Shown here: positions 1 to 64,000 of the stretch, piece by piece | Position numbering within the stretch: the stretch's first letter is position 1 | Layout: each line of letters starts with the position of its first letter | Source of the DNA: Eledone cirrhosa | Lineage: Eukaryota | DNA: 64,000 bases | Direction of reading: 5' to 3' | Assembly (NCBI GenBank): GCA_964016885.1 | Contig: OZ024741.1 | Span: forward strand, 212,784,001-212,848,000 | Made by a program: the position numbers and the translations under genes | The notes under the pieces: model-generated | Told to the model about the DNA's origin: nothing | What the model saw: the letters and a program-made list of their open reading frames with translations, nothing else | Databases searched by the model: none

Positions 1-677
1 TAAAAACAAATAACGAAACGAAATTAAATTTCGTTTCGTTTGTAACTCACTTTTGTATGACTGACGCTTAAACAATTAAGTTAAAAATGTACATCTACAT
101 ATGCATACTGAAATACTAGTGTGTATATGAATACACACACGTATACATATGCAGATGTAACAAGTCTTTCACTGGTTGCTTTACTGTGAGCAACCCAGCT
201 ATTCTGTATGTAAACACACAGACAAACCGGTTTTTAGAGTCATACTGGTTTTCGAGGAAACACCTTCCCTCTATTCTCCAGAAAGCCAGACAAGCATATA
301 ACGATATGTGCTTTTACAATTCTCCAGAAAGGCCGGTAGATAGGTAAATATTGCTGATGAGTTGTAACAACGAAACTAGTTCAATATTCCTTGTCTGGCT
401 TTCTAGAGAATAGAGGGAAGGTGTTTCCTCGAAAACCAGTATGACTCTAAAAACCGGTTTGTCTGTGTGTTTACATACAGAATAGCTGGGTTGCTCACAG
501 TAAAGCAACCAGTGAAAGACTTGTTACATCTGCATATGTATACGTGTGTGTATTCATATACACACTAGTATTTCAGTATGCATATGTAGATGTACATTTT
601 TAACTTAATTGTTTAAGCGTCAGTCATACAAAAGTGAGTTACAAACGAAACGAAATTTAATTTCGTTTCGTTATTTG

Positions 678-683
<6 letters not shown>
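1..683. repeat. Long inverted repeat (arms ~1-294 and ~390-683) of a non-autonomous PLE-like element; left arm probably cut by the window edge
   Basis: 1-294 is the near-exact reverse complement of 390-683 (e.g. gaaagccagacaag / cttgtctggctttc); right arm ends in (TA)n; spacer holds an HHR motif. Confidence 0.9.
347..388 (+). ncRNA. Minimal type I hammerhead ribozyme motif
   Basis: AAUAUUG-CUGAUGA-GUUG(UAA)CAAC-GAAA-CUAG-UU-CAAUAUU: 7-bp stem I, 4-bp stem II, palindromic stem III (ACUAGU), GUU triplet. Confidence 0.8.
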
Positions 684-719
<36 letters not shown>

Positions 720-725
720 GATAAT

Positions 726-812
726 AATTGTTTCTACTATTTGGCACAAGGCCAGCAATTAACCAGTACATTACTGGTACTTTATTTTATCGACCCCGTA
801 AGGATGAAAGGC
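726..812 (-). mobile_element. SINE 3' fragment (tRNA-derived family with central gcctttcatccttacggggtcgataaaataaagtaccag domain)
   Basis: Matches the many other copies in the window (e.g. 10515-10880, 44838-44958, 58345-58510). Confidence 0.75.
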
Positions 813-1001
813 AATATTATTTATACTTATACATACACTATATATAACTATAAACATGAAAGGTCAGTAATTCATTACCACCTTATTACCAGTATATATA
901 TACATACAGAAATTATACATATATATATTACATATATATATTACGTATATATATACATATATAAATATTACATATATATATACATATATAAATATAGCAA
1001 C

Positions 1002-1073
<72 letters not shown>

Positions 1074-1311
1074 ATATAGATAATCTAGCTGTCGTCTGTT
1101 CTACAGTGTGGATGTCATTCACTTCGCACAGAAGTTTTGTTCAAATTTATTGAGGAAATTTTGTGAGTTCAAACTTAATTTTGATACAATTGTGTAGCAT
1201 GACCCTCCGTCTGAACTGTCAGGCGGTGGGTCAGCTCATCTTTACCCCTCCTAGAGGTGAAAAACCTGTTTTAAAAAATTTTGTGTAAAAACTTTCAATC
1301 GTCTAACAGAA

Positions 1312-3211
1312 ATGTTAAACGCAGCGAACGAAAATAGTGGTGGGGGGACAGCGGTAAGAGTTGTAAGCTCGCACGCTTTAGTCCTCCCTTCCTTCCCAAC
1401 TAACGTCATAGAGAAGGAAGGAAAAATGAAAATAAAAACGGACGAATCTGCGGAGAAAAAATTAAATGACGAAATAAATCTGGACTTGGATTCCAACAAC
1501 GGAAAAAAAAAATTTGAAAAATTGCATGACAATACTAATAACACAAACAAAGACACAACAAACAAAAAAATAACAGTTGAAAATAACATCATATCAGAAA
1601 ACAAAGCAGACGACAAGATTTCATTTGCACAGAAAACAAAGAAATCTTTGACTTATATAGCGGAAAACATTTCAGATGTGGTACGAAGGATCACGGACGC
1701 AAAACAATACATAAGTGAAGGTGAGAATGGTATTTTATTGGTAAAAATGCCTCAAGAATTCACGAAAGACATTGAAAGCCGAACGGTCAAGTTTCGGACC
1801 ATCAACAACAGTACAAAAAAAACCTGAACAGCCTTCTCAAGCAGATATCAAAACAGTACTCGCAGAAGTACTGAATGAAACCACTTTCATAAGAAAAGAC
1901 AGACTGTATGGAAGCCTAGCAATTATCATGAAGAACGAATCGGCGGCAAAAAAATGTGCTTTGTCACCGATTAGTTCGAAAAATTTCACCTTTTATCCAT
2001 CTTATATGGGAAAAAAAACTCAACGCATATGGGTGGATGCAATGATGCCAGATGTGGACTACTGCTGGCTCATAGCTGGCTTCATCGATCCAGTGAATGA
2101 CAACGTGATTTCCATTGGGAAAACCACAGGCAATGCGTTCAGTGGAACAGGTATAGAGCTGGTAGTACAAATGAAGCCTGAACGCATCGCCCAAATACCC
2201 GACAGAATCCTATTAGAGGACCACGGGTATATAAACATTAGCGTGGAGGGGAGAAGGCCGTCCTGCCATATCTGTGCAGGCAGAGGGCACCTGAAGGCCG
2301 CTTGTCCCCAACTCAACAAAAAGAAAACCCTGCTACCAACACCAGCTCCACCACCACCACCACAACAGATAAACAAACAACAAAACTCAGTCCCACCCAA
2401 CCCGTCCCTCAGTAACACCACAACACCACCACAACACAAACAGTCACAACACATTACCCCAAAACAAAATACAGGCCCACCCAACCTCTCACTCAATAAA
2501 ACAACACAACCACCGCAGACACAACACACAACACAGTCTAACATAGTGACATCCATCTCCCCCACAAAGAAAACCAACACGGAAACATTACCAGCAAACA
2601 TACCTCTTACCTCCAACACTGAAGATAACCCAACGAATTCGGAGGAAGAAACGGAGTCCTTCAGACAGATTAAAAGGAAAAAAAGAAAACATGTGCAAAA
2701 CACACAAGGACAAACAACCCCCACCCAAATCGCAACACAATCTAACAAAACAGAAAACACCCCTCCAGCAACAAACAAAACCAAACCTGCCCCTCCCCTC
2801 TTCGAAACACTCACACCATCGGAAAAAAAGACATTACACTATACTTACATCAACAGAAACAATAATAAATTAAATGAACTCATATACAATAATCCTTCGG
2901 TACAAACCGAAGGTGTAAACTTTGTTTCATCAGAAAACCACCCACATTTAAAACTAATAAAAATCCCAATGAACCTCTACCAAAAACTAAAAAAGGATTT
3001 TAAGGAGGACGTAGGACCACCCTCTGTCAAACCCATAAACCGCGTCCTACTAAAAAGCTTTCCCCCTCCCCTTCCCCTCCCCAACACAACTCCAAACACC
3101 CCAACCCCACCACACACCGACGACCCCACACCACCACAAGACACCCCTTCACCCAACACCCCCGACCCCATGGAAGTCGTGCAACCCGAACCCCGGGAAG
3201 CGGAAAGGTAG
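1312..3211 (+). pseudogene. Tx1 ORF1 (gag-like zinc knuckle), frameshifted in an A-run near 1820
   Basis: ORFs 1312-1827 and 1772-3211 join to match copy-2 ORF1; CHICAGRGHLKAAC = CX2CX4HX4C. Confidence 0.85.
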
Positions 3212-3244
3212 GTCTCTACACTCTCCTTTGGCTCTGCCACCCAC

Positions 3245-6200
3245 ATGGATGTGTTAAGAGTAGGATGTTTGAATGCACGTGGCCTGGGCTCAACTTGGAA
3301 GCAAGCAAAGCTTCTAAATGACCTCAGGTCATGTAGTATAAATGTAATGGTTATCTGTGAGACTCGAATCAGCGTCATGCGGCAGCTGGCCCCCACCTTC
3401 GATGACTTTGAGGTGCATGCATCTCTCTGTCAACCTGGAGGTGGGGGTGGGGTTGTCGTGCTGCTGCAAAAACACCTGGGTCTTGCCGTACAGGTTGTGC
3501 ACTCGGACCCGGAGGGTCGTTTGTTGGTGCTAGACGTTGGCAGTAGTGAAAGTGCGGCCTTGAGACTGGTCGCCGTCTACTCCCCTTTCGGAGCTGAACG
3601 GCCCGACTTCTTCCAGCGTTTGGAGACTTTTCTGGGAACGTCGCGTTCCCTGCTTCTAGCGGGGGATTGGAATGACATCCTGGATGCACGTTGGGACTAT
3701 GCAGGAGCATGTCCTAATAGAGGGGGTGTAACAGCCTAGTAGATATCGACTAGATTTTCCAACTGTGCCTACCTGGACTTGGAGAAACCACAGTGGTCAA
3801 TCTAGATCTTACTTAGATAGATTCTTAGTTAGAAGTAAGGATAGGGACATATTAAGCTGTCCAGAAATGCGCACGGTTGGCTACACGGATCACAAATTAG
3901 TGACCTGCGTGGTCAATCTCGAGAAAACACATAGACAGGGTCCCGGTTACTGGAAACTTAATTTGTCTTTACCGGCAAAAGAGACTTACAGAAACCGGAT
4001 TAGCAGATTAGTTAAGGAGAGGTTGACGGGTGCAATCGTCAACAACCGATGGTGGGCATCTCTCAAAAGAGAGATTAGAACAGAATCAATAAGTTATAGC
4101 AAGATGTTAGCTGCCAATAGGAATAGAAACGAGAAAGAATTAACAGGTAAATTAGAAGAGGCAATCAAGAGCGAAGATGTGGCCAGAGTGCTGGCATCGA
4201 GAACGGCCTTGAACCAGTTTTTCGATGCAAAGCATGAAGGCTGCGTCATTCGAAGTAAAATACGTGCTCTAGGTAATGAGGGGGCCAAAGCCGTTGGATG
4301 GGCCCGCGTGACAGAAGCTAAAAGTGGAAATCGATCCACCATCCGGTCGTTGCAAGACGAAGATGGACGAGTGATCCGGGAGCCTAAGCAGATGTGCGAG
4401 GCCTTTCAAAAGCACTTTGCCCGATTGTTCGGGGGAGGCGAGGGTCCGGGCCGGGGCGTGGATTTCGGTCCATACCTCGACGGCCTGCCGCGTCTCTCGA
4501 ACAAAGAGGCAGAGTCCTGCGAGGGACCAATCTCGGCTGATGAGATCGGAGATGCGCTGAGCCAATGCAGCAGACGCAAATCTCCAGGTCTCGATGGTAT
4601 ACCTTACGAACTTTATTTAGCAATGCCGGTCTTCTTCTCCGAACTCCTCGAAGCGGTCTACTGCAATTGGCAGCAGAACGGGAGAATTCCTTGTTCTGTA
4701 GCCAAGGGCGTAGTCACGCTGGTGAGGAAGGACGAGAACAAGGGGGATAGTATAAATAATTTTCGGCCCATAACCCTGCTAAACACAGAGTTAAAGATTT
4801 TGGCCAAGGTGTTAGCAAAGAGGTTGGCGCTTGTCGTGGGTGGCCTGGTGGGAGATGCGCAGACATGTGCTATCCCATCCAGGTCCATTCACGATAACCT
4901 CCACCTCATGCGATACATCATAGAGAGGGTTGGCAACAAACCCGGCTTCGGTGGGGCCCTGATCAACTTGGATCAGTCTAAGGCCTTCGATAGGGTCGAC
5001 CATGGTTACCTGGATGCGGTGCTAGCGGCGGCTGGGTTCGGTCCTGTTTTCAGAGGCTGGATCACTGCCCTACATAGCAACCACATCTGTTCTAGGATCA
5101 AGGTGAACGGCTACCTTTCGAAGCCGTTCGAAATCACACGATCCATTCGACAGGGGTGCCCTCTCTCCTCCCTTCTGTACGTATTGACTCTCGAGCCTTT
5201 ACTGAGGAAGTTGGAGTTGTTGCAGGGTATCCCCCTGGAACCAGGATTGAGCAAAGCGGTGTCGGCCTACGCCGATGACGTAACAGTAATGGTATCAACC
5301 GACTCGGAGATCGAGGCGATCGGTACCTTACTGGAGGAGTACGAAAGGTTGTCAGGAGCGAAACTGAACCGGGAAAAATCCATCGGGCTGCAACTCGGAG
5401 CGTGGAGAGGAAAACCGATGCCTCCTGACGGTGTCGTCGGACACTGGACGGAGGGCCCGGTAAAGTTGCTTGGGGTCTGGTTTGGACCGGACCTCCAGGT
5501 GGAAAAGAACTGGAACGAGGTTACGAACAAGGTGTTTGCACTAACCCAGAAATGGGCCAAGTGTAAGCTGTCCCTAAAAATCGGGCGGAGGTGGCGAACA
5601 TTTACATAGCGTCCGTCACTTACTACCGCCTGACTGTCGTGCCTTGCCCTAAGGAAACACTCACCACCATGGAACGCATGCTCTTCCAATTTCTTTGGAA
5701 GAAGCGTCCTCCTATGGTGAGAATTTCCATCTGCTGCCAACAACCTTCGAAAGGAGGGCTGGGGATGCCGTGGTTGATGATGCGTAGGCACGCATTAAGG
5801 CTACGGCACCTACAGGTATTCCTCACTGGTCAACCGGTGTGGGCTCCGTTCGTGAAACGAGCCTTTCCGAGACTCGTCTCACTCACCGAGCTACAGTCCT
5901 GGGTCAAGCAAAGATCCGGAAAACTGGGAGACTGGCACACTGAGTGTGCTCAGGCGCTCAGGGCTCTCTGGCAAGCGGGCCGGGCCATCGGTGGAGAATC
6001 CACCTCATCATTCTATAGAGGGCTGGTGGCTAGCAGGGGCGATGACACCCTTGGAGAGTCGCTGGACATGGAAGAAGACGAACTGGCCAGCCTGTTCGGT
6101 AGGACTTTCGGCCCAGGACCAATGGACAACTTCCAGAAGTCACTGGCCTGGCAGTGCTACCGAGGGGCTCTACCCGTTCGAGAGAGGCTCTACAGACACG

Positions 6201-6649
6201 GGCGCCCGGGCAGGGATCCCTCAAAAAAGATTTGCCCTAGATGCGTGCGTCACGAAGAAACCGTGGCGCACGCATTGGTGCAATGTCCTGGCGTGGCTGA
6301 TCTGTGGGGCTACGCCGAACAACTGCTGTCGCGGGTAGCGCCGATTAAATTGACCGCCGAGTCCGTGATGACAATCAAACCGCCTCCCCTCTTCACAAAG
6401 GAAGCAAAGGCGGTTTTTCTGTGCGTAATAGCCATGTTGAAAGAGGTTGTTTGGTGGACACGATTGAAAGGTCTGAGGTCAGGCAACTTCCTCTCTGGCC
6501 ATAGTCTGGTCTACTTCTTCCGATATCACTTCGGAAGAAGGATAAGAATGGAGAGAGAGGTGCTTGGCCACAGGCAGTTTTATGAAAGGTGGGTGATAGT
6601 GGCGAGAATGGCTCGTGTAAATGGGCCTTCTCTGTATACCATCCTGTAG
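3245..6649 (+). pseudogene. Tx1 ORF2 (APE-RT), disrupted by a deletion near 3738 and a frameshift near 5581
   Basis: Three consecutive ORFs (164, 614, 352 aa) collinear with the intact 1145-aa ORF of copy 2; motifs LNARGL, GDWN, TDH, LDQSKAFD, QGCPLS, YADD. Confidence 0.92.
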
Positions 6650-7049
6650 GTAAAGAAGTAAAGGAGAGGGGAGCACCTTCTCCATGTGCTCCCCGGGCAA
6701 AGGATTGCACACTTTTTCGGGGGTGTGTGCAACCCCCATCACGTCCCCTCCCTTTTGAGGTTATTTTCGATTATTTTCATGTTACACCCTTTTTACTCGA
6801 TTATATGTAAACTCCCCCTTTGTATTTGTCCCTTCTTTTTATGCCTTTATGGTAAATAAAGAAATCTATCTATCTATCTATCTATCTATCTACATATCAA
6901 TATATTTATCTATCTGTAGAACTGTCTGTCTGTTCGTCTCTGTTAAACCTATTCAAGCATGTGAATATAATTGGACAGACTTAATCATACAGAAAACTTA
7001 GAAGTAAAATATGGCGGATAAATATCATAATAATGCATCAAGACTACCA

Positions 7050-7945
7050 GCAGCGGTACCAACACTGTCATCACCACCATATCCACCATTGTCACCACCA
7101 CATCACCCATTGTCACCATCACTATCACCACCACATCCACCACTGTCACCACCACCACAACAGCACCACCAACAACACAATCAACACCTCCACCACCATC
7201 AACCCACCACCACCACCATCAACAGCACCACTACCAACACCACCTCAACCAACACCACCTCCACAATCACCCCCCCCCCCCCACCACCACCACCTCCACC
7301 ACCACCACTGCAACCACCGCCATCACCACCACCACCACCATTAACCCAACACCATCATCAACACCACCACCATTAACCCAAAACCATCATCAACACCATC
7401 ACCATCGACACCACCACCACCACCACCACCATCACCATCACCACCCTCACCACCCTCACCATCACCATTAACATCACCACCATCACCATCATCACCAACA
7501 TCACCACCCACACCATCACCATTAACATCATCACCATCACCACCTTCACAATCATCACCATCACCATCACCATCACCACCATCACCTTCACCACCATCAC
7601 CACCCTAACCACCCTCACCATCACCACCATCACCGCCATCAATGCCATCCCAGCTATTATCAACACCACCACCATCATCATCACAATCACCATCACCATC
7701 ACCACCACTATCACCACAATCGCCATCACCACCACCATCATCACCACCACCACCACCATCACCACCACCACCACCACCATCACCACCACCACCACCTCCA
7801 CCATCACCATCGCCACCATCATCACCGTCACCACCATCATCACCACCCCCATCAACACCACCACCACCACCATCACCATAATCGCCATCATCATCATCAT
7901 CATCATCACCCTCATCCTCATCAACAGATTTCAATCATCATCATC
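7050..7945. repeat. Degenerate (CAC/CAT)n trinucleotide array
   Basis: Direct inspection. Confidence 0.9.
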
Positions 7946-7994
7946 AACATTATCAATATTAACAACGTCATCGTTTCAATCTTTCTCCTTCATA

Positions 7995-8665
7995 TGTATG
8001 TGTGTTTGTTTGTGTGTGTGTACTTGTGTGTGTGTGTGTATTTGTGTGTGTGTGCGTGTGTGTGTGCCTGTATGCTTGTGTGTGTGCGTTTGTGTGTGTG
8101 TATTTGTGTGTGGGTATGTTTGTGTGTGTGTGTGTGTATTTGTGTGTGTGTGAGTTTGTGTGTGCGTGCGTGTGTTTGTGTATGTTTGTGTGTGTGCGTT
8201 TGTGTGAGTGTATTTGTGTGTGGCTATGTATGTGTGTGTGTGTGTGTATTTGTGTGTTTGTGCGTGTGTGTGTGTATGTGTGTGTGTGTTTGTGTGTGTT
8301 TGTGTGTGTTTGTGTGTGTTTGTGTGTGTGCGTTTGTGTGTGTGCTATTTGTGTGTGTGTATGTTTGTGTGTGTGTGTATTTGTGTGTGTGTGTGCTTTT
8401 GTGTATCTGTATTGGTGTGTGTGTGCATGTGTGTGTTTGTGTATGTTTTTGTGTGTGTTAGTTGTGTGTGTGTATGTTTGTGTGTGTGTGTATTTGTGTG
8501 TGTGTGCGTTTGTGTATGTGTATTCGTGTGTGTGTTATTTGTGTGTGTGTATGTTTGTGTGTGTATATTTGTGTGTGTGTGCGTTTGTGTATGTGTATTT
8601 GTGTGTGTGTTATTTGTGTGTGTTTGTTTGTGTGTGCGTGTATTTGTGTGTGTGTGCGTTTGTGC
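7995..8665. repeat. Degenerate (TG)n array
   Basis: Direct inspection; abuts the 3' end of the minus-strand LINE fragment at 8670. Confidence 0.9.
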
Positions 8666-8669
8666 ACAG

Positions 8670-9365
8670 AAACATCTCTTCCAGCAGGCCATGTCAGAAA
8701 CAACCGTCTCCAACTGATCCGGCCGGATCTCCAAATGAGACCAAGTAAGCTCATTGATGTTATCCAACCATCTTGTTTAGGGTCTACCCCTGGATCTATT
8801 CCTGCCTGTTTTTGCCCGTAAAATATGTCCAGAGATTCTTTCCTGGGACATTCTAACCACATGCCCATAGTATCGAAGCTGTGATCTCTCAATTCTGAGA
8901 ATTAATGGGTCTACCTGGAGTGATTCTCTGATCTCCGAACTACACATTCTATCGAGTAACGTTACTCTGAAGACCCTTTAGAGGAACCCCTATTTCGGCC
9001 GCTTGTATTCGCGATTGTAGATCATCACCCAAGCTATATGACGATATGTAAGGGTTGGCACGAGTACCTAATTGAAGATAGCGGGTTTGACTTTTACACC
9101 CACCTCCCTTCTGATTTCTGAATGCTGAAGTTGGCACATTACTGTACCAGCTCCTGCAATTTTTGCACTTAATTCAGCCTCTTGCCTTCCTCCAATCGTC
9201 GACACGGCCCAGATATACTTGAACTTCTCAACCTCCTTCAGTAGAACTCCATTTACATGTAGAGGGCACTGCGCAGGCTTTCTTGAGAGGACGAGCGTCT
9301 CAGTTTTCGCAACACTAATTTTCATTCCAGCCATGCAGGGCTCGACATCAAACCTATCGAGTACT
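8670..9365 (-). mobile_element. Decayed RTE-like LINE 3' fragment
   Basis: KISVAKTETLVLSRK...LHVNGVLLKEVEKFKYIW resembles the post-RT region of RTE-clade LINEs; its 3' end recurs at 58225-58320. Confidence 0.6.
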
Positions 9366-11141
9366 TTATCACTTGCAAGGAAAATTTGGAAGAGGATCTA
9401 CAGTGGATTTGATAACGATGGTTTGCATGTTTTTAGGAGAATTGTTGTGAAGGCATCAGATACAGCAGCTGAATTTTGTCTTATTTCATCTATGGCTGAT
9501 ATTACATATTTCACTTTTATATCTGTATAGTTGATGGTTGCCTTTTCTCCATGTAGGGCTGTAATACTGCATGCGCTATATTGGAGTGTGAAAACGCGTT
9601 TATATAGCTCGTTCATTACCTCACATATCCCTTGGGGGTCAGTAAGCTATTTTCATGATAATGTAACCCTGCCCCATCCTGTAGTTGGCCGAGGTGGTCT
9701 CTTTTGCGAATGCCTTAAGGTTTGTTTTCTATATTTTCTATCGCCATATCCTTTATCTCTATTCTCTTTTTTCATGGAAAAGTTAGAGTTCAGTTTCAAT
9801 TTCAAACAGTGCCTGTTTCAAATTGGATTCCTTTTTGTTCTTTAGTTGTATATTCAGCCGGTTTGAGATCTCCACCCTCACTTTATAAGGATTTTTCTAT
9901 CTGAGGGAATAACATTTATGTGTCTGCTCGCCTTTCTTACCTGAGCAAATGTAAAGCACATAGCTTATATTGTCATGAAATACTCAGGTTGCATGTTGAC
10001 ATCTTGCGTAGAGAGACTGTCAATCTAGTTTTGCTTCAGGATCTCCTCATGAATCCTTTTCCAGTTAGCTTTATGGTAGTCTAGGCTGGATAAAAATTGG
10101 ATGTTTCCTGTTGCCTGCATACCCACAATCTTCTCCAGACTATATCTTGTTATTTATACTATGGTAAGCTCCAAGAAGATTGTTGGTGTCACCTTAACAT
10201 CGTCAATGAGCGCCATGTTATTTGTGAAGCAGAGATCCAGGACATCATCACGTCATGCTGGGTGTCGTACCATTTGCTCTATGAAAATTATGTAAGGCCT
10301 AGGAGGGATTATGTCTGTCTTTGTTCTTGTACTGTCATTACTGAGAAGAAATGGCATTCGAGCTATTTGATCTCAGGGAGGTTGAAGTCTCCCAGCAGTA
10401 GTATGTTCAGATACTGATCTAGTTTGTTACTGCAACTTCCATATTTCTGAGACTATCTTCAAACTTGTCCTTATATCTAGGGTCGTCTTATGGTCGATAT
10501 GTGACACATATAACTGTTTCTACTGTTGGGAAAAGGCCAGCAAATACCCAGTACATTACCGGTACTTTATTTTATCGACCCTGTAAGGATGAAAGGCAAA
10601 ATTAACCCCGACGGGATTTGAACTCAGATCGTAAATGGACGTAACTATGCTGGAAAGCATGGCGTCCGACCCTCTACCGATACTGCCAATTCACCGCCTT
10701 TAATTGTTTCTACTTTTGGCACACAGGCCAATAATTACCCAGTACATTACTGGTACTTTATTTTATCGAACCCGTAAGGACGAAAACCAAAGTTAACCTC
10801 GGCGGGATTTGAACTCATACCATAAAGGGCCGTAACTCTATACTGCAAAGCATGGCGTCCGCCCCTCTACCGATACTGTTGAGTTCGTGCCAAAGACTGA
10901 GTTGTAATGTGTCAACTGCACTAAAGATGTGACATATCCACCAAGAATTGTTTCCCCAACTGCCAGTACGTAATACAACATACTTTGGTATGTGTATTTC
11001 CACATCTGCTATGTTCGCTGTCAGGTGTGTTTCAGTTAGTGCCATAAATATTTCTTGCTTGCTTGTAGCTAGATCTCTCAGGTAGGTGATTTTATTCATG
11101 TTGGAAAGTGTTAACCTGCCTCTGACAGATAGTAGTAGCAC
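9365..11141 (-). mobile_element. Decayed CR1/L2-like LINE fragments (endonuclease N-terminus and EN-RT linker), interrupted by SINEs
   Basis: IFMALTETHLTANIADVEIHIPKYVVLR (APE start) at 10815-11141; AIDEIRQNSAAVSDAFTTILLKTCKPSL (pre-RT) at 9398-9616. Confidence 0.55.
10515..10880 (-). mobile_element. Two tandem tRNA-derived SINE copies
   Basis: Two head-to-tail units with a B-box-like gagttcaaatccc, the conserved central domain and a 3' end gtagaaaca. Confidence 0.8.
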
Positions 11142-11400
11142 TTTTCAGATACCGGCGACCGTTTAGAGAGAGGGATTAGTACAATGCAAGGCCTAACTTT
11201 ACGTAAAAAAAGCTTCAACTTGATCGAAACGACCTTCTGTGTTGCATGAGCATGGTTTATTTTTCTTTATTCTTTTGCTACAGCACATACATGCAGAAAG
11301 GAATCTAACTCCTTGGCAGGATAACAAAGTAATATTAGTGCCACCCATGTATGAGAAAAAGATCAAGGGATGGCAATTCTCGAAGCAGAGTTACACCTAT

Positions 11401-11476
<76 letters not shown>

Positions 11477-11824
11477 TGTGTGTGTGGGGGTATATATATA
11501 TGTATATATCTATAGATGTGTGTATATATTATGTGTATATATATATATATATATACATATATGTATATATATATATATATAGATATAGATATAAATATGT
11601 GTGTGTGTGTGTGTGTGTCTGTTAAAGTACTGTAAATCTATTGTTTAAGCCAATAAAATTAATACATCACTGTTCCTTTAGAATCTATGTATCAATTATA
11701 TAGCTGGAAATCCGTGGGGCGGAGGGCAAAGTATATATCTATGATCAATAGATATATTTCTTCACAAAGACCCTTAAATATCTGTTTTTCTCTCCCTTAG
11801 CTTTCACCTTCATCGTTTTAGTCT

Positions 11825-12027
11825 TGTTGTTGTTGTTGTTGTTGTTGTCATGGTGGTGCTAGTGGTGGGTGGTAGGAGTGAAGGCAGTAAACATGGACTT
11901 TCTGTAGAAGAAGAAGAAGAAGAAGAAGAAGAAGAAAGAAAGAAAAAGAGACGCAGTAAAAGAAAATGAAAAAGAAAAAGAATGAGTCGAAGTAAAAAGA
12001 GTGATTTTATTCGTAGTAATATTTGTT

Positions 12028-12079
<52 letters not shown>

Positions 12080-12310
12080 CAGTAGGGGGAGGAGGAGGGG
12101 GAGTAGTAGTAGTGGTGGTGGTAGTAGTGTTAGTAGTGGCGGTGGTGGCATTCGTAGTAGTGATGGTGGTATTAGTAGTAGTAGAGGTGGCGGTATTAGC
12201 AGTAGTAGTAGCAGTAGTAGTGGTGGCATTAGTAGTAGTAGTAGTGGAGGTGTTAGTGGTAGTAGGAAAAGAAGGGGAAAATGAAAAAGTATTAGTAACA
12301 GTAGTAGCAG
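11825..12310. repeat. Compound trinucleotide microsatellite (GTT, GAA, AGT, GGT)
   Basis: Direct inspection. Confidence 0.85.
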
Positions 12311-12575
12311 TGGCTCTCATATTTTTTTTTTATTTATTTCTATCATTTGGCAATAATTCATCGATATAATTAGATAAATCCATGTGGTTGAAGATGAGTT
12401 ATCTGTTCCTTGTCTTGTCTTGTCTTCGATTTTCTTCGGCAATTGTGTTTAATCCGGTTCACATCATATTGAACAGTGAATAGTGGAGTGAATAGTGAGA
12501 GAGTAGTACCTGCTTTCTAGATCAATGGGCGAGTACAATATTATTGAGGAGGGATCTTGCATCGGTTAATGTATG

Positions 12576-12642
<67 letters not shown>

Positions 12643-12701
12643 ATACATATACATATATGTATGCGTAAATATGAATATATACATACAAACATACAAATAT
12701 G

Positions 12702-12772
<71 letters not shown>

Positions 12773-13307
12773 TCAACCTTAAATCATATTTAACATCTTT
12801 AGAAACCAGTGAAGCAATTTCCTCTGGGATATTGTTCGAACTGTCGGTATAATATTATCGATTCCCTCCTTATCTCACAACAATGGATGTTTATTGCTGG
12901 CACAAAATATCTCTTACCTAAAGCCGGAACAAAGTCCTTCAAACCCCTATCCTATGACCTGCCTCCCTATTGCTCTCTCTCGCCTTCATTTCTCTTCTAC
13001 ATGCCTTCACATATCATACACAGCTACACTAAAGTCTGTACATGCAAGTCATCATTTCTGCTGGAATATCCTAGGTGTTCAAATAGGAAGAAATGGATAT
13101 ATATCTCAGGTTTCGGGTTGAGTGGCTAGCTGTGAGAAATATAAGCAAGGTCATAGTGATGTGATAGAAGGGTTATCCCAGGCAGGTACCAACACACATA
13201 CACACATACACACATATACTCACACACATACACCAAACACACTGATAGGTCTCAATGACACGTGTTTCTTTCCCAATCTTCCCCCACCGCTCTCTCTCTC
13301 TCTCTCT

Positions 13308-13341
<34 letters not shown>

Positions 13342-13402
13342 GTGCGTGCGTGTGTGTGTGTGTACGAACGCCAGTATGTATGTTTATATATGTCTAAATA
13401 TA

Positions 13403-13532
<130 letters not shown>

Positions 13533-13701
13533 TCGGTATGACCGAACCCATCTATTATGTCTGATCATATACAGTTCTATAAGTGCTATAGATCAGTCAA
13601 TATACCAATGTGATCAATCCTCCGAAACGTTCGTAAAACAATGAAAGGGGTATGTCAAATATGTGCCTTTGTTATCATTGTTAAAAAAATATTATATATT
13701 T

Positions 13702-13763
<62 letters not shown>

Positions 13764-13990
13764 TAGATAGATAGATTTCTTTATTTACCATAAAGGCATA
13801 AAAAGAAGGGACAAATACAAAGGGGGAGTTTACATATAATCGAGTAAAAAGGGTGTAACATGAAAATAATCGAAAATAACCTCAAAAGGGAGGGCACGTG
13901 ATGGGGGTTGCACACACCCCCGAAAAAGTGTGCAATCCTTTGCCCGGGGAGCACATGGAGAAGGTGCTCCCCTCTCCTTTACTTCTTTAC

Positions 13991-16900
13991 CTACAGGATG
14001 GTATACAGAGAAGGCCCATTTACACAAGCCATTCTCGCCACTATCACCCACCTTTCATAAAACTGCCTGTGGCCAAGCACCTCTCTCTCCATTCTTATCC
14101 TTCTTCCGAAGTGATATCGGAAGAAGTAGACCAGACTATGACCAGAGAGGAAGTTGCCTGACCTCAGACCTTTCAATCGTGTCCACCAAATAACCTCTTT
14201 CAACATGGCTATTACGCACAGAAAAAGCGCCTTTGCTTCCTTTGTGAAGAGGGGAGGCGGTTTGATTGTCATCACGGACTCGGCGGTCAATTTAATCGGC
14301 GCCACCCGCGACAGCAGTCGTTCGGCGTAGCCCCACAGATCAGCCACGCCCGGACATTGCACCAATGCGTGCGCAACGGTTTCTTCGTGACGCACGCATC
14401 TAGGGCAAATCTTTTTTGAGGGATCCCTGCCCGGGCGCCCGTGTCTGTAGAGCCTCTCTCGAACGGGTAGAGCCCCCCGGTAGCACTGCCAGGCCAGTGA
14501 CTTCTGGAAGTTGTCCATTGGTCCTGGGCCGAAAGTCCTACCGAACAGGCTGGCCAGTTCGTCTTCTTCCATGTCCAGCGACTCTCCAAGGGTGTCATCG
14601 CCCCTGCTAGCCACCAGCCCTCTATAGAATGCTGAGGTGGATTCTCCACCGATGGCCTGGCCCGCTTGCCAGAGAGCCCTGAGCGCCTGAGCACACTCAG
14701 TGTGCCAGTCTCCCAGTTTTCCGGATCTTTGCTTGACACAGGACTGTAGCTCGGTGAGCGAGACGAGTCTCGGAAAGGCTCGTTTCACGAACGGAGCCCA
14801 CACCGGTTGACCAGTGAGGAATACCTGTAGGTGCCGTAGCCTTAATGGGTGCCTACGCATCATCAACCACGGCATCCCCAGCCTTCCTTTCGAAGGTTGT
14901 TGGCAGCAGATGGATCTTCTCACCATAGGAGGACGCTTCTTCCAAAGAAATTGGAAGAGCATGCGTTCCATGGTGGTGAGTGTTTCCTTAGGGCAAGGCA
15001 CGACAGTCAGGCGGTAGTAAGTGACGGACGCTATGTAAATGTTCGCCACCTCCGCCCGGCCTTTTAGGGACAGCTTACACTTGGCCCATTTCTGGGTTAG
15101 TGCAAACACCTTGTTCGTAACCTCGTTCCAGTTCTTTTCCACCTGGAGGTCCGGTCCAAACCAGACCCCAAGCAACTTTACCGGGCCCTTCGTCCAGTGT
15201 CCGACGACACCGTCAGGAGGCATCGGTCTGCCTCTCCACGTTCCGAGTTGGAGCCCGATGGATTTTTCCCGGTTCAGTTTCGCTCCTGACAACCTTTCGT
15301 ACTCCTCCAGTAAGGTACCGATCGCCTCGATCTCCGAGTCGGTTGATACCATTACTGTTACGTCATCGGCGTAGGCCGACATCGCTTTGCTCAATCCTGG
15401 TTCCAGGGGGATACCCTGCAACAACTCCAACTTCCTCAGTAAAGGCTCGAGAGTCAATACGTACAGAAGGGAGGAGAGAGGGCACCCCTGTCGAATGGAT
15501 CGTGTGATTTCGAACGGCTTCGAGAGGTAGCCGTTCACCTTGATCCTAGAACAGATGTGGTTGCTATGTAGGGCAGTGATCCAGCCTCTGAAAACAGGAC
15601 CGAACCCAGCCGCCGCTAGCACCGCATCCAGGTAACCATGGTCGACCCTATCGAAGGCCTTAGACTGATCTGAGTTGATCAGGCCCCCACCGAAGCCGGG
15701 TTTGTTGCCAACCCTCTCTATGATGTATCGCATGAGGTGGAGGTTATCGTGAATGGACCTGGATGGGATAGCACATGTCTGCGCATCTCCCACCAGGCCA
15801 CCCACGACAAGCGCCAACCTCTTTGCTAACACCTTGGCCAAAATCTTTAACTCTGTGTTTAGCAGGGTTATGGGCCGAAAATTATTTATATTATCCCCCT
15901 TGTTCTCGTCCTTCTTCACCAGCGTGACTACGCCCTTGGCTACAGAACAAGGAATTCTCTCGTTCTGCTGCCAATTGCAGTAGACCGCTTCGAGGAGTTC
16001 GGAGAAGAAGACCGGCATTGCTAAATAAAGTTCGTAAGGTATACCATCGAGACCTGGAGATTTGCGTCTGCTGTATTGGCTCAGCGCATCTCCGATCTCA
16101 TCAGCCGAGATTGGTCCCTCGCAGGACTCTGCCTCTTCGTTCGAGAGACGCGGCAGGCCGTCGAGGTATGGACCGAAATCCACGCCCCCGCCCGGACCCT
16201 CGCCTCCCCCGAACAATCGGGCAAAGTGCCTTTGAAAGGCCTCGCACATCTGCTTAGGCTCCCGGATCACCCGTCCATCTTCGTCTTGCAACGACCGGAT
16301 GGTGGATCGATTTCCACTCTTAGCTTCTGTCACGCGGGCCCATCCAACGGCTTTGGACCCCTCAGTACCTAGAGCACGTATTTTACTTCGAATGACGCAG
16401 CCTTCGTGCTTTGCATCGAAAAACTGGTTCAAGGCCGTGCTCGATGCCAGCACTCTGGCCACATCTTCGCTCTTGATTGCCTCTTCTAATTTACCTGTTA
16501 ATTCTTTCTCGTTTCTATTCCTATCGGCAGCTAACATCTTGCTATAACTTATTGATTCTGTTCTAATCTCTATTTTGAGAGATGCCCACCATCGGTTGTT
16601 GACGATTGCACCCGTCAACCTCTCCTTAACTAATCTGCTAATCCGGTTTCTGTAAGTCTCTTTTGCCGGTAAAGACAAATTAAGTTTCCAGTAACCGGGA
16701 CCCTGTCTATGTGTTTTCTCGAGATTGACCACGCAGGTCACTAATTTGTGATCCGTGTAGCCAACCGTGCGCTTTTCTGGACAGCTTAATATGTCCCTAT
16801 CCTTACTTCTAACTAAGAATCTATCTAAGTACGATCTAGATTGACCACTGTGGTTTCTCCGAGTCCAGGTAGGCACAGTTGGAAAATCTAATCGATATCT

Positions 16901-17428
16901 ATCGACCAAGTTAAAACGGTCGAGTAACCCCTTGAGGCTGTTACACCCCCCTCTATTAGAACATGCTCCTGCATAGTCCCAACGTGCATCCAGGATGTCA
17001 TTCCAATCCCCCGCTAGAAGCAGGGAACGCGACGTTCCCAGAAAAGTCTCCAAACGCTGGAAGAAGTCGGGCCGTTCAGCTCCGAAAGGGGAGTAGACGG
17101 CGACCAGTCTCAAGGCCGCACTTTCACTACTGCCAACGTCTAGCACCAACAAACGACCCTCCGGGTCCGAGTGCACAACCTGTACGGCAAGACCCAGGTG
17201 TTTTTGCAGCAGTACGACAACTCCACCCCCACCTCCGGGCTGACAGAGAGATGCGTGCATCTCAAAGTCATCGAAGGTGGGGGCCAGCTGCCGCACGACG
17301 CTGATTCGAGTCTCACAGATAACCATTACATTTATACTACATGACCTGAGGTCATTTAGAAGCTTTGCTTGCTTCCAAGTTGAGCCCAGGCCACGTGCAT
17401 TCAAACATCCTACTCTTAACACATCCAT
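13991..17428 (-). CDS. Tx1 ORF2: APE endonuclease + reverse transcriptase + C-terminal Cys/His finger, intact 1145 aa
   Basis: Uninterrupted ORF; LNARGL, ICET, GDWN, YLDR, TDH; KSPGLDG, RPITLLN, DQSKAFD, QGCPLS, YADD; CPRC...ETVAHALVQC. Confidence 0.93.
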   Translation of the reverse strand: MDVLRVGCLNARGLGSTWKQAKLLNDLRSCSINVMVICETRISVVRQLAPTFDDFEMHASLCQPGGGGGVVVLLQKHLGLAVQVVHSDPEGRLLVLDVGSSESAALRLVAVYSPFGAERPDFFQRLETFLGTSRSLLLAGDWNDILDARWDYAGACSNRGGCNSLKGLLDRFNLVDRYRLDFPTVPTWTRRNHSGQSRSYLDRFLVRSKDRDILSCPEKRTVGYTDHKLVTCVVNLEKTHRQGPGYWKLNLSLPAKETYRNRISRLVKERLTGAIVNNRWWASLKIEIRTESISYSKMLAADRNRNEKELTGKLEEAIKSEDVARVLASSTALNQFFDAKHEGCVIRSKIRALGTEGSKAVGWARVTEAKSGNRSTIRSLQDEDGRVIREPKQMCEAFQRHFARLFGGGEGPGGGVDFGPYLDGLPRLSNEEAESCEGPISADEIGDALSQYSRRKSPGLDGIPYELYLAMPVFFSELLEAVYCNWQQNERIPCSVAKGVVTLVKKDENKGDNINNFRPITLLNTELKILAKVLAKRLALVVGGLVGDAQTCAIPSRSIHDNLHLMRYIIERVGNKPGFGGGLINSDQSKAFDRVDHGYLDAVLAAAGFGPVFRGWITALHSNHICSRIKVNGYLSKPFEITRSIRQGCPLSSLLYVLTLEPLLRKLELLQGIPLEPGLSKAMSAYADDVTVMVSTDSEIEAIGTLLEEYERLSGAKLNREKSIGLQLGTWRGRPMPPDGVVGHWTKGPVKLLGVWFGPDLQVEKNWNEVTNKVFALTQKWAKCKLSLKGRAEVANIYIASVTYYRLTVVPCPKETLTTMERMLFQFLWKKRPPMVRRSICCQQPSKGRLGMPWLMMRRHPLRLRHLQVFLTGQPVWAPFVKRAFPRLVSLTELQSCVKQRSGKLGDWHTECAQALRALWQAGQAIGGESTSAFYRGLVASRGDDTLGESLDMEEDELASLFGRTFGPGPMDNFQKSLAWQCYRGALPVRERLYRHGRPGRDPSKKICPRCVRHEETVAHALVQCPGVADLWGYAERLLSRVAPIKLTAESVMTIKPPPLFTKEAKALFLCVIAMLKEVIWWTRLKGLRSGNFLSGHSLVYFFRYHFGRRIRMEREVLGHRQFYERWVIVARMACVNGPSLYTIL

Positions 17429-17461
17429 CTGGGCGGCAGAGCCAAAGGAGAGTGTAGAGAC

Positions 17462-19360
17462 CTACCTTTCCGCTTCCCGGGGTTCGGGTTGCACGACTTC
17501 CATGGTGTCGGGGGTGTTGGGTGAAGGGGTCTTGTGGTGGTGTGGGGTCGTCAGTGTGTGGTGGGGTTGGGGTGTTTGGAGTTGTGTTGGGGAGGGGAAG
17601 GGGAGGGGGAAAGCTTTTTAGTAGGACGCGGTTTATGGGTTTGACAGAGGGTGGTCCTACGTCCTCCTTAAAATCCTTTTTTAGTTTTTGGTAGAGGTTC
17701 ATTGGGATCTTTATTAGTTTTAAATGTGGGTAGTTTTCTGACGAAACAAAGTTTACACCTTCGATTTGTACCGAAGGATTATTGTATATGAGCTCATTTA
17801 ATTTATTATTGTTTCTGTTGATGTAAGTATAGTGTAATGTCTTTTTTTCCGATGGTGTGAGTGTTTCGAAGAGGGGAGGGGCAGGTTGGGTTTTGTTTGT
17901 TGCTGGAGGGGTGTTTTCTGTTTTGTTGGATTGTGTTGCGATTTGGGTGGGGGTTGTTTGTCCTTCTGTGTTTTGCACATGTTTTCTTTTTTTCCTTTTA
18001 ATCTGTCTGAAGGACTCCGTTTCTTCCTCCGAATTCGTTGGGTTATCTTCAGTGTTGGAGGGAAGAGGTATGTTTGCTCGTAATGTTTCCGTGTTGGTTT
18101 TCTTTGTGGGGGAGATGGATGTCACTATGTTAGACTGTGTTGTGTGTTGTGTCTGCGGTGGTTGTGTTGTTTTATTGAGTGAGAGGTTGGGTGGGCCTGT
18201 ATTTTGTTTTGGGGTAATGTGTTGTGACTGTTTGTGTTGTGGTGATGTTGTGGTTTTACTGAGGGACGGGTTGGTTGGGACTGAGTTTTGTTGTTTGTTT
18301 ATCTGTTGTGGTGGTGGTGGTGGAGCTGGTGTTGGTAGCAGGGTTTTCTTTTTGTTGCGTTGGGGACAAGTGGCCTTCAGGTGCCCTCTGCCTGCACAGA
18401 TATGGCAGGACAGCCTTCTCCCCTCCACGCTAATGTTTATATACCCGTGGTCCTCTAATAGGATTATGTCGGGTATTTGGGCGATGCGTTCAGGCTTCAT
18501 TTGTACTACCAGCTCTATACCTGTTCCACTGAACATATTGCCTGTGGTTTTCCCAATGGAAATCACGTTGTCATTCACTGGATCGATGAAGCCAGCTACG
18601 AGCCAGCAGTAGTCCACATCTGGCATCATTGCATCCAGCCATATGCGTTGAGTTCTTTTCCCCATATAAGATGGATAAAAGGTGAAATTTTTCGAGCGAA
18701 TTGGTGACAAAGCACATTTTTTTGCCGCCGATTCGTTCTTCATGATAATTGCTAGGCTTCCATACAGTCTGTCTTTTCTTATGAAAGTGGTTTCATTAAG
18801 TACTTCTGTGAGTACTGTTTTGATATCTGCTTGAGAAGGCTGTTCAGGTTTTTTTGTACTGTTGTTGATGGTCCGAAACTTGACCGTTCGGCTTTCAATG
18901 TCTTTCGTGAATTCTTGAGGCATTTTTACCGATAAAATACCATTCTCTCCTTCACTTATGTATTGTTTGGCGTCTGTGATCCTTCGTACTACATCTGAAA
19001 TGTTTTCCGCTATATAAGTCAAAGATTTCTTTGTTTTCTGTGCAAATGAAATCTTGTCGTCTGCTTTGTTTTCTGATATGGTGTTATTTTCAACTGTTAT
19101 TTTTGTGTTTGTTGTGTCTTTGTTTGTGTTATTAGTATTGTCATGCAATTTTTCAAATTTTTTTTTTTCGTTGTTGGAATCCAAGTCCAGATTTGTGTTT
19201 TCGTCATTTAATTTTTTCTCCGCAGATTCGTCCGTTTTTATTTTAATTTTTCCTTCCTTCTCTATGACGTTAGTTGGGAAGGAAGGGAGGACTAAAGCGT
19301 GCGAGCTTACAACTCTTACCGCTGTCCCCCACCACTATTTTCGTTCGCTGCGTTTAACAT
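17462..19360 (-). pseudogene. Tx1 ORF1 copy 2, frameshifted near both ends relative to copy 1
   Basis: 610-aa ORF 17352-19184 matches copy-1 ORF1 internally; the ATG equivalent (19360) and stop equivalent (17462) are out of its frame. Confidence 0.8.
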
Positions 19361-19596
19361 TTCTGTTAGACGATTGAAATTTTTTACACAAAATTTTTTA
19401 AAACAGGTTTTTCACCTCTAGGAGGGGTAAAGATGAGCTGACCCACCGCCTGACAGTTCAGACGGAGGGTCAAGCTACACAATTGTATCAAAATTAAGTT
19501 TGAACTCACAAAATGTCCTCAATAAATTTGAACAAAACTTCTGTGCGAAGTGAATGACATCCACACTGTAGAACAGACGACAGCTAGAGTGATAGT

Positions 19597-19671
<75 letters not shown>

Positions 19672-19779
19672 TAATAATAAATATTGAAGGCGGCCGTCCG
19701 GACTAGCAACTGCTAATTCTTGACCGCCTTCTCGTCTGGGACATTTCTCTCTGTGCTTTTCAGCCCCTTGGATTGTATC

Positions 19780-20035
19780 TATTACTATATTCCTTTGTTG
19801 GATAAATTTCTGAACCCGGTCATTGAAATGTTCATAGTATAATATATCCTTAAGGAATTACACCAGTCTAGCCTCCTGTCGTTTTATATTAATTAACTCC
19901 CTACATGCACCACCAATAACACAAACGAAGACGGATGAGTTACAATACGTCGAGTGCTCTCCCTAATATTACATCAATGTTGACTATACGGAATGACCTG
20001 TTCTATCCAGTGGTGAACCAGCAAACCTAAATGAA
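19780..20035 (+). mobile_element. Diverged copy of the PLE-like family found at 39083-39595
   Basis: ttacaccagtctagcctcctg...gactatacggaatgacctgttctatccagtggtgaacca is the reverse complement of 39083-39260; retains ccggtcattGAAAtgttcaTAgtataa (3' half of the HHR). Confidence 0.7.
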
Positions 20036-20769
20036 TATATATATATATAATCTGGTATATGAATGTGTACACTGACTCTGGCCCTGTCAGCATTGTTCAG
20101 TCGTGTAGTGCACGTCACTCTTTGCAGAGTGTGTGGAAGACGGCTATCGACAAGGACACAAATTCAAGGGTGGTTCTGACCTGCATAGAAACGATCTTTC
20201 CATGCTGTTCGCCGCAAGAGACCCGATGGTACATACGTCGAAATGTTACACTCGGCATACAACACCACCTGGAGACTTCATCCAACAAATAAGTCTCTCT
20301 GTATGGATCCCTGTTTCGAATCTCTAATATTGTGAAACATCGTCGTCTGGCCCTTCCCAGCCATCTCACTCTCCAATGTGAATCTGCTGGAAGATTGCTC
20401 CTTTGAACTCCGGATGCAAAGAGACGAGTTGGCCGACCGTATATCACCTTGAAATCAAAATCATGGAGATGGATACAGACCTCAAAGGAACGGATCGACC
20501 AACCGAGAACTCTGCAGCTCAAACTTCGTCAATGCGATTTATACGGGGCAGGTAATTTGACATTCGTTGTTTTTCCACTTAAGTCTTGACTTCTAGAACC
20601 AATCATCGACATAGATTGAGGTATACCTGGATTGAGGTATACCTGCACTTACATTTGCTGATACGGGAATTATTTCTTCATTGAAAATTTCAACTTCCAC
20701 TATATTTAAATCGGTACACCAACAAAAATACACTCAATTTGTATACTCACATCTCTACGGCAGTATTTA

Positions 20770-21090
20770 TAGTGACACTCCTTCGGTTATGACGACAATT
20801 GTTCCAGTTGATACGATCAATGGAAGAGATTGCTCATGAAATTAACGTGCAAGTGACTGAGCATTCCACAAACACGCGTACATTTAACTTAATTCTCAGG
20901 GTGATTCAGCATGAAACAGAATGTAACAAGGCTGGCCCTTCCAATTACAAGTACAACTCATTTGTGTCAATAACTGGAGCAACGTGAAATAAAGTGTCTT
21001 GCTCAAGAACACAGTGCACCGTCGGGAATCGAACTCACGATCACTCGATCGTGAGCCGAAGATCCTAAACATAATGCAGCGCGCCTTCTC
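20770..21090 (-). mobile_element. tRNA-derived SINE (gaaggcgcg...gagttcgattccc head family)
   Basis: Minus-strand A/B-box-like head followed by ttgagcaagacactttatttcacgttgctcc, shared with 39631 and 56235. Confidence 0.75.
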
Positions 21091-21379
21091 ACGGTTGTAT
21101 TTATATACTTCAATATATACACATTTTGAAAATATTTAGAATGAATTCTAATGCATGACCATTTTAACTTCCATCCTATTCCCTATTTTGATATAGATAG
21201 AAATCTAAACTATGATAAATGTAGTAATTGTTGTTCCACTTTGTTTTCTTTGCCTTACTTCATTTTAGTTTCTATAACTTATTTTCTACATTGGTGGCAT
21301 TCCTAAAGTAATTTTATACAAACCTGCTTACATTTGGTAGCGCTTGTAAGTAGTGCACCAGTACAATTATTATACTTTC

Positions 21380-22640
21380 ATTCTTTTACTGGTTTCAGTC
21401 AATAAACCGCAGGCATGCTTGAGCACTACATTCATTTATACTTTCACTGGTTTTACTGATTAGATTGCCGCCATGCTGGGGCACCACATTGTCTTATACT
21501 TTACTGGTTTCAATCATTACACTGTGACCATGCTGGGGCACCACATTCTCTTATGCTTTACTAGTTTCAGTCATTACACTGTGGCCATGCTGGGGCAACA
21601 CATTGTCTTATTCTTTACTGGCTTCAATCATTATACTGAAGCCATGCTGGGGCACCACATTCTCTTATTCTTTACTGGTTTCAGTCATTACACATGGTTT
21701 CACTCAATTTACTCTGGCCATGCTGGGGCACTAAGTTTTTTTAAATTCTTTTACTAGTTTCAGTCATTAGACTGTAGCCATGCTGGGGCACTAAGTTTTT
21801 TTATTCTTTTACTGGCTTCAATCATTAGACTGTGGCCATTCTGGGCCACCACATTGTCTTATTCTTTATGGCTTCAGTCATTACACTGTGGCCATGCTGG
21901 GGCATCACATTGTCTTATTCTTTACTGGCTTCAGTCATTACACTGAAGCCATGCTGGGGCACCCTTATTCTTTACTAGTTTCAGTCATTAGACTGTGGCC
22001 ATGCTGGGGCACATTATTCTCTTATTCTTTTACTGGTTTCACTCATTAGACTGTGGCCATGCTGGGACACCACGTTCTTTTATTCTTTTATTGGTTTCAA
22101 TCATTAGACTGTGGCCATGCTGGGCCACCACATTGTCTTATTCTTTATGGCTTCAGTCATTACACTGTGGCCATGCTGGGGCATCACATTGTCTTATTCT
22201 TTACTGGCTTCAGTCATTACACTGAAGCCATGCCGGGGCACCCTTATTCTTTACTAGTTTCAGTCATTAGACTGTGGCCATGCTGGGGCACATTATTCTC
22301 TTATTCTTTTACTGGTTTCACTCATTAGACTGTGGCCATGCTGGGACACCACGTTCTTTTATTCTTTTATTGGTTTCAGTCGTTAGACTGTGGTCATGCT
22401 GGGGCACCACATGCTTTTATTCTTTTTCTGGTCTCAGTCATTAGAATGTGGCCATGCTGGGGCACCACGTTCTTTTATTCTTTTATTGGTCTCAGTCATT
22501 AGACTGTGGTCATGCCGAGGCACCACATACTTTTATTCTTTTTCTGGTTTCAGTCATTTGACAGTGACCAGGCTTGGGCACAAAGTTCTTTTATTTTTTA
22601 CTGGTTTCAGTCATTAACCTGTGGCCATGATGGGGCAGTA
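21380..22640. repeat. ~55-60 bp minisatellite (about 21 units) with a 279-bp higher-order duplication
   Basis: Unit ttcttttactggtttcagtcattagactgtggccatgctggggcaccacattgtctta; block starting 21841 recurs at 22120. Confidence 0.9.
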
Positions 22641-22775
22641 TCTCCATTTAGTTGATTATATTGATACTAGTAATTATATTTTCAATATTTATAGTTATCG
22701 TATTTTGTTTCGATCCGACTACGCTAAGGACTACAATCACAGACTCTGATACCAATGTAGACATACACACTGGCA

Positions 22776-22826
<51 letters not shown>

Positions 22827-24225
22827 TCCTGTGTCTCAGGGTTTACTGCCATAGTCCTTTCATTTCATAATAATAACTGATTGAGGTTTCTAGCTGATGA
22901 AATCTTTCCAGCTTTTAGACATCACTACAATGCAAAGTCCACGTTCCACAGCCATAGTGGATACAACCAAGACTCGATACACTATGAGTTTCTTTTGTAG
23001 GTACAGGTTCTTGATTCCTAAGACACGATGGAAATGTTATACAAAAACGACGTTGGCAGCTCGAATCCTGTTCTAGACGTCTTTATCGGCGTTACATTGT
23101 GTGCAGAGGTTGCTACCGAGGTATTGGAACCAGTCTACTTGTTCCAGTGGTGTATTGGAGATGGCGTTGTTAAAATATGGAAGGAAATGTTTGGATCAGG
23201 TTATGCAAATATTTGGCTCTTTTTAATGTTGATTGTCAGACAAAAACCTATCATATACCTTTTAAAAATTGATAACTGATTCCTGTATTTCTTCAGATGA
23301 ATGAGTTGAGGAACCGCAGTCTTCTGTATATTAAAGATCAGTGACATGCGTCCTGTTAATCTGTCTTTCTATTCGGAGTTTGGACAGATTGTAGGGTCCA
23401 CCATCGAAACAGTACTTGATCTCTATACCAGGATTGGCAGGTGGGAATTTATTAAAGCATGGTCGCAGTTTATAGGGAGAATAAGGTTGGAGCACGTACA
23501 GACCCTAATTTCAAGCTATTAACGTGTGTTGTTTTGATATGAAACATGTTATCGTTCAGTTACCAGGGGAATGCCCCGAAGAGCAACCAAATCGATTCAG
23601 GACCATTCACATATCCTGTGCTTGGTGCAATATCGAAAACGATTTAGAGATCATAAAAGACAAGGAGAGGTTACCATGGTTTTCCTAATTTTTATTGTAG
23701 TTGTTATACACAAAACATCATGTGAACGGTTCCTCTGCGGGCCCCGAAAATGTTCCCAAATTGCAGCGCAGCTGGACTGAACCCTGCAACAACATGCTTA
23801 CAAAGCGAAATCCTTCCTCGCACATCCATGTCTGAAACTATTCAATATATATTAAATGTGAGGAGGAAATGTGCAGTATTGTAGAAATGTCTGGGATGTT
23901 GCTCTAAATTGTTCACATTAGAGATTAAATTCCTTTCAGTCTATATATATATTGGCGGAATATCATAATGGTGACAGACACTTATAATTTGATGTGGCGT
24001 GGAGTTGTCTGTAGACATACATACATACATGTATGAATGTATATATACACATAGATACACATAGATACACATATATACACACACACATATATATATATAT
24101 ATAAATGTATATATATATATACATATATATATGTATATATATGTCATATATATGTATATATATATATATAAATGTATGTGTACATGCTTATGTGGGCACG
24201 CATACATACACACACACATATACAG

Positions 24226-24319
<94 letters not shown>

Positions 24320-24831
24320 TACGAGTGAGTGTGGAGTCTTAGGTTAGATTTTAACATTTTGGCTCGGCAAAAGAAAATTTCGTATTATATTATTTGCTTA
24401 AGAATTAGTCTGACATCATATAAAATTATGGAAATATTGATAAAATAAAATAATAAAAAAAAATGCGAAGCAATCTTTTCTTCTCCTTTTCTGTTTAGCC
24501 ATTTTGTTTTCGCAGTTCGAAAATGGCTGTGTAATTGGCTAATTTTACTTTAGATCAATCTAATTCATTCGACTGCTTCTATTATGAGTTATTACTAGTA
24601 ATCAAGTCAAATAGACTCCTATTAGAATATTTCTAGGGAAATGGGTGAAGGTGTGGCTGTCTGGTTAAGGAGATTTATTGAGAAACCATATAGTTTTGAG
24701 TTATGCTTTGCCTATTGAGTACATCTTTTATATATGTATTCTATCATAGCCTTGGGTTATCTCATGCTATGCAAGAGATATCTGTTAGACGGAAACTGTA
24801 CGGAAGGGTATCATACGTATCGTATATATTA

Positions 24832-26059
<1,228 letters not shown>

Positions 26060-26155
26060 TATACATAAATACATATATATATACATATATTCATAGAAAT
26101 ACACATTTATATATATATACATACACACACACACAGCCATATATATATAAAAATA

Positions 26156-26220
<65 letters not shown>

Positions 26221-26221
26221 T

Positions 26222-26520
26222 TATTAAAATAACAGATTAAAGTTTAAGCAAAGAATCGCTGCTTTCACCCTTAACGGGATTTTCTGAAACTAACAAAGTC
26301 AATCTGTAAACACAGAACTGGATATTTCAAAAAACGTTGCAACCGGAGGAAGACAGGAAGACGATACTTTGGTTCATGGTGACGTTCGCTGGCAAAGAAC
26401 GGGAAAAAACGAATAATACGTCATTAATAGGAGCGGTGAAAAACAATTACGTTTCAGAAGATCCCGTTAAGGGTGAAAGCAGCGATTCTTTGCTTAAACT
26501 TTAATCTGTTATTTTAATAA
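26222..26520. mobile_element. Fold-back element of the CAGAAGA-HHR family (long arm minus, short arm plus) next to (TA)n
   Basis: 26222-26290 inverts to 26451-26520; the long arm is homologous to 46370-46578. Confidence 0.8.
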
Positions 26521-26606
26521 ATATTTGCTCTTCGGTTCTTATATACTTGATATATATTTTCCTTATCGAGCCCTCTCTGGATTTTACTCTTCAATTTTAT
26601 TATTAT

Positions 26607-26662
<56 letters not shown>

Positions 26663-26668
<6 letters not shown>

Positions 26669-26797
26669 CCGTACAGTAAATATTTATTATCAGCACAGAT
26701 TAAAAGTTTCATCAAACAATTTTTGCTTTCGCACTAAAAGTACATCGCTTTAGGGCAAATGCAGAATGTGTTAGCTTAAATTTGTTTAATCTCTGCC

Positions 26798-26840
<43 letters not shown>

Positions 26841-27272
26841 GTTTCTACTTTTTGGCACAAGGCCAGCAGTTATTCCAGTGTATTACTGGTGCTTTAGTTT
26901 ATCGACCCCGTAAGTTTGAAAGGCAACGTTAACCTCGATATATTTATATATATATATATTGTATATATTATTATTATTATTATTAATATATATAATATAT
27001 ATATATATATAAATATATCGAGGTTAACGTTGCCTTTCAAACTTACGGGGTCGATAAACAAAAGCACCAGTAATACACTGGAATAATTGCTGGCCTTGTG
27101 CCAAAAAGTAGAAACATTTATTATTATTATTATTATTGGCAGAGATTAAACAAATTTAAGCTAACACATTCTGCATTTGCCCTAAAGCGATGTACTTTTA
27201 GTGCGAAAGCAAAAATTGTTTGATGAAACTTTTAATCTGTGCTGATAATAAATATTTACTGTACGGGTGTGT
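26663..27272. repeat. ~600-bp composite palindrome (flanking DNA + (AAT)n + SINE 3' part) centred on an AT-rich tract
   Basis: acacacccgtacag... / ...ctgtacgggtgtgt; arms differ by a few substitutions and by (AAT)n length. Confidence 0.9.
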
Positions 27273-27295
27273 ATATATATATATATATATGTATG

Positions 27296-27327
<32 letters not shown>

Positions 27328-27402
27328 CGTGTACATACTTATATTTAAGTAACATCCGTACTAAGAGTGGGAAATTAAATTTCGTTTCATTTATTCCGTT
27401 TA

Positions 27403-27438
<36 letters not shown>

Positions 27439-28057
27439 TGGTATATATATATATATATATATATACAACCAATTTGTTAGCTTAAATTTGTGGTTAATAA
27501 AGAAAGCATTATTATTATATATATATATGTGTGTGTGTATGTGTGTGTGTGTGTTGCTGTGTCCTCGTTCTTATATTTGTGTTTGTCAGCGCTTTGACAC
27601 AAAGACACCAAAGAAAGAGTTTGCAGATTTGCAGACTTGAAAAAACCCCCCATAAAATCAGCATTGGTGTGGATACGATCAACGACATAAATTTCAAGAT
27701 GGTGCTGTATTATGGCCGCAGATTAATGACTGGAAGCAGCGAATGAAATATTTCTGCCTAAGGCTGTAACCTCTCGGTAAAAACAATTTTGTATAATATA
27801 AAATATGTACAGTAAGAGGAAATTTTGGCACAAAAGTAGAAACAGACTAAATGGAACGTAATGGGGGTCTGTTATAGATAAAAAATCGATAGAAAAAATG
27901 GAATCATTTTGAATTAATGTTGTTTACTTCACTGAAAACCTTTCTACAGTCGAGAGATGAGGAAAAGAAAACCAAACGTAAAACAAATCAAATAAATTTT
28001 CTTGTCACCAAATTGGTGTGTGGCTGTCTCCTCGTTCTTATGCCCGTGTTCTGTGTA

Positions 28058-28133
<76 letters not shown>

Positions 28134-28134
28134 G

Positions 28135-28184
<50 letters not shown>

Positions 28185-28214
28185 TATAGAGAGAAATATA
28201 TATATGAATTATAG

Positions 28215-28250
<36 letters not shown>

Positions 28251-28254
<4 letters not shown>

Positions 28255-28609
28255 CTATTAACCAATTTTCACCCTGAATCTTCTGGACAATTAGATGACC
28301 AGTACACATGTTTGTGGAATATTCAGCAACTTGCGCTATAATACAAAATGTACTGCAACATTAATTCAATAGTTCAGCCTTTTCACAAAATAGCCACGCT
28401 AAATCTCCCCTAGAATAACGATAAAGGTACATGTACACGTGTCTGTGAAACGTTCAACAACATTCTTCTTAAATTGCTGAATGGATTGGTCAGTTGATTG
28501 AACAACTGAAACTATCTTCGTTGAAAATGAAGGAGGTCCAACACACACACACGCACACACACACACATACACACACACGCATACACATATATATATATAT
28601 ATATATAAA

Positions 28610-28661
<52 letters not shown>

Positions 28662-28705
28662 AAATGAGTCAGAACCCCGACGGCAGAGCTCACGCCGTTC
28701 GATAG

Positions 28706-28749
<44 letters not shown>

Positions 28750-28949
28750 CAAAAGCAATGTGGTAAGGAACCAGATGGAACATAACGCACCAGAGTACTC
28801 GATACTTTGGGTAGTAGAGTGGGTAATAGGAAACGAGTCAGAACCCCGACGGCAGAGCTCAAGCTGTTTCGACAGCTATATCTGGACTCTGAGTCCAGAA
28901 ATAGCTATCGAACCGGTGTGAGCTCTGCCGTCGGGGTTCTGACTCTTTT

Positions 28950-29008
<59 letters not shown>

Positions 29009-29469
29009 GAGCGAGTAGGACGCCGACGGCTGAGCTCAAGCCGTTTCGACGGCTAATTCTGGAATTAGTCCAGAATTAGCCGTCGAAACGGCTTGAGCTC
29101 ATATATATAAATTTATATATATATATATATATGTGTGTATGCGTGTGTGTGTATGTGTGTGTGTGTGCGTGTGTGTGTGTTGGACCTCCTTCATTTTCAA
29201 CGAAGATCGTTTCAGTTGTTCAATCAACTGACCAATCCATTCAGCAATTTAAGAAGAATGTTGTTGAACGTTTCACAGACACGTGTACATGTACCTTTAT
29301 CGTAATTCTAGGGAGATTTAGCGTGGCTATTTTGTGAAAAGGCTGAACTATTGAATTAATGTTGCAGTACATTTTGTATTATAGCACAAGTTGCTGAATA
29401 TTCCACAAACATGTGTACTGGTCATCTAATTGTCCAGAAGATTCAGGGTGAAAATTGGTTAATAGTATT
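28251..29469. repeat. Inverted duplication (~370-bp arms 28251-28620 / 29100-29469) enclosing three hairpin-element pieces
   Basis: aatactattaaccaattttcacc / ggtgaaaattggttaatagtatt; only a few mismatches between arms. Confidence 0.9.
28748..28953 (-). mobile_element. Fold-back hairpin element (family C) in (TA)n; further pieces at 28658-28708 and 29006-29100
   Basis: Homologous to 48649-48843 and 50136-50251; internal palindrome centred on tctggactc-t-gagtccaga. Confidence 0.8.
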
Positions 29470-29952
29470 TAAGCATAAAATCGTCTGACCATATTTCTGT
29501 TATTGCTATCCAGCGCTGTAAGCATATTGAGTAACACGAATAAAGACACTTTAAATTTTAACATCCCAGTCTAGCAAACTATCTACCAAAATATCTCAGT
29601 CCACATAAGAATATCTCAAAAATCATCAAAATAGCTCACTAATCATAAAGATATCTCAGTTTGCATAAACATAGCTCAGTTTACATAAATATATGCCCAG
29701 TTTACATAAACATAGTTTTCACTATATATATCTATATATCTATATATATATATATTGTTATGGAATACTGTTAGCTTCTCGCTACAACAATTTCTATACC
29801 TTTCATTTATATATATATCTCTATATATATATAACCAAAGATTAATGTGGTTCGTTGATTATTCAACGAATACAATTTTACAATAGATTAGAAGCACAGA
29901 AGCACTCGACAGCTATTTTCCTGGAGTATTTAATATTATTCAAAATATTAAT

Positions 29953-30029
<77 letters not shown>

Positions 30030-30039
30030 TAATAAAAAC

Positions 30040-31490
30040 AATGTAATAAAAACAAAGAACAAATTCCTTATATTAAGAAATTCATCATTTTACGATCGTT
30101 TCTAGGATGTATATGTGTGTTGGTATGTATATCATATAGATCTATGTAAAATATTACAAATTATCAGAGGAAATATACATACCTTCACATATACATGCTG
30201 TCTTCAGAAATGATGAGATTTGTTTATTAAAAAAAACTAACAAAGATAATATAATAGGTCTGTTTGGGAACAGGGTGTGAATTGACCAATAGAAAAGTAG
30301 TTAGAGGTCAAGCTGATAGAATAGTAGTAGTAGAAATTTAATTTAGGAGTAGAGAGTGCAGACTTATCTTTTGAATGAAAAGAATACTTTGAATGAAAAG
30401 AATACTTTGGGATGAAAAGAGGTCAAGCCGGTGAAGGGTACACCAACATTGGATGTTATTAAAGAATAATGTTAAAAACATTAAAGAATAATGTTAAAAA
30501 CGAAGGAAAATAATATTTTAGGGTAAGGGTATTAGTGAGAAATACCAATCTTATAACCGATCTATAACAAGAAATTAAATTAATTGATAGGTATACTTAT
30601 AGGGATAAATTTATATTAATTCATATGAATGTGATAAATAAGAATTAGATGTTATTAAAGAGTGTTGTTAAAAACGAAGGAAAGTAACATTTTGGGATAA
30701 GGGTAGTAGTGAGAAATACCAATCGTATATAAACTACAAGGAATCTAGATTCATAACAGGAAATTAAATTAATTTATAGGTATACTTTTAGGTATTAATT
30801 TTAGGAAAAGAGAGCTGTAAGAATGAAATAAAATTATGAAGTTCTCTGTAGTAAAGTACTAATTATAGGTTAACTTAATTAAACAAACTAATTATAATAA
30901 TATGTAAAATATAAGTGTAAGGTGTATATTAATTAGGTTTATAATATTTGAAGGTTCTTCTAATTCTATGTTTGCAAGATATAATTAATTCCTGTCGCTT
31001 ATTTAATAGGATATCCTTAGATTTCATGATTTCAAAAAAGTTCCTGGGAGCATAACCTACACTCGTATCTGTTATTTTGATAAGGAGTGGCCCTTTTGAG
31101 CACAATACAGGTCAGGTTGTAATCGATATTCTTCTTTCTATAATTATTAATTGTTTCAGCCAAGGATGTTGTATTAGCTAATGCGGCATTTTTAAAACTA
31201 TGTTTGTGGGTATTAAATCTTACTTTAAAATGGTTAGACGTAGCTCCTATATATGAATAAGTGGAGTCCTTAGTGCTAATTTTACATTTATAGACTATGT
31301 TATTAATAAGACACTTTCTCTTTAATGGGCAATTTTTTATTTATTCTACAGTTACAACCATTCGTGAATATTATATCAGGGGAGTTAGTCAAACTTGATT
31401 TTTGGAATACATTGAGTTCTTCATACGGATTGGACACCGTATATTTTGGTAGATTTATCCATATATATATGGTAGATTTATTTGGTAAAT
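30040..31490 (-). mobile_element. 5'-truncated Penelope-like element remnant (GIY-YIG endonuclease + 3' pLTR)
   Basis: Manual minus-strand translation of 30955-31360 (with frameshifts): CNCRINKK-CPLKRKCLINNIVYKCKISTKDSTYSYIGATSNHFKVRFNTHKHSF...CRLCSQELF-EIMKSKDILLNKRQELIISCKHR. Confidence 0.85.
30082..30216 (-). ncRNA. Hammerhead ribozyme with very long stem II, in the PLE pLTR
   Basis: UCAUCAUUU-CUGAAGA-[~98 nt hairpin]-GAAA-CGAUCG-UA-AAAUGAUGA: perfect 9-bp stem I, palindromic stem III, GUA triplet. Confidence 0.8.
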
Positions 31491-31493
31491 TTA

Positions 31494-31571
<78 letters not shown>

Positions 31572-31952
31572 GGTGTTCACCTGTTTATGGTGGGCCGATA
31601 ACGTTGTTAAAACTCAGTGCGACCTTCAGAAGATAGTTTCAACGAGCTTAGGTGAAGAGTGGTATAGTTTTTGTACTAGGCTATCATCGAACAAGGTTCG
31701 CTCGAAGGTTCTACTCGAGCCACCGAATTATAAATATATATATATATTTATAAATGGAAGCTTAGTAAAATCGCAGCTTTGACTGTGGCCAAGCAAAGCG
31801 ACCTACAATAAGGAATGAGGAGCAAAGCACTCAATAAGGGTAGGTCCTTAGAGTAATAACATTACGTTTAAATAGCTTGACAAATTGAAAATTGCGGTAG
31901 GCAAAACCCAACCACACAATACCAAAACAACGAAAGAACTAATCAGGTTAAA

Positions 31953-32029
<77 letters not shown>

Positions 32030-32094
32030 GTATATATGTATACACATATATAGAAATAAACACACAAAGAAGTGTGTTTTGAATTACATGGGTG

Positions 32095-32152
<58 letters not shown>

Positions 32153-33869
32153 TATATATATATAGTATATGTATGTATACATATATATGTAATGTCCTGC
32201 ATAAGATAAATATTTTTGCATCAAATTAAATATATCACTAAATCAAATATATTAATATGGATTCTTATCATTGGCACGTGAAAATATAGTTTCCCCTCTT
32301 TTCAGAGAATTGTGTAGATTAACTTGCAGAAACACAACCCCCAGCGGGAAGGGTTCTGCTAGTATGAAATTCCTACTTCTAATTTCTGTTACGCATACAA
32401 ATGTCAGTATATATTTCTTGATTGGACCCCTGAGGCATTTGGGGGACGTTAGCTGATGTATCGTTATATAATATCGCTATATAGTATCACTGTTCAATAT
32501 CGCTAGTAGATATATCAATATCTTCGTATCGTACTTTGTCAAAGGATATTTCCAGTGACGCTGGAAGAAATATTTAAAAACAATGGAGTACAATTATTTC
32601 AACATTTTAGTTCTGACTATTCAGTTCAAAAGGCCATGTTTTGTAAAGCTGTATGTCCTGTTTAACTGAAGAAACCTTAGAATCTTCTAACAATACAAGC
32701 AAGTGGCATATTCTGGAAGTGTTTTTATTTATTCAGATAATTGTCTTTTTTATTTTGTAACAATCTTTTAATTTCTCCTCGATCTGTCTTAAACGTTTTG
32801 GTGAACGTGCGCGTCTTACTGCATAAAGTGCTGGACACACGATCAATTGCAGCAACATTAGTTCGATTCCCTGACCGAGTGGCCACGTTGTTTCTTTGAG
32901 CAATATTATTTCACGCTATTCTAGTCCACTCAACTTCCAACAAATAAATTGTATCTTCGATGGTGCTCAGCTTATAAGCTCATGCCTTACCCTAGAACAA
33001 CATTAGTGTTGTAGAGATGGCTGTCTGACATGCACGTTTTACAAGTGGATTTCTACAAAGCTTCTGCCTAGGCAACTTCTTTTGAAAAGCAAACCAATGC
33101 TCAGTTAGTCAGGAGTACAAATTCCTTGTTGAGACGTGACCAAAGGGAGCTTTTTTTTTGTCATATTTTTTTTATTCATAGAGGTTTTAAGAGAAATATA
33201 TTATTTCGAGGCTTGGATTCAATTGAAATTATTTTATTTTATTGATATGTGAGGAAAGCCAGTGTCCAATTGGCTAAAATGTTGGACTCACGATCATACA
33301 CACGTGAGCTGTGTTCATCAACAACTTATTTCATTTTATATAGCTCCAGTTTGTTTAGCAGAAAATGTGTACCTGCAGTACATTAGGATCGTATTCTGAT
33401 TGACTGGCCTCTCCTTCGTAGGGTTAGAAGTTATATACTCTTAGTCGCTTAAGTTCCTTTAAACAAGAATAAGCTCCTAGTTTCGTCAAACTCATGCAAG
33501 CATGTAAAAAAAGACTTAAAACGTTAAGGAAATGAAAATTAAATAAATATAAATACTGGGTAAACTTTGTCTAAGGATTTGTACCTTTGAACAACCATAG
33601 AGCAATTTTCTCTGAAAGTATTTAATGTGAAGAACTTGTGTCTCGTCTTGAGGGGGATGATAATAAGATGAGAAATTTGAATGTATATTGCAAAGAGTCA
33701 AGACTGTTTACCGCAGGTTATCTATCGTCCAATGTTCCGACATACATTTTTTTAACGTCTCCGATAAGAAATAAATGCAAATGTAACTAAAACTGGCCGA
33801 ATTTGAACTCAGATCCCGAAGAGTGAGAAGAAGCGTTTAAAACATGCTATACGCTGCTCTGGAGGAGAA

Positions 33870-34200
33870 CTCTACAACACCGTCTTCGGAATAAACTGAC
33901 ATAACACCACAATACATTAGACCGCCAATTAGGGATCCTGTCAAACTGCTGCCCGATAAGCCGAAGAGGACAAACTCTCCAATTATCGGTCGATTCCGGA
34001 GAGGTTTGTGGTAGAGTCTATAGCAGTGGAGACTTCTGGCGTTCTTAGGCCCGGGACCACGTCCTTTCACACTGCTATCGAGCTGGAGATGGCCGCTTGC
34101 GGGTGCGAGCCCAGCGAGGTGGAGTAGCTGTTTCAGCACGTCTCCATCACCATCCTCTTGGACATGCATTCTCTATCCAGTCGACATGATCCAGAGGCGG
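33870..34200 (+). mobile_element. Possible decayed 3' (restriction-like endonuclease) fragment of an early-branching LINE
   Basis: GC-richer island translating to IAVETSGVLRPGTTSF..., reminiscent of the E..G.LG motif region; heavily degenerate. Confidence 0.3.
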
Positions 34201-34329
34201 ATGGAAAGTTAGTTGGTGTTGGAGAATACTCGTTTTGATGTCTCTTTTACAACTAAAGTATATTCACATTTATACAATTATATGCTATCAGGTTGGAGTG
34301 TAAACTTAGATCGTGTATGATTTCATACG

Positions 34330-34930
34330 AATGAAACAGGCTTCAAGAGCGAAAGTTAATGAGACAATAGCTAACTGGGACCAAGGTAAAACTATTTCTA
34401 TTAGTCGTTTTCGTTACTGGTATTATCTAACAGTTGAAACAGCTTTCATGGGCGAAAGTGAATGAGACAATAGCTAACAGGGAACAAGGCAACAATATTT
34501 ATTTTAGTCTTTTTCATTACTGGTATTACCTAACAATTGAAACATCCTTCAATGGCAAAGGTCAATGAGACAATAGCTAACTGGGACCACGTTAACAATA
34601 TTTCCATTCGTCGTTTTCGTTACTGGTATAGTCTAACAATTGAAACAGCTTTCATGAGCGAAAGTCAATGAGACAATAGCTAACTGGGACCAAGGCTAAA
34701 ATATTTCCTTTAGTCTTTTTTGTTACTGGTATTATCTGACAGTTGAAACGCCTCGGTGAAAGAAGGAGGCTGGCTGTAAACCCAGAACGTGTTAGAAATA
34801 TCCTGATGATTTCATACGAATGAAACAGTATTGAAGAGCGAAAGTCAACGAGACAATAGCTAACTGGGACCAAACTAAAAATGTTTCTATTAGTTTTTCC
34901 CGTTACTGGTATAATATGACATTTGTAACG
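34330..34930. repeat. Diverged ~105-120 bp tandem repeat (about 5 units)
   Basis: gcgaaagtcaatgagacaatagctaactgggaccaagg recurs near 34350, 34452, 34555, 34658 and 34838. Confidence 0.85.
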
Positions 34931-35654
34931 CCTGGTAGAACGGAAGAGGAGGGTGTCTGTAAACTCAGGACTCACAGAACCATACTCAGCCGGAACAAAT
35001 AGCGAAACATCTAATCTGACGCTCTAACGACTCTGCCAATTCGCTTCTTTTAATATAACTTTAATACCAAACGGATATGACAGACACAAGTCATGAGATG
35101 TCTTTAATAGCTTTAAATCTTCGTTGGAGTAAAATACTTATAGAAAAATAAAAGCTTAAGAAAAATCATATTTAAATTAAATATTTGACTTTTATTCTCA
35201 AACTAGATATTGACTGACAGCAGTGCTTAAATATTCTCTCAAAATTTCTAGAATTTCCATAAACTTAAATATCACCGATGGTTCATAAATGTAATAATTA
35301 TTTCAAGTGATTAATCGCTTGTTTTTAATTTAATTATTCAATAATATGTCACAGTTGAAATGTAAAAGGAATCATTCTTGAATGGACACTGCCAGGAAAT
35401 GAAGATTAAGAAAATTTTATTATGTAAACTAATTAAGAATCCGTCCAAGAAATGTCTTTGTGAAATGAGGCGTTCTTCCTATGGCTCATATGATTGACTT
35501 TTATGACATCAACGTATAATATCGTTTATATATATATATATATAACTACATGTATATATAACTATATATATATAGACAAATACATACACATATATAGTTT
35601 CTCGTTGAAAATCCATGGATGATAACACAGATACACACACACACACACGCACAC

Positions 35655-35734
<80 letters not shown>

Positions 35735-35924
35735 TCAATCATTTCTTAAGACATACATCCCATAACTCACTTCCTCCGCCACTCTCTAGGAGCACATGCA
35801 ATGACACTCCCTTGTACTCTCCTTCCCTCATTCACTCATTCAATCCCTCACTCACACTCGTTCATTCTTCATTCGGTATACCGAGAACACGCACTATACA
35901 TAGGATCTCACGAACAGATCTCTC

Positions 35925-36400
35925 CCTCATTCATCCAATTTCTCGTTGACTCTCGTTCAGTCCTCGTTCGTTACACATAGAACACTCACTACAAACATGA
36001 ACTCACGCACACATTCTCTCTCTCATTCATCCAATTTCTCGTTGACTCTCGTTCAGTTCTGGTTCGTTACACCTAGAACACTCACTACAAACATGAACTC
36101 ACGCACACATTTTCTCTCTCATTCATCCAATTTCTCGTTGACTCTCGTTCAGTTCTCGTTCGTTATACCTAGAACACTCACTACAAACATGAACTCACGC
36201 ACACATTCTCTCTCTCATTCATCCAATTTCTCGTTGACTCTCGTTCAGTTCTCGTTCGTTACACCTAGAACACTCACTACAAACATGAACTCACGCACAC
36301 ATTCTCTCTCTCATTCATCCAATTTTTAGTTGACTCTCGTTCAGTCCTAGTTCGTTACACCTAGAACACTCACTACAAACATGAACTGACGCACACATTC
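35925..36400. repeat. 87-bp tandem repeat (about 5 units)
   Basis: tcattcatccaatttctcgttgactctcgttcagt...cctagaacactcactacaaacatgaactcacgcacacattc repeated (29-aa periodic ORF). Confidence 0.9.
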
Positions 36401-37208
36401 GTCCATACCCCTCATTCACACTCGTTCATTCCTTGTTTGTTACACTCAGAACACTCACTACAAACATGAACTCACTCACACATTCTCCCACTCATTCGTC
36501 CATGCCCCTCATTCACACTCATCTACTCCTGGTTCGTTACCCCTATACAATGATTACCCACACAAACCCATACATATAGACACACTGACATCTTATTACC
36601 CCACACACATTATTGCACACCGAAACACATATACACATTGTATAACAGATTTGCCAAGTCTCACTAATAACTACACGACGCCATATGTCAAAATTACTTT
36701 CTACCAACATAAACCTTCATACATTCCCACACTTTCTCGCCATCTCGATCATTATTACCTCAGACAATCATTACCAACACTAACACATACATGTACGCCA
36801 ACACACACCCAACATACACCAACATACACACACAATAGCCACACAAACTCATACACACATTGTCTGGCATATTCATCAATCTCGCTAACAACGATACCAC
36901 ATAGCACATTACAACCACCATTTTTCAATATCACTTTCATCGTTTGCCAAAGCCATACATACACGCGAGCTTTTGCTATCTTATCAAAAGATCATTCATT
37001 ATGAAAATTGCAGCTACATCTCCCCGTTGACTTATTATTAAGATGTACATCTCCTGTGATTTTGTTCTGGGCCGACAATAGTATTTTGAATTTTGATCCA
37101 CCTTAGCTATTCCTCTCTGTACAATGCTACTCTACAACACACATACTCGCACACACACACACACACACGCACAAACACACGCGCACACACACACACGCAC
37201 ACGCACAC

Positions 37209-37270
<62 letters not shown>

Positions 37271-37839
37271 TAGTTCTAAGTATATATATTTCTATATATT
37301 ATTTCTAAATATATATATGCCATACAAATATTGTAGGTATCCACATGTGTTTGTGTATATGTAGATGATTATTTCTGTACGCATATGTTTGTGCGTATAT
37401 TTGTGTGGGTGTGTGTTTCTTAGTGTATGTATGTTATTCATTACAGTGTATAAGGGTGATTATGCTGTTCCTGTGTTCGTATATATGTATGTGTGACTGT
37501 TTCTATACACATATGTTTGTGCGTATATTTCGTTAGGAGACTATTTGTTCGTGTATGTGAATATGTATGCTATTCAACATATAATATACTATAGTGTAGA
37601 CGTATGATTAGAATGTTCTTCTGTTTTGGGAACATTTGTGTATTTGTGTATATGTATGTGACTATTTCTGTATGCATGTGTTTGTGTGCATATTTGTGTG
37701 GGTGTGTATTGGTTCGTCTATGTGCGCATGTATGCCATTCAAACAATATAATATAATATAGATGTGAGACAAGACAGCCCATGTTTGTGTATATCTATGT
37801 ATGGGTGTGTCAAATTTTGTATGTGTGAGTTCTTGTTTG

Positions 37840-38095
37840 AGGCGGCGAATTGGCAGAATCGTTAGAACGACGGATAGATTGCTTTTTGGTATTCATTTCG
37901 TCTCTCTACTCCCTGAGTTCAAATCCCACCTAGGTCAACTTTGACATTCATCTTTTCGAGGTCGATAAAAAAAATGTACCAGTCTAGTACTAGGGTCAAT
38001 TCCTCCTCTATAACATTTTATCACACTCTATCCTTCTCTGGAATAAATCTGCTATAGTTAGAACTGGAGAGGAGATGGGCTCCATCGGGTTTAGA
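37840..38095 (+). mobile_element. SINE with extended 3' tail (cttctctggaa.aaatctgct...ggagaggagatgggctcc); sister copies at 51408-51680 and 55845-56065
   Basis: Shared head, central domain and tail across three loci. Confidence 0.65.
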
Positions 38096-39052
38096 AGCGC
38101 CATAGGAACCCCATACGCCAATTAGGCGTCCCTACAATTCTCTCAGGAGTGACAGGACTATGTATGCAGGCATGTATGCTACTCAATACATAATTTATTA
38201 AAGTATCTAAGTTTTACGGGAGTTTTTATGGGTTGGGGTATATTTTCGTGTGTTTATTCTTGTTTATGTTTGTGTGGGTTTTGGGGAGATATTTCTCTCT
38301 ATATATGTATATGTATTCGTGTGTGTTTAGTTTGGTTGATGTATACGTTAACATTATTTATATGTGTGTGTGTGTATGTGCCTGTGTGAAACTGCATGTG
38401 TGTATATTTGTTCATGTATACATATATAGGAATATATTGGGTATACACATCACCTATTCGTGTGTGTATATGTCTATCTGTGTGGATGAGAGTTCGTGTG
38501 AGTATGCGTACATATAAGTGTGCGTGTGTGTATGTGTTTGTGTGTGTGCGTGTGTTCGTGCATGCTTGTGCATGTAGTTGTGTGATGCATAAATACCATG
38601 TTGAGTATATATATATTAACTATTCATGTGCGTGGGAGAGTCTCAGGTGTGTATGCATGTGTGTGTACTTTTGTGCTTAAATTCGCATGTACTTATATAG
38701 GCATGATAAAATATACTCTATGTATAGGTGTATTTAGTGAATGTATTTATATAATGGTTTCTTCTTTTGGCACAAGGCCAGCAATTATTTTATCGACCTC
38801 GTAAGGATGAAAGGCAAAGTTAACCTCGGCGGCATTTGATCTCAGACCATAAAGGGCAGTAACTCTTTGCTGCAAAGCATGGCGTCCAACCCTCTACAGA
38901 TACTGCCAATCAACCACCCAGTGTATTTATATAATAATATATGTTTTATATATGTATATACAGTGGTTTTGTGAATTCGATCACCTTCACATATTTTACA
39001 TGATACACATTCGACGTAAATCTCTCTACAACTTACGTTATACCAACATACA

Positions 39053-39082
<30 letters not shown>

Positions 39083-39086
<4 letters not shown>

Positions 39087-39588
39087 GGTTTCTTGGTTCA
39101 CCACTGGATAGAACTGGTCATTCCGTATGGTCAATCCTGGTGTAATATTGTGAAGAGTACTCAACGTAGTGCAGTTCACCCATCTTCGTTTGTGTAGTTG
39201 GTGGTGCGAATACGGAGTTAATTATAAATGAAGTAACAGGAGGCTGGACTGGTGTAAATCCTTGAAAGGTTTATTATACTATGATCATTTCAATGATCGG
39301 GTTCCATATGAATCCGGTGATATCATCAGGTATTGGAATATAACAAAGGAATATGTAAAAAGCCATGGGTCCGAAAAACCATGGGTCCGAGAAACCAGAA
39401 ACCAGCCGCCTTCTCTGTCTCTGGTTTCTCGGACCCATGGTTTTTCGGACCCATGGCTTTTTACATATTCCTTTGTTATATTCCAATCCTGATGATATCA
39501 CCGGATTCATATGGAACCCGATCATTGAAATGATCATAGTATAATAAACCTTTCAAGGATTTACACCAGTCCAGCCTCCTGTTATTTC

Positions 39589-39595
<7 letters not shown>
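39083..39595 (-). mobile_element. PLE-like fold-back element (palindrome 39223-39399 / 39420-39595) between (TA)n tracts
   Basis: Near-perfect ~176-bp arms with a 20-nt spacer; homolog at 19780-20035. Confidence 0.85.
39276..39333 (-). ncRNA. Hammerhead ribozyme motif (mirror copy on + at ~39486-39542 has a 1-nt stem I deletion)
   Basis: AUAC-CUGAUGA-[imperfect CGGAUUC..GAACCCG hairpin]-GAAA-UGAUCA-UA-GUAU; palindromic stem III. Confidence 0.6.
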
Positions 39596-39629
<34 letters not shown>

Positions 39630-39630
39630 T

Positions 39631-39856
39631 GAAGGCGTGTGGCTGAGTGGTTAGAGTATTGGATTCACAATCGTGAGGTTGTGAGTTCGATTCCTGGACC
39701 AGGCGATGCGTTATGTCCTTGAGCAAGACACTTTATTTCACGTTGCTCCTTCTACCTGGAGTTGCGACCGATAGATAGTATTAGCAATTGGAAAGACCAA
39801 TGGAAACATAGTTTCCTCGGTCCGATTTGACGAAAGTCGATCGACTAGAAAAAAAA
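39631..39856 (+). mobile_element. Short young tRNA-derived SINE with a structured 3' domain; twin at 56236-56462 (-)
   Basis: A box tggctgagtgg, B box gttcgattc; near-identical reverse copy; both flanked by (TA)n. Confidence 0.85.
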
Positions 39857-40269
39857 TATATATATGAAAGACGTAAATAAGAAAGTTATGAAAATTGACT
39901 TACTTACTAAAATTTCACTCCAACTAATTAGTTTCTGTAAGGGGATAAATACAGTTATGTAATACCTGTAGAGAAGCCTTACGTCATCTGGGAGTCTATT
40001 CTCAGCTAAGCCACCAGGCAATGCGGGGACACTGGAAGCTTATATAACAATAATTCAGTGGATGGAAAAAAGCGAAAAAATCGAGCGGGGCTAGATTCTA
40101 AGCACTGAAAAATTCGCTGCCTCCTCGGTCAAGTGGCAAATTCAAAAGAATTAATCACGTGACACTGAGGTTAACCAGCTTGGAGTGGGGGTGATATTAA
40201 GACAGAGCCTAGCTACTACTATAAGTCACAGTAGTAATTTGGCAAATTTTGCTCTAATTTGGAGATGAA

Positions 40270-40497
40270 TATAAAGAATTTAATATATCTACCGACATAT
40301 GTATACAGATGCATACCTACGCTAGCAGATATATATGTTTTGTCTTAGTTTCATAATTTTCTTGTTTACGTCTTTCATATAATTGTTCTGCATTCCCCTG
40401 AATAGAACTACAAAGTTACTAAGACAAAACATATATATCTCCTAGCGTAGGTATGCATCTGTATACATATGTCGGTAGATATATTAATTCTTTATAT
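40270..40497. repeat. Inverted duplication (40270-40350 / 40420-40497)
   Basis: tatctaccgacatatgtatacagatgcatacctacgctag / ctagcgtaggtatgcatctgtatacatatgtcggtagata. Confidence 0.85.
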
Positions 40498-41039
40498 ATA
40501 TATATATACGGGATAACAAATTATCGTTATAGGTAGTCCACTTAGATGTAGTCCAGTTAGGGTACTCCGAGTAGTGGATAGTATTAACGCTTGGCTAAGT
40601 TTGACTCAACAAGACGTTTCCATAGTGATGCTGCGAGTACGCGGTGATTTCTATGTAGTTTACACTTGGAGTAATAATAAATCAAGAAAGAAGAGTGACA
40701 TGGTTTGCTATACAATAAGGGCTTTATTCACATTGCTGACAATTGTTTCTCTGAACTGGTAGGTCTAGAGATCGCTACCAGCCTGATTTTGCGTCAATCG
40801 ATCACTAATACTTTCTTATAACCAGTCTATTCATCAGATCATGCGAGAATGAAGGATATACACAGGCATGGCTTCCATATATAGTAGTGGTATTAAATCA
40901 GAACAATAATAACAATACTCAAATAAATTAGCTAGATAGTAAATAGTTAAAACAATCACAACATCAATCTAAGTAAGAAATAGAGCATAATGATGACCTT
41001 AGGATGTAAAACGAACTGATACGATACAGATGTATGAAA

Positions 41040-41410
41040 TTGACATGGGAAAGCTGTCATGGGGTACACTAGATATAGTGCAGAGCACCAAACTTTGGCA
41101 TTGGGAGCTGGACCAACCCCCGAACAGGACGTCACTGTGTGGTGCCAACATCTAGAATAAGGAGCAGATATTGCAATAGCCTGAGGTTCAAAGGCCCTCA
41201 ACTCTTCAACAAGCTGCCGAGGGAGCTGAGAGATCTGCATGTTGTGGACGTGGATGTTTTCAAGAAATATCTTCACACCTTGCTATCCAGGATCCCGGAT
41301 GAGCCCACAGCAAGGCACGAGGGAAACCTAAGGGCAGCAGCAACGAACTCCCTCCTACACCAGTGGCCAACATGGCCTCAGCCAGATGGCTGGAACAGGT
41401 AAAAGTGTAA
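41040..41410 (+). mobile_element. 3' end of a CR1/L2-like LINE
   Basis: RSRYCNSLRFKGPQLFNKLPRELRDLHVVDVDVFKKYLHTLLSRIPDEP resembles the typical ORF2 C-terminus. Confidence 0.7.
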
Positions 41411-41427
41411 AAGTATATATATATTAT

Positions 41428-41796
41428 AATATTAAATAAATGGAAACTATATTTATAAAACCATATTTATTTCATTATATATATTTCGGGGATATCATAT
41501 TAACAATATGCTATGCCTTCCTCAGACAAAATACAATATAAACAGTTTTATAGATAAATAGATTCGACATACCGTTATAACACCGACTTCCATTTGAAGA
41601 GGTTTAAGCTGCCAGCTTAAACCTCTTCAAATGGAAGTCGGTGTTATAACGGTATGTCGAATCTATTTATCTATAAAACTGTTTATATTGTATTTTGTCT
41701 GAGGAAGGCATAGCATATTGTTAATATGATATCCCCGAAATATATATAATGAAATAAATATGGTTTTATAAATATAGTTTCCATTTATTTAATATT
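41428..41796. repeat. Perfect palindrome, 184-bp arms, 1-nt centre at 41612; the element continues to ~41890
   Basis: aagctg-c-cagctt centre; arms match by inspection. Confidence 0.92.
41691..41756 (+). ncRNA. Hammerhead ribozyme motif (mirror on - at 41468-41533)
   Basis: UAUUUUGU-CUGAGGA-[..CAUAUU(GUU)AAUAUG..]-GAAA-UAUAUA-UA-AUGAAAUA. Confidence 0.65.
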
Positions 41797-41889
41797 GTAA
41801 ATATACTCCAAATATTTGTCGAGTGCTTTTATATCAGTTATAAATATTTACTAGTTGTAACCCAACAATTTTAAATATAACTTTCCATA

Positions 41890-41934
<45 letters not shown>

Positions 41935-42119
41935 AATATTAACATAATCATGTTCCAATTAACAAACAAACGGGTGTGCAAAATTTCAGCTCAATCGGAC
42001 AACTGATGGGCGACCCAATTCTGGTCAAAAGCGTCATACTGTACCCTCGATCATTTTCTTTTTTCTTAGAGAAATTTATGTAGATACATCCAGGCAATCC
42101 CAGCATATTGAATATATAT

Positions 42120-43215
42120 ATAACCACATTATATAGATATATAACCATATTATATAGATATATAACCACATTGTATAGATATATAACCACATTATATAGA
42201 TATATGACCACATGATATAGATATATAACCACATTATATAGATATATAACCACATGATATAGATATATAACCACATTATATAGATATATAACCACATGAT
42301 ATAGATATATAACCACATTGTATAGATATATAACCACATTGTATAGATATATAACCACATTATATAGATATATGACCACATGATATAGATATATAACCAC
42401 ATGATATAGATATATAACCACATTATATAGATATATAACCACATTATATAGATATATAACCACATTGTATAGATATATAACCACATTATATAGATATATA
42501 ACCACATGATATAGATATATAACCACATTATATAGATATATAACCACATGATATAGATATATAACCACATTATATAGATATATAACCACATGATATAGAT
42601 ATATAACCACATTGTATAGATATATAACCACATTGTATAGATATATAACCACATTATATAGATATATGACCACATGATATAGATATATAACCACATGATA
42701 TAGATATATAACCACATTATATAGATATATAACCACATTATATAGATATATAACCACATTGTATAGATATATAACCACATTATATAGATATATAACCACA
42801 TGATATAGATATATAACCACATTATATAGATATATAACCACATTATATAGATATATGACCACATGATATAGATATATAACCACATTATATAGATATATAA
42901 CCACATGATATAGATATATAACCACATTATATAGATATATAACCACATTATATAGATATATAACCACATTATATAGATATATAACCACATTATATAGATA
43001 TATAACCACATTATATAGATATATGACCACATGATATAGATATATAACCACATTATATAGATATATAACCACATTATATAGATATATAACCACATTATAT
43101 AGATATATAACCACATTGTATAGATATATAACCACATTATATAGATATATAACCACATTATGATATAGATATATAACCACATTATGATATAGATATATAA
43201 CCACATTATGATATA
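42120..43215. repeat. 21-bp minisatellite (about 52 units, few variants)
   Basis: Unit ataaccacattatatagatat with tga/ttg/tgacc variants. Confidence 0.95.
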
Positions 43216-43224
43216 AGTCTATAT

Positions 43225-43880
43225 GCTCCTCTCCTCCACATCATCCAATTCATCCCCTTCCCCTTCCCCTTCCTCCCCTTGCTCCTCTATTCCCTCACTA
43301 ACCTTCCTCCACTTCCTCCCCTTCTCCCTCTACTCCCTCTCATTCCCACCCTCTGCTACATCCCCTTCCCCCTTTCTGCCCTCCATCTCTTCCCCCCTGA
43401 CCCTCCCCCTGTTCTCTCCTTGCTCTCCTTGTTCTCCTTCCTGTCTTTGCTTATTACTCCCTTGCTCTTCTTTTCTCCATCCTCTCCTTAATCTGCTTTT
43501 ATCCTTGCTCTCCTTCTTCTCCTTGCTCTCCTTTTTCTCCTTGCTCTCCTTTTTCTCATTGCTCTGCTTGCTCTCCTTTTGTCCGCCCTCTCCTTGCTCT
43601 TCTTTTCTTCTTCATCTCCTTCTCTCCTTTTATCTTTGCTCTGATTCCTCTCATTGCTCTCCTTTTCTCATTGCTCTCCTTGCTTTCATTTTAGCCTTGC
43701 CCTCCTTGCTCTCCTTTTCTTCTTCATCTCTCCTTTTCTTATTGCTCTCCTGCTCTCCTTTTATCCCTGTTCTCCTTGCTCTCCTTTTCCTTTTGCTCAC
43801 TTGCTCTCCTTTTCTCATTGCTGTTGTCCTTGTTCTCTTTTTCTCCTTACTCCCCTCTTTCCCTTGCTATCCCGTTCTCC
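43225..43880. repeat. Pyrimidine-rich low-complexity tract (ttgctctcct motif)
   Basis: Direct inspection. Confidence 0.8.
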
Positions 43881-44082
43881 TTGTATCTATGTACTTGTTT
43901 ATATACAAATACAATGGGAGCAAGGAGAATATGAAAGCAAGGATAGTAAGGAGAGTATATATAAACATATCATATATATGTATTATATATGTATTATATA
44001 TTACTTAATATCATATATATATTATTCAATACCAAGTACTCATTTCTCTCAGCTGTCAACTACATGTGGATATATGTATATT

Positions 44083-44460
44083 AGGGTGGCCCATAACAAT
44101 AGGTAATTTTCCGAAAGTTAAAATTGTGCTGCTCCCTCAGCGAAAAATAAGTGTTTGCCCTATACCTGCGCTCTGTCCCCAGCTTTGCAAGTTGCTTTTC
44201 CCATTATATTTATTGTCACTTATCCTTCTAATACTAAGAATAGGTCTGAACAAGTTTTTAATTTAAGTGAAAATTGTATGAGATAAAAAATGTTTATCTG
44301 AAAAAATGACTTTCCATGCGAAAACTTCAAAATTTCACGATAAATGAGGGTCGCCTTGCAGTTGTCCGCTTGAGCTGAAATTTGGCATAGACTGGATTTT
44401 TCTTAATTCGCACATGATAGGTGGGTGGAAGCTGGAAAGTTGAAAAATAAGGGCCACCCT
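44083..44460. mobile_element. MITE-like non-autonomous DNA transposon
   Basis: Terminal inverted repeats agggtggccc / gggccaccct in a TA context; no coding capacity. Confidence 0.55.
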
Positions 44461-44532
44461 TATATATATATACTTCGCTTTTTAATTTGTCTTCCAAGAT
44501 TTCTTATCTGAAAACGTGTGTTGAAACAGATA

Positions 44533-44806
44533 TTGTTATACTTTGGGAGGGTTATGCTGCCAATAAAAAACACACGTACCTGTTGGTTTTCACTTCAATT
44601 TATTATAAATTTCTACTTGGTTCAATAACAAGAGGGTGTAGGACAGAAAAAAAGGAGACACAAAATAAATCAGTCACTCGGCAGGTCACAGAATGAGTGA
44701 CGAAAGAGATTTGACGATATATAAGCAAACATCTATAATAAATTGACGTGAAACCAACTTGTGTGTATGTTTTTATTGGCAGCATGACCCTCCCCAATTA
44801 TAATAA
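44533..44806. repeat. Diverged inverted repeat (44533-44610 / 44730-44806)
   Basis: gggagggttatgctgccaataaaaa / tttttattggcagcatgaccctccc. Confidence 0.75.
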
Positions 44807-45004
44807 TATATATATATATATACATATATATATTTATAATTGTTTCTACTTTAGGCACAAGGCCAGAAATTACCCAGTGCATTACTGGTACTTTATTTTA
44901 TCGACCCCGTAAGGATGAAAGGCAAAGTCAACGTCGGCGGGATTTGAACTAAGATCGTATATATATAATAAAAAAAAATTCGCTCTACATGGCTGAATAC
45001 AATA

Positions 45005-45368
45005 AATCTAATCTGAGTTTTAGAATAGTATTAATAACATTCGATTCGTTTGCAATTATGCAAACAAACCTCATTTTTAAAGCCATGTCAGTAGAATGAA
45101 CCCTTCATTCTTGCTCTTGTATTGGCATGTAAACAGAACTGCAGACACTAATGTTTCTGGGTATCACGCTTCATCAGTACAGCTCACTGTCCACCTGCCA
45201 ACTGTCAGAGCTAATGAAAAGTATATGCTATTTTCTAAAATATAGTGACTGATCGGCCTGATTTGCAAGGACTCATTCTACTGACATGGCTTTACAAATG
45301 AAGCTTGTTTACATAATTGCAAACGAATCGAATGTTATTATTAATATTCGAAAAACTCAGATTACATT
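45005..45368. mobile_element. Fold-back element (arms ~45005-45105 / 45268-45368) with an HHR in the spacer
   Basis: taacattcgattcgtttgcaattatg / cataattgcaaacgaatcgaatgtta. Confidence 0.8.
45136..45185 (-). ncRNA. Minimal hammerhead ribozyme motif
   Basis: GAGCUGUA-CUGAUGA-AGCGUGAUACCCA-GAAA-CAUUAGUG-UC-UGCAGUUC: 8-bp stem I (2 GU), near-palindromic stem III, GUC triplet; stem II weak with a mismatch. Confidence 0.7.
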
Positions 45369-45384
45369 TATATATATATATATA

Positions 45385-45704
45385 TCTAAAACAGAGAATG
45401 TTGTCTGTCCCCCTAAAACTCGAGAACCACCCAACCGATTTTTTTCAAACTTTACACATGTAATACTTATGGTCGTTTGAGTGCTTTGAGCAAAAATAAA
45501 TTCAAATTTCAATGACCAAGGGACCGCGTTAGGCGCCGGTTATCTCTCTCTCTCTCTCTCTCTTTCTTAGTCTGTCTTTTTCGATACATAGCTATAACGT
45601 CGCGCCCTTATAATATCTGTTTGTATATTTGGCTGTCTGCATTACGACATTATGAACACATTGACTTCGCTATCTGTGTGTGTATATATGTATATATATA
45701 TATA

Positions 45705-45760
<56 letters not shown>

Positions 45761-46189
45761 TGTAACGTTTTTCGACATATTTACTTCTACGTTCACAGAT
45801 TGATTATTTTAGTTTCAGAAGATTCCGTTGAGGGGGAAAACAGCGATTCTTTGCTTAAACTTTAATCTGTTATTTTAATATATATATATATATATATATA
45901 GTTAGACCTGTGCGAAATTCCTTCCTTGCTCACATTTCAACCAGGTTTGATGGTCTTTATTCTCTAGTTCACGATTTTATCGAGTTTATATTCATAGAAA
46001 TCTGGGACTTGTCTCTTTCTTCTCACTTTCTGTTGCTTAAACCATTTTGTTTGTTCACCCTAACGTTCTCTTTATTTACGTGTCCCAACGACTTTTTTTA
46101 GCCGTTGTTCGCACCAACCTGAGGTATATGGCCCTTAAAGCGATGAAATGCCTGGGACGGTTGGAGGGTCACTGATGAAGGACTCACTT

Positions 46190-46242
<53 letters not shown>

Positions 46243-47253
46243 TATATTCGTGTATAGATACTTTTGCAAACAGAATATCAAAATATAAACAAACGTCTTT
46301 ATTTCCCGAGGCTCGATAAGGATAAATATATATCAAATATATAAGAACACTAGAGCAAACATTGTTCTCATTGCTGACGTAGTATCTTCGCTAGTTTCCG
46401 TTCATTGCCAGGAAACGTCTGCACGAACCAAAGTATCGTCTTCCTGTTTTCCTACGGTTGCAACGTTTTTCGAAATATTTACTTCTGCGTTCGCTGATTG
46501 ATTTTTTTTAGTTTCAGAAGATCCGTTAGGAGTGAAAGCAGCGATTCTTTGCTTAAACTTTAATCTGTTATTTTAATATATATATATAATTATATATTCG
46601 TGTACATATATTTTTGCATACACAAAACCAAAAGATAAACAAACATATTCATTTCACGACAGCACAGACGGCTTATCGTCATTGTTACTGCCGATATGCC
46701 ACCAAAAAACTCGCACTACTTTTGGCACAAGTCCAGCAATTACATAGCCAACGGTTCGCAAATCACATGCATCCCTGACGAGTTTACTCCTTACTCTACC
46801 AGTAGTCTTAGTGTACTTCGTAATGGAAAATGATTTGCCTATTCACCCAAGGCCACTTCACTTTTTATTAGGACTTCTGCATCAATTGGAGAACATACGA
46901 GGAAACATTGAAAGGAGTAAGACAACACCACTCTCCACCACTGCAGTCCCACATGCTTACTGTTCTGTAACTATTGCTTTCATTGTACCATAGCACAACA
47001 AATACATGTTCTGTTTGTCGAATGCCTTTCTACTTAACCCTATCGTCTTGGCTTTCGTGGGTTGAACATTTTACTCTCAGGCACACAATTAAGTTAAACC
47101 CCTGGTAATCTACGACGAATTTTTTGTATAAGCACAAAATGTAGACACCATCACCAGGCCGAGGTGTTCCGTACTTCTCTGTAGTGTTTCAGAAAGGAGG
47201 AATAAACATGCCAATCTATGTTTAGAATCCTGAGCAACGCCGGGCCATTCTAG
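45385..47253 (+). mobile_element. Probable non-autonomous Helitron-like element with nested insertions
   Basis: 5' TC start (tctaaaacagagaatgttgtctgtc) and 3' imperfect hairpin cctgagcaacgccggg followed by CTAG then T; that both ends belong to one element is inferred. Confidence 0.45.
45796..45869 (+). ncRNA. Hammerhead-like motif with CAGAAGA core (also 26451-26500 and 46510-46559)
   Basis: Family consensus CAGAUU..AGUUU-CAGAAGA-stem II-GAAA-GCA..UGC-UU-AAACU..AAUCUG (this copy has ACA in place of GCA). Confidence 0.5.
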
Positions 47254-47471
47254 TAGTATATATATAAAATCAATTCCAGATGATGAGACTGGAACAAAGT
47301 GATCTAATATATGTCTGGCTGAAGTAAATATCGTGAGCTGAATGCTCTCACAATTAAGACGTTGATGTTAGACTTTTTTTATCCACTTAGTTCTTACTCT
47401 CAGTTGACTAACGTTTGCACATCTCTGTCTGTCTCTCTCTCTTTCTCTTTATATATATAGATGCATACATA

Positions 47472-47551
<80 letters not shown>

Positions 47552-47581
47552 TATAGATATATATGTAAACAACTCTATCTC

Positions 47582-47621
<40 letters not shown>

Positions 47622-47663
47622 TGTATATATATATGTAATATATGTATATATATATATATATAT

Positions 47664-47765
<102 letters not shown>

Positions 47766-48296
47766 ATGTAAATATATATCTATGTATAACATCATTGTCT
47801 ACATTGTGACACATTTTTTTTTGTTTTTTTATTTTTTTTTTCTATCGTCTTTCTAAATATCTCTCCCAGGTAAAGTTGTCTTAGAAAAGTGCAATAATGG
47901 CAGCTTGCTTGCTTAGTTGTAATAACATTCTGTACCAGAGTACTACAGAGAGCTAGACAATGCTGAGAAAAGAACCGCAACGAAGCAAACAAACAAAAAA
48001 AGATGGACAGCCAAAGAATAGAAATAAAAAAGAAGCGGTTTTCATTATTTCTCTATAATGCTTACTATACATTATTTAAAAAAAATTGTAGCAGACGTAT
48101 ATATAGATATGTAGAGTAATGGGAATGGAGGAAAAAACGTGATTTCAAAAAAATGATATATATATATATATGTGTGTGTTTGTGTGTGTGTTTGGGTGGG
48201 GTGAGTATGTGTGTATATGTGTGTATATATATGTATACATATACATATGTATACATTGTATATATATATGCATATACATACATAAATTTGTATATA

Positions 48297-48399
<103 letters not shown>

Positions 48400-48618
48400 G
48401 ATGTTCCCGCAAAATGTATACTGATATTTATTAGAATGGTGTTGAAGTGTGTATACATTTTGTATATTCTTGTGCAACACATATATCATATGTCTACAAA
48501 ATCTATGTATACATAATTATCTTCACAATCACATATGAATACAGTGATATGCAACACGGAGTTGTATATATAACTAGTTCCCACACACACTTTCTCTTTC
48601 TTTTTCACTCTCTCACTC

Positions 48619-48648
<30 letters not shown>

Positions 48649-48650
<2 letters not shown>

Positions 48651-48843
48651 GGAATGAGCAGGACCCCGACGGCTGAGATCCAGCCGTTTCGACGGCTAAT
48701 TCTGAGTCCAGAATTAGCCGTCGAAACGGCTTGAGCTCAGCCGTCGGGGTCCTACTCGTTCCTATTACCCACTCTACTACCCTAAGTATTGAGTACTTTG
48801 GTGCGTTATGGTCCATCTGATTCTTACTACATTTCCTTCGTTA
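48649..48843 (+). mobile_element. Family C fold-back element carrying the 3' half of a hammerhead
   Basis: Palindrome 48649-48764; GACGGCUAAUUCUG(AGUC)CAGAAUUAGCCGUC-GAAA-CGGCU(UGAGCUC)AGCCG-UC-GGGGUCCU; unique 3' tail to 48843; in (TA)n. Confidence 0.8.
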
Positions 48844-49741
48844 TATATATATATATTTATATATTTATATATATACATATGTAAAAACATTTGTAAATCT
48901 ATCGATAGATCATTAGCCAGCGAGACTTTATCAATTGCAATTAAAACACCAAGAAATGAGTCTTAGATACAGTGATTCGATTGTCATCTGTAAAATACGT
49001 AATATATTCTAGCCATGTCCCAGGAACTATCAGTCAATTTAACTCCGTATCTACCTACATAACTAACCTTTATCTATCTACATATCATCCTGTATAGCTA
49101 TATATTTCAATTACTTTCGATCAGTTGTTCTACGTATGTCTCTATCTGCATGTGTATCTCTGTATCTCTCAGATAATATACATATGTATATATCATTTAT
49201 GTTGTATGGTTTAACTAATGAGTAAGCTGGTCAATTCGATTAGCAGACTTTCATGCAATAAGAAGAAGCACTCGAATTTGAACATAATGTGAATCATCCA
49301 TCGTAGATGTGCTCTTTTCTGGTCGGTGCAGGTATGGTGTTAGTATTACAATGAAAAAAGAAAAAAGAAGGTCGGCTTCCAAATATTCCTTTAATGTCAC
49401 AAAAATCATAATACGTATTTCTATGGACTGGGTAAGTCATCGATGCATGACGCAAATATTTGACGATGTAATCAGGTGTAGATTGCGAAGACCATGCATA
49501 AGTTCGTCATAGCTCTGACACTGATTGGCAAGCAGCCTCTGTGTCAATACTATACCCTGTATGTGTTTGCAATAATCGAGTAATTGATTATTTATTATTC
49601 ACAATTTACACGTGGTGATATCACGAAAAGCCGAGCGCCATAATCTGATAACATAAAAAGAACATTGAAACATATATTGCGATATTTGCAACATTAAAGG
49701 CACATTTAAAATCCCGCCTTCTGTTGAAATATATATGCGCG

Positions 49742-49811
<70 letters not shown>

Positions 49812-49959
49812 AAAGAGTCGGGACTCCGATGTATGAAGTCTTGTCGTTTCAACAACTACTGCGGTTCAGCAAGAGCTCAGTCATTGGGGTTCACGACTCG
49901 TTTATATATCTATACTGAGAAGTACTGGTCTAAACAGTTTTTTCCTGTATCCATATTCA

Positions 49960-50028
<69 letters not shown>

Positions 50029-50051
50029 CCTCTCTGAGTCTAAACTGTAAG

Positions 50052-50135
<84 letters not shown>

Positions 50136-50137
<2 letters not shown>

Positions 50138-50247
50138 CGAAGGAAATGTGGTAAGGAACCAGGTGGACCATAACGCACCAAAGTACTCAATACTTGAGGT
50201 AGTAGAGTGGGTAATAGGAACCAGTAAGACCCCGGGTCTTACTGGTT

Positions 50248-50251
<4 letters not shown>
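50136..50251 (-). mobile_element. Family C element truncated and folded back at the predicted HHR cleavage site
   Basis: taggaaccagtaagaccc-c-gggtcttactggttccta, centre 50233; tail homologous to 48765-48843; in (TA)n. Confidence 0.8.
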
Positions 50252-50321
<70 letters not shown>

Positions 50322-50591
50322 CCTGGGCAAATTAGAATATTGTGGCGAGTGAAAATTTTGGAAATAGAATAAAAGGCTTTCACAATAAATTGACTATAGC
50401 AAATGCTCTAATTTTAGGGCATATGAAGCCCCATAACGGAGAAAGTAGGCGTATATATATAAGTATATATATTTATATATATATTTATATATATATATAC
50501 TATATATATATATATGTATATAAAATATATATATACATATAATATTTATACAATAAATATAATATATATATATATGCTCAAATGGACGTTG

Positions 50592-50622
<31 letters not shown>

Positions 50623-50775
50623 AGCATGAGTTATATTGTTAATGGATGGAGAATTGAAAGATATAATACCTATTCTATAGGATATTAAATGTTATAAATG
50701 AATTGAAATGCCACGGATGGACATCAAATATGGCCGATGGGAGCTTCCTACTTAATCTATATATGACACTCACTA

Positions 50776-50813
<38 letters not shown>

Positions 50814-50999
50814 TTAATGTACGGACACACACACACTCACACACGCACGCACACACACACTCACACACGCACGCACACACACACACACATACATATATAT
50901 ATATACAAACATAAACACAAGCTCAAATATATGTCTATGTAATATAAACGTCCTGCAAATCGACTTAAACTAAACTTCATACAGTTGATTGTAATATTT

Positions 51000-51560
51000 T
51001 CTGCCAGAATCGGTACAGGACCGGTGAAAATTTTTTGCGGTATTTAGTTAGCGCTCTTTCAATTCCGAGTTCAAATGAGGCTGAGGTTACCTCTACTTTT
51101 CATTTTTCCGGGCTCAATATAATAATGTGTTAATCAATTATGAGGACCAATGAAATCGAATTACACTGTCCCCACAAATTTCTGGTCTTGTGCCTAAATA
51201 TGACCCCATTTGGATTGGCAGTATCGGTAGAGCGTCGCACAATATGTATCGTGACATTGAGTTACAGCCTTTTGCGTTCTCAGTTCAAATCCCGCCGTGG
51301 TTAACTTTGCCTTTCTTCCTTACGAGGTCGATAAAATAAGCACCAGTAATGCACTGGGGTAATTGCTGGCCTTGTGCCAAAAGTAGAAACAATTATTTAA
51401 GTGTAAAAGGTGTCAAATTGATAGATTGGTTAAAACGTCGGATAGAATACTTTGTGATATTGGCTCCGACTCTCTGTCCTCTGGGTTCCAGGCCCACCGG
51501 GGTCAACTTTGCCTGTTATCCTTTCGAGGTCTATAAACATAGTACCAGTCTAGTAACAGT
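51000..51560 (+). mobile_element. Cluster of three tandem SINE copies
   Basis: Three successive gagttcaaat/gggttccag...gcct...atcctt.cgaggtc.ataaa...taccagt-type units. Confidence 0.7.
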
Positions 51561-53549
51561 ACTAGACTGGTCGATTATTCCTGTATATCTCTTTCTCACT
51601 TCTTTGTTTTTTCATTTTCTCTGTCCTTCTCTGGAAAAAATCTGCTGTATTCAGACCTGGAGAGGAGATGGGCTCCGCCAGTTAGTATACCCTACACGTG
51701 CCATATGTTACGGGTCCATAGATACATGGATATAGAATGAGACGGAAGGGAACCTATAAACTGTGAATTGTCGCTGATATATCAGTGCTTCACTTCATAT
51801 ATTAATATTTAAAATTCACGAGTATTTTATTGTATTGTTTGTTTCTCGCCACTGGTACACATATATGAGCTATACCCAAATCAATCGACTAAAAGCAGAT
51901 TTTCCGCTCAAGAAAACAAATTATTATTTATTTTGTTATGAACGGAATGCCTGGGGGGGCATAAAATAATGACCTCTTATATCATTGGTATGTATTCAGT
52001 TAGAGGAGAGACGTGTTGGAGCCCTGGGCAAGACACTTAATTCTACTTGCACAATGCTTCGTTTTTAATTAAGAAAATTACTAACGTCTACTAGCGACAC
52101 ACAATAAACGAGCGAATAATTATTCGGACTTCTGGCCAAACCACTTAATTCTGCTTAAGTAGGTTTCATGCTTAATTAAGAAACTGTTATTTACTCAGCT
52201 TCAAATCTGTTTAATGTAAACAACGGCATTTTGGAAAACTATCAGCGATTAAGAAATATATTTAAACCAATATGTTAAGAGAGAGTACCACAGCTGCTTA
52301 AAATTATTAGGCTCTGTTCTGGTGGTCCGACGATTATTGGTTCATATTTAGTGTCTGCTGCTCAACTTCATTCCTGGTAAATTTCTATATAATTCTTAAG
52401 AGGAACATCTACTCAATGTTTCAAATGCTATCTAAAATATTCAATCATATACTTAGTAGAAAATTACATTAAATTAATGATTTCTGATTTAGGCACAAGG
52501 CCAACAATTTTGGAGGAATAGAAGGTCGAATACATCGGCCCCTGTAAGGAAGAAAAGCAAAGCTACGCTCGGTGGGATTTGAACTCAGAACCAAAAGGGT
52601 CTTAACTCTACGCAGCAAAGCATACTGCCCGACGCTCTACCGATACAAGAGCGTTGGATAACATGCTATGTTGCATAAAATTACCTAAAAATAATAAAGA
52701 GTTTAATATATAGTCACAGAAAAAGAAATTTGCATTGGGAAAGACTATAAAAGCTATAAATGAAAAGAAAAGGAGGGGTGTAGCAAGGATTTTTAGGCAA
52801 CGAAAAATAACTTTGCAAGGGGACAAGGTGACAGAATCTACACCTAAGTTAAAGATATATCATATATAGTTTTACATATGTAGTATACACATGCTTAGTT
52901 AGTATATTTACAGTAGCAGTTGTTTTAGCCTAGAGTAGCAATAGTACTGGTAACAATTAAAGATTGAGTGGTGATTTGGCTGCGCCCCGCGGACAAAATT
53001 GCAATTTAATCGACGTAACCTCTACCACCGAAAATTCTTGGCCTTGTCCCTAAAACAAAAACAAGAGCAGCGGAGTGACATTATCGGTAGAGCGTCGCAC
53101 AAAATACTTTAAGGGACAAAGTTACACCCCTTTAAGTCGAGAGTTCAAATAACGCCGACGAGAAATCTTTATTAGATAAATAAATCTTTATTTACTTAAC
53201 GTAATTCTCTGAGATTCAACATGACAGACTGTGTTAAAAAGCTAGCTCTTTCAATGACAAGTACAATCCAACGCACTGGCTTCCAAACAGTTTAGAGTGA
53301 GTTGTTATTCTTTTCTCTTTGTCCTACGTATTACCGCATATAATATCACATATAGACACAGTATTAACATACATATATATACACACGTACATACAGGCAC
53401 ACATGACACATTTACACCCCCATATATATATATATATTCTGAACATATACCTGTTATATAAATACATATCACTGTACCCGTTTTTTCTCCAGTTTGCATA
53501 CTAATACATATATATATATGTATATATATATACATATATATATATATAT

Positions 53550-53587
<38 letters not shown>

Positions 53588-53836
53588 GTATATATATATA
53601 TGCATATATATATATATATAACGAAGTAAGTGTGGTAGGGAACCATATATACATATATACGTGTATTATGTATGCATCATCTAAGTATGCATGCATGCAT
53701 ATGCATATGTATATATCTATATATATACATATATAAGTGTATGTACATATAGACACATCTACATGTAGATGTGTCCGTGTCTGGGTATATACATATATAT
53801 ATATATATATATATACATACACATACTTGTATATGT

Positions 53837-53929
<93 letters not shown>

Positions 53930-54240
53930 TTTGTATGTATATATATATACATATTTGTATATATATATATATATGGGGAGTGTATGTATGTGTGTGAGAG
54001 AATGATAGATAGATATATAGATATTATTTCAGGCCTAAAGGTTAGACAGCAGTGTTGGAGTCTTTTCAAAAGATGCACACTCAACTAAAGATACTATCGT
54101 AGGGAGAGAAGAATTGTTGAACAAAGGCAGATTAGTCAATAGGCACTAATGAAGACTAACAGACACATTCACTGTTGATAGATGTGATATATGTGATATA
54201 TATATATTTATATATATGCATATATATATATATATGCATA

Positions 54241-54300
<60 letters not shown>

Positions 54301-54399
54301 GCATATATATACATATATATATATATATGCATATATATATATATGCATATATATATGCATATATATATATAGCTATTTATTTATATAAATATACATGTG

Positions 54400-54439
<40 letters not shown>

Positions 54440-56235
54440 CGGGGGCTAGCAGTGATTGAGTATCTAATAGAATTGTCTACTGCTGTCTGAATGGTTATTC
54501 TGTGTAGTCAGCTTTTAAGGTCGCATTAAAGCATTTGTTAGTGGGGTGGAGTGATGTAAAGTGGAAGCAGGTAGCAGAGAGAACGAGACTGAAAGTGAAT
54601 TGTAGAGTTATATAATCTAATGTGTCATTGAATGTAATAGCAACTTGCCATCATCATCACCAGCACTACATTATAACTACCTTAAACTATATTGGTGTGT
54701 TGGTGAGCTGACATAAAAGAAGGTAGGGGGAAAGTGTGTGGAAATATGTAATTTAAAGTGTCGTTGATTGTAATACCATCAAGCTACCATCACCACCACC
54801 ACCATACCATGACAGCATCTCTACATCACTATTACAGTTATTATTGCTGGGACGGCGAAGTGACAGGTAGGAAAATGTATAGAGTTATATGAACCTATGT
54901 TTCGTTGATTCTAACACCATCAAACCACCACCATCATCATCATCATCATACTATCACAACATCACTATATCACTATCCAAGATATTATTGATGTTGTGAT
55001 GATCTGACAAATATTATTATTGGAATAGTTGTGAGCTGACAGCTAAGAAAGAGTTTAGAATTATACAATCCAATATGTCGTTGATTGTACATTCTTATGC
55101 CGCCATTATAACTACCACAGCTAAATTCTTTTAACTCTTTAAGTTTCATTCATATCGTCATGTATGTCTGGAATCTTAATGTTCGATTTTATTGGTAAGA
55201 AATCATGTAGAGAGAGATGCTGATTACATGAATTTTGATCTTAATTTATCAGTAGTTGGTCAAAATTTAATAAATCTACATTATTAACGTTCCTTGTCTG
55301 AATGTAATGTTACCAAATACAATAAAGTTCCATTTAGACGTAAATCCAATGAATACTGTATGCTGTATATGTCATCGATAATTGATCACTTATAGTAATT
55401 GATAGTTTTTAAATTTTTATTTATTTTTGATATATTTATTCTTTTTTATTTGACCTTTAAGAAATTATTCAACGGTTTCTTTTATCATATCTGTTTCTAG
55501 TGATAGTTGGTTCAAATACGATCAAAATGCTGTTCAATTCGTTTTCATATGTGGATGACGAAGTCATTATTTAATGATAAGCATGTGTCTGTGTGTCTGT
55601 TTGTCCTAAAACAACCTCGCCATTACTCAATAAAGATCTTTACCAAATTTGGCAACAGAGCCTGAAAGATATTTTAAAAGAAATTCACGTCTGAGCTGCT
55701 CATAGGGTTAAAACATGGAATCTAGAAAGATGGGCATGGAGACACAGTAACATACAATGTGTGTGTGTTTGTATGTATGAGAGTATGTGCGTGTGTGTAT
55801 GAGCGTGGATATGTGTATTGAGACATCTTTGATATTTATATATAAGGCGATGAACAAGCAGAGTCGTTAGAACGTCGGAGAGAATGATTTGCGTTATTCG
55901 TTTCGAGTCTTTGCTCTCTGAGTTCAGATCCCATCGAGAAAAGTACCAGTCTAGTACTGAGGGTCGATTCTTCCCTTATACCCCTTTCTCACTTCCATTC
56001 CCTCACTCTTTATCCTTCTCTGAAAGAAATCTGCTGTGTCCGGACATGTAGAGTAGATGGGCTCTGCCTTAGGAACGCCGTATATAAATACGGCACACAC
56101 ACGACTTCCCGGGGACTTTACCGACATCAGATATTATATATATAGGCATGTAAGTCTTTCTATGTGTGTGCTTGTGTGTGTTTACGCATGTTACTTTTCT
56201 ATCTCTATCTGAGTATATATATATATATATATATA

Positions 56236-56462
56236 TTTTTTTAAGGATCGATCGACTTTCGTCAAATCGGACCGAGGAAACAATGTTTCCGTTGGTCTTT
56301 CCAGTTGCTAGTACTATCTATCGGTCGCAACTCCAGGTAGAAGGAGCAACGTGAAATAAAGTGTCTTGCTCAAGGACATAACGCATCGCCCGGTCCAGGA
56401 ATCGAACTCACAACCTCAAGATTGTGAATCCAATTCTCTAACCATTCAGCCACACGCCTTCA
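56236..56462 (-). mobile_element. Short tRNA-derived SINE, twin of 39631-39856
   Basis: Near-identical reverse complement. Confidence 0.85.
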
Positions 56463-56608
56463 TATATATATATAAGCAATGAGTTATTTAAATTGTTGAT
56501 TATTCAACAAAGTTAATTTATAACAGCTTAGGAGCACTCAACAGTATTCTTCTGGAGTATAATATCAATAATATTAATAAATGGAAAATATCTTTATAAA
56601 ACCATATT

Positions 56609-56668
56609 TATTTTATTATACATATTTCAAGGGTACCAAATGTTGGTACGCTATCGTCAGATAAAATA
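56609..56668 (-). ncRNA. Hammerhead ribozyme motif in a pLTR-like element (56476-56725)
   Basis: UAUUUUAU-CUGACGA-[GUACCAA(CAU)UUGGUAC]-GAAA-UAUGUA-UA-AUAAAAUA: perfect 8-bp stem I; downstream sequence homologous to 41757-41890. Confidence 0.75.
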
Positions 56669-56721
56669 CAATATTTGGTTTACAGATAATATCGACATAT
56701 AAACTTAATGTTATGAGTTCA

Positions 56722-56775
<54 letters not shown>

Positions 56776-57006
56776 CCAAAGATTAATATGGTTCGTTGAT
56801 TACTCAACGAATACAGTTTAACAATAGATTAGAAGCACTTAACAGTAAAATTTTCCTGGAGTTTTTAATATTATTCAAAATATTAACAAATGAAAAATAT
56901 TCGCATAATCAAAATATATACTTTATTATTTATATTTCAAAAGTATTCTGCCAATACGGGAATTGAATAATCAAGAACGTAGCGGTATGTCATATATCAA
57001 ATCATA

Positions 57007-57072
57007 TATTTTGTCTGATGAGGATGTACTGAAAAAACAGCACAGTACCTTTGAAATATATATAATAAAGTA
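57007..57072 (+). ncRNA. Hammerhead ribozyme motif in fold-back element 56775-57120
   Basis: UAUUUUGU-CUGAUGA-[GUACUG..CAGUAC]-GAAA-UAUAUA-UA-AUAAAGUA; arms ~56872-56945 / 57045-57119. Confidence 0.7.
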
Positions 57073-57130
57073 TATATTTTGAGTATGCGAATATTTTTCA
57101 TGTGTTAACATTTTGAATCATATATATATA

Positions 57131-57450
57131 TATGTAAAGTAGAAAAAGTTATTTTGATGGAGATGAGAATAGATATATATGAAAATTGGTGGAGGGTTGA
57201 AGAGTATGCATCGCAGTATTTAGTTGCAGTTCTTTATGTTTTGAGTTGAAATTCTCTCTCCGTGAATTTATCAATCCATCGCCCTCAACTGATACCGTGT
57301 ATATAATAAAACATTGATCTCGGCAGGAATTTCAACTTAAAACATAAAGAACTGCAACTAAATACTGCGATGCATACTTTTCAACCCTCCACCAATTTTC
57401 ATATATATCTATTCTCATCGCCATCAAAATAACTCTTTCTACTTTACATA
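57131..57450. repeat. Inverted duplication (57131-57254 / 57327-57450) including a degenerate SINE head
   Basis: gtatgcatcgcagtatttagttgcagttctttatg / cataaagaactgcaactaaatactgcgatgcatac. Confidence 0.85.
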
Positions 57451-57929
57451 AACGTCTAAAGTCTGTCTCAAGCTCTGAGACTCACAAAAACGGTTCTTAT
57501 CTATGTTTCCTTGGTGTTAATCAACTGGGATAACAAGGCTTTCTACTGATGAGGATAATAGTCCAGCGAAGAGTTAAACTACCAGCTACTGCTGGTATTT
57601 ATTTTCAGTTGAGTTATACTAAAGCAACGCAGCAGACAACCCGATCTAGGAATCGAACCTACGGCATCGTCATCAAAATACCAGCTAGGCCATGTGGCTT
57701 ACCATGTGGCTTAGCAGGGAGATTCGGTGTCAAAAGTTGGTGGAGGTAGTGGAACGTCGATTTAAATCGAGTCTCAATGGTATTTTATTTTATTGAATCT
57801 GGAAGAAATATGGGCAATGGTGACTTTGGTGGGATTTCAAACTAGAAAGCCGGTTCAAAACCAGAGAGCATATTTCCCGGCATGCTACTGATTTTGCTCT
57901 TACTTAGCTCTATGGAAATAAGTCTGGCA

Positions 57930-57962
57930 TACTACTGCTACTACTACTACTACTACTACTGA

Positions 57963-58023
<61 letters not shown>

Positions 58024-58105
58024 GCTGCTGTTGCTGCTGCTAACATTACTACTACTGCTGCTGCTACTACTGTTGCTGATACTACTACTACTGCTGATAC
58101 TGATG

Positions 58106-58152
<47 letters not shown>
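57930..58152. repeat. (CTA/CTG)n microsatellite
   Basis: Direct inspection. Confidence 0.9.
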
Positions 58153-58153
<1 letters not shown>

Positions 58154-59231
58154 TTTATTTTAATTTTAATTTTATTTTATTTCTATTTTTCTTCTTTCAT
58201 TTTTCTTCTTTTATCCCATGTTAGAGAGTCCTGTCAGAAACAACCGTCTTGAAATTATCTGGTATCTGGATCCTCAAGCGAGGCCAACCGAGCTCTTAGA
58301 TGTTACTCAACCATCTTTGCTTTTGGCCATCTTAAAATACAATTTTAATTGCTTCTATTTTTGGCACAAGGCCAGCAAATATTCCAGTACATTACTGGTA
58401 CTTTATTTTATCGACCCCGTAAGGATGAAAGGCAGAGTTAACCTCGGCGGGATTTGAACTCAGCCCGTAAGGGACGTTACTGCAAAGCATGGCGTACGAC
58501 CCTCTACCGAAATACAATTTTAATGGTAAGTGACTTCATATTTGCTCATCCATCTCTCTATTGTGTCTTTCACAACTCCCTACCTCCTCAATCCACTTTG
58601 ATATATTTTCTTTGTCGTTTTTTTTATCATTTCTCTCTCTTCCTTCATTTAGTTCATCTATTCTACAATTTCTTTATTTACTTAGAATTATTCTTGTCTG
58701 TTTTATATTCGTTTCTTTTAAACATGTAACAGTTGATTCTCTTTGTCTTTCTCTACAAATCTTCTTTCAACTCTGTCTTTCTCTTTCTCTCTTTGTCTCT
58801 CTTTCCCTCTATCTATCTCTCACTCTATCTCTCTCTCTATATATATATGATCATATATATATAAATGTGTTTGTGCACATATATATATAAATATATATGT
58901 GTGAGTGTGTATATATACATATATATATATATATACAGTTTAATTGTAAACCAATCTTAAAGAGAAAGATGGAGATAGGAGAGGAGAAGAGAGATTGGTG
59001 AATTAGTTAGAAGCCAAAAGCGTAAAGGCATATGCTCAATGTGCAATATGTAGTGGAAGGCAGCTAGATGGCTGGGTTCATGCAGAGATTAGGTGCGCAG
59101 AGCTGGAAATATTCATTAGTTAAGCAAAACAAGACCACAAATTTCACAAGGAAGACATCATTTAAAGATTTTCAACATAGTTGCAGTTTAATGTAAGGAA
59201 TAAGGAGTGTAAATATAGTTTAATTCATGGA

Positions 59232-59286
<55 letters not shown>

Positions 59287-59290
59287 TAAT

Positions 59291-61743
59291 GTCCGTTTAC
59301 AATTGTTTCGCTACTCCATGTAACGTTTCTGGATCAAATGATTATAGATCATTATTGATCTGGTTCAGATGAAGATAATTAACTTAGGTAAAAATGGAGC
59401 AGCTCTTCAGAACTTCAAAAGAGATAATGAAAACATTGATGATGGTACGATGGAATAAGGAATATAAAGTAAGGTAAAGAAAGATGGTTACGTGAATGTA
59501 ATGTTCCCTATATTGGTATTTGACTATGGTGTCCTGGGTCTATCTATTGTCTGCTATAGGCAAGCGTTATTCTTCCGTCGAGGCTGCATTATTCGAGATC
59601 TGCCTATGCGTAACAAGATGGCCACCTAAGGACATATTTACCTTACTAATTAGAGACAGGTTTCAAGGGAAGTAACTCCTTGAGAATTTAGAAATTGTAG
59701 GTGATTTATAGCTAAGAAGTGCTAATGAGCTTAAGTGAGAGACAGTGTAGGGGAGGTAACTTATAATTATCTAATTCTGGGTTAAATATTTAACATGTTT
59801 GTTATAAGTAAAAGTGGGATTAGATGACCATGTTGGGTCAAATATTCTGTTGACAAAAGAAATTTGCCCTTCGATGTTGACAGCTAATAGTTATCTGGTT
59901 TCTATCATTAATCGGTATAGGTCGTTATAGAGTTATGTAATAGGCCTCGGTAAGACAGAGATCGCAAGAGTTTCTTCGACCATTGAAAGCTTGGGCTCTA
60001 GCTAAGATATCCCATGTTAGTGAGTGTTCAATGTTGGTTAATCTAAGGTTGTTAATGAGCCTAGCTAGAGATGTTGAACATCTATTGCTAGGGTCTCGGA
60101 AGGAAAATGAGTGCGCGTTATAGCGTACCTTAAAAGGGTTAGAGGTAGAGCCAATATAGCAGCTGGTATGTGATGCTCTTTTAACTGTGCACCTATATAC
60201 TATATTGGGGGTAAGGCATTGCCCGTTTAGTGGGCATGCATTAGGGTAACGGCAGTTGCAGTTACTGCTGCGGTTAGTGAGGGTAGGGTTGTTTAAACTA
60301 TGTGGTTGGTGTGTGCTAGAAGGATTAGATTAAGTATTGGTGTAGTGGTGTGGTGTATTTGAAGGGGGTCGTGGTACCGCGGTGTGGGAGTTATACTCTC
60401 TTAGTTTATGATGGTTGGTGTATTTGAAGGGGGTCGTGGTACCGCGGTGTGGGAGTTATACTCTCTTAGTTTATGATGGTTACTGAATGCGATGTTGCTA
60501 GCTAGGTTAGGTGTTGTGGAGAATGAGATTTTAATGTTGTTTTTATTAAAGAGTTTGTAATATCTTTGGTTGGGGGTAATGTTTAGATAAGATAGAGAAG
60601 AAGCGTTTATGGATATTAGTGGCTAAATTAGATGAGAATGGGGGGTTAAGCCAGGTGACCTATTCCTTCTAGGAGTTCTAGTGGAGTTGGCAGGGGCCTT
60701 CATAGGGTTATTATTACCTGGGCGTTTGTTATTTGTCATACAATTGCACATTCCTATTCTAGGGTTGATTCTGAGTCTGCTACTAGGAGTGGGATCTAGG
60801 CCTCTGCCACCATTATGGTTCCCTGTATAGGTGCTGTTACTGCTAAAATACCGGCGTATCTGGCTACATGCTAAAGTGTTTCTAGTTCTAGTGTTAAGTT
60901 TATTATGGTTGTGGTGAAGTACTGTGTTATGGCATTTAGGTATGTAGTAAATGGACTGTACATAACCAGATTTAGAAAGGACCTTATAATATGCCGCATG
61001 GTTCATAAATATCTCCTCATTTGCGGATAGCATGTAGATCCTATACGAGATAGATTTGATGACTGCTCTGATGACTTCCCTGGGTGGTTAGAGTGCGGGC
61101 TAATATATGTAAGTATTTCACCTGGTTTATGATAAGGGTAATATAAGTTATTGTTAAGATCTAGGGTACCGTCCAGGAAGTTTACTACCTTATGGTTCGG
61201 TTCGATGGTGATAGAAAGATCGTTATTTAAAAAAAATCTATGTAGTAAAAAACTATGTAGTCTCTAATTAGTAAGGTAAATATGTCCTTAGTGACCATCT
61301 TGTTACGCATATCAGATCTCGCATAATGCAGCCTCGACAGAAGAATAAAGCTTGCCTATAGCAGACAATAGATAGACCCAGGACACCATAGCAAAATACC
61401 AATATATGGAACATTACTTTCATGTAAACATCTTTCTTTAGCTTACTTTATATTCCTTATTCAATCGTACCTTTATCAATATTTTCATTATCTCTTTTGA
61501 AGTTCTGAAAAGCTGCTCCATTTTTACCTAAGTTAATTATCTTCATCTGAACCAGATCAATAATTGTTTCTACTTTAGGCACAAGGCCAGCAATTACCCA
61601 GTGCATTACTGGTACTGCACTGGGTAATTGCTGGCCTTGTGCCTAAAGTAGAAACAATTATTGATCTGGTTCAGATCAATAGTGATCTATAATCATTTGA
61701 TCCAGAAACGTTACATGGAGTAGCGAAACAATTGTAAACGGAC
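59291..61743 (-). mobile_element. 5'-truncated Penelope-like element with inverted pLTR (59291-59660 vs 61258-61743)
   Basis: Minus-strand RT thumb VVNFLDGTLDLNNNLYYPYHKPGEILTYISPHSNHP (~61080-61190); GIY-YIG NCNCRYPNACPLNGQCLTPNIVYRCTVK...CYIGSTSNPFKVRYNAH...CDLCLTE (~59870-60265); stops and frameshifts; inverted terminal copy. Confidence 0.9.
61545..61676. repeat. Palindrome made of a SINE 3' end plus ~20 bp of the pLTR it inserted into
   Basis: atctgaaccagatcaataattgtttctactttaggcac...cccagtgca-ttactggtac-tgcactggg...gaaacaattattgatctggttcagat. Confidence 0.9.
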
Positions 61744-61744
61744 A

Positions 61745-64000
61745 GAATGTGGTAAATTGTTTACTTTGCATAGGTGCCAGTGGATCACCCTGCCCATCAC
61801 ATCATGTCTCCAGCCCTTATAGTGAGTCCGGGCTAGGTGTTTACACTCGGATACAATGTGAGCCACAGTCTTCTCTCTCTCTCTCTCCACAGATCCTGCA
61901 CAGTGGGCTAGCCTCCTCCTTCTAAATGTGATGTTTCAACCACTTCGTTTTGAGGGCCTGCTCCTGCGCAGCCATTAACATTCCTTCTGTAGCCTTTTTA
62001 AGGTCTCCTCTTTTCAACCAGTTCCATGTCTGTGGATCTCTAAATTCAGTTTTCTCAAAGAAGGTACTATGAAGGGATTTTTCCTGAAGGCTGCTCTTTC
62101 TCCTTGATGTTATTTCCTCCTTGGACATCCCCTGGCCTACTGTCCCCTCCTTCAGTACAGTTCTGAGCATTGGCTCCTTACTATAGGTCACGTATTTGTA
62201 TAGGTTGTTTTTCTCCATCTGAACACAGTCCTCTATGCTGATAAGACCTCTTCCACCCTCAGATCTCCTTAGGTAGAGTCTATCGACATCACTCCTCTTG
62301 TGGAACATGTTGTAGATAGTCAATAGCTTCCTAGTCTTCCTATCCATTTCTTTTTGTTCAGCAACATTCCATCTCAGAATTCCCGCACTGTACCTAATAA
62401 TAGACACAGCTCGGGAATTTACTGCACTTATGGCATTTCTGCTGTTCAGATGTGACTTCAATACGCTCCTTACTCTCCGAATGTATTCAGTTCTTAACAA
62501 TTCCTTCATTTTTTTGTTCTTTATGCCATCAGCCTCCAGAACGCCCAAATACTTGTATCCTTCCTCAGAGTCAATTTCCTTTATCATCTCACCTGTTGGT
62601 ATCTGGATCCCGTTACTTCTGCTCAACCTACCACTCCTCATCACAATGACTCCACATTTACCAATACCAAACTGCATACATATATCACTGCTGAAAATAC
62701 GGACAGTGTCAACAAGCACATCCAACTCCTTCTCACTTTTCCCGAAGAGCTTAAGATCGTCCATGAAGAGGAGGTGATTGATGGTAAGCTCTCCCCTTCC
62801 CAACTTGTATCCTGCTCTCACTTTTCGCAGCATAATGGTCAAGGGCATCGGGGCAAGGACAAACAACAGAGGGGACAGGCTATCTCCCTGGAAGATACCT
62901 CTCTTGATCTTCACGCTTCCCAAGGATACTCCAGTTGATGTCAACTCTGTCTCCCAGGACCCCATACTCCTGCCCAGCAACTGTCTGATGTTATCTGCCA
63001 CCCTGAAGATCTCCAGGCTTTTGGTGATCCAGGAATGAGGCACCATGTCAAATGCCTTTCTGTAGTCTATCCATCCCATGGCAAGATCAGTGTGTCTCCT
63101 CCTGCAATTCCCCATTACCATCTTATCAATAAGCAACTGGTCCTTTGTACCACGTGACTTCTTTCGGCATCCTTTCTGTTCGTCCGGTAACAAGTTGTTT
63201 GTGTGGAGGTGATGGTAGATTTCCTCAGACACAATGCTCGTCAACAGTTTCCACATTACGGGCAGACATGTGATAGGTCTATAGTTGGTAACATCATTAC
63301 CCTTGATTCGGTCTTTCATTATCAGAACTGTGGTACCTTTTGTCAACCACTCTGGCACCTCACCCGACACCAAGCAGTCATTGAACATGGCCGTCAGCTT
63401 CGGGTGGAGGGATGTTAAATGTTTAATCCAATACCCCTGCACCTCCATCTGGGCCTGGTGATTTCCAGTTGGTTAGTTTTTTGGCTTGCCCCTTAAGAGT
63501 TTCAACTGTGATACTCAAATCAGTCTGTTGCTGTGCCTGCTCACCGATCTCCCTCTGTACTGTCTCAATCCACCCTGCCTGGGCATTGTGTCTAACATCC
63601 TGCTCCCATATTCCTCTCCAGAATGTTTTAGCTTGTTCCGCCCCAGGGATCAAGTCGTTGCCTCTTTCTTTCCCCTCAAGCTGTCCAAACAGCATCTTCT
63701 GGTTGTTGTCGAACATGCGGTTCTGTTTATACTGACTGACTCTGTTCTCGTATCGCCTGATTTTGGCACTCTTTGCTACAATGCGTTGCTTCAATTCCTC
63801 TATGATAATATTTAGGTTTTTACTCCTAGTTTTGTATTTTATTTCCAGTCTATTTTTAGTGCCTATGTTTTTTAGTGTCCCATTCAGTAGTGACTCAAGC
63901 TTTCCTATGTCATTCCTCATTTCCCCGATTTGCCCACTCAGTCGCTTCTTCCACCACGGCTCTGCTCTTTCTTGTCTGTTGTTTCCTCTCGCTTTTATAC
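61745..64000 (-). mobile_element. R4/Dong-like non-LTR retrotransposon (RT + zinc knuckle), frameshifted, 3'-truncated at the PLE, extends past the window
   Basis: ORFs 63423-63920 and 61922-63448: NWKSPGPDG, YRPITCL, WIDYRKAFDMVPHSW, GIFQGDSLSPLLF, LLFMDDLKL, RLYLRRSEGGRGL, MAAQEQAL; downstream CRICGEREKTVAHIVSECKHLARTHYKGWRHD. Confidence 0.85.

Follow-up and report, generated by a model that had tools for sequence, protein, structure and literature searches.

Palindromic family C insertions with half a hammerhead and a one-sided tail, probably derived from a Hydra-type Penelope-like retroelement

Family C repeats are short palindromic insertions that probably represent severely 5'-truncated copies of a Hydra-type Penelope-like retroelement (PLE), or of a non-autonomous derivative of one, in which only the pLTR end is left and two cDNAs are joined head to head. 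Their PLE identity, of which we are highly confident, is firmer than the route by which the cDNAs were primed. Here, we describe the copies found in a TA-microsatellite-rich, animal-like sequence of 64,000 nucleotides (the whole stretch analysed, hereafter the window), their two 3' ends in public sequencing reads, and a bulged hairpin in their tail. The layout is known PLE biology rather than a new system, with family C as a new member of it. A literature search found no description of family C or its hairpin, but it did not extend to Repbase, Dfam or subscription papers, so the family may already be catalogued.

Anatomy of the family C copies

On its tail-bearing plus strand, the copy at 48649-48843 (C3) runs from a mirror arm (48649-48704, an inverted, tail-less copy on the minus strand) through the palindrome spacer AGTC (48705-48708) and 14 nt (48709-48722) that, by their position before the GAAA box, are the predicted 3' strand of hammerhead stem II, into the 3' half of a predicted type I hammerhead (48723-48750), a TTCCTA string, and a one-sided tail of 79 nt (48765-48843) that ends in (TA)n. 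The hammerhead half comprises the GAAA box (48723-48726), a 6-bp stem III with a palindromic GAGCTC loop, the GUC triplet (48743-48745; NUH of a type I hammerhead, with the predicted cut after 48745) and the stem I 3' strand GGGGT. The two arms are identical at 52 of 56 positions. The outer end of the mirror arm corresponds to TTCCTA at 48764, from which the tail then runs on to 48843; it abuts (TA)n, as the same end does in reads, and TA runs lie on both sides of the copy. The palindrome has a folding energy of -103 kcal/mol (z -20.9; equally stable shuffles 0 of 200), and the stability of the 28-nt hammerhead half is ordinary (z 0.09). The natural partner of stem II is missing in C3, and across the copies the partners of stem II and stem I occur only as mirror copies. 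Support was found for the reading, made in the initial annotation, of a hammerhead-like 3' half with its 5' half replaced by the mirror arm. As ribozymes the family C copies cannot function; their transcripts would form a long hairpin.

Three palindromes had been annotated initially, and their centres proved exact: 28889|T|28891 in C1 (28747-28954, minus strand, a complete copy of another subfamily with its tail on that strand), 29063|ATTAG|29069 in C2 (29006-29101, plus strand, arms identical at 33 of 33 positions) and 48704|AGTC|48709 in C3, the last marking a 5' truncation point common to all three within about 7 nt. The claimed lack of CUGANGA was confirmed, with no CTGANGA within 300 nt upstream of the GAAA box of any of the three. 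The series of GAAA, stem III and GUC after each centre is intact in C3; the right arm of C2 stops after loop III, and stem III of C1 has two mismatches.

A profile built from the family C arms was searched against the window and yielded four more loci. C4 (50135-50252, minus strand, E 2e-30) bears a tail and has perfect 19-bp arms around a 1-nt spacer at 50233; its centre is about 40 nt further 3' than those of C1 to C3, at the predicted ribozyme cut site, and its tail arm begins on the base directly after the predicted cut. C5 (49809-49907, strand unassigned, E 0.0012 and 0.017) is a decayed, asymmetric, two-armed relative without a tail, and C0 (28658-28711, strand unassigned, E 6e-14) is a lone arm fragment that nearly duplicates the C1 mirror arm. 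The fourth (C6, 53619-53649, minus strand) may be a tail-end remnant, as had been suggested for about 53619-53646, with a weak match (E 0.21). Inversion at nearly the same place, as first described, therefore holds for three of the five two-armed copies, but C4 and C5 invert elsewhere. A family C 22-mer occurs four times in the window (0.00 expected).

An inverted 5'-truncated copy joined at the 5' end is present in C1 to C4, and TA runs flank C0 to C4 and C6; the reads also show insertion into (TA)n. Arm lengths range from 19 to about 62 bp, so that internal length varies, with spacers of 1 nt in C1 and C4 and 5 nt in C2. Subfamily variants are common to both arms within each copy, and the arms of C4, like those of C2, are identical to each other. 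Junctions differ between copies, and the proposal of separate inversion events was supported. C0, C1 and C2 are enclosed by an inverted repeat (28251-28620 and 29101-29469, 98% identical) that abuts TA on the left and is extended on the right, which is probably a further palindrome of PLE type or else an inverted duplication that family C inserted into. An open frame runs through the family C tail, and no ORF linked to family C was seen.

In the 40 of 111 variant rows listed, the 33 variable positions leave untouched all 7 positions of the core (P 0.089) and all 12 of core and stem I together (P 0.014), and CpG positions in these rows are variable at 10 of 10 sites outside the core and stem I and at 0 of 4 inside; this is a hint only, the listing covering 40 of the rows and the test having been chosen after the table was seen. 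An Rfam search of the window returned no family at gathering score and no HH9 match at family C, its miRNA matches being hairpin or TA artefacts. Scans with exact family C patterns found no loci in metagenome contigs, viral contigs or prokaryote genomes, a result that is uninformative for an animal repeat.

Copy number, 3' ends and upstream sequence in reads

Four of the 22 public read runs listed (X1, X5, X8 and X20) were aligned to the tail-bearing half, 48704-48843. Family C has a very high copy number in organism A (15,321 contigs in X1 and 22,216 reads in X20), with 3 and 5 matching contigs in organisms B and D. Two sharp 3' ends, 79 nt apart, are joined to (TA)n, one at 48765 (3543 reads in X20, 92 contigs in X1) and one at the tail end, 48843 (4410 reads in X20, 96 contigs in X1). 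Junctions cluster at 48702-48709. Among the rows listed there is no pile of read ends at the predicted cut site, so the inversion point of C4 may be chance. A pile of 7206 read ends at 48712 in X20, a RAD library, lies on AATT, which is probably the restriction cut, and it was set aside.

Upstream of 48705, AT-rich sequence continues in 101 X1, 2 X5 and 1 X8 contigs, matching the mirror arm at only 4-6 of 30 positions and alike among the three runs and organisms (as alike in 0 of 2000 shuffles); one other X8 contig shows the mirror arm. The initial annotation had placed the centre in the loop of a short, perfect (14-bp) stem II of the master element, and this non-mirror sequence speaks against it. 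The upstream motif has no match in the window at up to 3 mismatches. An extended stem II formed by the upstream motifs and 48705-48722, suggested by visual inspection, was rejected as not well supported by duplex energy, the motifs pairing weakly with the stem II 3' strand (114, 26 and 320 of 2000 shuffles as good). No CUGANGA occurs in the 30 nt upstream of 48705 shown by the reads, which a long loop II in the master of family C would allow. By analogy with neighbouring Hydra-type PLEs, which have 94-98 nt between core boxes, the 5' half probably lies further upstream. The sole direct hint of such a loop is one X8 contig with CTATTT 30 nt upstream.

The 11 opposite-strand joints listed all show asymmetry, of 36-82 nt, and four of them end at 48759, a point at which alignment may be disrupted by subfamily indels. 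None of those listed is symmetric, though the window has several such joints, and the table probably under-reports them; the asymmetry can also stem from later deletion.

The tail hairpin and neighbouring elements

The family C tail contains a bulged hairpin (ACTC-stem-loop-stem-TY-GAGT-RCT; 48771-48797, plus strand, in C3), identified by motif scan and compensatory pairs. Eight instances of the motif lie in the window, each 44-79 nt ahead of a TA run, whereas shuffles average 0.09 and none of 200 reaches eight. Three belong to family C, four to hammerhead-bearing or related families, and one lies at 31854. When sequence alone was asked for, the upper stem had at least 3 pairs in seven of eight matches. 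Two of seven pairs change on both sides and 98% of cells are paired. Three pairing measures were reached in 0 of 500 shuffles, and two that count pairs or types in 323 and 445 of 500, figures that are not a probability, the sequences being related and selected for pairing. The hairpin is the lowest-energy fold in four of six tails folded, C3 and C4 being the exceptions, and none of the tails has unusual stability. Tail extensions in nearby families measure about 80-140 nt, compared with 79 nt in family C.

The hairpin may be a docking site of the element's copying enzyme. It is the most testable lead, a candidate cis-acting element open to mutation in an in vitro assay of the kind used by Frangieh et al. 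(2024), and a profile of it could help to recognise PLE remnants that lack an ORF and are readily mistaken for MITEs or microRNA-like hairpins. A broader proposal, which we put forward tentatively and at somewhat less than even confidence, is that Hydra-clade PLEs carry a conserved tail hairpin (RCTC-stem-loop-stem-2-nt bulge-GAGY-RCT) that would dock the RT/nuclease and set two flanking start sites, that a dimeric complex would prime both nicked strands of the TA run and build palindromes directly, and that hammerheads in this lineage bear loop II inserts of 30-100 nt overlooked by standard descriptors, with cDNAs stopping at the loop edge and at the cut site.

Other elements in the window share parts of this architecture. 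Self-comparison gave 15 local palindromes, 14 of which abut (TA)4 at exactly one end, while the 15th starts at the window edge; palindromes at 26611-27324, 40269-40497, 45002-45371 and 57131-57450 abut a TA run at one end only. A relaxed scan found seven complete type I hammerheads, six of them independent (two are mirror duplicates; shuffle mean 0.075), and caught long-loop motifs missed by a strict scan, which found only two. Two of the hammerheads lie downstream of GIY-YIG-like ORF ends; their core boxes are separated by 98 and 94 nt, which fold into extended stems (z -4.6 and -2.3). At 30085-30215 and 31032-31340 (both minus strand), a frameshifted GIY-YIG-like ORF end is followed by the hammerhead with the 98-nt extended stem II; at 59290-61744, a truncated Hydra-type PLE between inverted repeats includes a nuclease ORF (59925-60329) and a hammerhead with a 94-nt stem II span at 59410 (minus strand). 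The CxCX5C, CxxC and CxH motifs that define Hydra-clade nucleases (Craig et al., 2021, PMC8557442, in the sections available) are present in ORF 59925-60329 and partly in 31032-31340, neither of which is tied to family C. GIY-YIG Pfam matches of the neighbouring ORFs are below the cut-off (E 0.03), and a protein search with the neighbouring nuclease gave two relatives among 34 candidates, so the clade call rests on motifs.

A complete compact type I hammerhead occupies 346-392, inside the inverted repeat 1-683, in the 95-nt spacer of a 294-bp perfect palindrome; an Rfam HH9 match at 336-404 has an E of 0.0014 and 30 bits against a gathering score of 52. An AT-rich family (41418-41805, 56462-56700, 56868-57123 and 29805-30001) has complete hammerheads with stem II spans of 25-31 nt, one-sided tails and the same tail hairpin. 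The palindrome at 39223-39595, with a second partial copy at 19812-20066, carries CTGATGA...GAAA on both arms, and its tail holds a long-loop form of the hairpin (loop of about 40 nt).

The window also contains two LINE copies in inverted orientation (1002-6913 and 13727-19671, 97% identical, with APE endonuclease, RT and zf-RVT by Pfam and one open frame of 1156 aa), and a 516-aa RT frame of another non-LTR element (61922-63472, minus strand, Pfam RVT_1 E 2e-22) that is interrupted near 61744 by the PLE insertion. Minisatellite arrays occupy 41957-43240, 21369-22640 and 34317-34971, with units of 21 bp, roughly 55-60 bp and about 103 bp, the last containing a CTGATGA...GAAA string. A dispersed SINE-like family of 100-190 bp is found at 715-814, 10510-10878, 26835-27122, 44830-44960, 51211-51397, 58346-58510 and 61559-61662.

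Origin of the palindromes and relation to known Penelope-like elements

In the mechanism that we propose, the GIY-YIG nuclease of the element would nick a TA run on both strands, and a single RNA species would be reverse transcribed from two sites flanking the bulged hairpin, namely the tail end (48843) and a point just 5' of the hairpin (48764). Both cDNAs would stop early and be joined head to head into a palindrome; the stop would often fall at the edge of the AT-rich stretch, which is probably a long hammerhead loop II, and in some cases at the predicted cut site. CUGANGA would be lost from the copies because it lies upstream of the cDNA stop. The master element may carry an active ribozyme.

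Two target-primed cDNAs are modestly favoured over fold-back self-priming of one cDNA, which keeps the PLE origin and would use a longer stem II or chance microhomology, with a nuclease nick at the ATT immediately 5' of the tail hairpin fixing the outer end. Fold-back is possible, though we consider it doubtful. Self-priming, which the initial annotation placed at the stem II hairpin, has been proposed before for PLE junction palindromes (PMC3846280) and an ATT cut preference has been reported (PMC11167929), both in the available portions of those papers. The concordance of subfamily variants between arms within each copy and the identical arms of C2, with its 5-nt spacer, and of C4 fit fold-back as well, and CTATTT in the X8 contig can pair with AAATAG, the majority sequence in the stem II 3' strand. 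Self-priming alone, however, leaves unexplained why the mirror arm ends at a fixed point 79 nt before the tail does, as well as the 1-nt spacers and C4, which like C5 inverts elsewhere. The preference for two cDNAs follows from the fixed mirror end and from the absence from the C1 and C3 spacers of the loop sequence seen upstream in reads, together with the asymmetry of the 11 listed joints and the 1-nt spacers of C1 and C4, which are hard to obtain by simple fold-back.

It is unlikely that family C is instead a short non-autonomous PLE derivative whose RNA begins near 48705, the CUGANGA half having been lost altogether and the GAAA/GUC half being a relic. The 15,321 X1 contigs, the junctions clustered at 48702-48709 and the 30 upstream nucleotides free of CUGANGA would suit such an element, but homologous sequence continues upstream in three organisms, and the listed rows hold no variants at core and stem I positions (CpG 0 of 4, against 10 of 10 elsewhere). 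An ordinary TA-targeting MITE of a cut-and-paste DNA transposon would also have fixed ends in TA runs and could have a palindromic body; TA target duplications, which together with fixed termini had been named as the mark of a MITE, are unreadable inside TA runs. This origin is nevertheless very improbable and was rejected on the one-sided tail and the variable arms: the termini are not inverted repeats of each other, internal length and junctions vary between copies, and the tail motif is shared with PLE ends. The initial preference for a PLE over a MITE is accordingly upheld. A non-LTR retrozyme was likewise rejected, family C showing none of the direct tandem repeats with complete hammerheads that mark one.

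The formation of inverted ends by PLEs is named as the next task by Craig et al. (2021, PMC8557442, as far as the available text goes), and family C provides short copies by the thousand, with two sharp 3' ends and junctions that can be counted. The following comparisons refer to the portions of each source that were available. The published PLE layout includes an inverted 5'-truncated copy and a one-sided tail, and Hydra families insert in (TA)n (PMC8557442). Hydra-clade PLEs (Hydra-2_Amil, Hydra-2_Ajap, Hydra-1_Obim and Penelope-13_HM) share the (TA)n target and one-sided tail with family C and have a type I hammerhead near the 3' end, of which family C shows the 3' half; Penelope-13_HM also has a 5'-truncated inverted copy at its 5' end. 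By eye, two of the six consensi in File S7 (Hydra-2_Amil and Hydra-2_Ajap) carry the same bulged hairpin in their 3' ends, with a G-C basal pair, while it is doubtful in Hydra-1_Crog and absent from three shorter consensi. Family C differs in its 6-bp stem III with a 7-nt loop (3-4 bp in File S2), in its tail of 79 nt (30-40 nt in published PLEs) and in that no ORF was seen for it, and loop II of the window's neighbouring elements greatly exceeds the 3-10 nt given for hammerheads of Hydra elements. In the available portion of that paper's supplement, searched as line-wrapped text, four family C motifs had no matches.

Non-LTR retrozymes and PLE minimal hammerheads (Cervera and de la Pena, 2014, PMC4209133; bioRxiv 10.64898/2026.07.22.740005) resemble family C in their PLE-derived type I hammerhead and palindromic loop III, and dual hammerhead motifs on opposite strands and scattered truncated copies have been described; retrozymes, however, form direct tandem repeats with complete ribozymes, whereas family C is inverted and has the 3' half only. 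The Penelope elements of Adineta vaga (Arkhipova et al., 2013, PMC3846280) have head-to-head inverted pLTRs, junction palindromes and an optional tail, as in family C, but are longer copies with ORFs and 8-10 bp target duplications, and their junction is not tied to hammerhead anatomy in the text available. The Poseidon PLE of Anolis (PAc; Frangieh et al., 2024, PMC11167929) belongs to a different clade, has a 30-40 nt tail inside the ORF start, and is described in the available text without reference to inverted arms. In vitro, it nicks AT-rich DNA on both strands, and its two start sites of reverse transcription, which lie at a stem-loop, delimit the tail, as in the route that we propose for family C.

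What the first reader, a model, noticed from the sequence alone, without database searches (positions are those of the whole stretch)
50136..50251. Fold-back point coincides with the predicted hammerhead cleavage site
Seen: the sister copy at 48649-48843 reads GAAA-CGGCU..AGCCG-UC|GGGGUCCU. In this copy the sense (minus) strand begins at GGGGUCUU, within 1 nt of the bond 3' of GUC, and immediately inverts (centre 50233). Inference: the template RNA 5' end was created by ribozyme self-cleavage, RT ran to that end, and the cDNA snapped back. This would be a genomic fossil of in vivo ribozyme activity and a direct mechanistic clue to palindrome formation. It rests on a single copy.
Basis: partly seen in the sequence, partly recalled or inferred. 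Interest (0 to 1): 0.85.

Follow-up and report, generated by a model that had tools for sequence, protein, structure and literature searches.

The report
Ribozyme cut scars in transposon copies
About one in a hundred copies of a very abundant jumping gene stop exactly where its built-in self-cutting RNA is predicted to cut, which is likely a rare genomic record that this ribozyme works in living cells, while the mirror-image shape of the copies is likely made by two separately started DNA copies joined end to end rather than by one copy folding back.

Summary
In detail: 50214-50252 is a perfect 19-bp-arm palindrome centred on 50233, the first base after the predicted hammerhead cut. It is a short copy of a Hydra-clade Penelope-like retrotransposon (18,590 exact tail hits) whose long copies carry a full type I hammerhead with a U3-A8 or C3-A8 core. 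Most copies read through the cut and end 35-46 nt upstream (73 of 148). A sharp minor class (242 of 20,169, about 1%) has both arms ending at the cut, often with untemplated A/T bases. Copies with no inverted arm, where CCCC/GGGG microhomology cannot act, also peak there (17 of 36). So a template end at the cut is well supported; self-cleavage is the likely cause (about 0.7) but untested, and the link to core genotype failed two of three tests. Snap-back is disfavoured: the inverted arm starts at a fixed site, occurs alone, can be longer than its partner, and A/T additions are strand-symmetric. Best model: two target-primed RT events on one RNA, joined at their ends. The main end point may be a capped start inside the ribozyme.

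The parts
50136..50233 (-). Sense arm of the short PLE copy, +1 to +98 relative to the predicted hammerhead cut; starts at the 3' strand of hammerhead stem I
   Evidence: (92% to the sister)
50136..50214 (-). 79-nt 'tail' (+20 to +98), present on one arm only; the stretch between the two inferred RT start sites
   Evidence: tail meaning from PMC11167929
50233..50233 (.). Inversion centre = first base 3' of the predicted cut (GUC|G)
   Evidence: arm 19, loop 1
50234..50251 (+). Inverted arm, +2 to +19, ending at the family's fixed +19/+20 point next to (TA)n
50058..50135 (.). (TA)n target, left
50252..50319 (.). (TA)n target, right
48649..48843 (+). Sister copy of the common class: inverted arm 48649-about 48704, sense arm from about -41 (48705) through the predicted cut (48745/48746) to the tail end; holds only the 3' half of the hammerhead (GAAA 48723-48726, stem III, GUC)
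28747..28953 (-). Older, diverged palindromic copy with tail (82% to the sister), read through the cut
28658..28708 (-). Tail-less single arm (about -31 to +19) between TA runs: the 'inverted arm' type standing alone
29007..29101 (.). Tail-less palindromic copy
53619..53645 (-). 27-nt tip of the tail in (TA)n

Best explanation
This is a short copy of a high-copy Hydra-clade Penelope-like retrotransposon in which both arms stop at the predicted hammerhead cut, likely because its template RNA had been self-cleaved there, and the palindrome was likely built by two target-primed reverse transcriptions on the same RNA whose cDNA ends were then joined. Shown: the element, its hammerhead motif, fixed arm starts at +19/+20 and +98, a sharp minor pile-up of arm ends at +1, and agreement of the two arm ends within an insertion. 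Inferred steps: (1) the GIY-YIG endonuclease nicks both strands of (TA)n; (2) RT starts internally at +19 on one strand and at +98 on the other, the second cDNA displacing the first from the RNA; (3) both run off the same RNA 5' end and often add A; (4) the two cDNA ends are end-joined and filled in. The RNA 5' end sets the class: +1 (ribozyme-cleaved, about 1% symmetric class), about -41 to -45 (majority; possibly a capped start from a promoter inside the ribozyme, so these RNAs lack the core and cannot cleave in cis), or far upstream (uncleaved long precursor).
For: Parent: 786-codon open frame with RT and C-terminal GIY-YIG-type motifs downstream of the tail in L196; Hydra diagnostics match PMC8557442 section 11. 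Hammerhead: 4,687 arms hold the 5' half; of 100 listed cores 76 are U3-A8, 2 U3-G8, 21 begin with C, 1 with G, and position 7 varies as expected; MFE fold is the three-way junction with core and GAAA unpaired; U3-A8 is a described PLE variant (PMC4209133). Peak: 32 of 49; 242 of 20,169; 42 of 100 listed have bases not read from the template between full CCCC and GGGG; 17 of 36 non-inverted copies end at +1 among 13 places (p 2e-10); an upstream control window shows microhomology junctions but no recurring added-base class (first 50 of 1,358). Same template for both arms: symmetric cut-site copies about 210 against about 70 with one arm at the cut and the other in the main zone (22 of 100 listed), where independent arms would give the reverse by about 50-fold; about half of 100 long arms sit in 25 head-to-head pairs. 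Two RT events: A 12 vs T 10, lone tail-less arms, left arm longer in 25 of 87; in vitro PLE RT starts at two internal sites and extends both strands (PMC11167929). Subfamily with all U3-A8 cores gives 79 of 100 symmetric cut-site copies against 53% expected. Extra G before A-41 in 11 of 14 informative non-inverted copies.
Against: No cleavage was measured and no RNA ends were seen. None of 100 listed cores is canonical C3-G8; Rfam finds nothing and the fold is no more stable than shuffles (z -0.47). The genotype link fails twice: a tail marker of the U3-A8 sub-lineage within the C-type subfamily (4 of 4 such long copies, 0 of 6 C3-A8 copies) is in only 1 of 15 C-type cut-site copies, and non-inverted +1 ends are 9 T-type to 8 C-type. 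Long copies are also richer in T-type, which could explain about half of the subfamily contrast. The no-spacer class (34 of 100) is also explicable by 2-nt CG microhomology, and the window copy itself by a shared C. PMC11167929 found that cleavage is not needed in vitro and saw no reads ending at the cut. Unequal arms could come from later deletions.
Confidence: 0.6

Rival explanations
1. The +1 ends are real but not catalytic: a folded hammerhead junction, a bound protein or a host nuclease stops or cuts at this place in a small share of RNA molecules; both RTs on such a molecule stop there.
For: C-type copies, mostly with a mispaired C3-A8 core, still make +1 ends (8 of 17 non-inverted; 1 of 15 with the U3-A8 marker). 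+1 lies at the foot of stem III and the top of GC-rich stem I.
Against: A stall at stem III would be expected after the unpaired C at -1, yet single G/C spacers are 7 of 100 against 22 single A/T. The subfamily with the stronger stem III has the lower symmetric rate (0.39% vs 1.5%). The foot of stem II shows no such class. A random pause would give asymmetric, not symmetric, copies.
Confidence: 0.2
2. One reading: cleavage makes the RNA end, one RT runs off, and the cDNA snaps back and copies itself to make the inverted arm.
For: Both arms end at the same place and usually share subfamily variants. Snap-back junctions occur at low frequency with R2 protein (PMC11331408), and self-priming was proposed for PLE palindromes (PMC3846280).
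Against: It needs a fixed stop at +19/+20 in nearly every copy. It cannot make left arms longer than right arms (25 of 87; 15 by more than 10 nt) or lone tail-less arms. It predicts one-sided added bases but A:T is 12:10. A loop of 0-1 nt with no adjacent complement cannot prime (inference).
Confidence: 0.12
3. The short palindromes are by-products of microhomology joining (CG overlap of CCCCG and CGGGG) or of later deletion of the centre of longer palindromes; the match to the cut site is coincidence.
For: 34 of 100 listed junctions are plain CCCCGGGG and 17 are GAC/GTC-like overlaps; microhomology classes dominate the upstream control; the window copy alone fits a shared C.
Against: 42 of 100 carry added bases; 17 of 36 copies joined straight to (TA)n end at +1 with no homology; the no-spacer class is 31 T-type to 3 C-type though both subfamilies have the same overlap.
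Confidence: 0.05

Closest known systems
Hydra-clade Penelope-like elements (Craig et al. 2021, PMC8557442; e.g. Hydra-1_Obim)
   Same: C-terminal GIY-YIG, RW[KR], DKT, CxCx5C linker, no CCHH, CxxC and CxH motifs, about 3-kb unit, (TA)n target, type I hammerhead, inverted 5'-truncated copy and one-sided tail.
   Different: Hammerhead core is U3-A8 or C3-A8 with a long stem II and a 6-bp stem III (Hydra-1_Obim is listed with a canonical core); tail is 79 nt rather than 30-40; tens of thousands of 100-200-nt copies. No end-point census was seen in the passages read.
Poseidon PLE of Anolis, PAc (Frangieh et al. 2024, PMC11167929)
   Same: Two internal RT start sites bounding the tail, both target strands cut and extended, predicted dimer, uncleaved RNA the main template.
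   Different: There no reads ended at the cut and cleavage had no effect in vitro; here a minority of genomic copies end exactly at the predicted cut.
R2 retrotransposon HDV-like ribozyme junctions (Eickbush et al. 2013, PMC3774820)
   Same: 5' junctions record the ribozyme cut, with untemplated bases added as RT runs off.
   Different: R2 uses cleavage to make the normal full-length 5' end; here it is a minor end in a different element class with a different ribozyme, and both arms of a palindrome show it.
Metazoan non-LTR retrozymes (PMC7229834 listing; bioRxiv 10.64898/2026.07.22.740005)
   Same: Short non-coding PLE-derived sequences tied to type I hammerheads.
   Different: Retrozymes are tandem arrays with a whole ribozyme per unit; these are dispersed head-to-head insertions that mostly lack the core.

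Membership tests
Hydra-clade PLE | Single ORF, RT then C-terminal GIY-YIG endonuclease | tested here: met
   L196:4879-7236, YRDD and VIY..YIG motifs read; 2,054 relatives at E<=1e-20, best hit with PF01541. Pfam scan of this protein itself gave 0 families.
Hydra-clade PLE | RWK and DKT motifs, CxCx5C linker, CCHH absent, CxxC and CxH around the conserved E and N | tested here: met
   RWR, DKT, CNCPDRSIC, one C only between VIY and YIG, CNLC, CKH against section 11 of PMC8557442
Hydra-clade PLE | Insertion into (TA)n | tested here: met
Hydra-clade PLE | Placement in the Hydra clade on an RT tree | not tested
   No tree was built; assignment rests on motifs
PLE (general) | pLTR tandem, inverted 5'-truncated copy, one-sided tail | tested here: met
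   L196 map: inverted copy, then two cores 3,118 nt apart around the ORF
Type I hammerhead ribozyme | Three helices around core, GAAA and a UH cut triplet | tested here: met
   MFE fold of the natural L196 copy; z -0.47, so the fold energy alone is not unusual
Type I hammerhead ribozyme | Canonical CUGANGA core (C3-G8) | tested here: not met
   0 of 100 listed cores; Rfam no hit
Type I hammerhead ribozyme | Paired positions 3 and 8 (U3-A8 variant accepted in PLEs) | tested here: met
   76 of 100 U3-A8, 21 begin with C; variant described in PMC4209133
Type I hammerhead ribozyme | Self-cleavage 3' of C17 | not testable with these tools
   Only indirect genomic end points
Non-LTR retrozyme | Tandem units each with a complete hammerhead | tested here: not met
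   Short copies are dispersed and lack the core; the 257-nt tandem in L106 also lacks it

The most novel reading that the evidence does not exclude
The genome holds a three-class record of the RNA 5' ends that a Penelope-like element copied in the germ line: hammerhead-cleaved (+1), capped at a start site inside the ribozyme (about -41), and uncleaved. The PLE inverted repeat is made by a dimeric enzyme copying one RNA twice from two internal starts. This would be in vivo evidence that a PLE hammerhead cleaves, and would show that the promoter splits the ribozyme so that the main transcript escapes cleavage.
Probability: 0.35. Interest if true: 0.82.

Novelty: new variant of a known kind. Interest (0 to 1): 0.6.

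Why it matters
[quoted passage not shown] This family gives hundreds of natural insertions that end at the predicted cut and tens of thousands for comparison, so both questions can be tested by a census and one in vitro assay. I did not find such a peak reported in the searches; most subscription papers are not held, and Lunse et al. 2017 could not be read.

Tried and rejected
Rfam at gathering score on the window: 0 hits; at E<=10 on L196:4600-5100: one chance hit. Pfam on the parent protein: 0 families. DNA search with the 77-nt tail alone: empty because common words are skipped; patterns were used instead. The 30 loci were chosen for read-through and 29 copies were left out of the end-point counts. 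Core-genotype test by tail marker: negative, 1 of 15. Cap signature in inverted copies: G 22, C 14, A 5, confounded by the partner arm's TCTG, inconclusive. Sequencing runs: no RNA holder listed; contigs of 4 runs cover the family but no listed piece spans this copy and no joint was listed, so no verdict on this junction. Earlier findings: none. Assembly artefact was considered and rejected for the class, since 242 copies with different flanks and variants lie on many contigs; this single junction has no independent read support. No covariation analysis or tree was run. The automatic end-caller mislabels some diverged copies (5 ends at +14, some inverted arms missed), so the 148-copy bins are approximate.

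Full report
Numbering: +1 is the first base 3' of the predicted cut (GUC|G); -1 is the C. Tallies of listed search rows were made by eye; search listings show only the first 100 rows in genome order, while total counts are whole.

1. The observation. The minus strand at 50136-50251 reads (TA)n, an 18-nt inverted arm, the sense arm from GGGGTCTT to the tail end, (TA)n. The palindrome is exact, arms 19 nt, centre 50233. The sister at 48649-48843 has GAAA, stem III and GUC|GGGG at 48723-48749 but no core. The sense arm of the finding starts at +1 and the inverted arm reaches +2; a shared C makes -1 an equally valid reading for this one copy.

2. What the element is. A 37-nt tail pattern has 18,590 exact hits in the 3.0-Gb assembly. 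Copies share one plan: inverted arm beginning at a fixed +19/+20, variable junction, sense arm, 79-nt tail ending at +98, TA on both sides. Some copies run on past +98 into an ORF. L196 holds an inverted copy, then two hammerhead cores 3,118 nt apart around a 786-codon open frame with YRDD, RWR, DKT, CxCx5C, a GIY-YIG-type motif without CCHH, CxxC and CxH. These are the listed marks of the Hydra clade (PMC8557442, section 11 read; passages and supplement rows). Pfam gave no family; 2,054 relatives at about 40% identity were found. No tree was built.

3. The ribozyme. Of 100 listed cores 76 are U3-A8, 2 U3-G8, 21 begin with C and 1 with G; none is canonical. Position 7 varies. The natural L196 copy folds into the three-way junction, though no more stably than shuffles (z -0.47), and Rfam misses it. 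U3-A8 is described for PLE hammerheads, as are palindromic loop III and dimer action (PMC4209133, first two of four parts read). In long copies the T-type downstream variant went with U3 cores in all but one case seen (L236; L228 is unclear), and the C-type mostly with C3-A8.

4. Where copies end. In 148 tail-bearing copies not chosen for their 5' side (29 chosen ones dropped): 73 end at -46..-35, 11 at -1..+2, 17 at +3..+19, 9 at -12..-2, 16 at -34..-13, 10 further upstream, 12 within the tail. So most templates ran through the cut. The small peak was then tested genome-wide. Short palindromes: 342 hits (22 in the reversed control); 32 of 49 listed insertions have both arms within 1 nt of +1. 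Oriented count: 242 of 20,169 arms that reach +1. Spacers in 100 rows: none 34, A 12, T 10, G 5, C 2, two bases 8, GAC/GTC-like overlaps 17, other three bases 12. Copies joined straight to TA: 100 rows gave 52 places; 13 with a short inverted arm, 1 internal deletion and 2 tandem duplicates were dropped; 17 of the 36 left end at +1 (2 of them ambiguous through CpG decay), at most 4 at any other of 13 places (p 2e-10, strict 9e-9). An upstream control window (-20 to -39, 1,358 hits) is dominated by microhomology joins, with no recurring added-base class in 50 listed. Microhomology therefore does not explain the peak, although it may feed the no-spacer class.

5. Is cleavage the cause? For: exact match to the predicted bond; added bases like those RT makes on running off a cleaved template in R2 (PMC3774820, passages); symmetric copies (about 210) outnumber those with one arm at the cut and the other in the main zone (22 of 100 listed of 311, about 70), which points to a property of the RNA molecule and not a random pause; T-type copies are 79 of 100 against 53% expected (rates about 1.5% vs 0.39%). 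Against: the U3-A8-marked C-type sub-lineage is not enriched (1 of 15); non-inverted +1 ends are 9 T to 8 C; long copies are also T-rich; an Anolis PLE did not need cleavage in vitro and showed no reads at the cut (PMC11167929, first two of four parts read). Cleavage in trans within dimers could blur the genotype link but is untested. I put self-cleavage at about 0.7.

6. How the palindrome forms. Snap-back needs the inverted arm to be a copy of the first cDNA. But that arm has a fixed start, stands alone between TA runs (L254, L258, L265, L276-L278, L280, L281 and others; window 28658-28708), is longer than its partner by more than 3 nt in 25 of 87 pairs (22 the other way, 40 equal), and the added base has no strand bias (A 12, T 10). 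Later deletions could account for unequal arms but not for the rest. Arm ends agree within insertions in all three classes (50 of 87 both in the main zone; 25 long-long pairs), so both arms come from one template. Two internal RT starts and extension of both target strands were shown in vitro for PAc. The simplest model is two primings on one RNA, then end-joining. Self-priming was earlier proposed for such palindromes (PMC3846280, passages) and snap-back occurs rarely with R2 (PMC11331408, passages).

7. The main end point. In non-inverted copies an extra G, found in neither template nor target, precedes A-41 in 11 cases, against 3 C and 0 A, and 4 such G at all other places (T is uninformative; p 7e-4). 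This suggests a capped RNA start at -41, inside stem II. That RT copies a cap as an extra G, and that TTAGTC/TCATTT resemble an initiator, are recalled, not from a call. Such RNAs would lack the core and could not cleave in cis, which would explain why the cut class is rare. No RNA run was listed to test it.

8. Verdict. Observation confirmed; interpretation partly supported. The element is a new member of a known clade. The census-level record of ends at a PLE hammerhead cut, and the twin-priming reading, were not found in searches (listings; papers read as stated above; bioRxiv 10.64898/2026.07.22.740005 first of five parts; PMC6765202 passages). Supplements of PMC11167929 (Fig. S2) were not read and may bear on novelty. 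Interest 0.6.

Noticed in passing
family-wide; e.g. L279, L282, L284, L304; window 48704-48705: An extra G often precedes A-41 in copies joined to (TA)n, suggesting a capped transcription start inside hammerhead stem II. An MTE-like stretch (recalled Drosophila consensus) lies at -28..-17.
   Followed up: partly
L009, L026, L037, L184, L202 and others: A successful subfamily (about one in five long arms) carries a C3-A8 mispaired core, so an apparently impaired ribozyme did not stop its spread.
   Followed up: partly
L106:4500-5040: [quoted passage not shown]
   Followed up: no
L002, L004, L074 junctions: Poly(A)/poly(T) runs at the junction next to the U-tract at -42..-44, as if RT slipped at the template end.
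   Followed up: no
L060: The two arms carry different subfamily variants, a possible two-template insertion or gene conversion.
   Followed up: no
L042: Both arms carry the full tail (both started at +98).
   Followed up: no
window 51064-51549: Three diverged copies of a 70-nt repeat about 200 nt apart (family D14), likely another interspersed element.
   Followed up: no
L199:9099-9998, L205:7907-8533, L106:1382-1960: Fragments of other, diverged Hydra-like PLE families are in the same genome and could serve to repeat the end-point test.
   Followed up: no

Follow-up and report, generated by a model that had tools for sequence, protein, structure and literature searches.

The window analysed here is a 64-kb stretch (64,000 nt) of Eledone cirrhosa DNA, and positions 59291–61744 hold what its sequence identifies as a decayed Penelope-like element (PLE), with a reverse transcriptase (RT) followed by a C-terminal GIY-YIG endonuclease. 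This host element carries two terminal repeats (pLTRs) in opposite orientation, one intact and the other interrupted, and comprises the following features.

59291..59657, minus strand: intact 3′ pLTR, the empty-site reference
59658..61259, minus strand: decayed PLE body, interrupted by frameshifts and stops and carrying a 65-bp tandem duplication
59856–60278, minus strand: C-terminal GIY-YIG endonuclease (tblastn of the 589-aa protein P0022, E 2e-26)
61015–61248, minus strand: C-terminal part of the RT (tblastn of P0022, E 1e-8)
61260..61744, plus strand: inverted pLTR at the 5′ end of the element, hammerhead core mutated at 61510

P0022, which comprises an RT plus an endonuclease, was picked up via the host's endonuclease piece, and the Atlas cluster matched by the host piece (score 0.95) has GIY-YIG in 31% of its members. 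The Pfam GIY-YIG match in the host is sub-threshold (E 0.036), a PDB search with the endonuclease piece returned nothing significant, and a word-indexed protein search for full-length PLE relatives gave none, with one short match. From its motifs, we take the host to be a C-terminal EN+ Penelope-like element. The only further PLE piece detected in the window by tblastx/tblastn is a second coding fragment at ∼30940–31455.

The intact pLTR is characterized by a hammerhead core (59410–59306) whose stem II measures 10 bp, and a (TTA)n tract comes after the repeat. Alignment of 61260–61744 with the reverse complement of 59291–59657 gives a single gap of 119 nt and elsewhere 348 matches and 17 mismatches; the SINE sequence that interrupts the inverted pLTR sits in the stem II loop of its hammerhead. 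The 17 differences are one-sided, GC-to-AT changes in the inverted copy outnumbering the opposite 12 to 2 (P = 0.013), and the inverted pLTR stops exactly at the element's own terminus (59291/61744). Taken together, the exact end and the directional bias speak against a snap-back origin of the host's inverted pLTR and would be better explained by a second template, with priming from the other end.

Anatomy of the insert and its SINE family

The insert and its immediate flanks (61545–61744) resolve into short, partly overlapping segments.

61545..61557, plus strand: ATCTG-AAC-CAGAT, a mini inverted repeat native to the target (−1.8 kcal/mol as DNA)
61553..61564, plus strand: left copy of a 12-nt target-site duplication
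61565..61616, minus strand: 5′-truncated SINE piece, the 3′-terminal 52 nt of a tRNA-derived family ∼190 nt in length (sister-copy comparison)
61605..61616, plus strand: fold point, a putative imperfect primer repeat
61617..61676, plus strand: inverted copy, the exact reverse complement of 61545–61604 (40 nt of SINE, then 20 nt of target)
61672..61683, plus strand: right copy of the 12-nt duplication, with one mismatch at 61682, its first 5 nt overlapping the end of the inverted copy

On the plus strand, the target to the left of the insert reads ...ATCTG-AAC-CAGATCAATAAT, its last base being 61564. The first-pass annotation had placed a SINE 3′ end of ∼50 nt in the pLTR at this point, which is borne out with a length of exactly 52 nt. 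It had further described an inverted copy of that SINE piece together with ∼20 nt of upstream target; the 20 nt of target are exact, whereas only 40 of the 52 SINE bases are inverted. The inversion consists of 61 consecutive pairs without a mismatch, T61616:A61605 included, around an unduplicated 10-nt loop (61606–61615), and is far beyond chance. The final 5 nt of copied target, CAGAT, are equally assignable to the inverted copy or to the resumed target, and the source of this microhomology is the mini inverted repeat in the target itself. Resumption through cagat, as had been proposed, agrees with what follows: the target resumes at 61672 with CAGATCAATAGT, and 61672–61744 equal the intact pLTR at 72 of 73 positions. 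No target sequence is lost, the 3′ junction is clean and the 5′ junction complex. As the intact empty site persists 2.3 kb away, in the other pLTR of the same element, every base of the junction can be assigned.

The 12-nt duplication (one mismatch) was equalled by none of 400 random flanks. It is absent, as such, from the first description of the site. The left copy ends in AATAAT (61559–61564), and its final 3–6 nt share microhomology with the (ATT)n tail of the SINE and probably mark the priming end. At the fold point there is one certain pair, or, with the loop narrowed to 2 nt, an imperfect 4 of 5, and priming there is calculated to be unfavourable (+4.0 kcal/mol for the 3-pair form). The SINE piece itself contains a natural 5-bp hairpin (61598–61612, −3.6 kcal/mol as DNA), and the truncation lies 4 nt beyond it. 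An Rfam scan of 58000–64000 gave sub-threshold miRNA-like matches only and did not report the hammerhead model; a microRNA precursor was rejected, as the best match reached 45.2 bits against a gathering score of 80.5 and the matches reflect the hairpin alone.

The 114 nt of pLTR flanking the insert contain none of the 17 pLTR differences (P = 0.0014), and the absence of mismatches in 61 pairs compares with a pLTR divergence of 4.7% (P = 0.055). Dating the SINE by pLTR divergence was rejected, since the latter value is weak and the directional GC-to-AT pattern disqualifies the pLTR pair as a clock.

Ten young copies of the SINE that share its tail lie in the 64 kb, beside older relatives.

723, 10510, 10701, 26836, 38741, 44836, 51211 and 58346: young SINE copies, in addition to the focal copy
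46716: young SINE copy, a 28-nt piece

By sister-copy alignment, full-length copies are ∼190 nt long and end in ...GAAACA(ATT)n, and their heads carry motifs resembling the Pol III A and B boxes. These motifs are not present in the 5′-truncated focal piece, and ARAGORN did not find a tRNA gene. The focal piece is identical to seven sister copies at 45–51 of 52 positions, the best (51/52) being the copy at 44836. Truncation at insertion is common in the family, and the copies are solitary bar one head-to-tail pair at 10510–10878. RNA folding of the tail is no better than that of shuffles (z −0.35 to 1.26), and exact-pattern scans for stray copies in prokaryotic genome contigs gave 0 matches. 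The test for target duplications covered nine entries (eight young, with the tandem pair counted once, and one older copy), of which three have a clear duplication, one a marginal duplication (null 0.11) and five none. The clear cases are 15–16 nt at 38741 and 58346 and 12 nt at the focal site, and all four duplications start at ATTA, overlapping the SINE tail. Given that the sister duplications of 15–16 nt likewise start from ATTA, the focal site looks ordinary for the family.

The family probably resembles the octopus tRNA-derived CORE-type SINEs OR1/OR2, which presumably share with it a tRNA head, a length of ∼190 nt, a conserved centre and a simple-repeat tail. OR1/OR2 are named as octopus SINEs in PMC4824008 and PMC5804259, and target duplications of L1/Alu peak at 14–16 nt (PMC2912911). 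The mix of Dong/R4-like, Tx1-like and PLE sequences in the window resembles the repeat table of Octopus vulgaris (PMC13282606), which lists a small tRNA-CORE-RTE class and gives no sequences.

Fold-backs elsewhere in the window

A masked minus-strand self-search revealed 20 local inverted duplications in the 64 kb, with arm identities of 86–100%. These were obtained from 30 local rows by dropping nine (two sub-hits, one simple repeat and six pairs taken for distinct copies of a family) and merging two pLTR rows, and they are not all independent, as four come from one family folding at a similar point and two overlap. Seventeen of the 20 end at most 25 nt from a (TA)5 tract, where 4.1 are expected (0/5000 simulations); masking may draw arm ends to the tracts, yet 15 of these 17 have a tract within 25 nt at one end only. 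Conversely, 16 of the 67 (TA)5 tracts carry a fold-back. The focal fold-back, unlike most others, lies 2.6 kb from the nearest such tract.

Some fold-backs consist of repeat fragments arranged like a PLE and containing hammerhead-core words. The 7-nt hammerhead core is enriched in fold-back spans (10/34, P 0.003; arms double-counted and spans drawn post hoc). In a relaxed hammerhead scan the count did not rise above shuffles (15 versus a mean of 9.7 and a maximum of 14), so that it is by their layout that most of the (TA)n fold-backs are termed PLE-like. Inverted 5′ copies and a (TA)n bias are described for PLEs (PMC8557442), with which the PLE-like fold-backs of the window agree. Counting the focal copy, two of the ten young SINE copies lie in fold-backs. 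The second is within 26664–27271, and one in eight (the 28-nt piece excluded) is the chance level (P 0.56–0.64). The repeat end that adjoins this folded SINE is (TA)n-anchored and 75% like a PLE-like family over 70 nt.

A probable single insertion with snap-back synthesis

The anatomy, the duplication and both microhomologies are seen directly, and from them we infer the steps of a mechanism. It appears reasonably probable that the focal structure arose in one insertion, in which a LINE-type enzyme copied 52 SINE bases, the cDNA folded back and was extended, and the ends were joined by microhomology. With the inverted pLTR already in place, an endonuclease would have nicked it after ...CAATAAT, and the exposed 3′ end would have paired with the (AUU)n tail of the SINE. 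Reverse transcription would then have halted 4 nt past the small SINE hairpin, whereupon the cDNA end may have primed on itself with 1–4 pairs, a polymerase then copying 40 nt of the cDNA and running on for 20 nt of target, which correspond to the 12-nt overhang and a few unwound bases. Copying of ATCTG would have produced CAGAT, the sequence with which the overhang of the opposite end begins, and the ends could thereby have been joined with no loss of target. A LINE is the default partner of a SINE family, and for the fold-back synthesis the defaults are a host end-joining polymerase or the RT itself.

Three aspects of the junctions bear on these steps. The left junction is clean with microhomology to the tail and the right junction complex, which suggests that the plus strand is the nascent strand. 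The 3-nt loop of the mini-hairpin, AAC, is inverted to GTT, which requires the left end to have served as a DNA template. Finally, the two arms show no difference over the 40 SINE positions that they share, against 1–7 differences in 52 for sister copies, which argues for one template. Folding-back of the nascent cDNA with synthesis running on into flanking DNA, as the first-pass annotation had it, is the simplest reading and is consistent with every junction base. Against this reading stand the five of nine SINE entries with no target duplication, and the fact that a later break repaired by snap-back yields the same product.

Related structures have been described in several systems. Snap-back is a defined 5′ junction class of insertions made by the LINE-type R2 protein (PMC11371274, PMC11331408). 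In R2-protein (PRINT) insertions, as proposed here, the cDNA 3′ end primes on its own cDNA or nearby target and the reverse complement is fused at the junction; PRINT uses an engineered template, whereas the present case is a natural germline SINE in which the copy passes the priming junction into the target and is accompanied by a 12-nt duplication. Somatic L1 insertions show fold-back inversions of target DNA of 52–220 bp (3–4 cases, 0.3–0.4%; PMC10191854 and preprint), and there, too, target DNA is inverted and duplicated via extra synthesis during resolution of the insertion. In the L1 cases the cDNA end is described as copying the strand of the other broken end, whereas here it would have started on its own cDNA and continued into the priming end. 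Snap-back SD-MMEJ (PMC2943611) likewise features a short one-sided primer repeat, putative in the present case, a microhomology repeat across the break and a new inverted repeat; its authors remark on thermodynamically unfavourable priming, and they emphasise short insertions, whereas the tract here is 60 nt and the break end is a cDNA. The inverted 5′ copies and pLTRs of PLEs (PMC8557442, PMC11167929) share with the focal insert a 5′-truncated retrocopy followed by an inverted 3′ part in an AT-rich target; the PLE inverted copy at this locus ends at the terminus and carries 17 differences, in contrast to the SINE copy, which is exact and includes target DNA. Inverted 5′ ends of Alu are very rare, one among roughly 5,500 (derived from Table 3 of PMC2912911), whereas two of the ten young copies here lie in fold-backs, and it would merit measuring whether fold-backs are frequent across this genome. 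SINE self-priming with an inverted duplication was not found in the literature searched.

The same final sequence would result from two steps, and we regard this alternative as unlikely. An ordinary SINE insertion with its duplication would have been followed by a later break or fork stall at the SINE hairpin and snap-back end joining, the repair deleting the 5′ part of the SINE and rejoining at CAGAT inside the right duplication. The window's 20 local inverted duplications lend some weight to this sequence of events, as do two fold-backs that enclose old DNA: at 57131–57450, arms 97% identical surround an old SINE head ∼70% like the family, and at 28251–29469, arms 98.6% identical surround an old repeat ∼71% like its relatives. 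Such near-identical arms around old, diverged contents imply that host DNA folded long after its insertion. However, two events at one 100-bp spot and a rejoining within the duplication are demanded; the fold-backs elsewhere mostly end at (TA)n, far from which the focal one lies; and truncation upon insertion is a common feature of this SINE family.

Penelope-like enzymes and the remaining alternatives

Slightly less likely again is that a Penelope-like RT/endonuclease made the insertion rather than a LINE-type enzyme, either because the SINE family depends on PLE machinery or by a one-off template jump from PLE to SINE RNA, which could have occurred while PLE ends were being made or re-cut. 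The first-pass annotation had raised the possibility of a Penelope-like RT from the fold-back itself, a step that is unsupported, though not refuted: snap-back and target fold-backs are known for the R2 protein and L1, so a fold-back is no mark of Penelope enzymes, and fold-backs are dense in the window independently of SINEs. The AT-rich, non-poly(A) tail to which that annotation had drawn attention is of the (ATT)n type, which is not diagnostic, as SINEs frequently end in tandem repeats (PMC4758252). The comparison of the SINE 3′ end with PLE and LINE termini that had been advised gave a post hoc match at one PLE end and none at two Tx1-like UTRs. Between the SINE end, AGTAGAAACAATT, and the end of the PLE hammerhead, AGTAGCGAAACAATT, 13 of 15 nt agree once a single gap is allowed (shuffle p 0.007 within the last 100 nt). 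This favours a Penelope enzyme, but the match is post hoc, short and AT-rich, p rises to 0.04–0.07 on longer targets, and 26 of 2366 windows score as well as the hammerhead end (∼1% by chance), several being this pLTR itself. The match is moreover absent from three other PLE-like ends (p 0.62–0.92), and an older SINE subfamily retains the tail and not the end motif.

Target choice can be read in a similar manner. The clear duplications all begin at ATT, and ATT is also where the Poseidon protein cleaves either strand of AT-rich DNA, its own pLTR included (PMC11167929); the same target is, however, also predicted by annealing to the (AUU)n tail. PLE duplications are of variable length (PMC8557442), so the duplication does not exclude a PLE. 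The flanking 114 nt free of pLTR differences would also suit a Penelope enzyme, as would the second folded SINE, whose adjoining (TA)n-anchored repeat end has a PLE-like layout. On the other side, the frequency of other SINE copies within fold-back spans is at the chance level, as is the number in PLE-like DNA (2/9, P 0.49), and the PLE inversion at this locus halts at the element's own end, whereas the focal SINE inversion enters the target. The 12:2 pLTR bias, which suits a second template over snap-back, makes the assumed likeness of mechanism doubtful. An exact hammerhead-core scan of the window gave two matches, neither inside a SINE copy, and the SINE is without a pLTR or partial-tandem layout. 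It thus differs in both hammerhead and pLTR layout from retrozymes, which have been proposed as non-autonomous PLE dependants (10.64898/2026.07.22.740005). The end match, the ATT targets and the second folded SINE beside a PLE-like repeat remain as weak leads. That the whole tRNA-derived family is copied by Penelope-like RT/GIY-YIG proteins we consider improbable; the case for it would be a mimicry of the PLE hammerhead/RT-start region by the last 15 bases, together with ATT insertion, landing in pLTRs and frequent fold-back. A tRNA SINE with a Penelope partner was not found in the literature searched, in which one source assigns SINEs to LINEs. If true genome-wide, a PLE partner would break the SINE–LINE rule and would give PLE proteins a natural trans-template.

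A LINE carrying this SINE tail was likewise not found in the 64-kb window: neither of the two Tx1-like 3′ UTRs matches the tail (shuffle p 0.72 and 0.76), the R2/R4-like LINE at 61745–64000 is without its 3′ end, and tblastx gave no LINE coding fragment beyond the Tx1-like and R2/R4-like ones. In bivalves, CR1 and L2 have been linked to SINE tails, and other mollusc tails are unassigned (PMC4824008, PMC4758252). The tail motif was not found in the papers searched, whose figure alignments and further supplement files may still hold the partner; two supplement files of PMC4824008 gave just two unrelated V-SINE rows, and four of PMC4758252 and one of PMC13282606 gave none.

An assembly or sequencing artefact in the form of a fold-back chimera is very improbable. 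The arms are perfectly identical, the call rests on the assembly sequence, and inverted PLE structures trouble assemblies (PMC8557442), but the sequence resumes in the right orientation with a 72/73 match to the empty site and a duplication of family size, and the other fold-backs of the window have diverged arms (86–100%), which implies that such structures are genomic. Twin priming as in L1, or head-to-head priming of two SINE cDNAs at the two ends, is hardly credible and was rejected: inversion with target duplication and 5′ microhomology is the signature of twin priming (PMC2912911), but that process inverts an upstream part of the RNA and leaves the 3′ end single, whereas here the same 40 nt of 3′ end occur identically in both arms, and 15–20 nt of copied target DNA have no possible RNA template.

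Taken together, the focal site is likely a snap-back junction of a target-primed retroinsertion, a rare but known class of repair scar. By itself, the junction leaves the view of what mobilises SINEs unchanged, and the density of (TA)n fold-backs may be a more testable lead than the focal SINE. With it, a type of junction described for engineered R2 insertions and for somatic L1 insertions would extend to a germline SINE of an invertebrate.

Inverted duplications and (TA)n tracts

The 64 kb of the whole window contain 20 local inverted duplications, in which a segment lies beside its own reverse-complement copy, and 17 of these have a (TA)n tract at their end, against an expected 4.1. Conversely, 16 of the 67 (TA)n tracts, counted as (TA)5, bear an inverted duplication. 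The duplicated material includes fragments resembling Penelope-like elements (PLEs) and copies of old host DNA. Examples are:

1-683
26218-26523
39223-39595
41418-41805
48648-48765
56868-57123
57131-57450

A nested case is found at 28251-29469, where old host DNA forms 350-bp arms (98.6% identical). Between these arms lie (TA)n tracts as well as one repeat family in three folded copies; that family is also folded at 48648 and 50214.

LINEs and a second PLE fragment

61745-64000 (-), LINE interrupted by the PLE
1002-6913 (+), full-length Tx1/L1-like LINE
13727-19671 (-), full-length Tx1/L1-like LINE
30940-31455 (-), a second fragment of PLE type that includes GIY-YIG coding sequence

The RT of the interrupted LINE, which we take to be Dong/R4-like, has R2 proteins as its closest matches in PDB (E 6e-22), and the element also has a zinc-knuckle/RHD region. 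Its 3′ part was not found across the PLE, on the other side, indicating that PLE insertion was accompanied by deletion or rearrangement. The two Tx1/L1-like LINEs are 97.4% identical and are both inserted in (ATCT)n; the copy at 13727-19671 has an open ORF2 of 1156 aa with endonuclease, RT and zf-RVT. The second PLE fragment has its 5′ truncation at (CT)n(TA)n.

Hammerheads, and terminal repeats and body of the PLE

59306-59410 (-), hammerhead with a 94-nt insert in stem II
354-375 (+), minimal hammerhead core with a 4-bp stem II
60351-60480, exact 65-bp tandem duplication within the PLE body
61240-61262, short rearranged repeat at the junction of PLE body and inverted pLTR

The first hammerhead was not detected with Rfam; its stem II insert includes a hairpin as well as a second, degenerate word resembling the core. 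Within 1-683, the 294-bp inverted repeat has the minimal core in its loop. When the terminal repeats (pLTRs) are compared (59351-59657 and 61260-61564), all 17 differences are confined to 61294-61510, with 12 GC-to-AT changes in the inverted copy and 2 in the opposite direction. Over the last 114 nt, starting at hammerhead stem II, the two repeats are identical. This pattern may reflect a second template or gene conversion.

SINE arrangements and a second folded SINE

10510-10878, head-to-tail SINE pair
51005-51398, young SINE at the tail of an older SINE

A second fold-back containing a member of the focal tRNA-derived SINE family is present at 26607-27327. Here (TA)n is followed by a 134-bp piece of a PLE-like repeat end, whose arms are 100% identical; next come (AAT)n, a 102-bp stretch of SINE and AT-rich filler, and then the mirror image back to (TA)n. 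The fold-back could represent one chimeric event.
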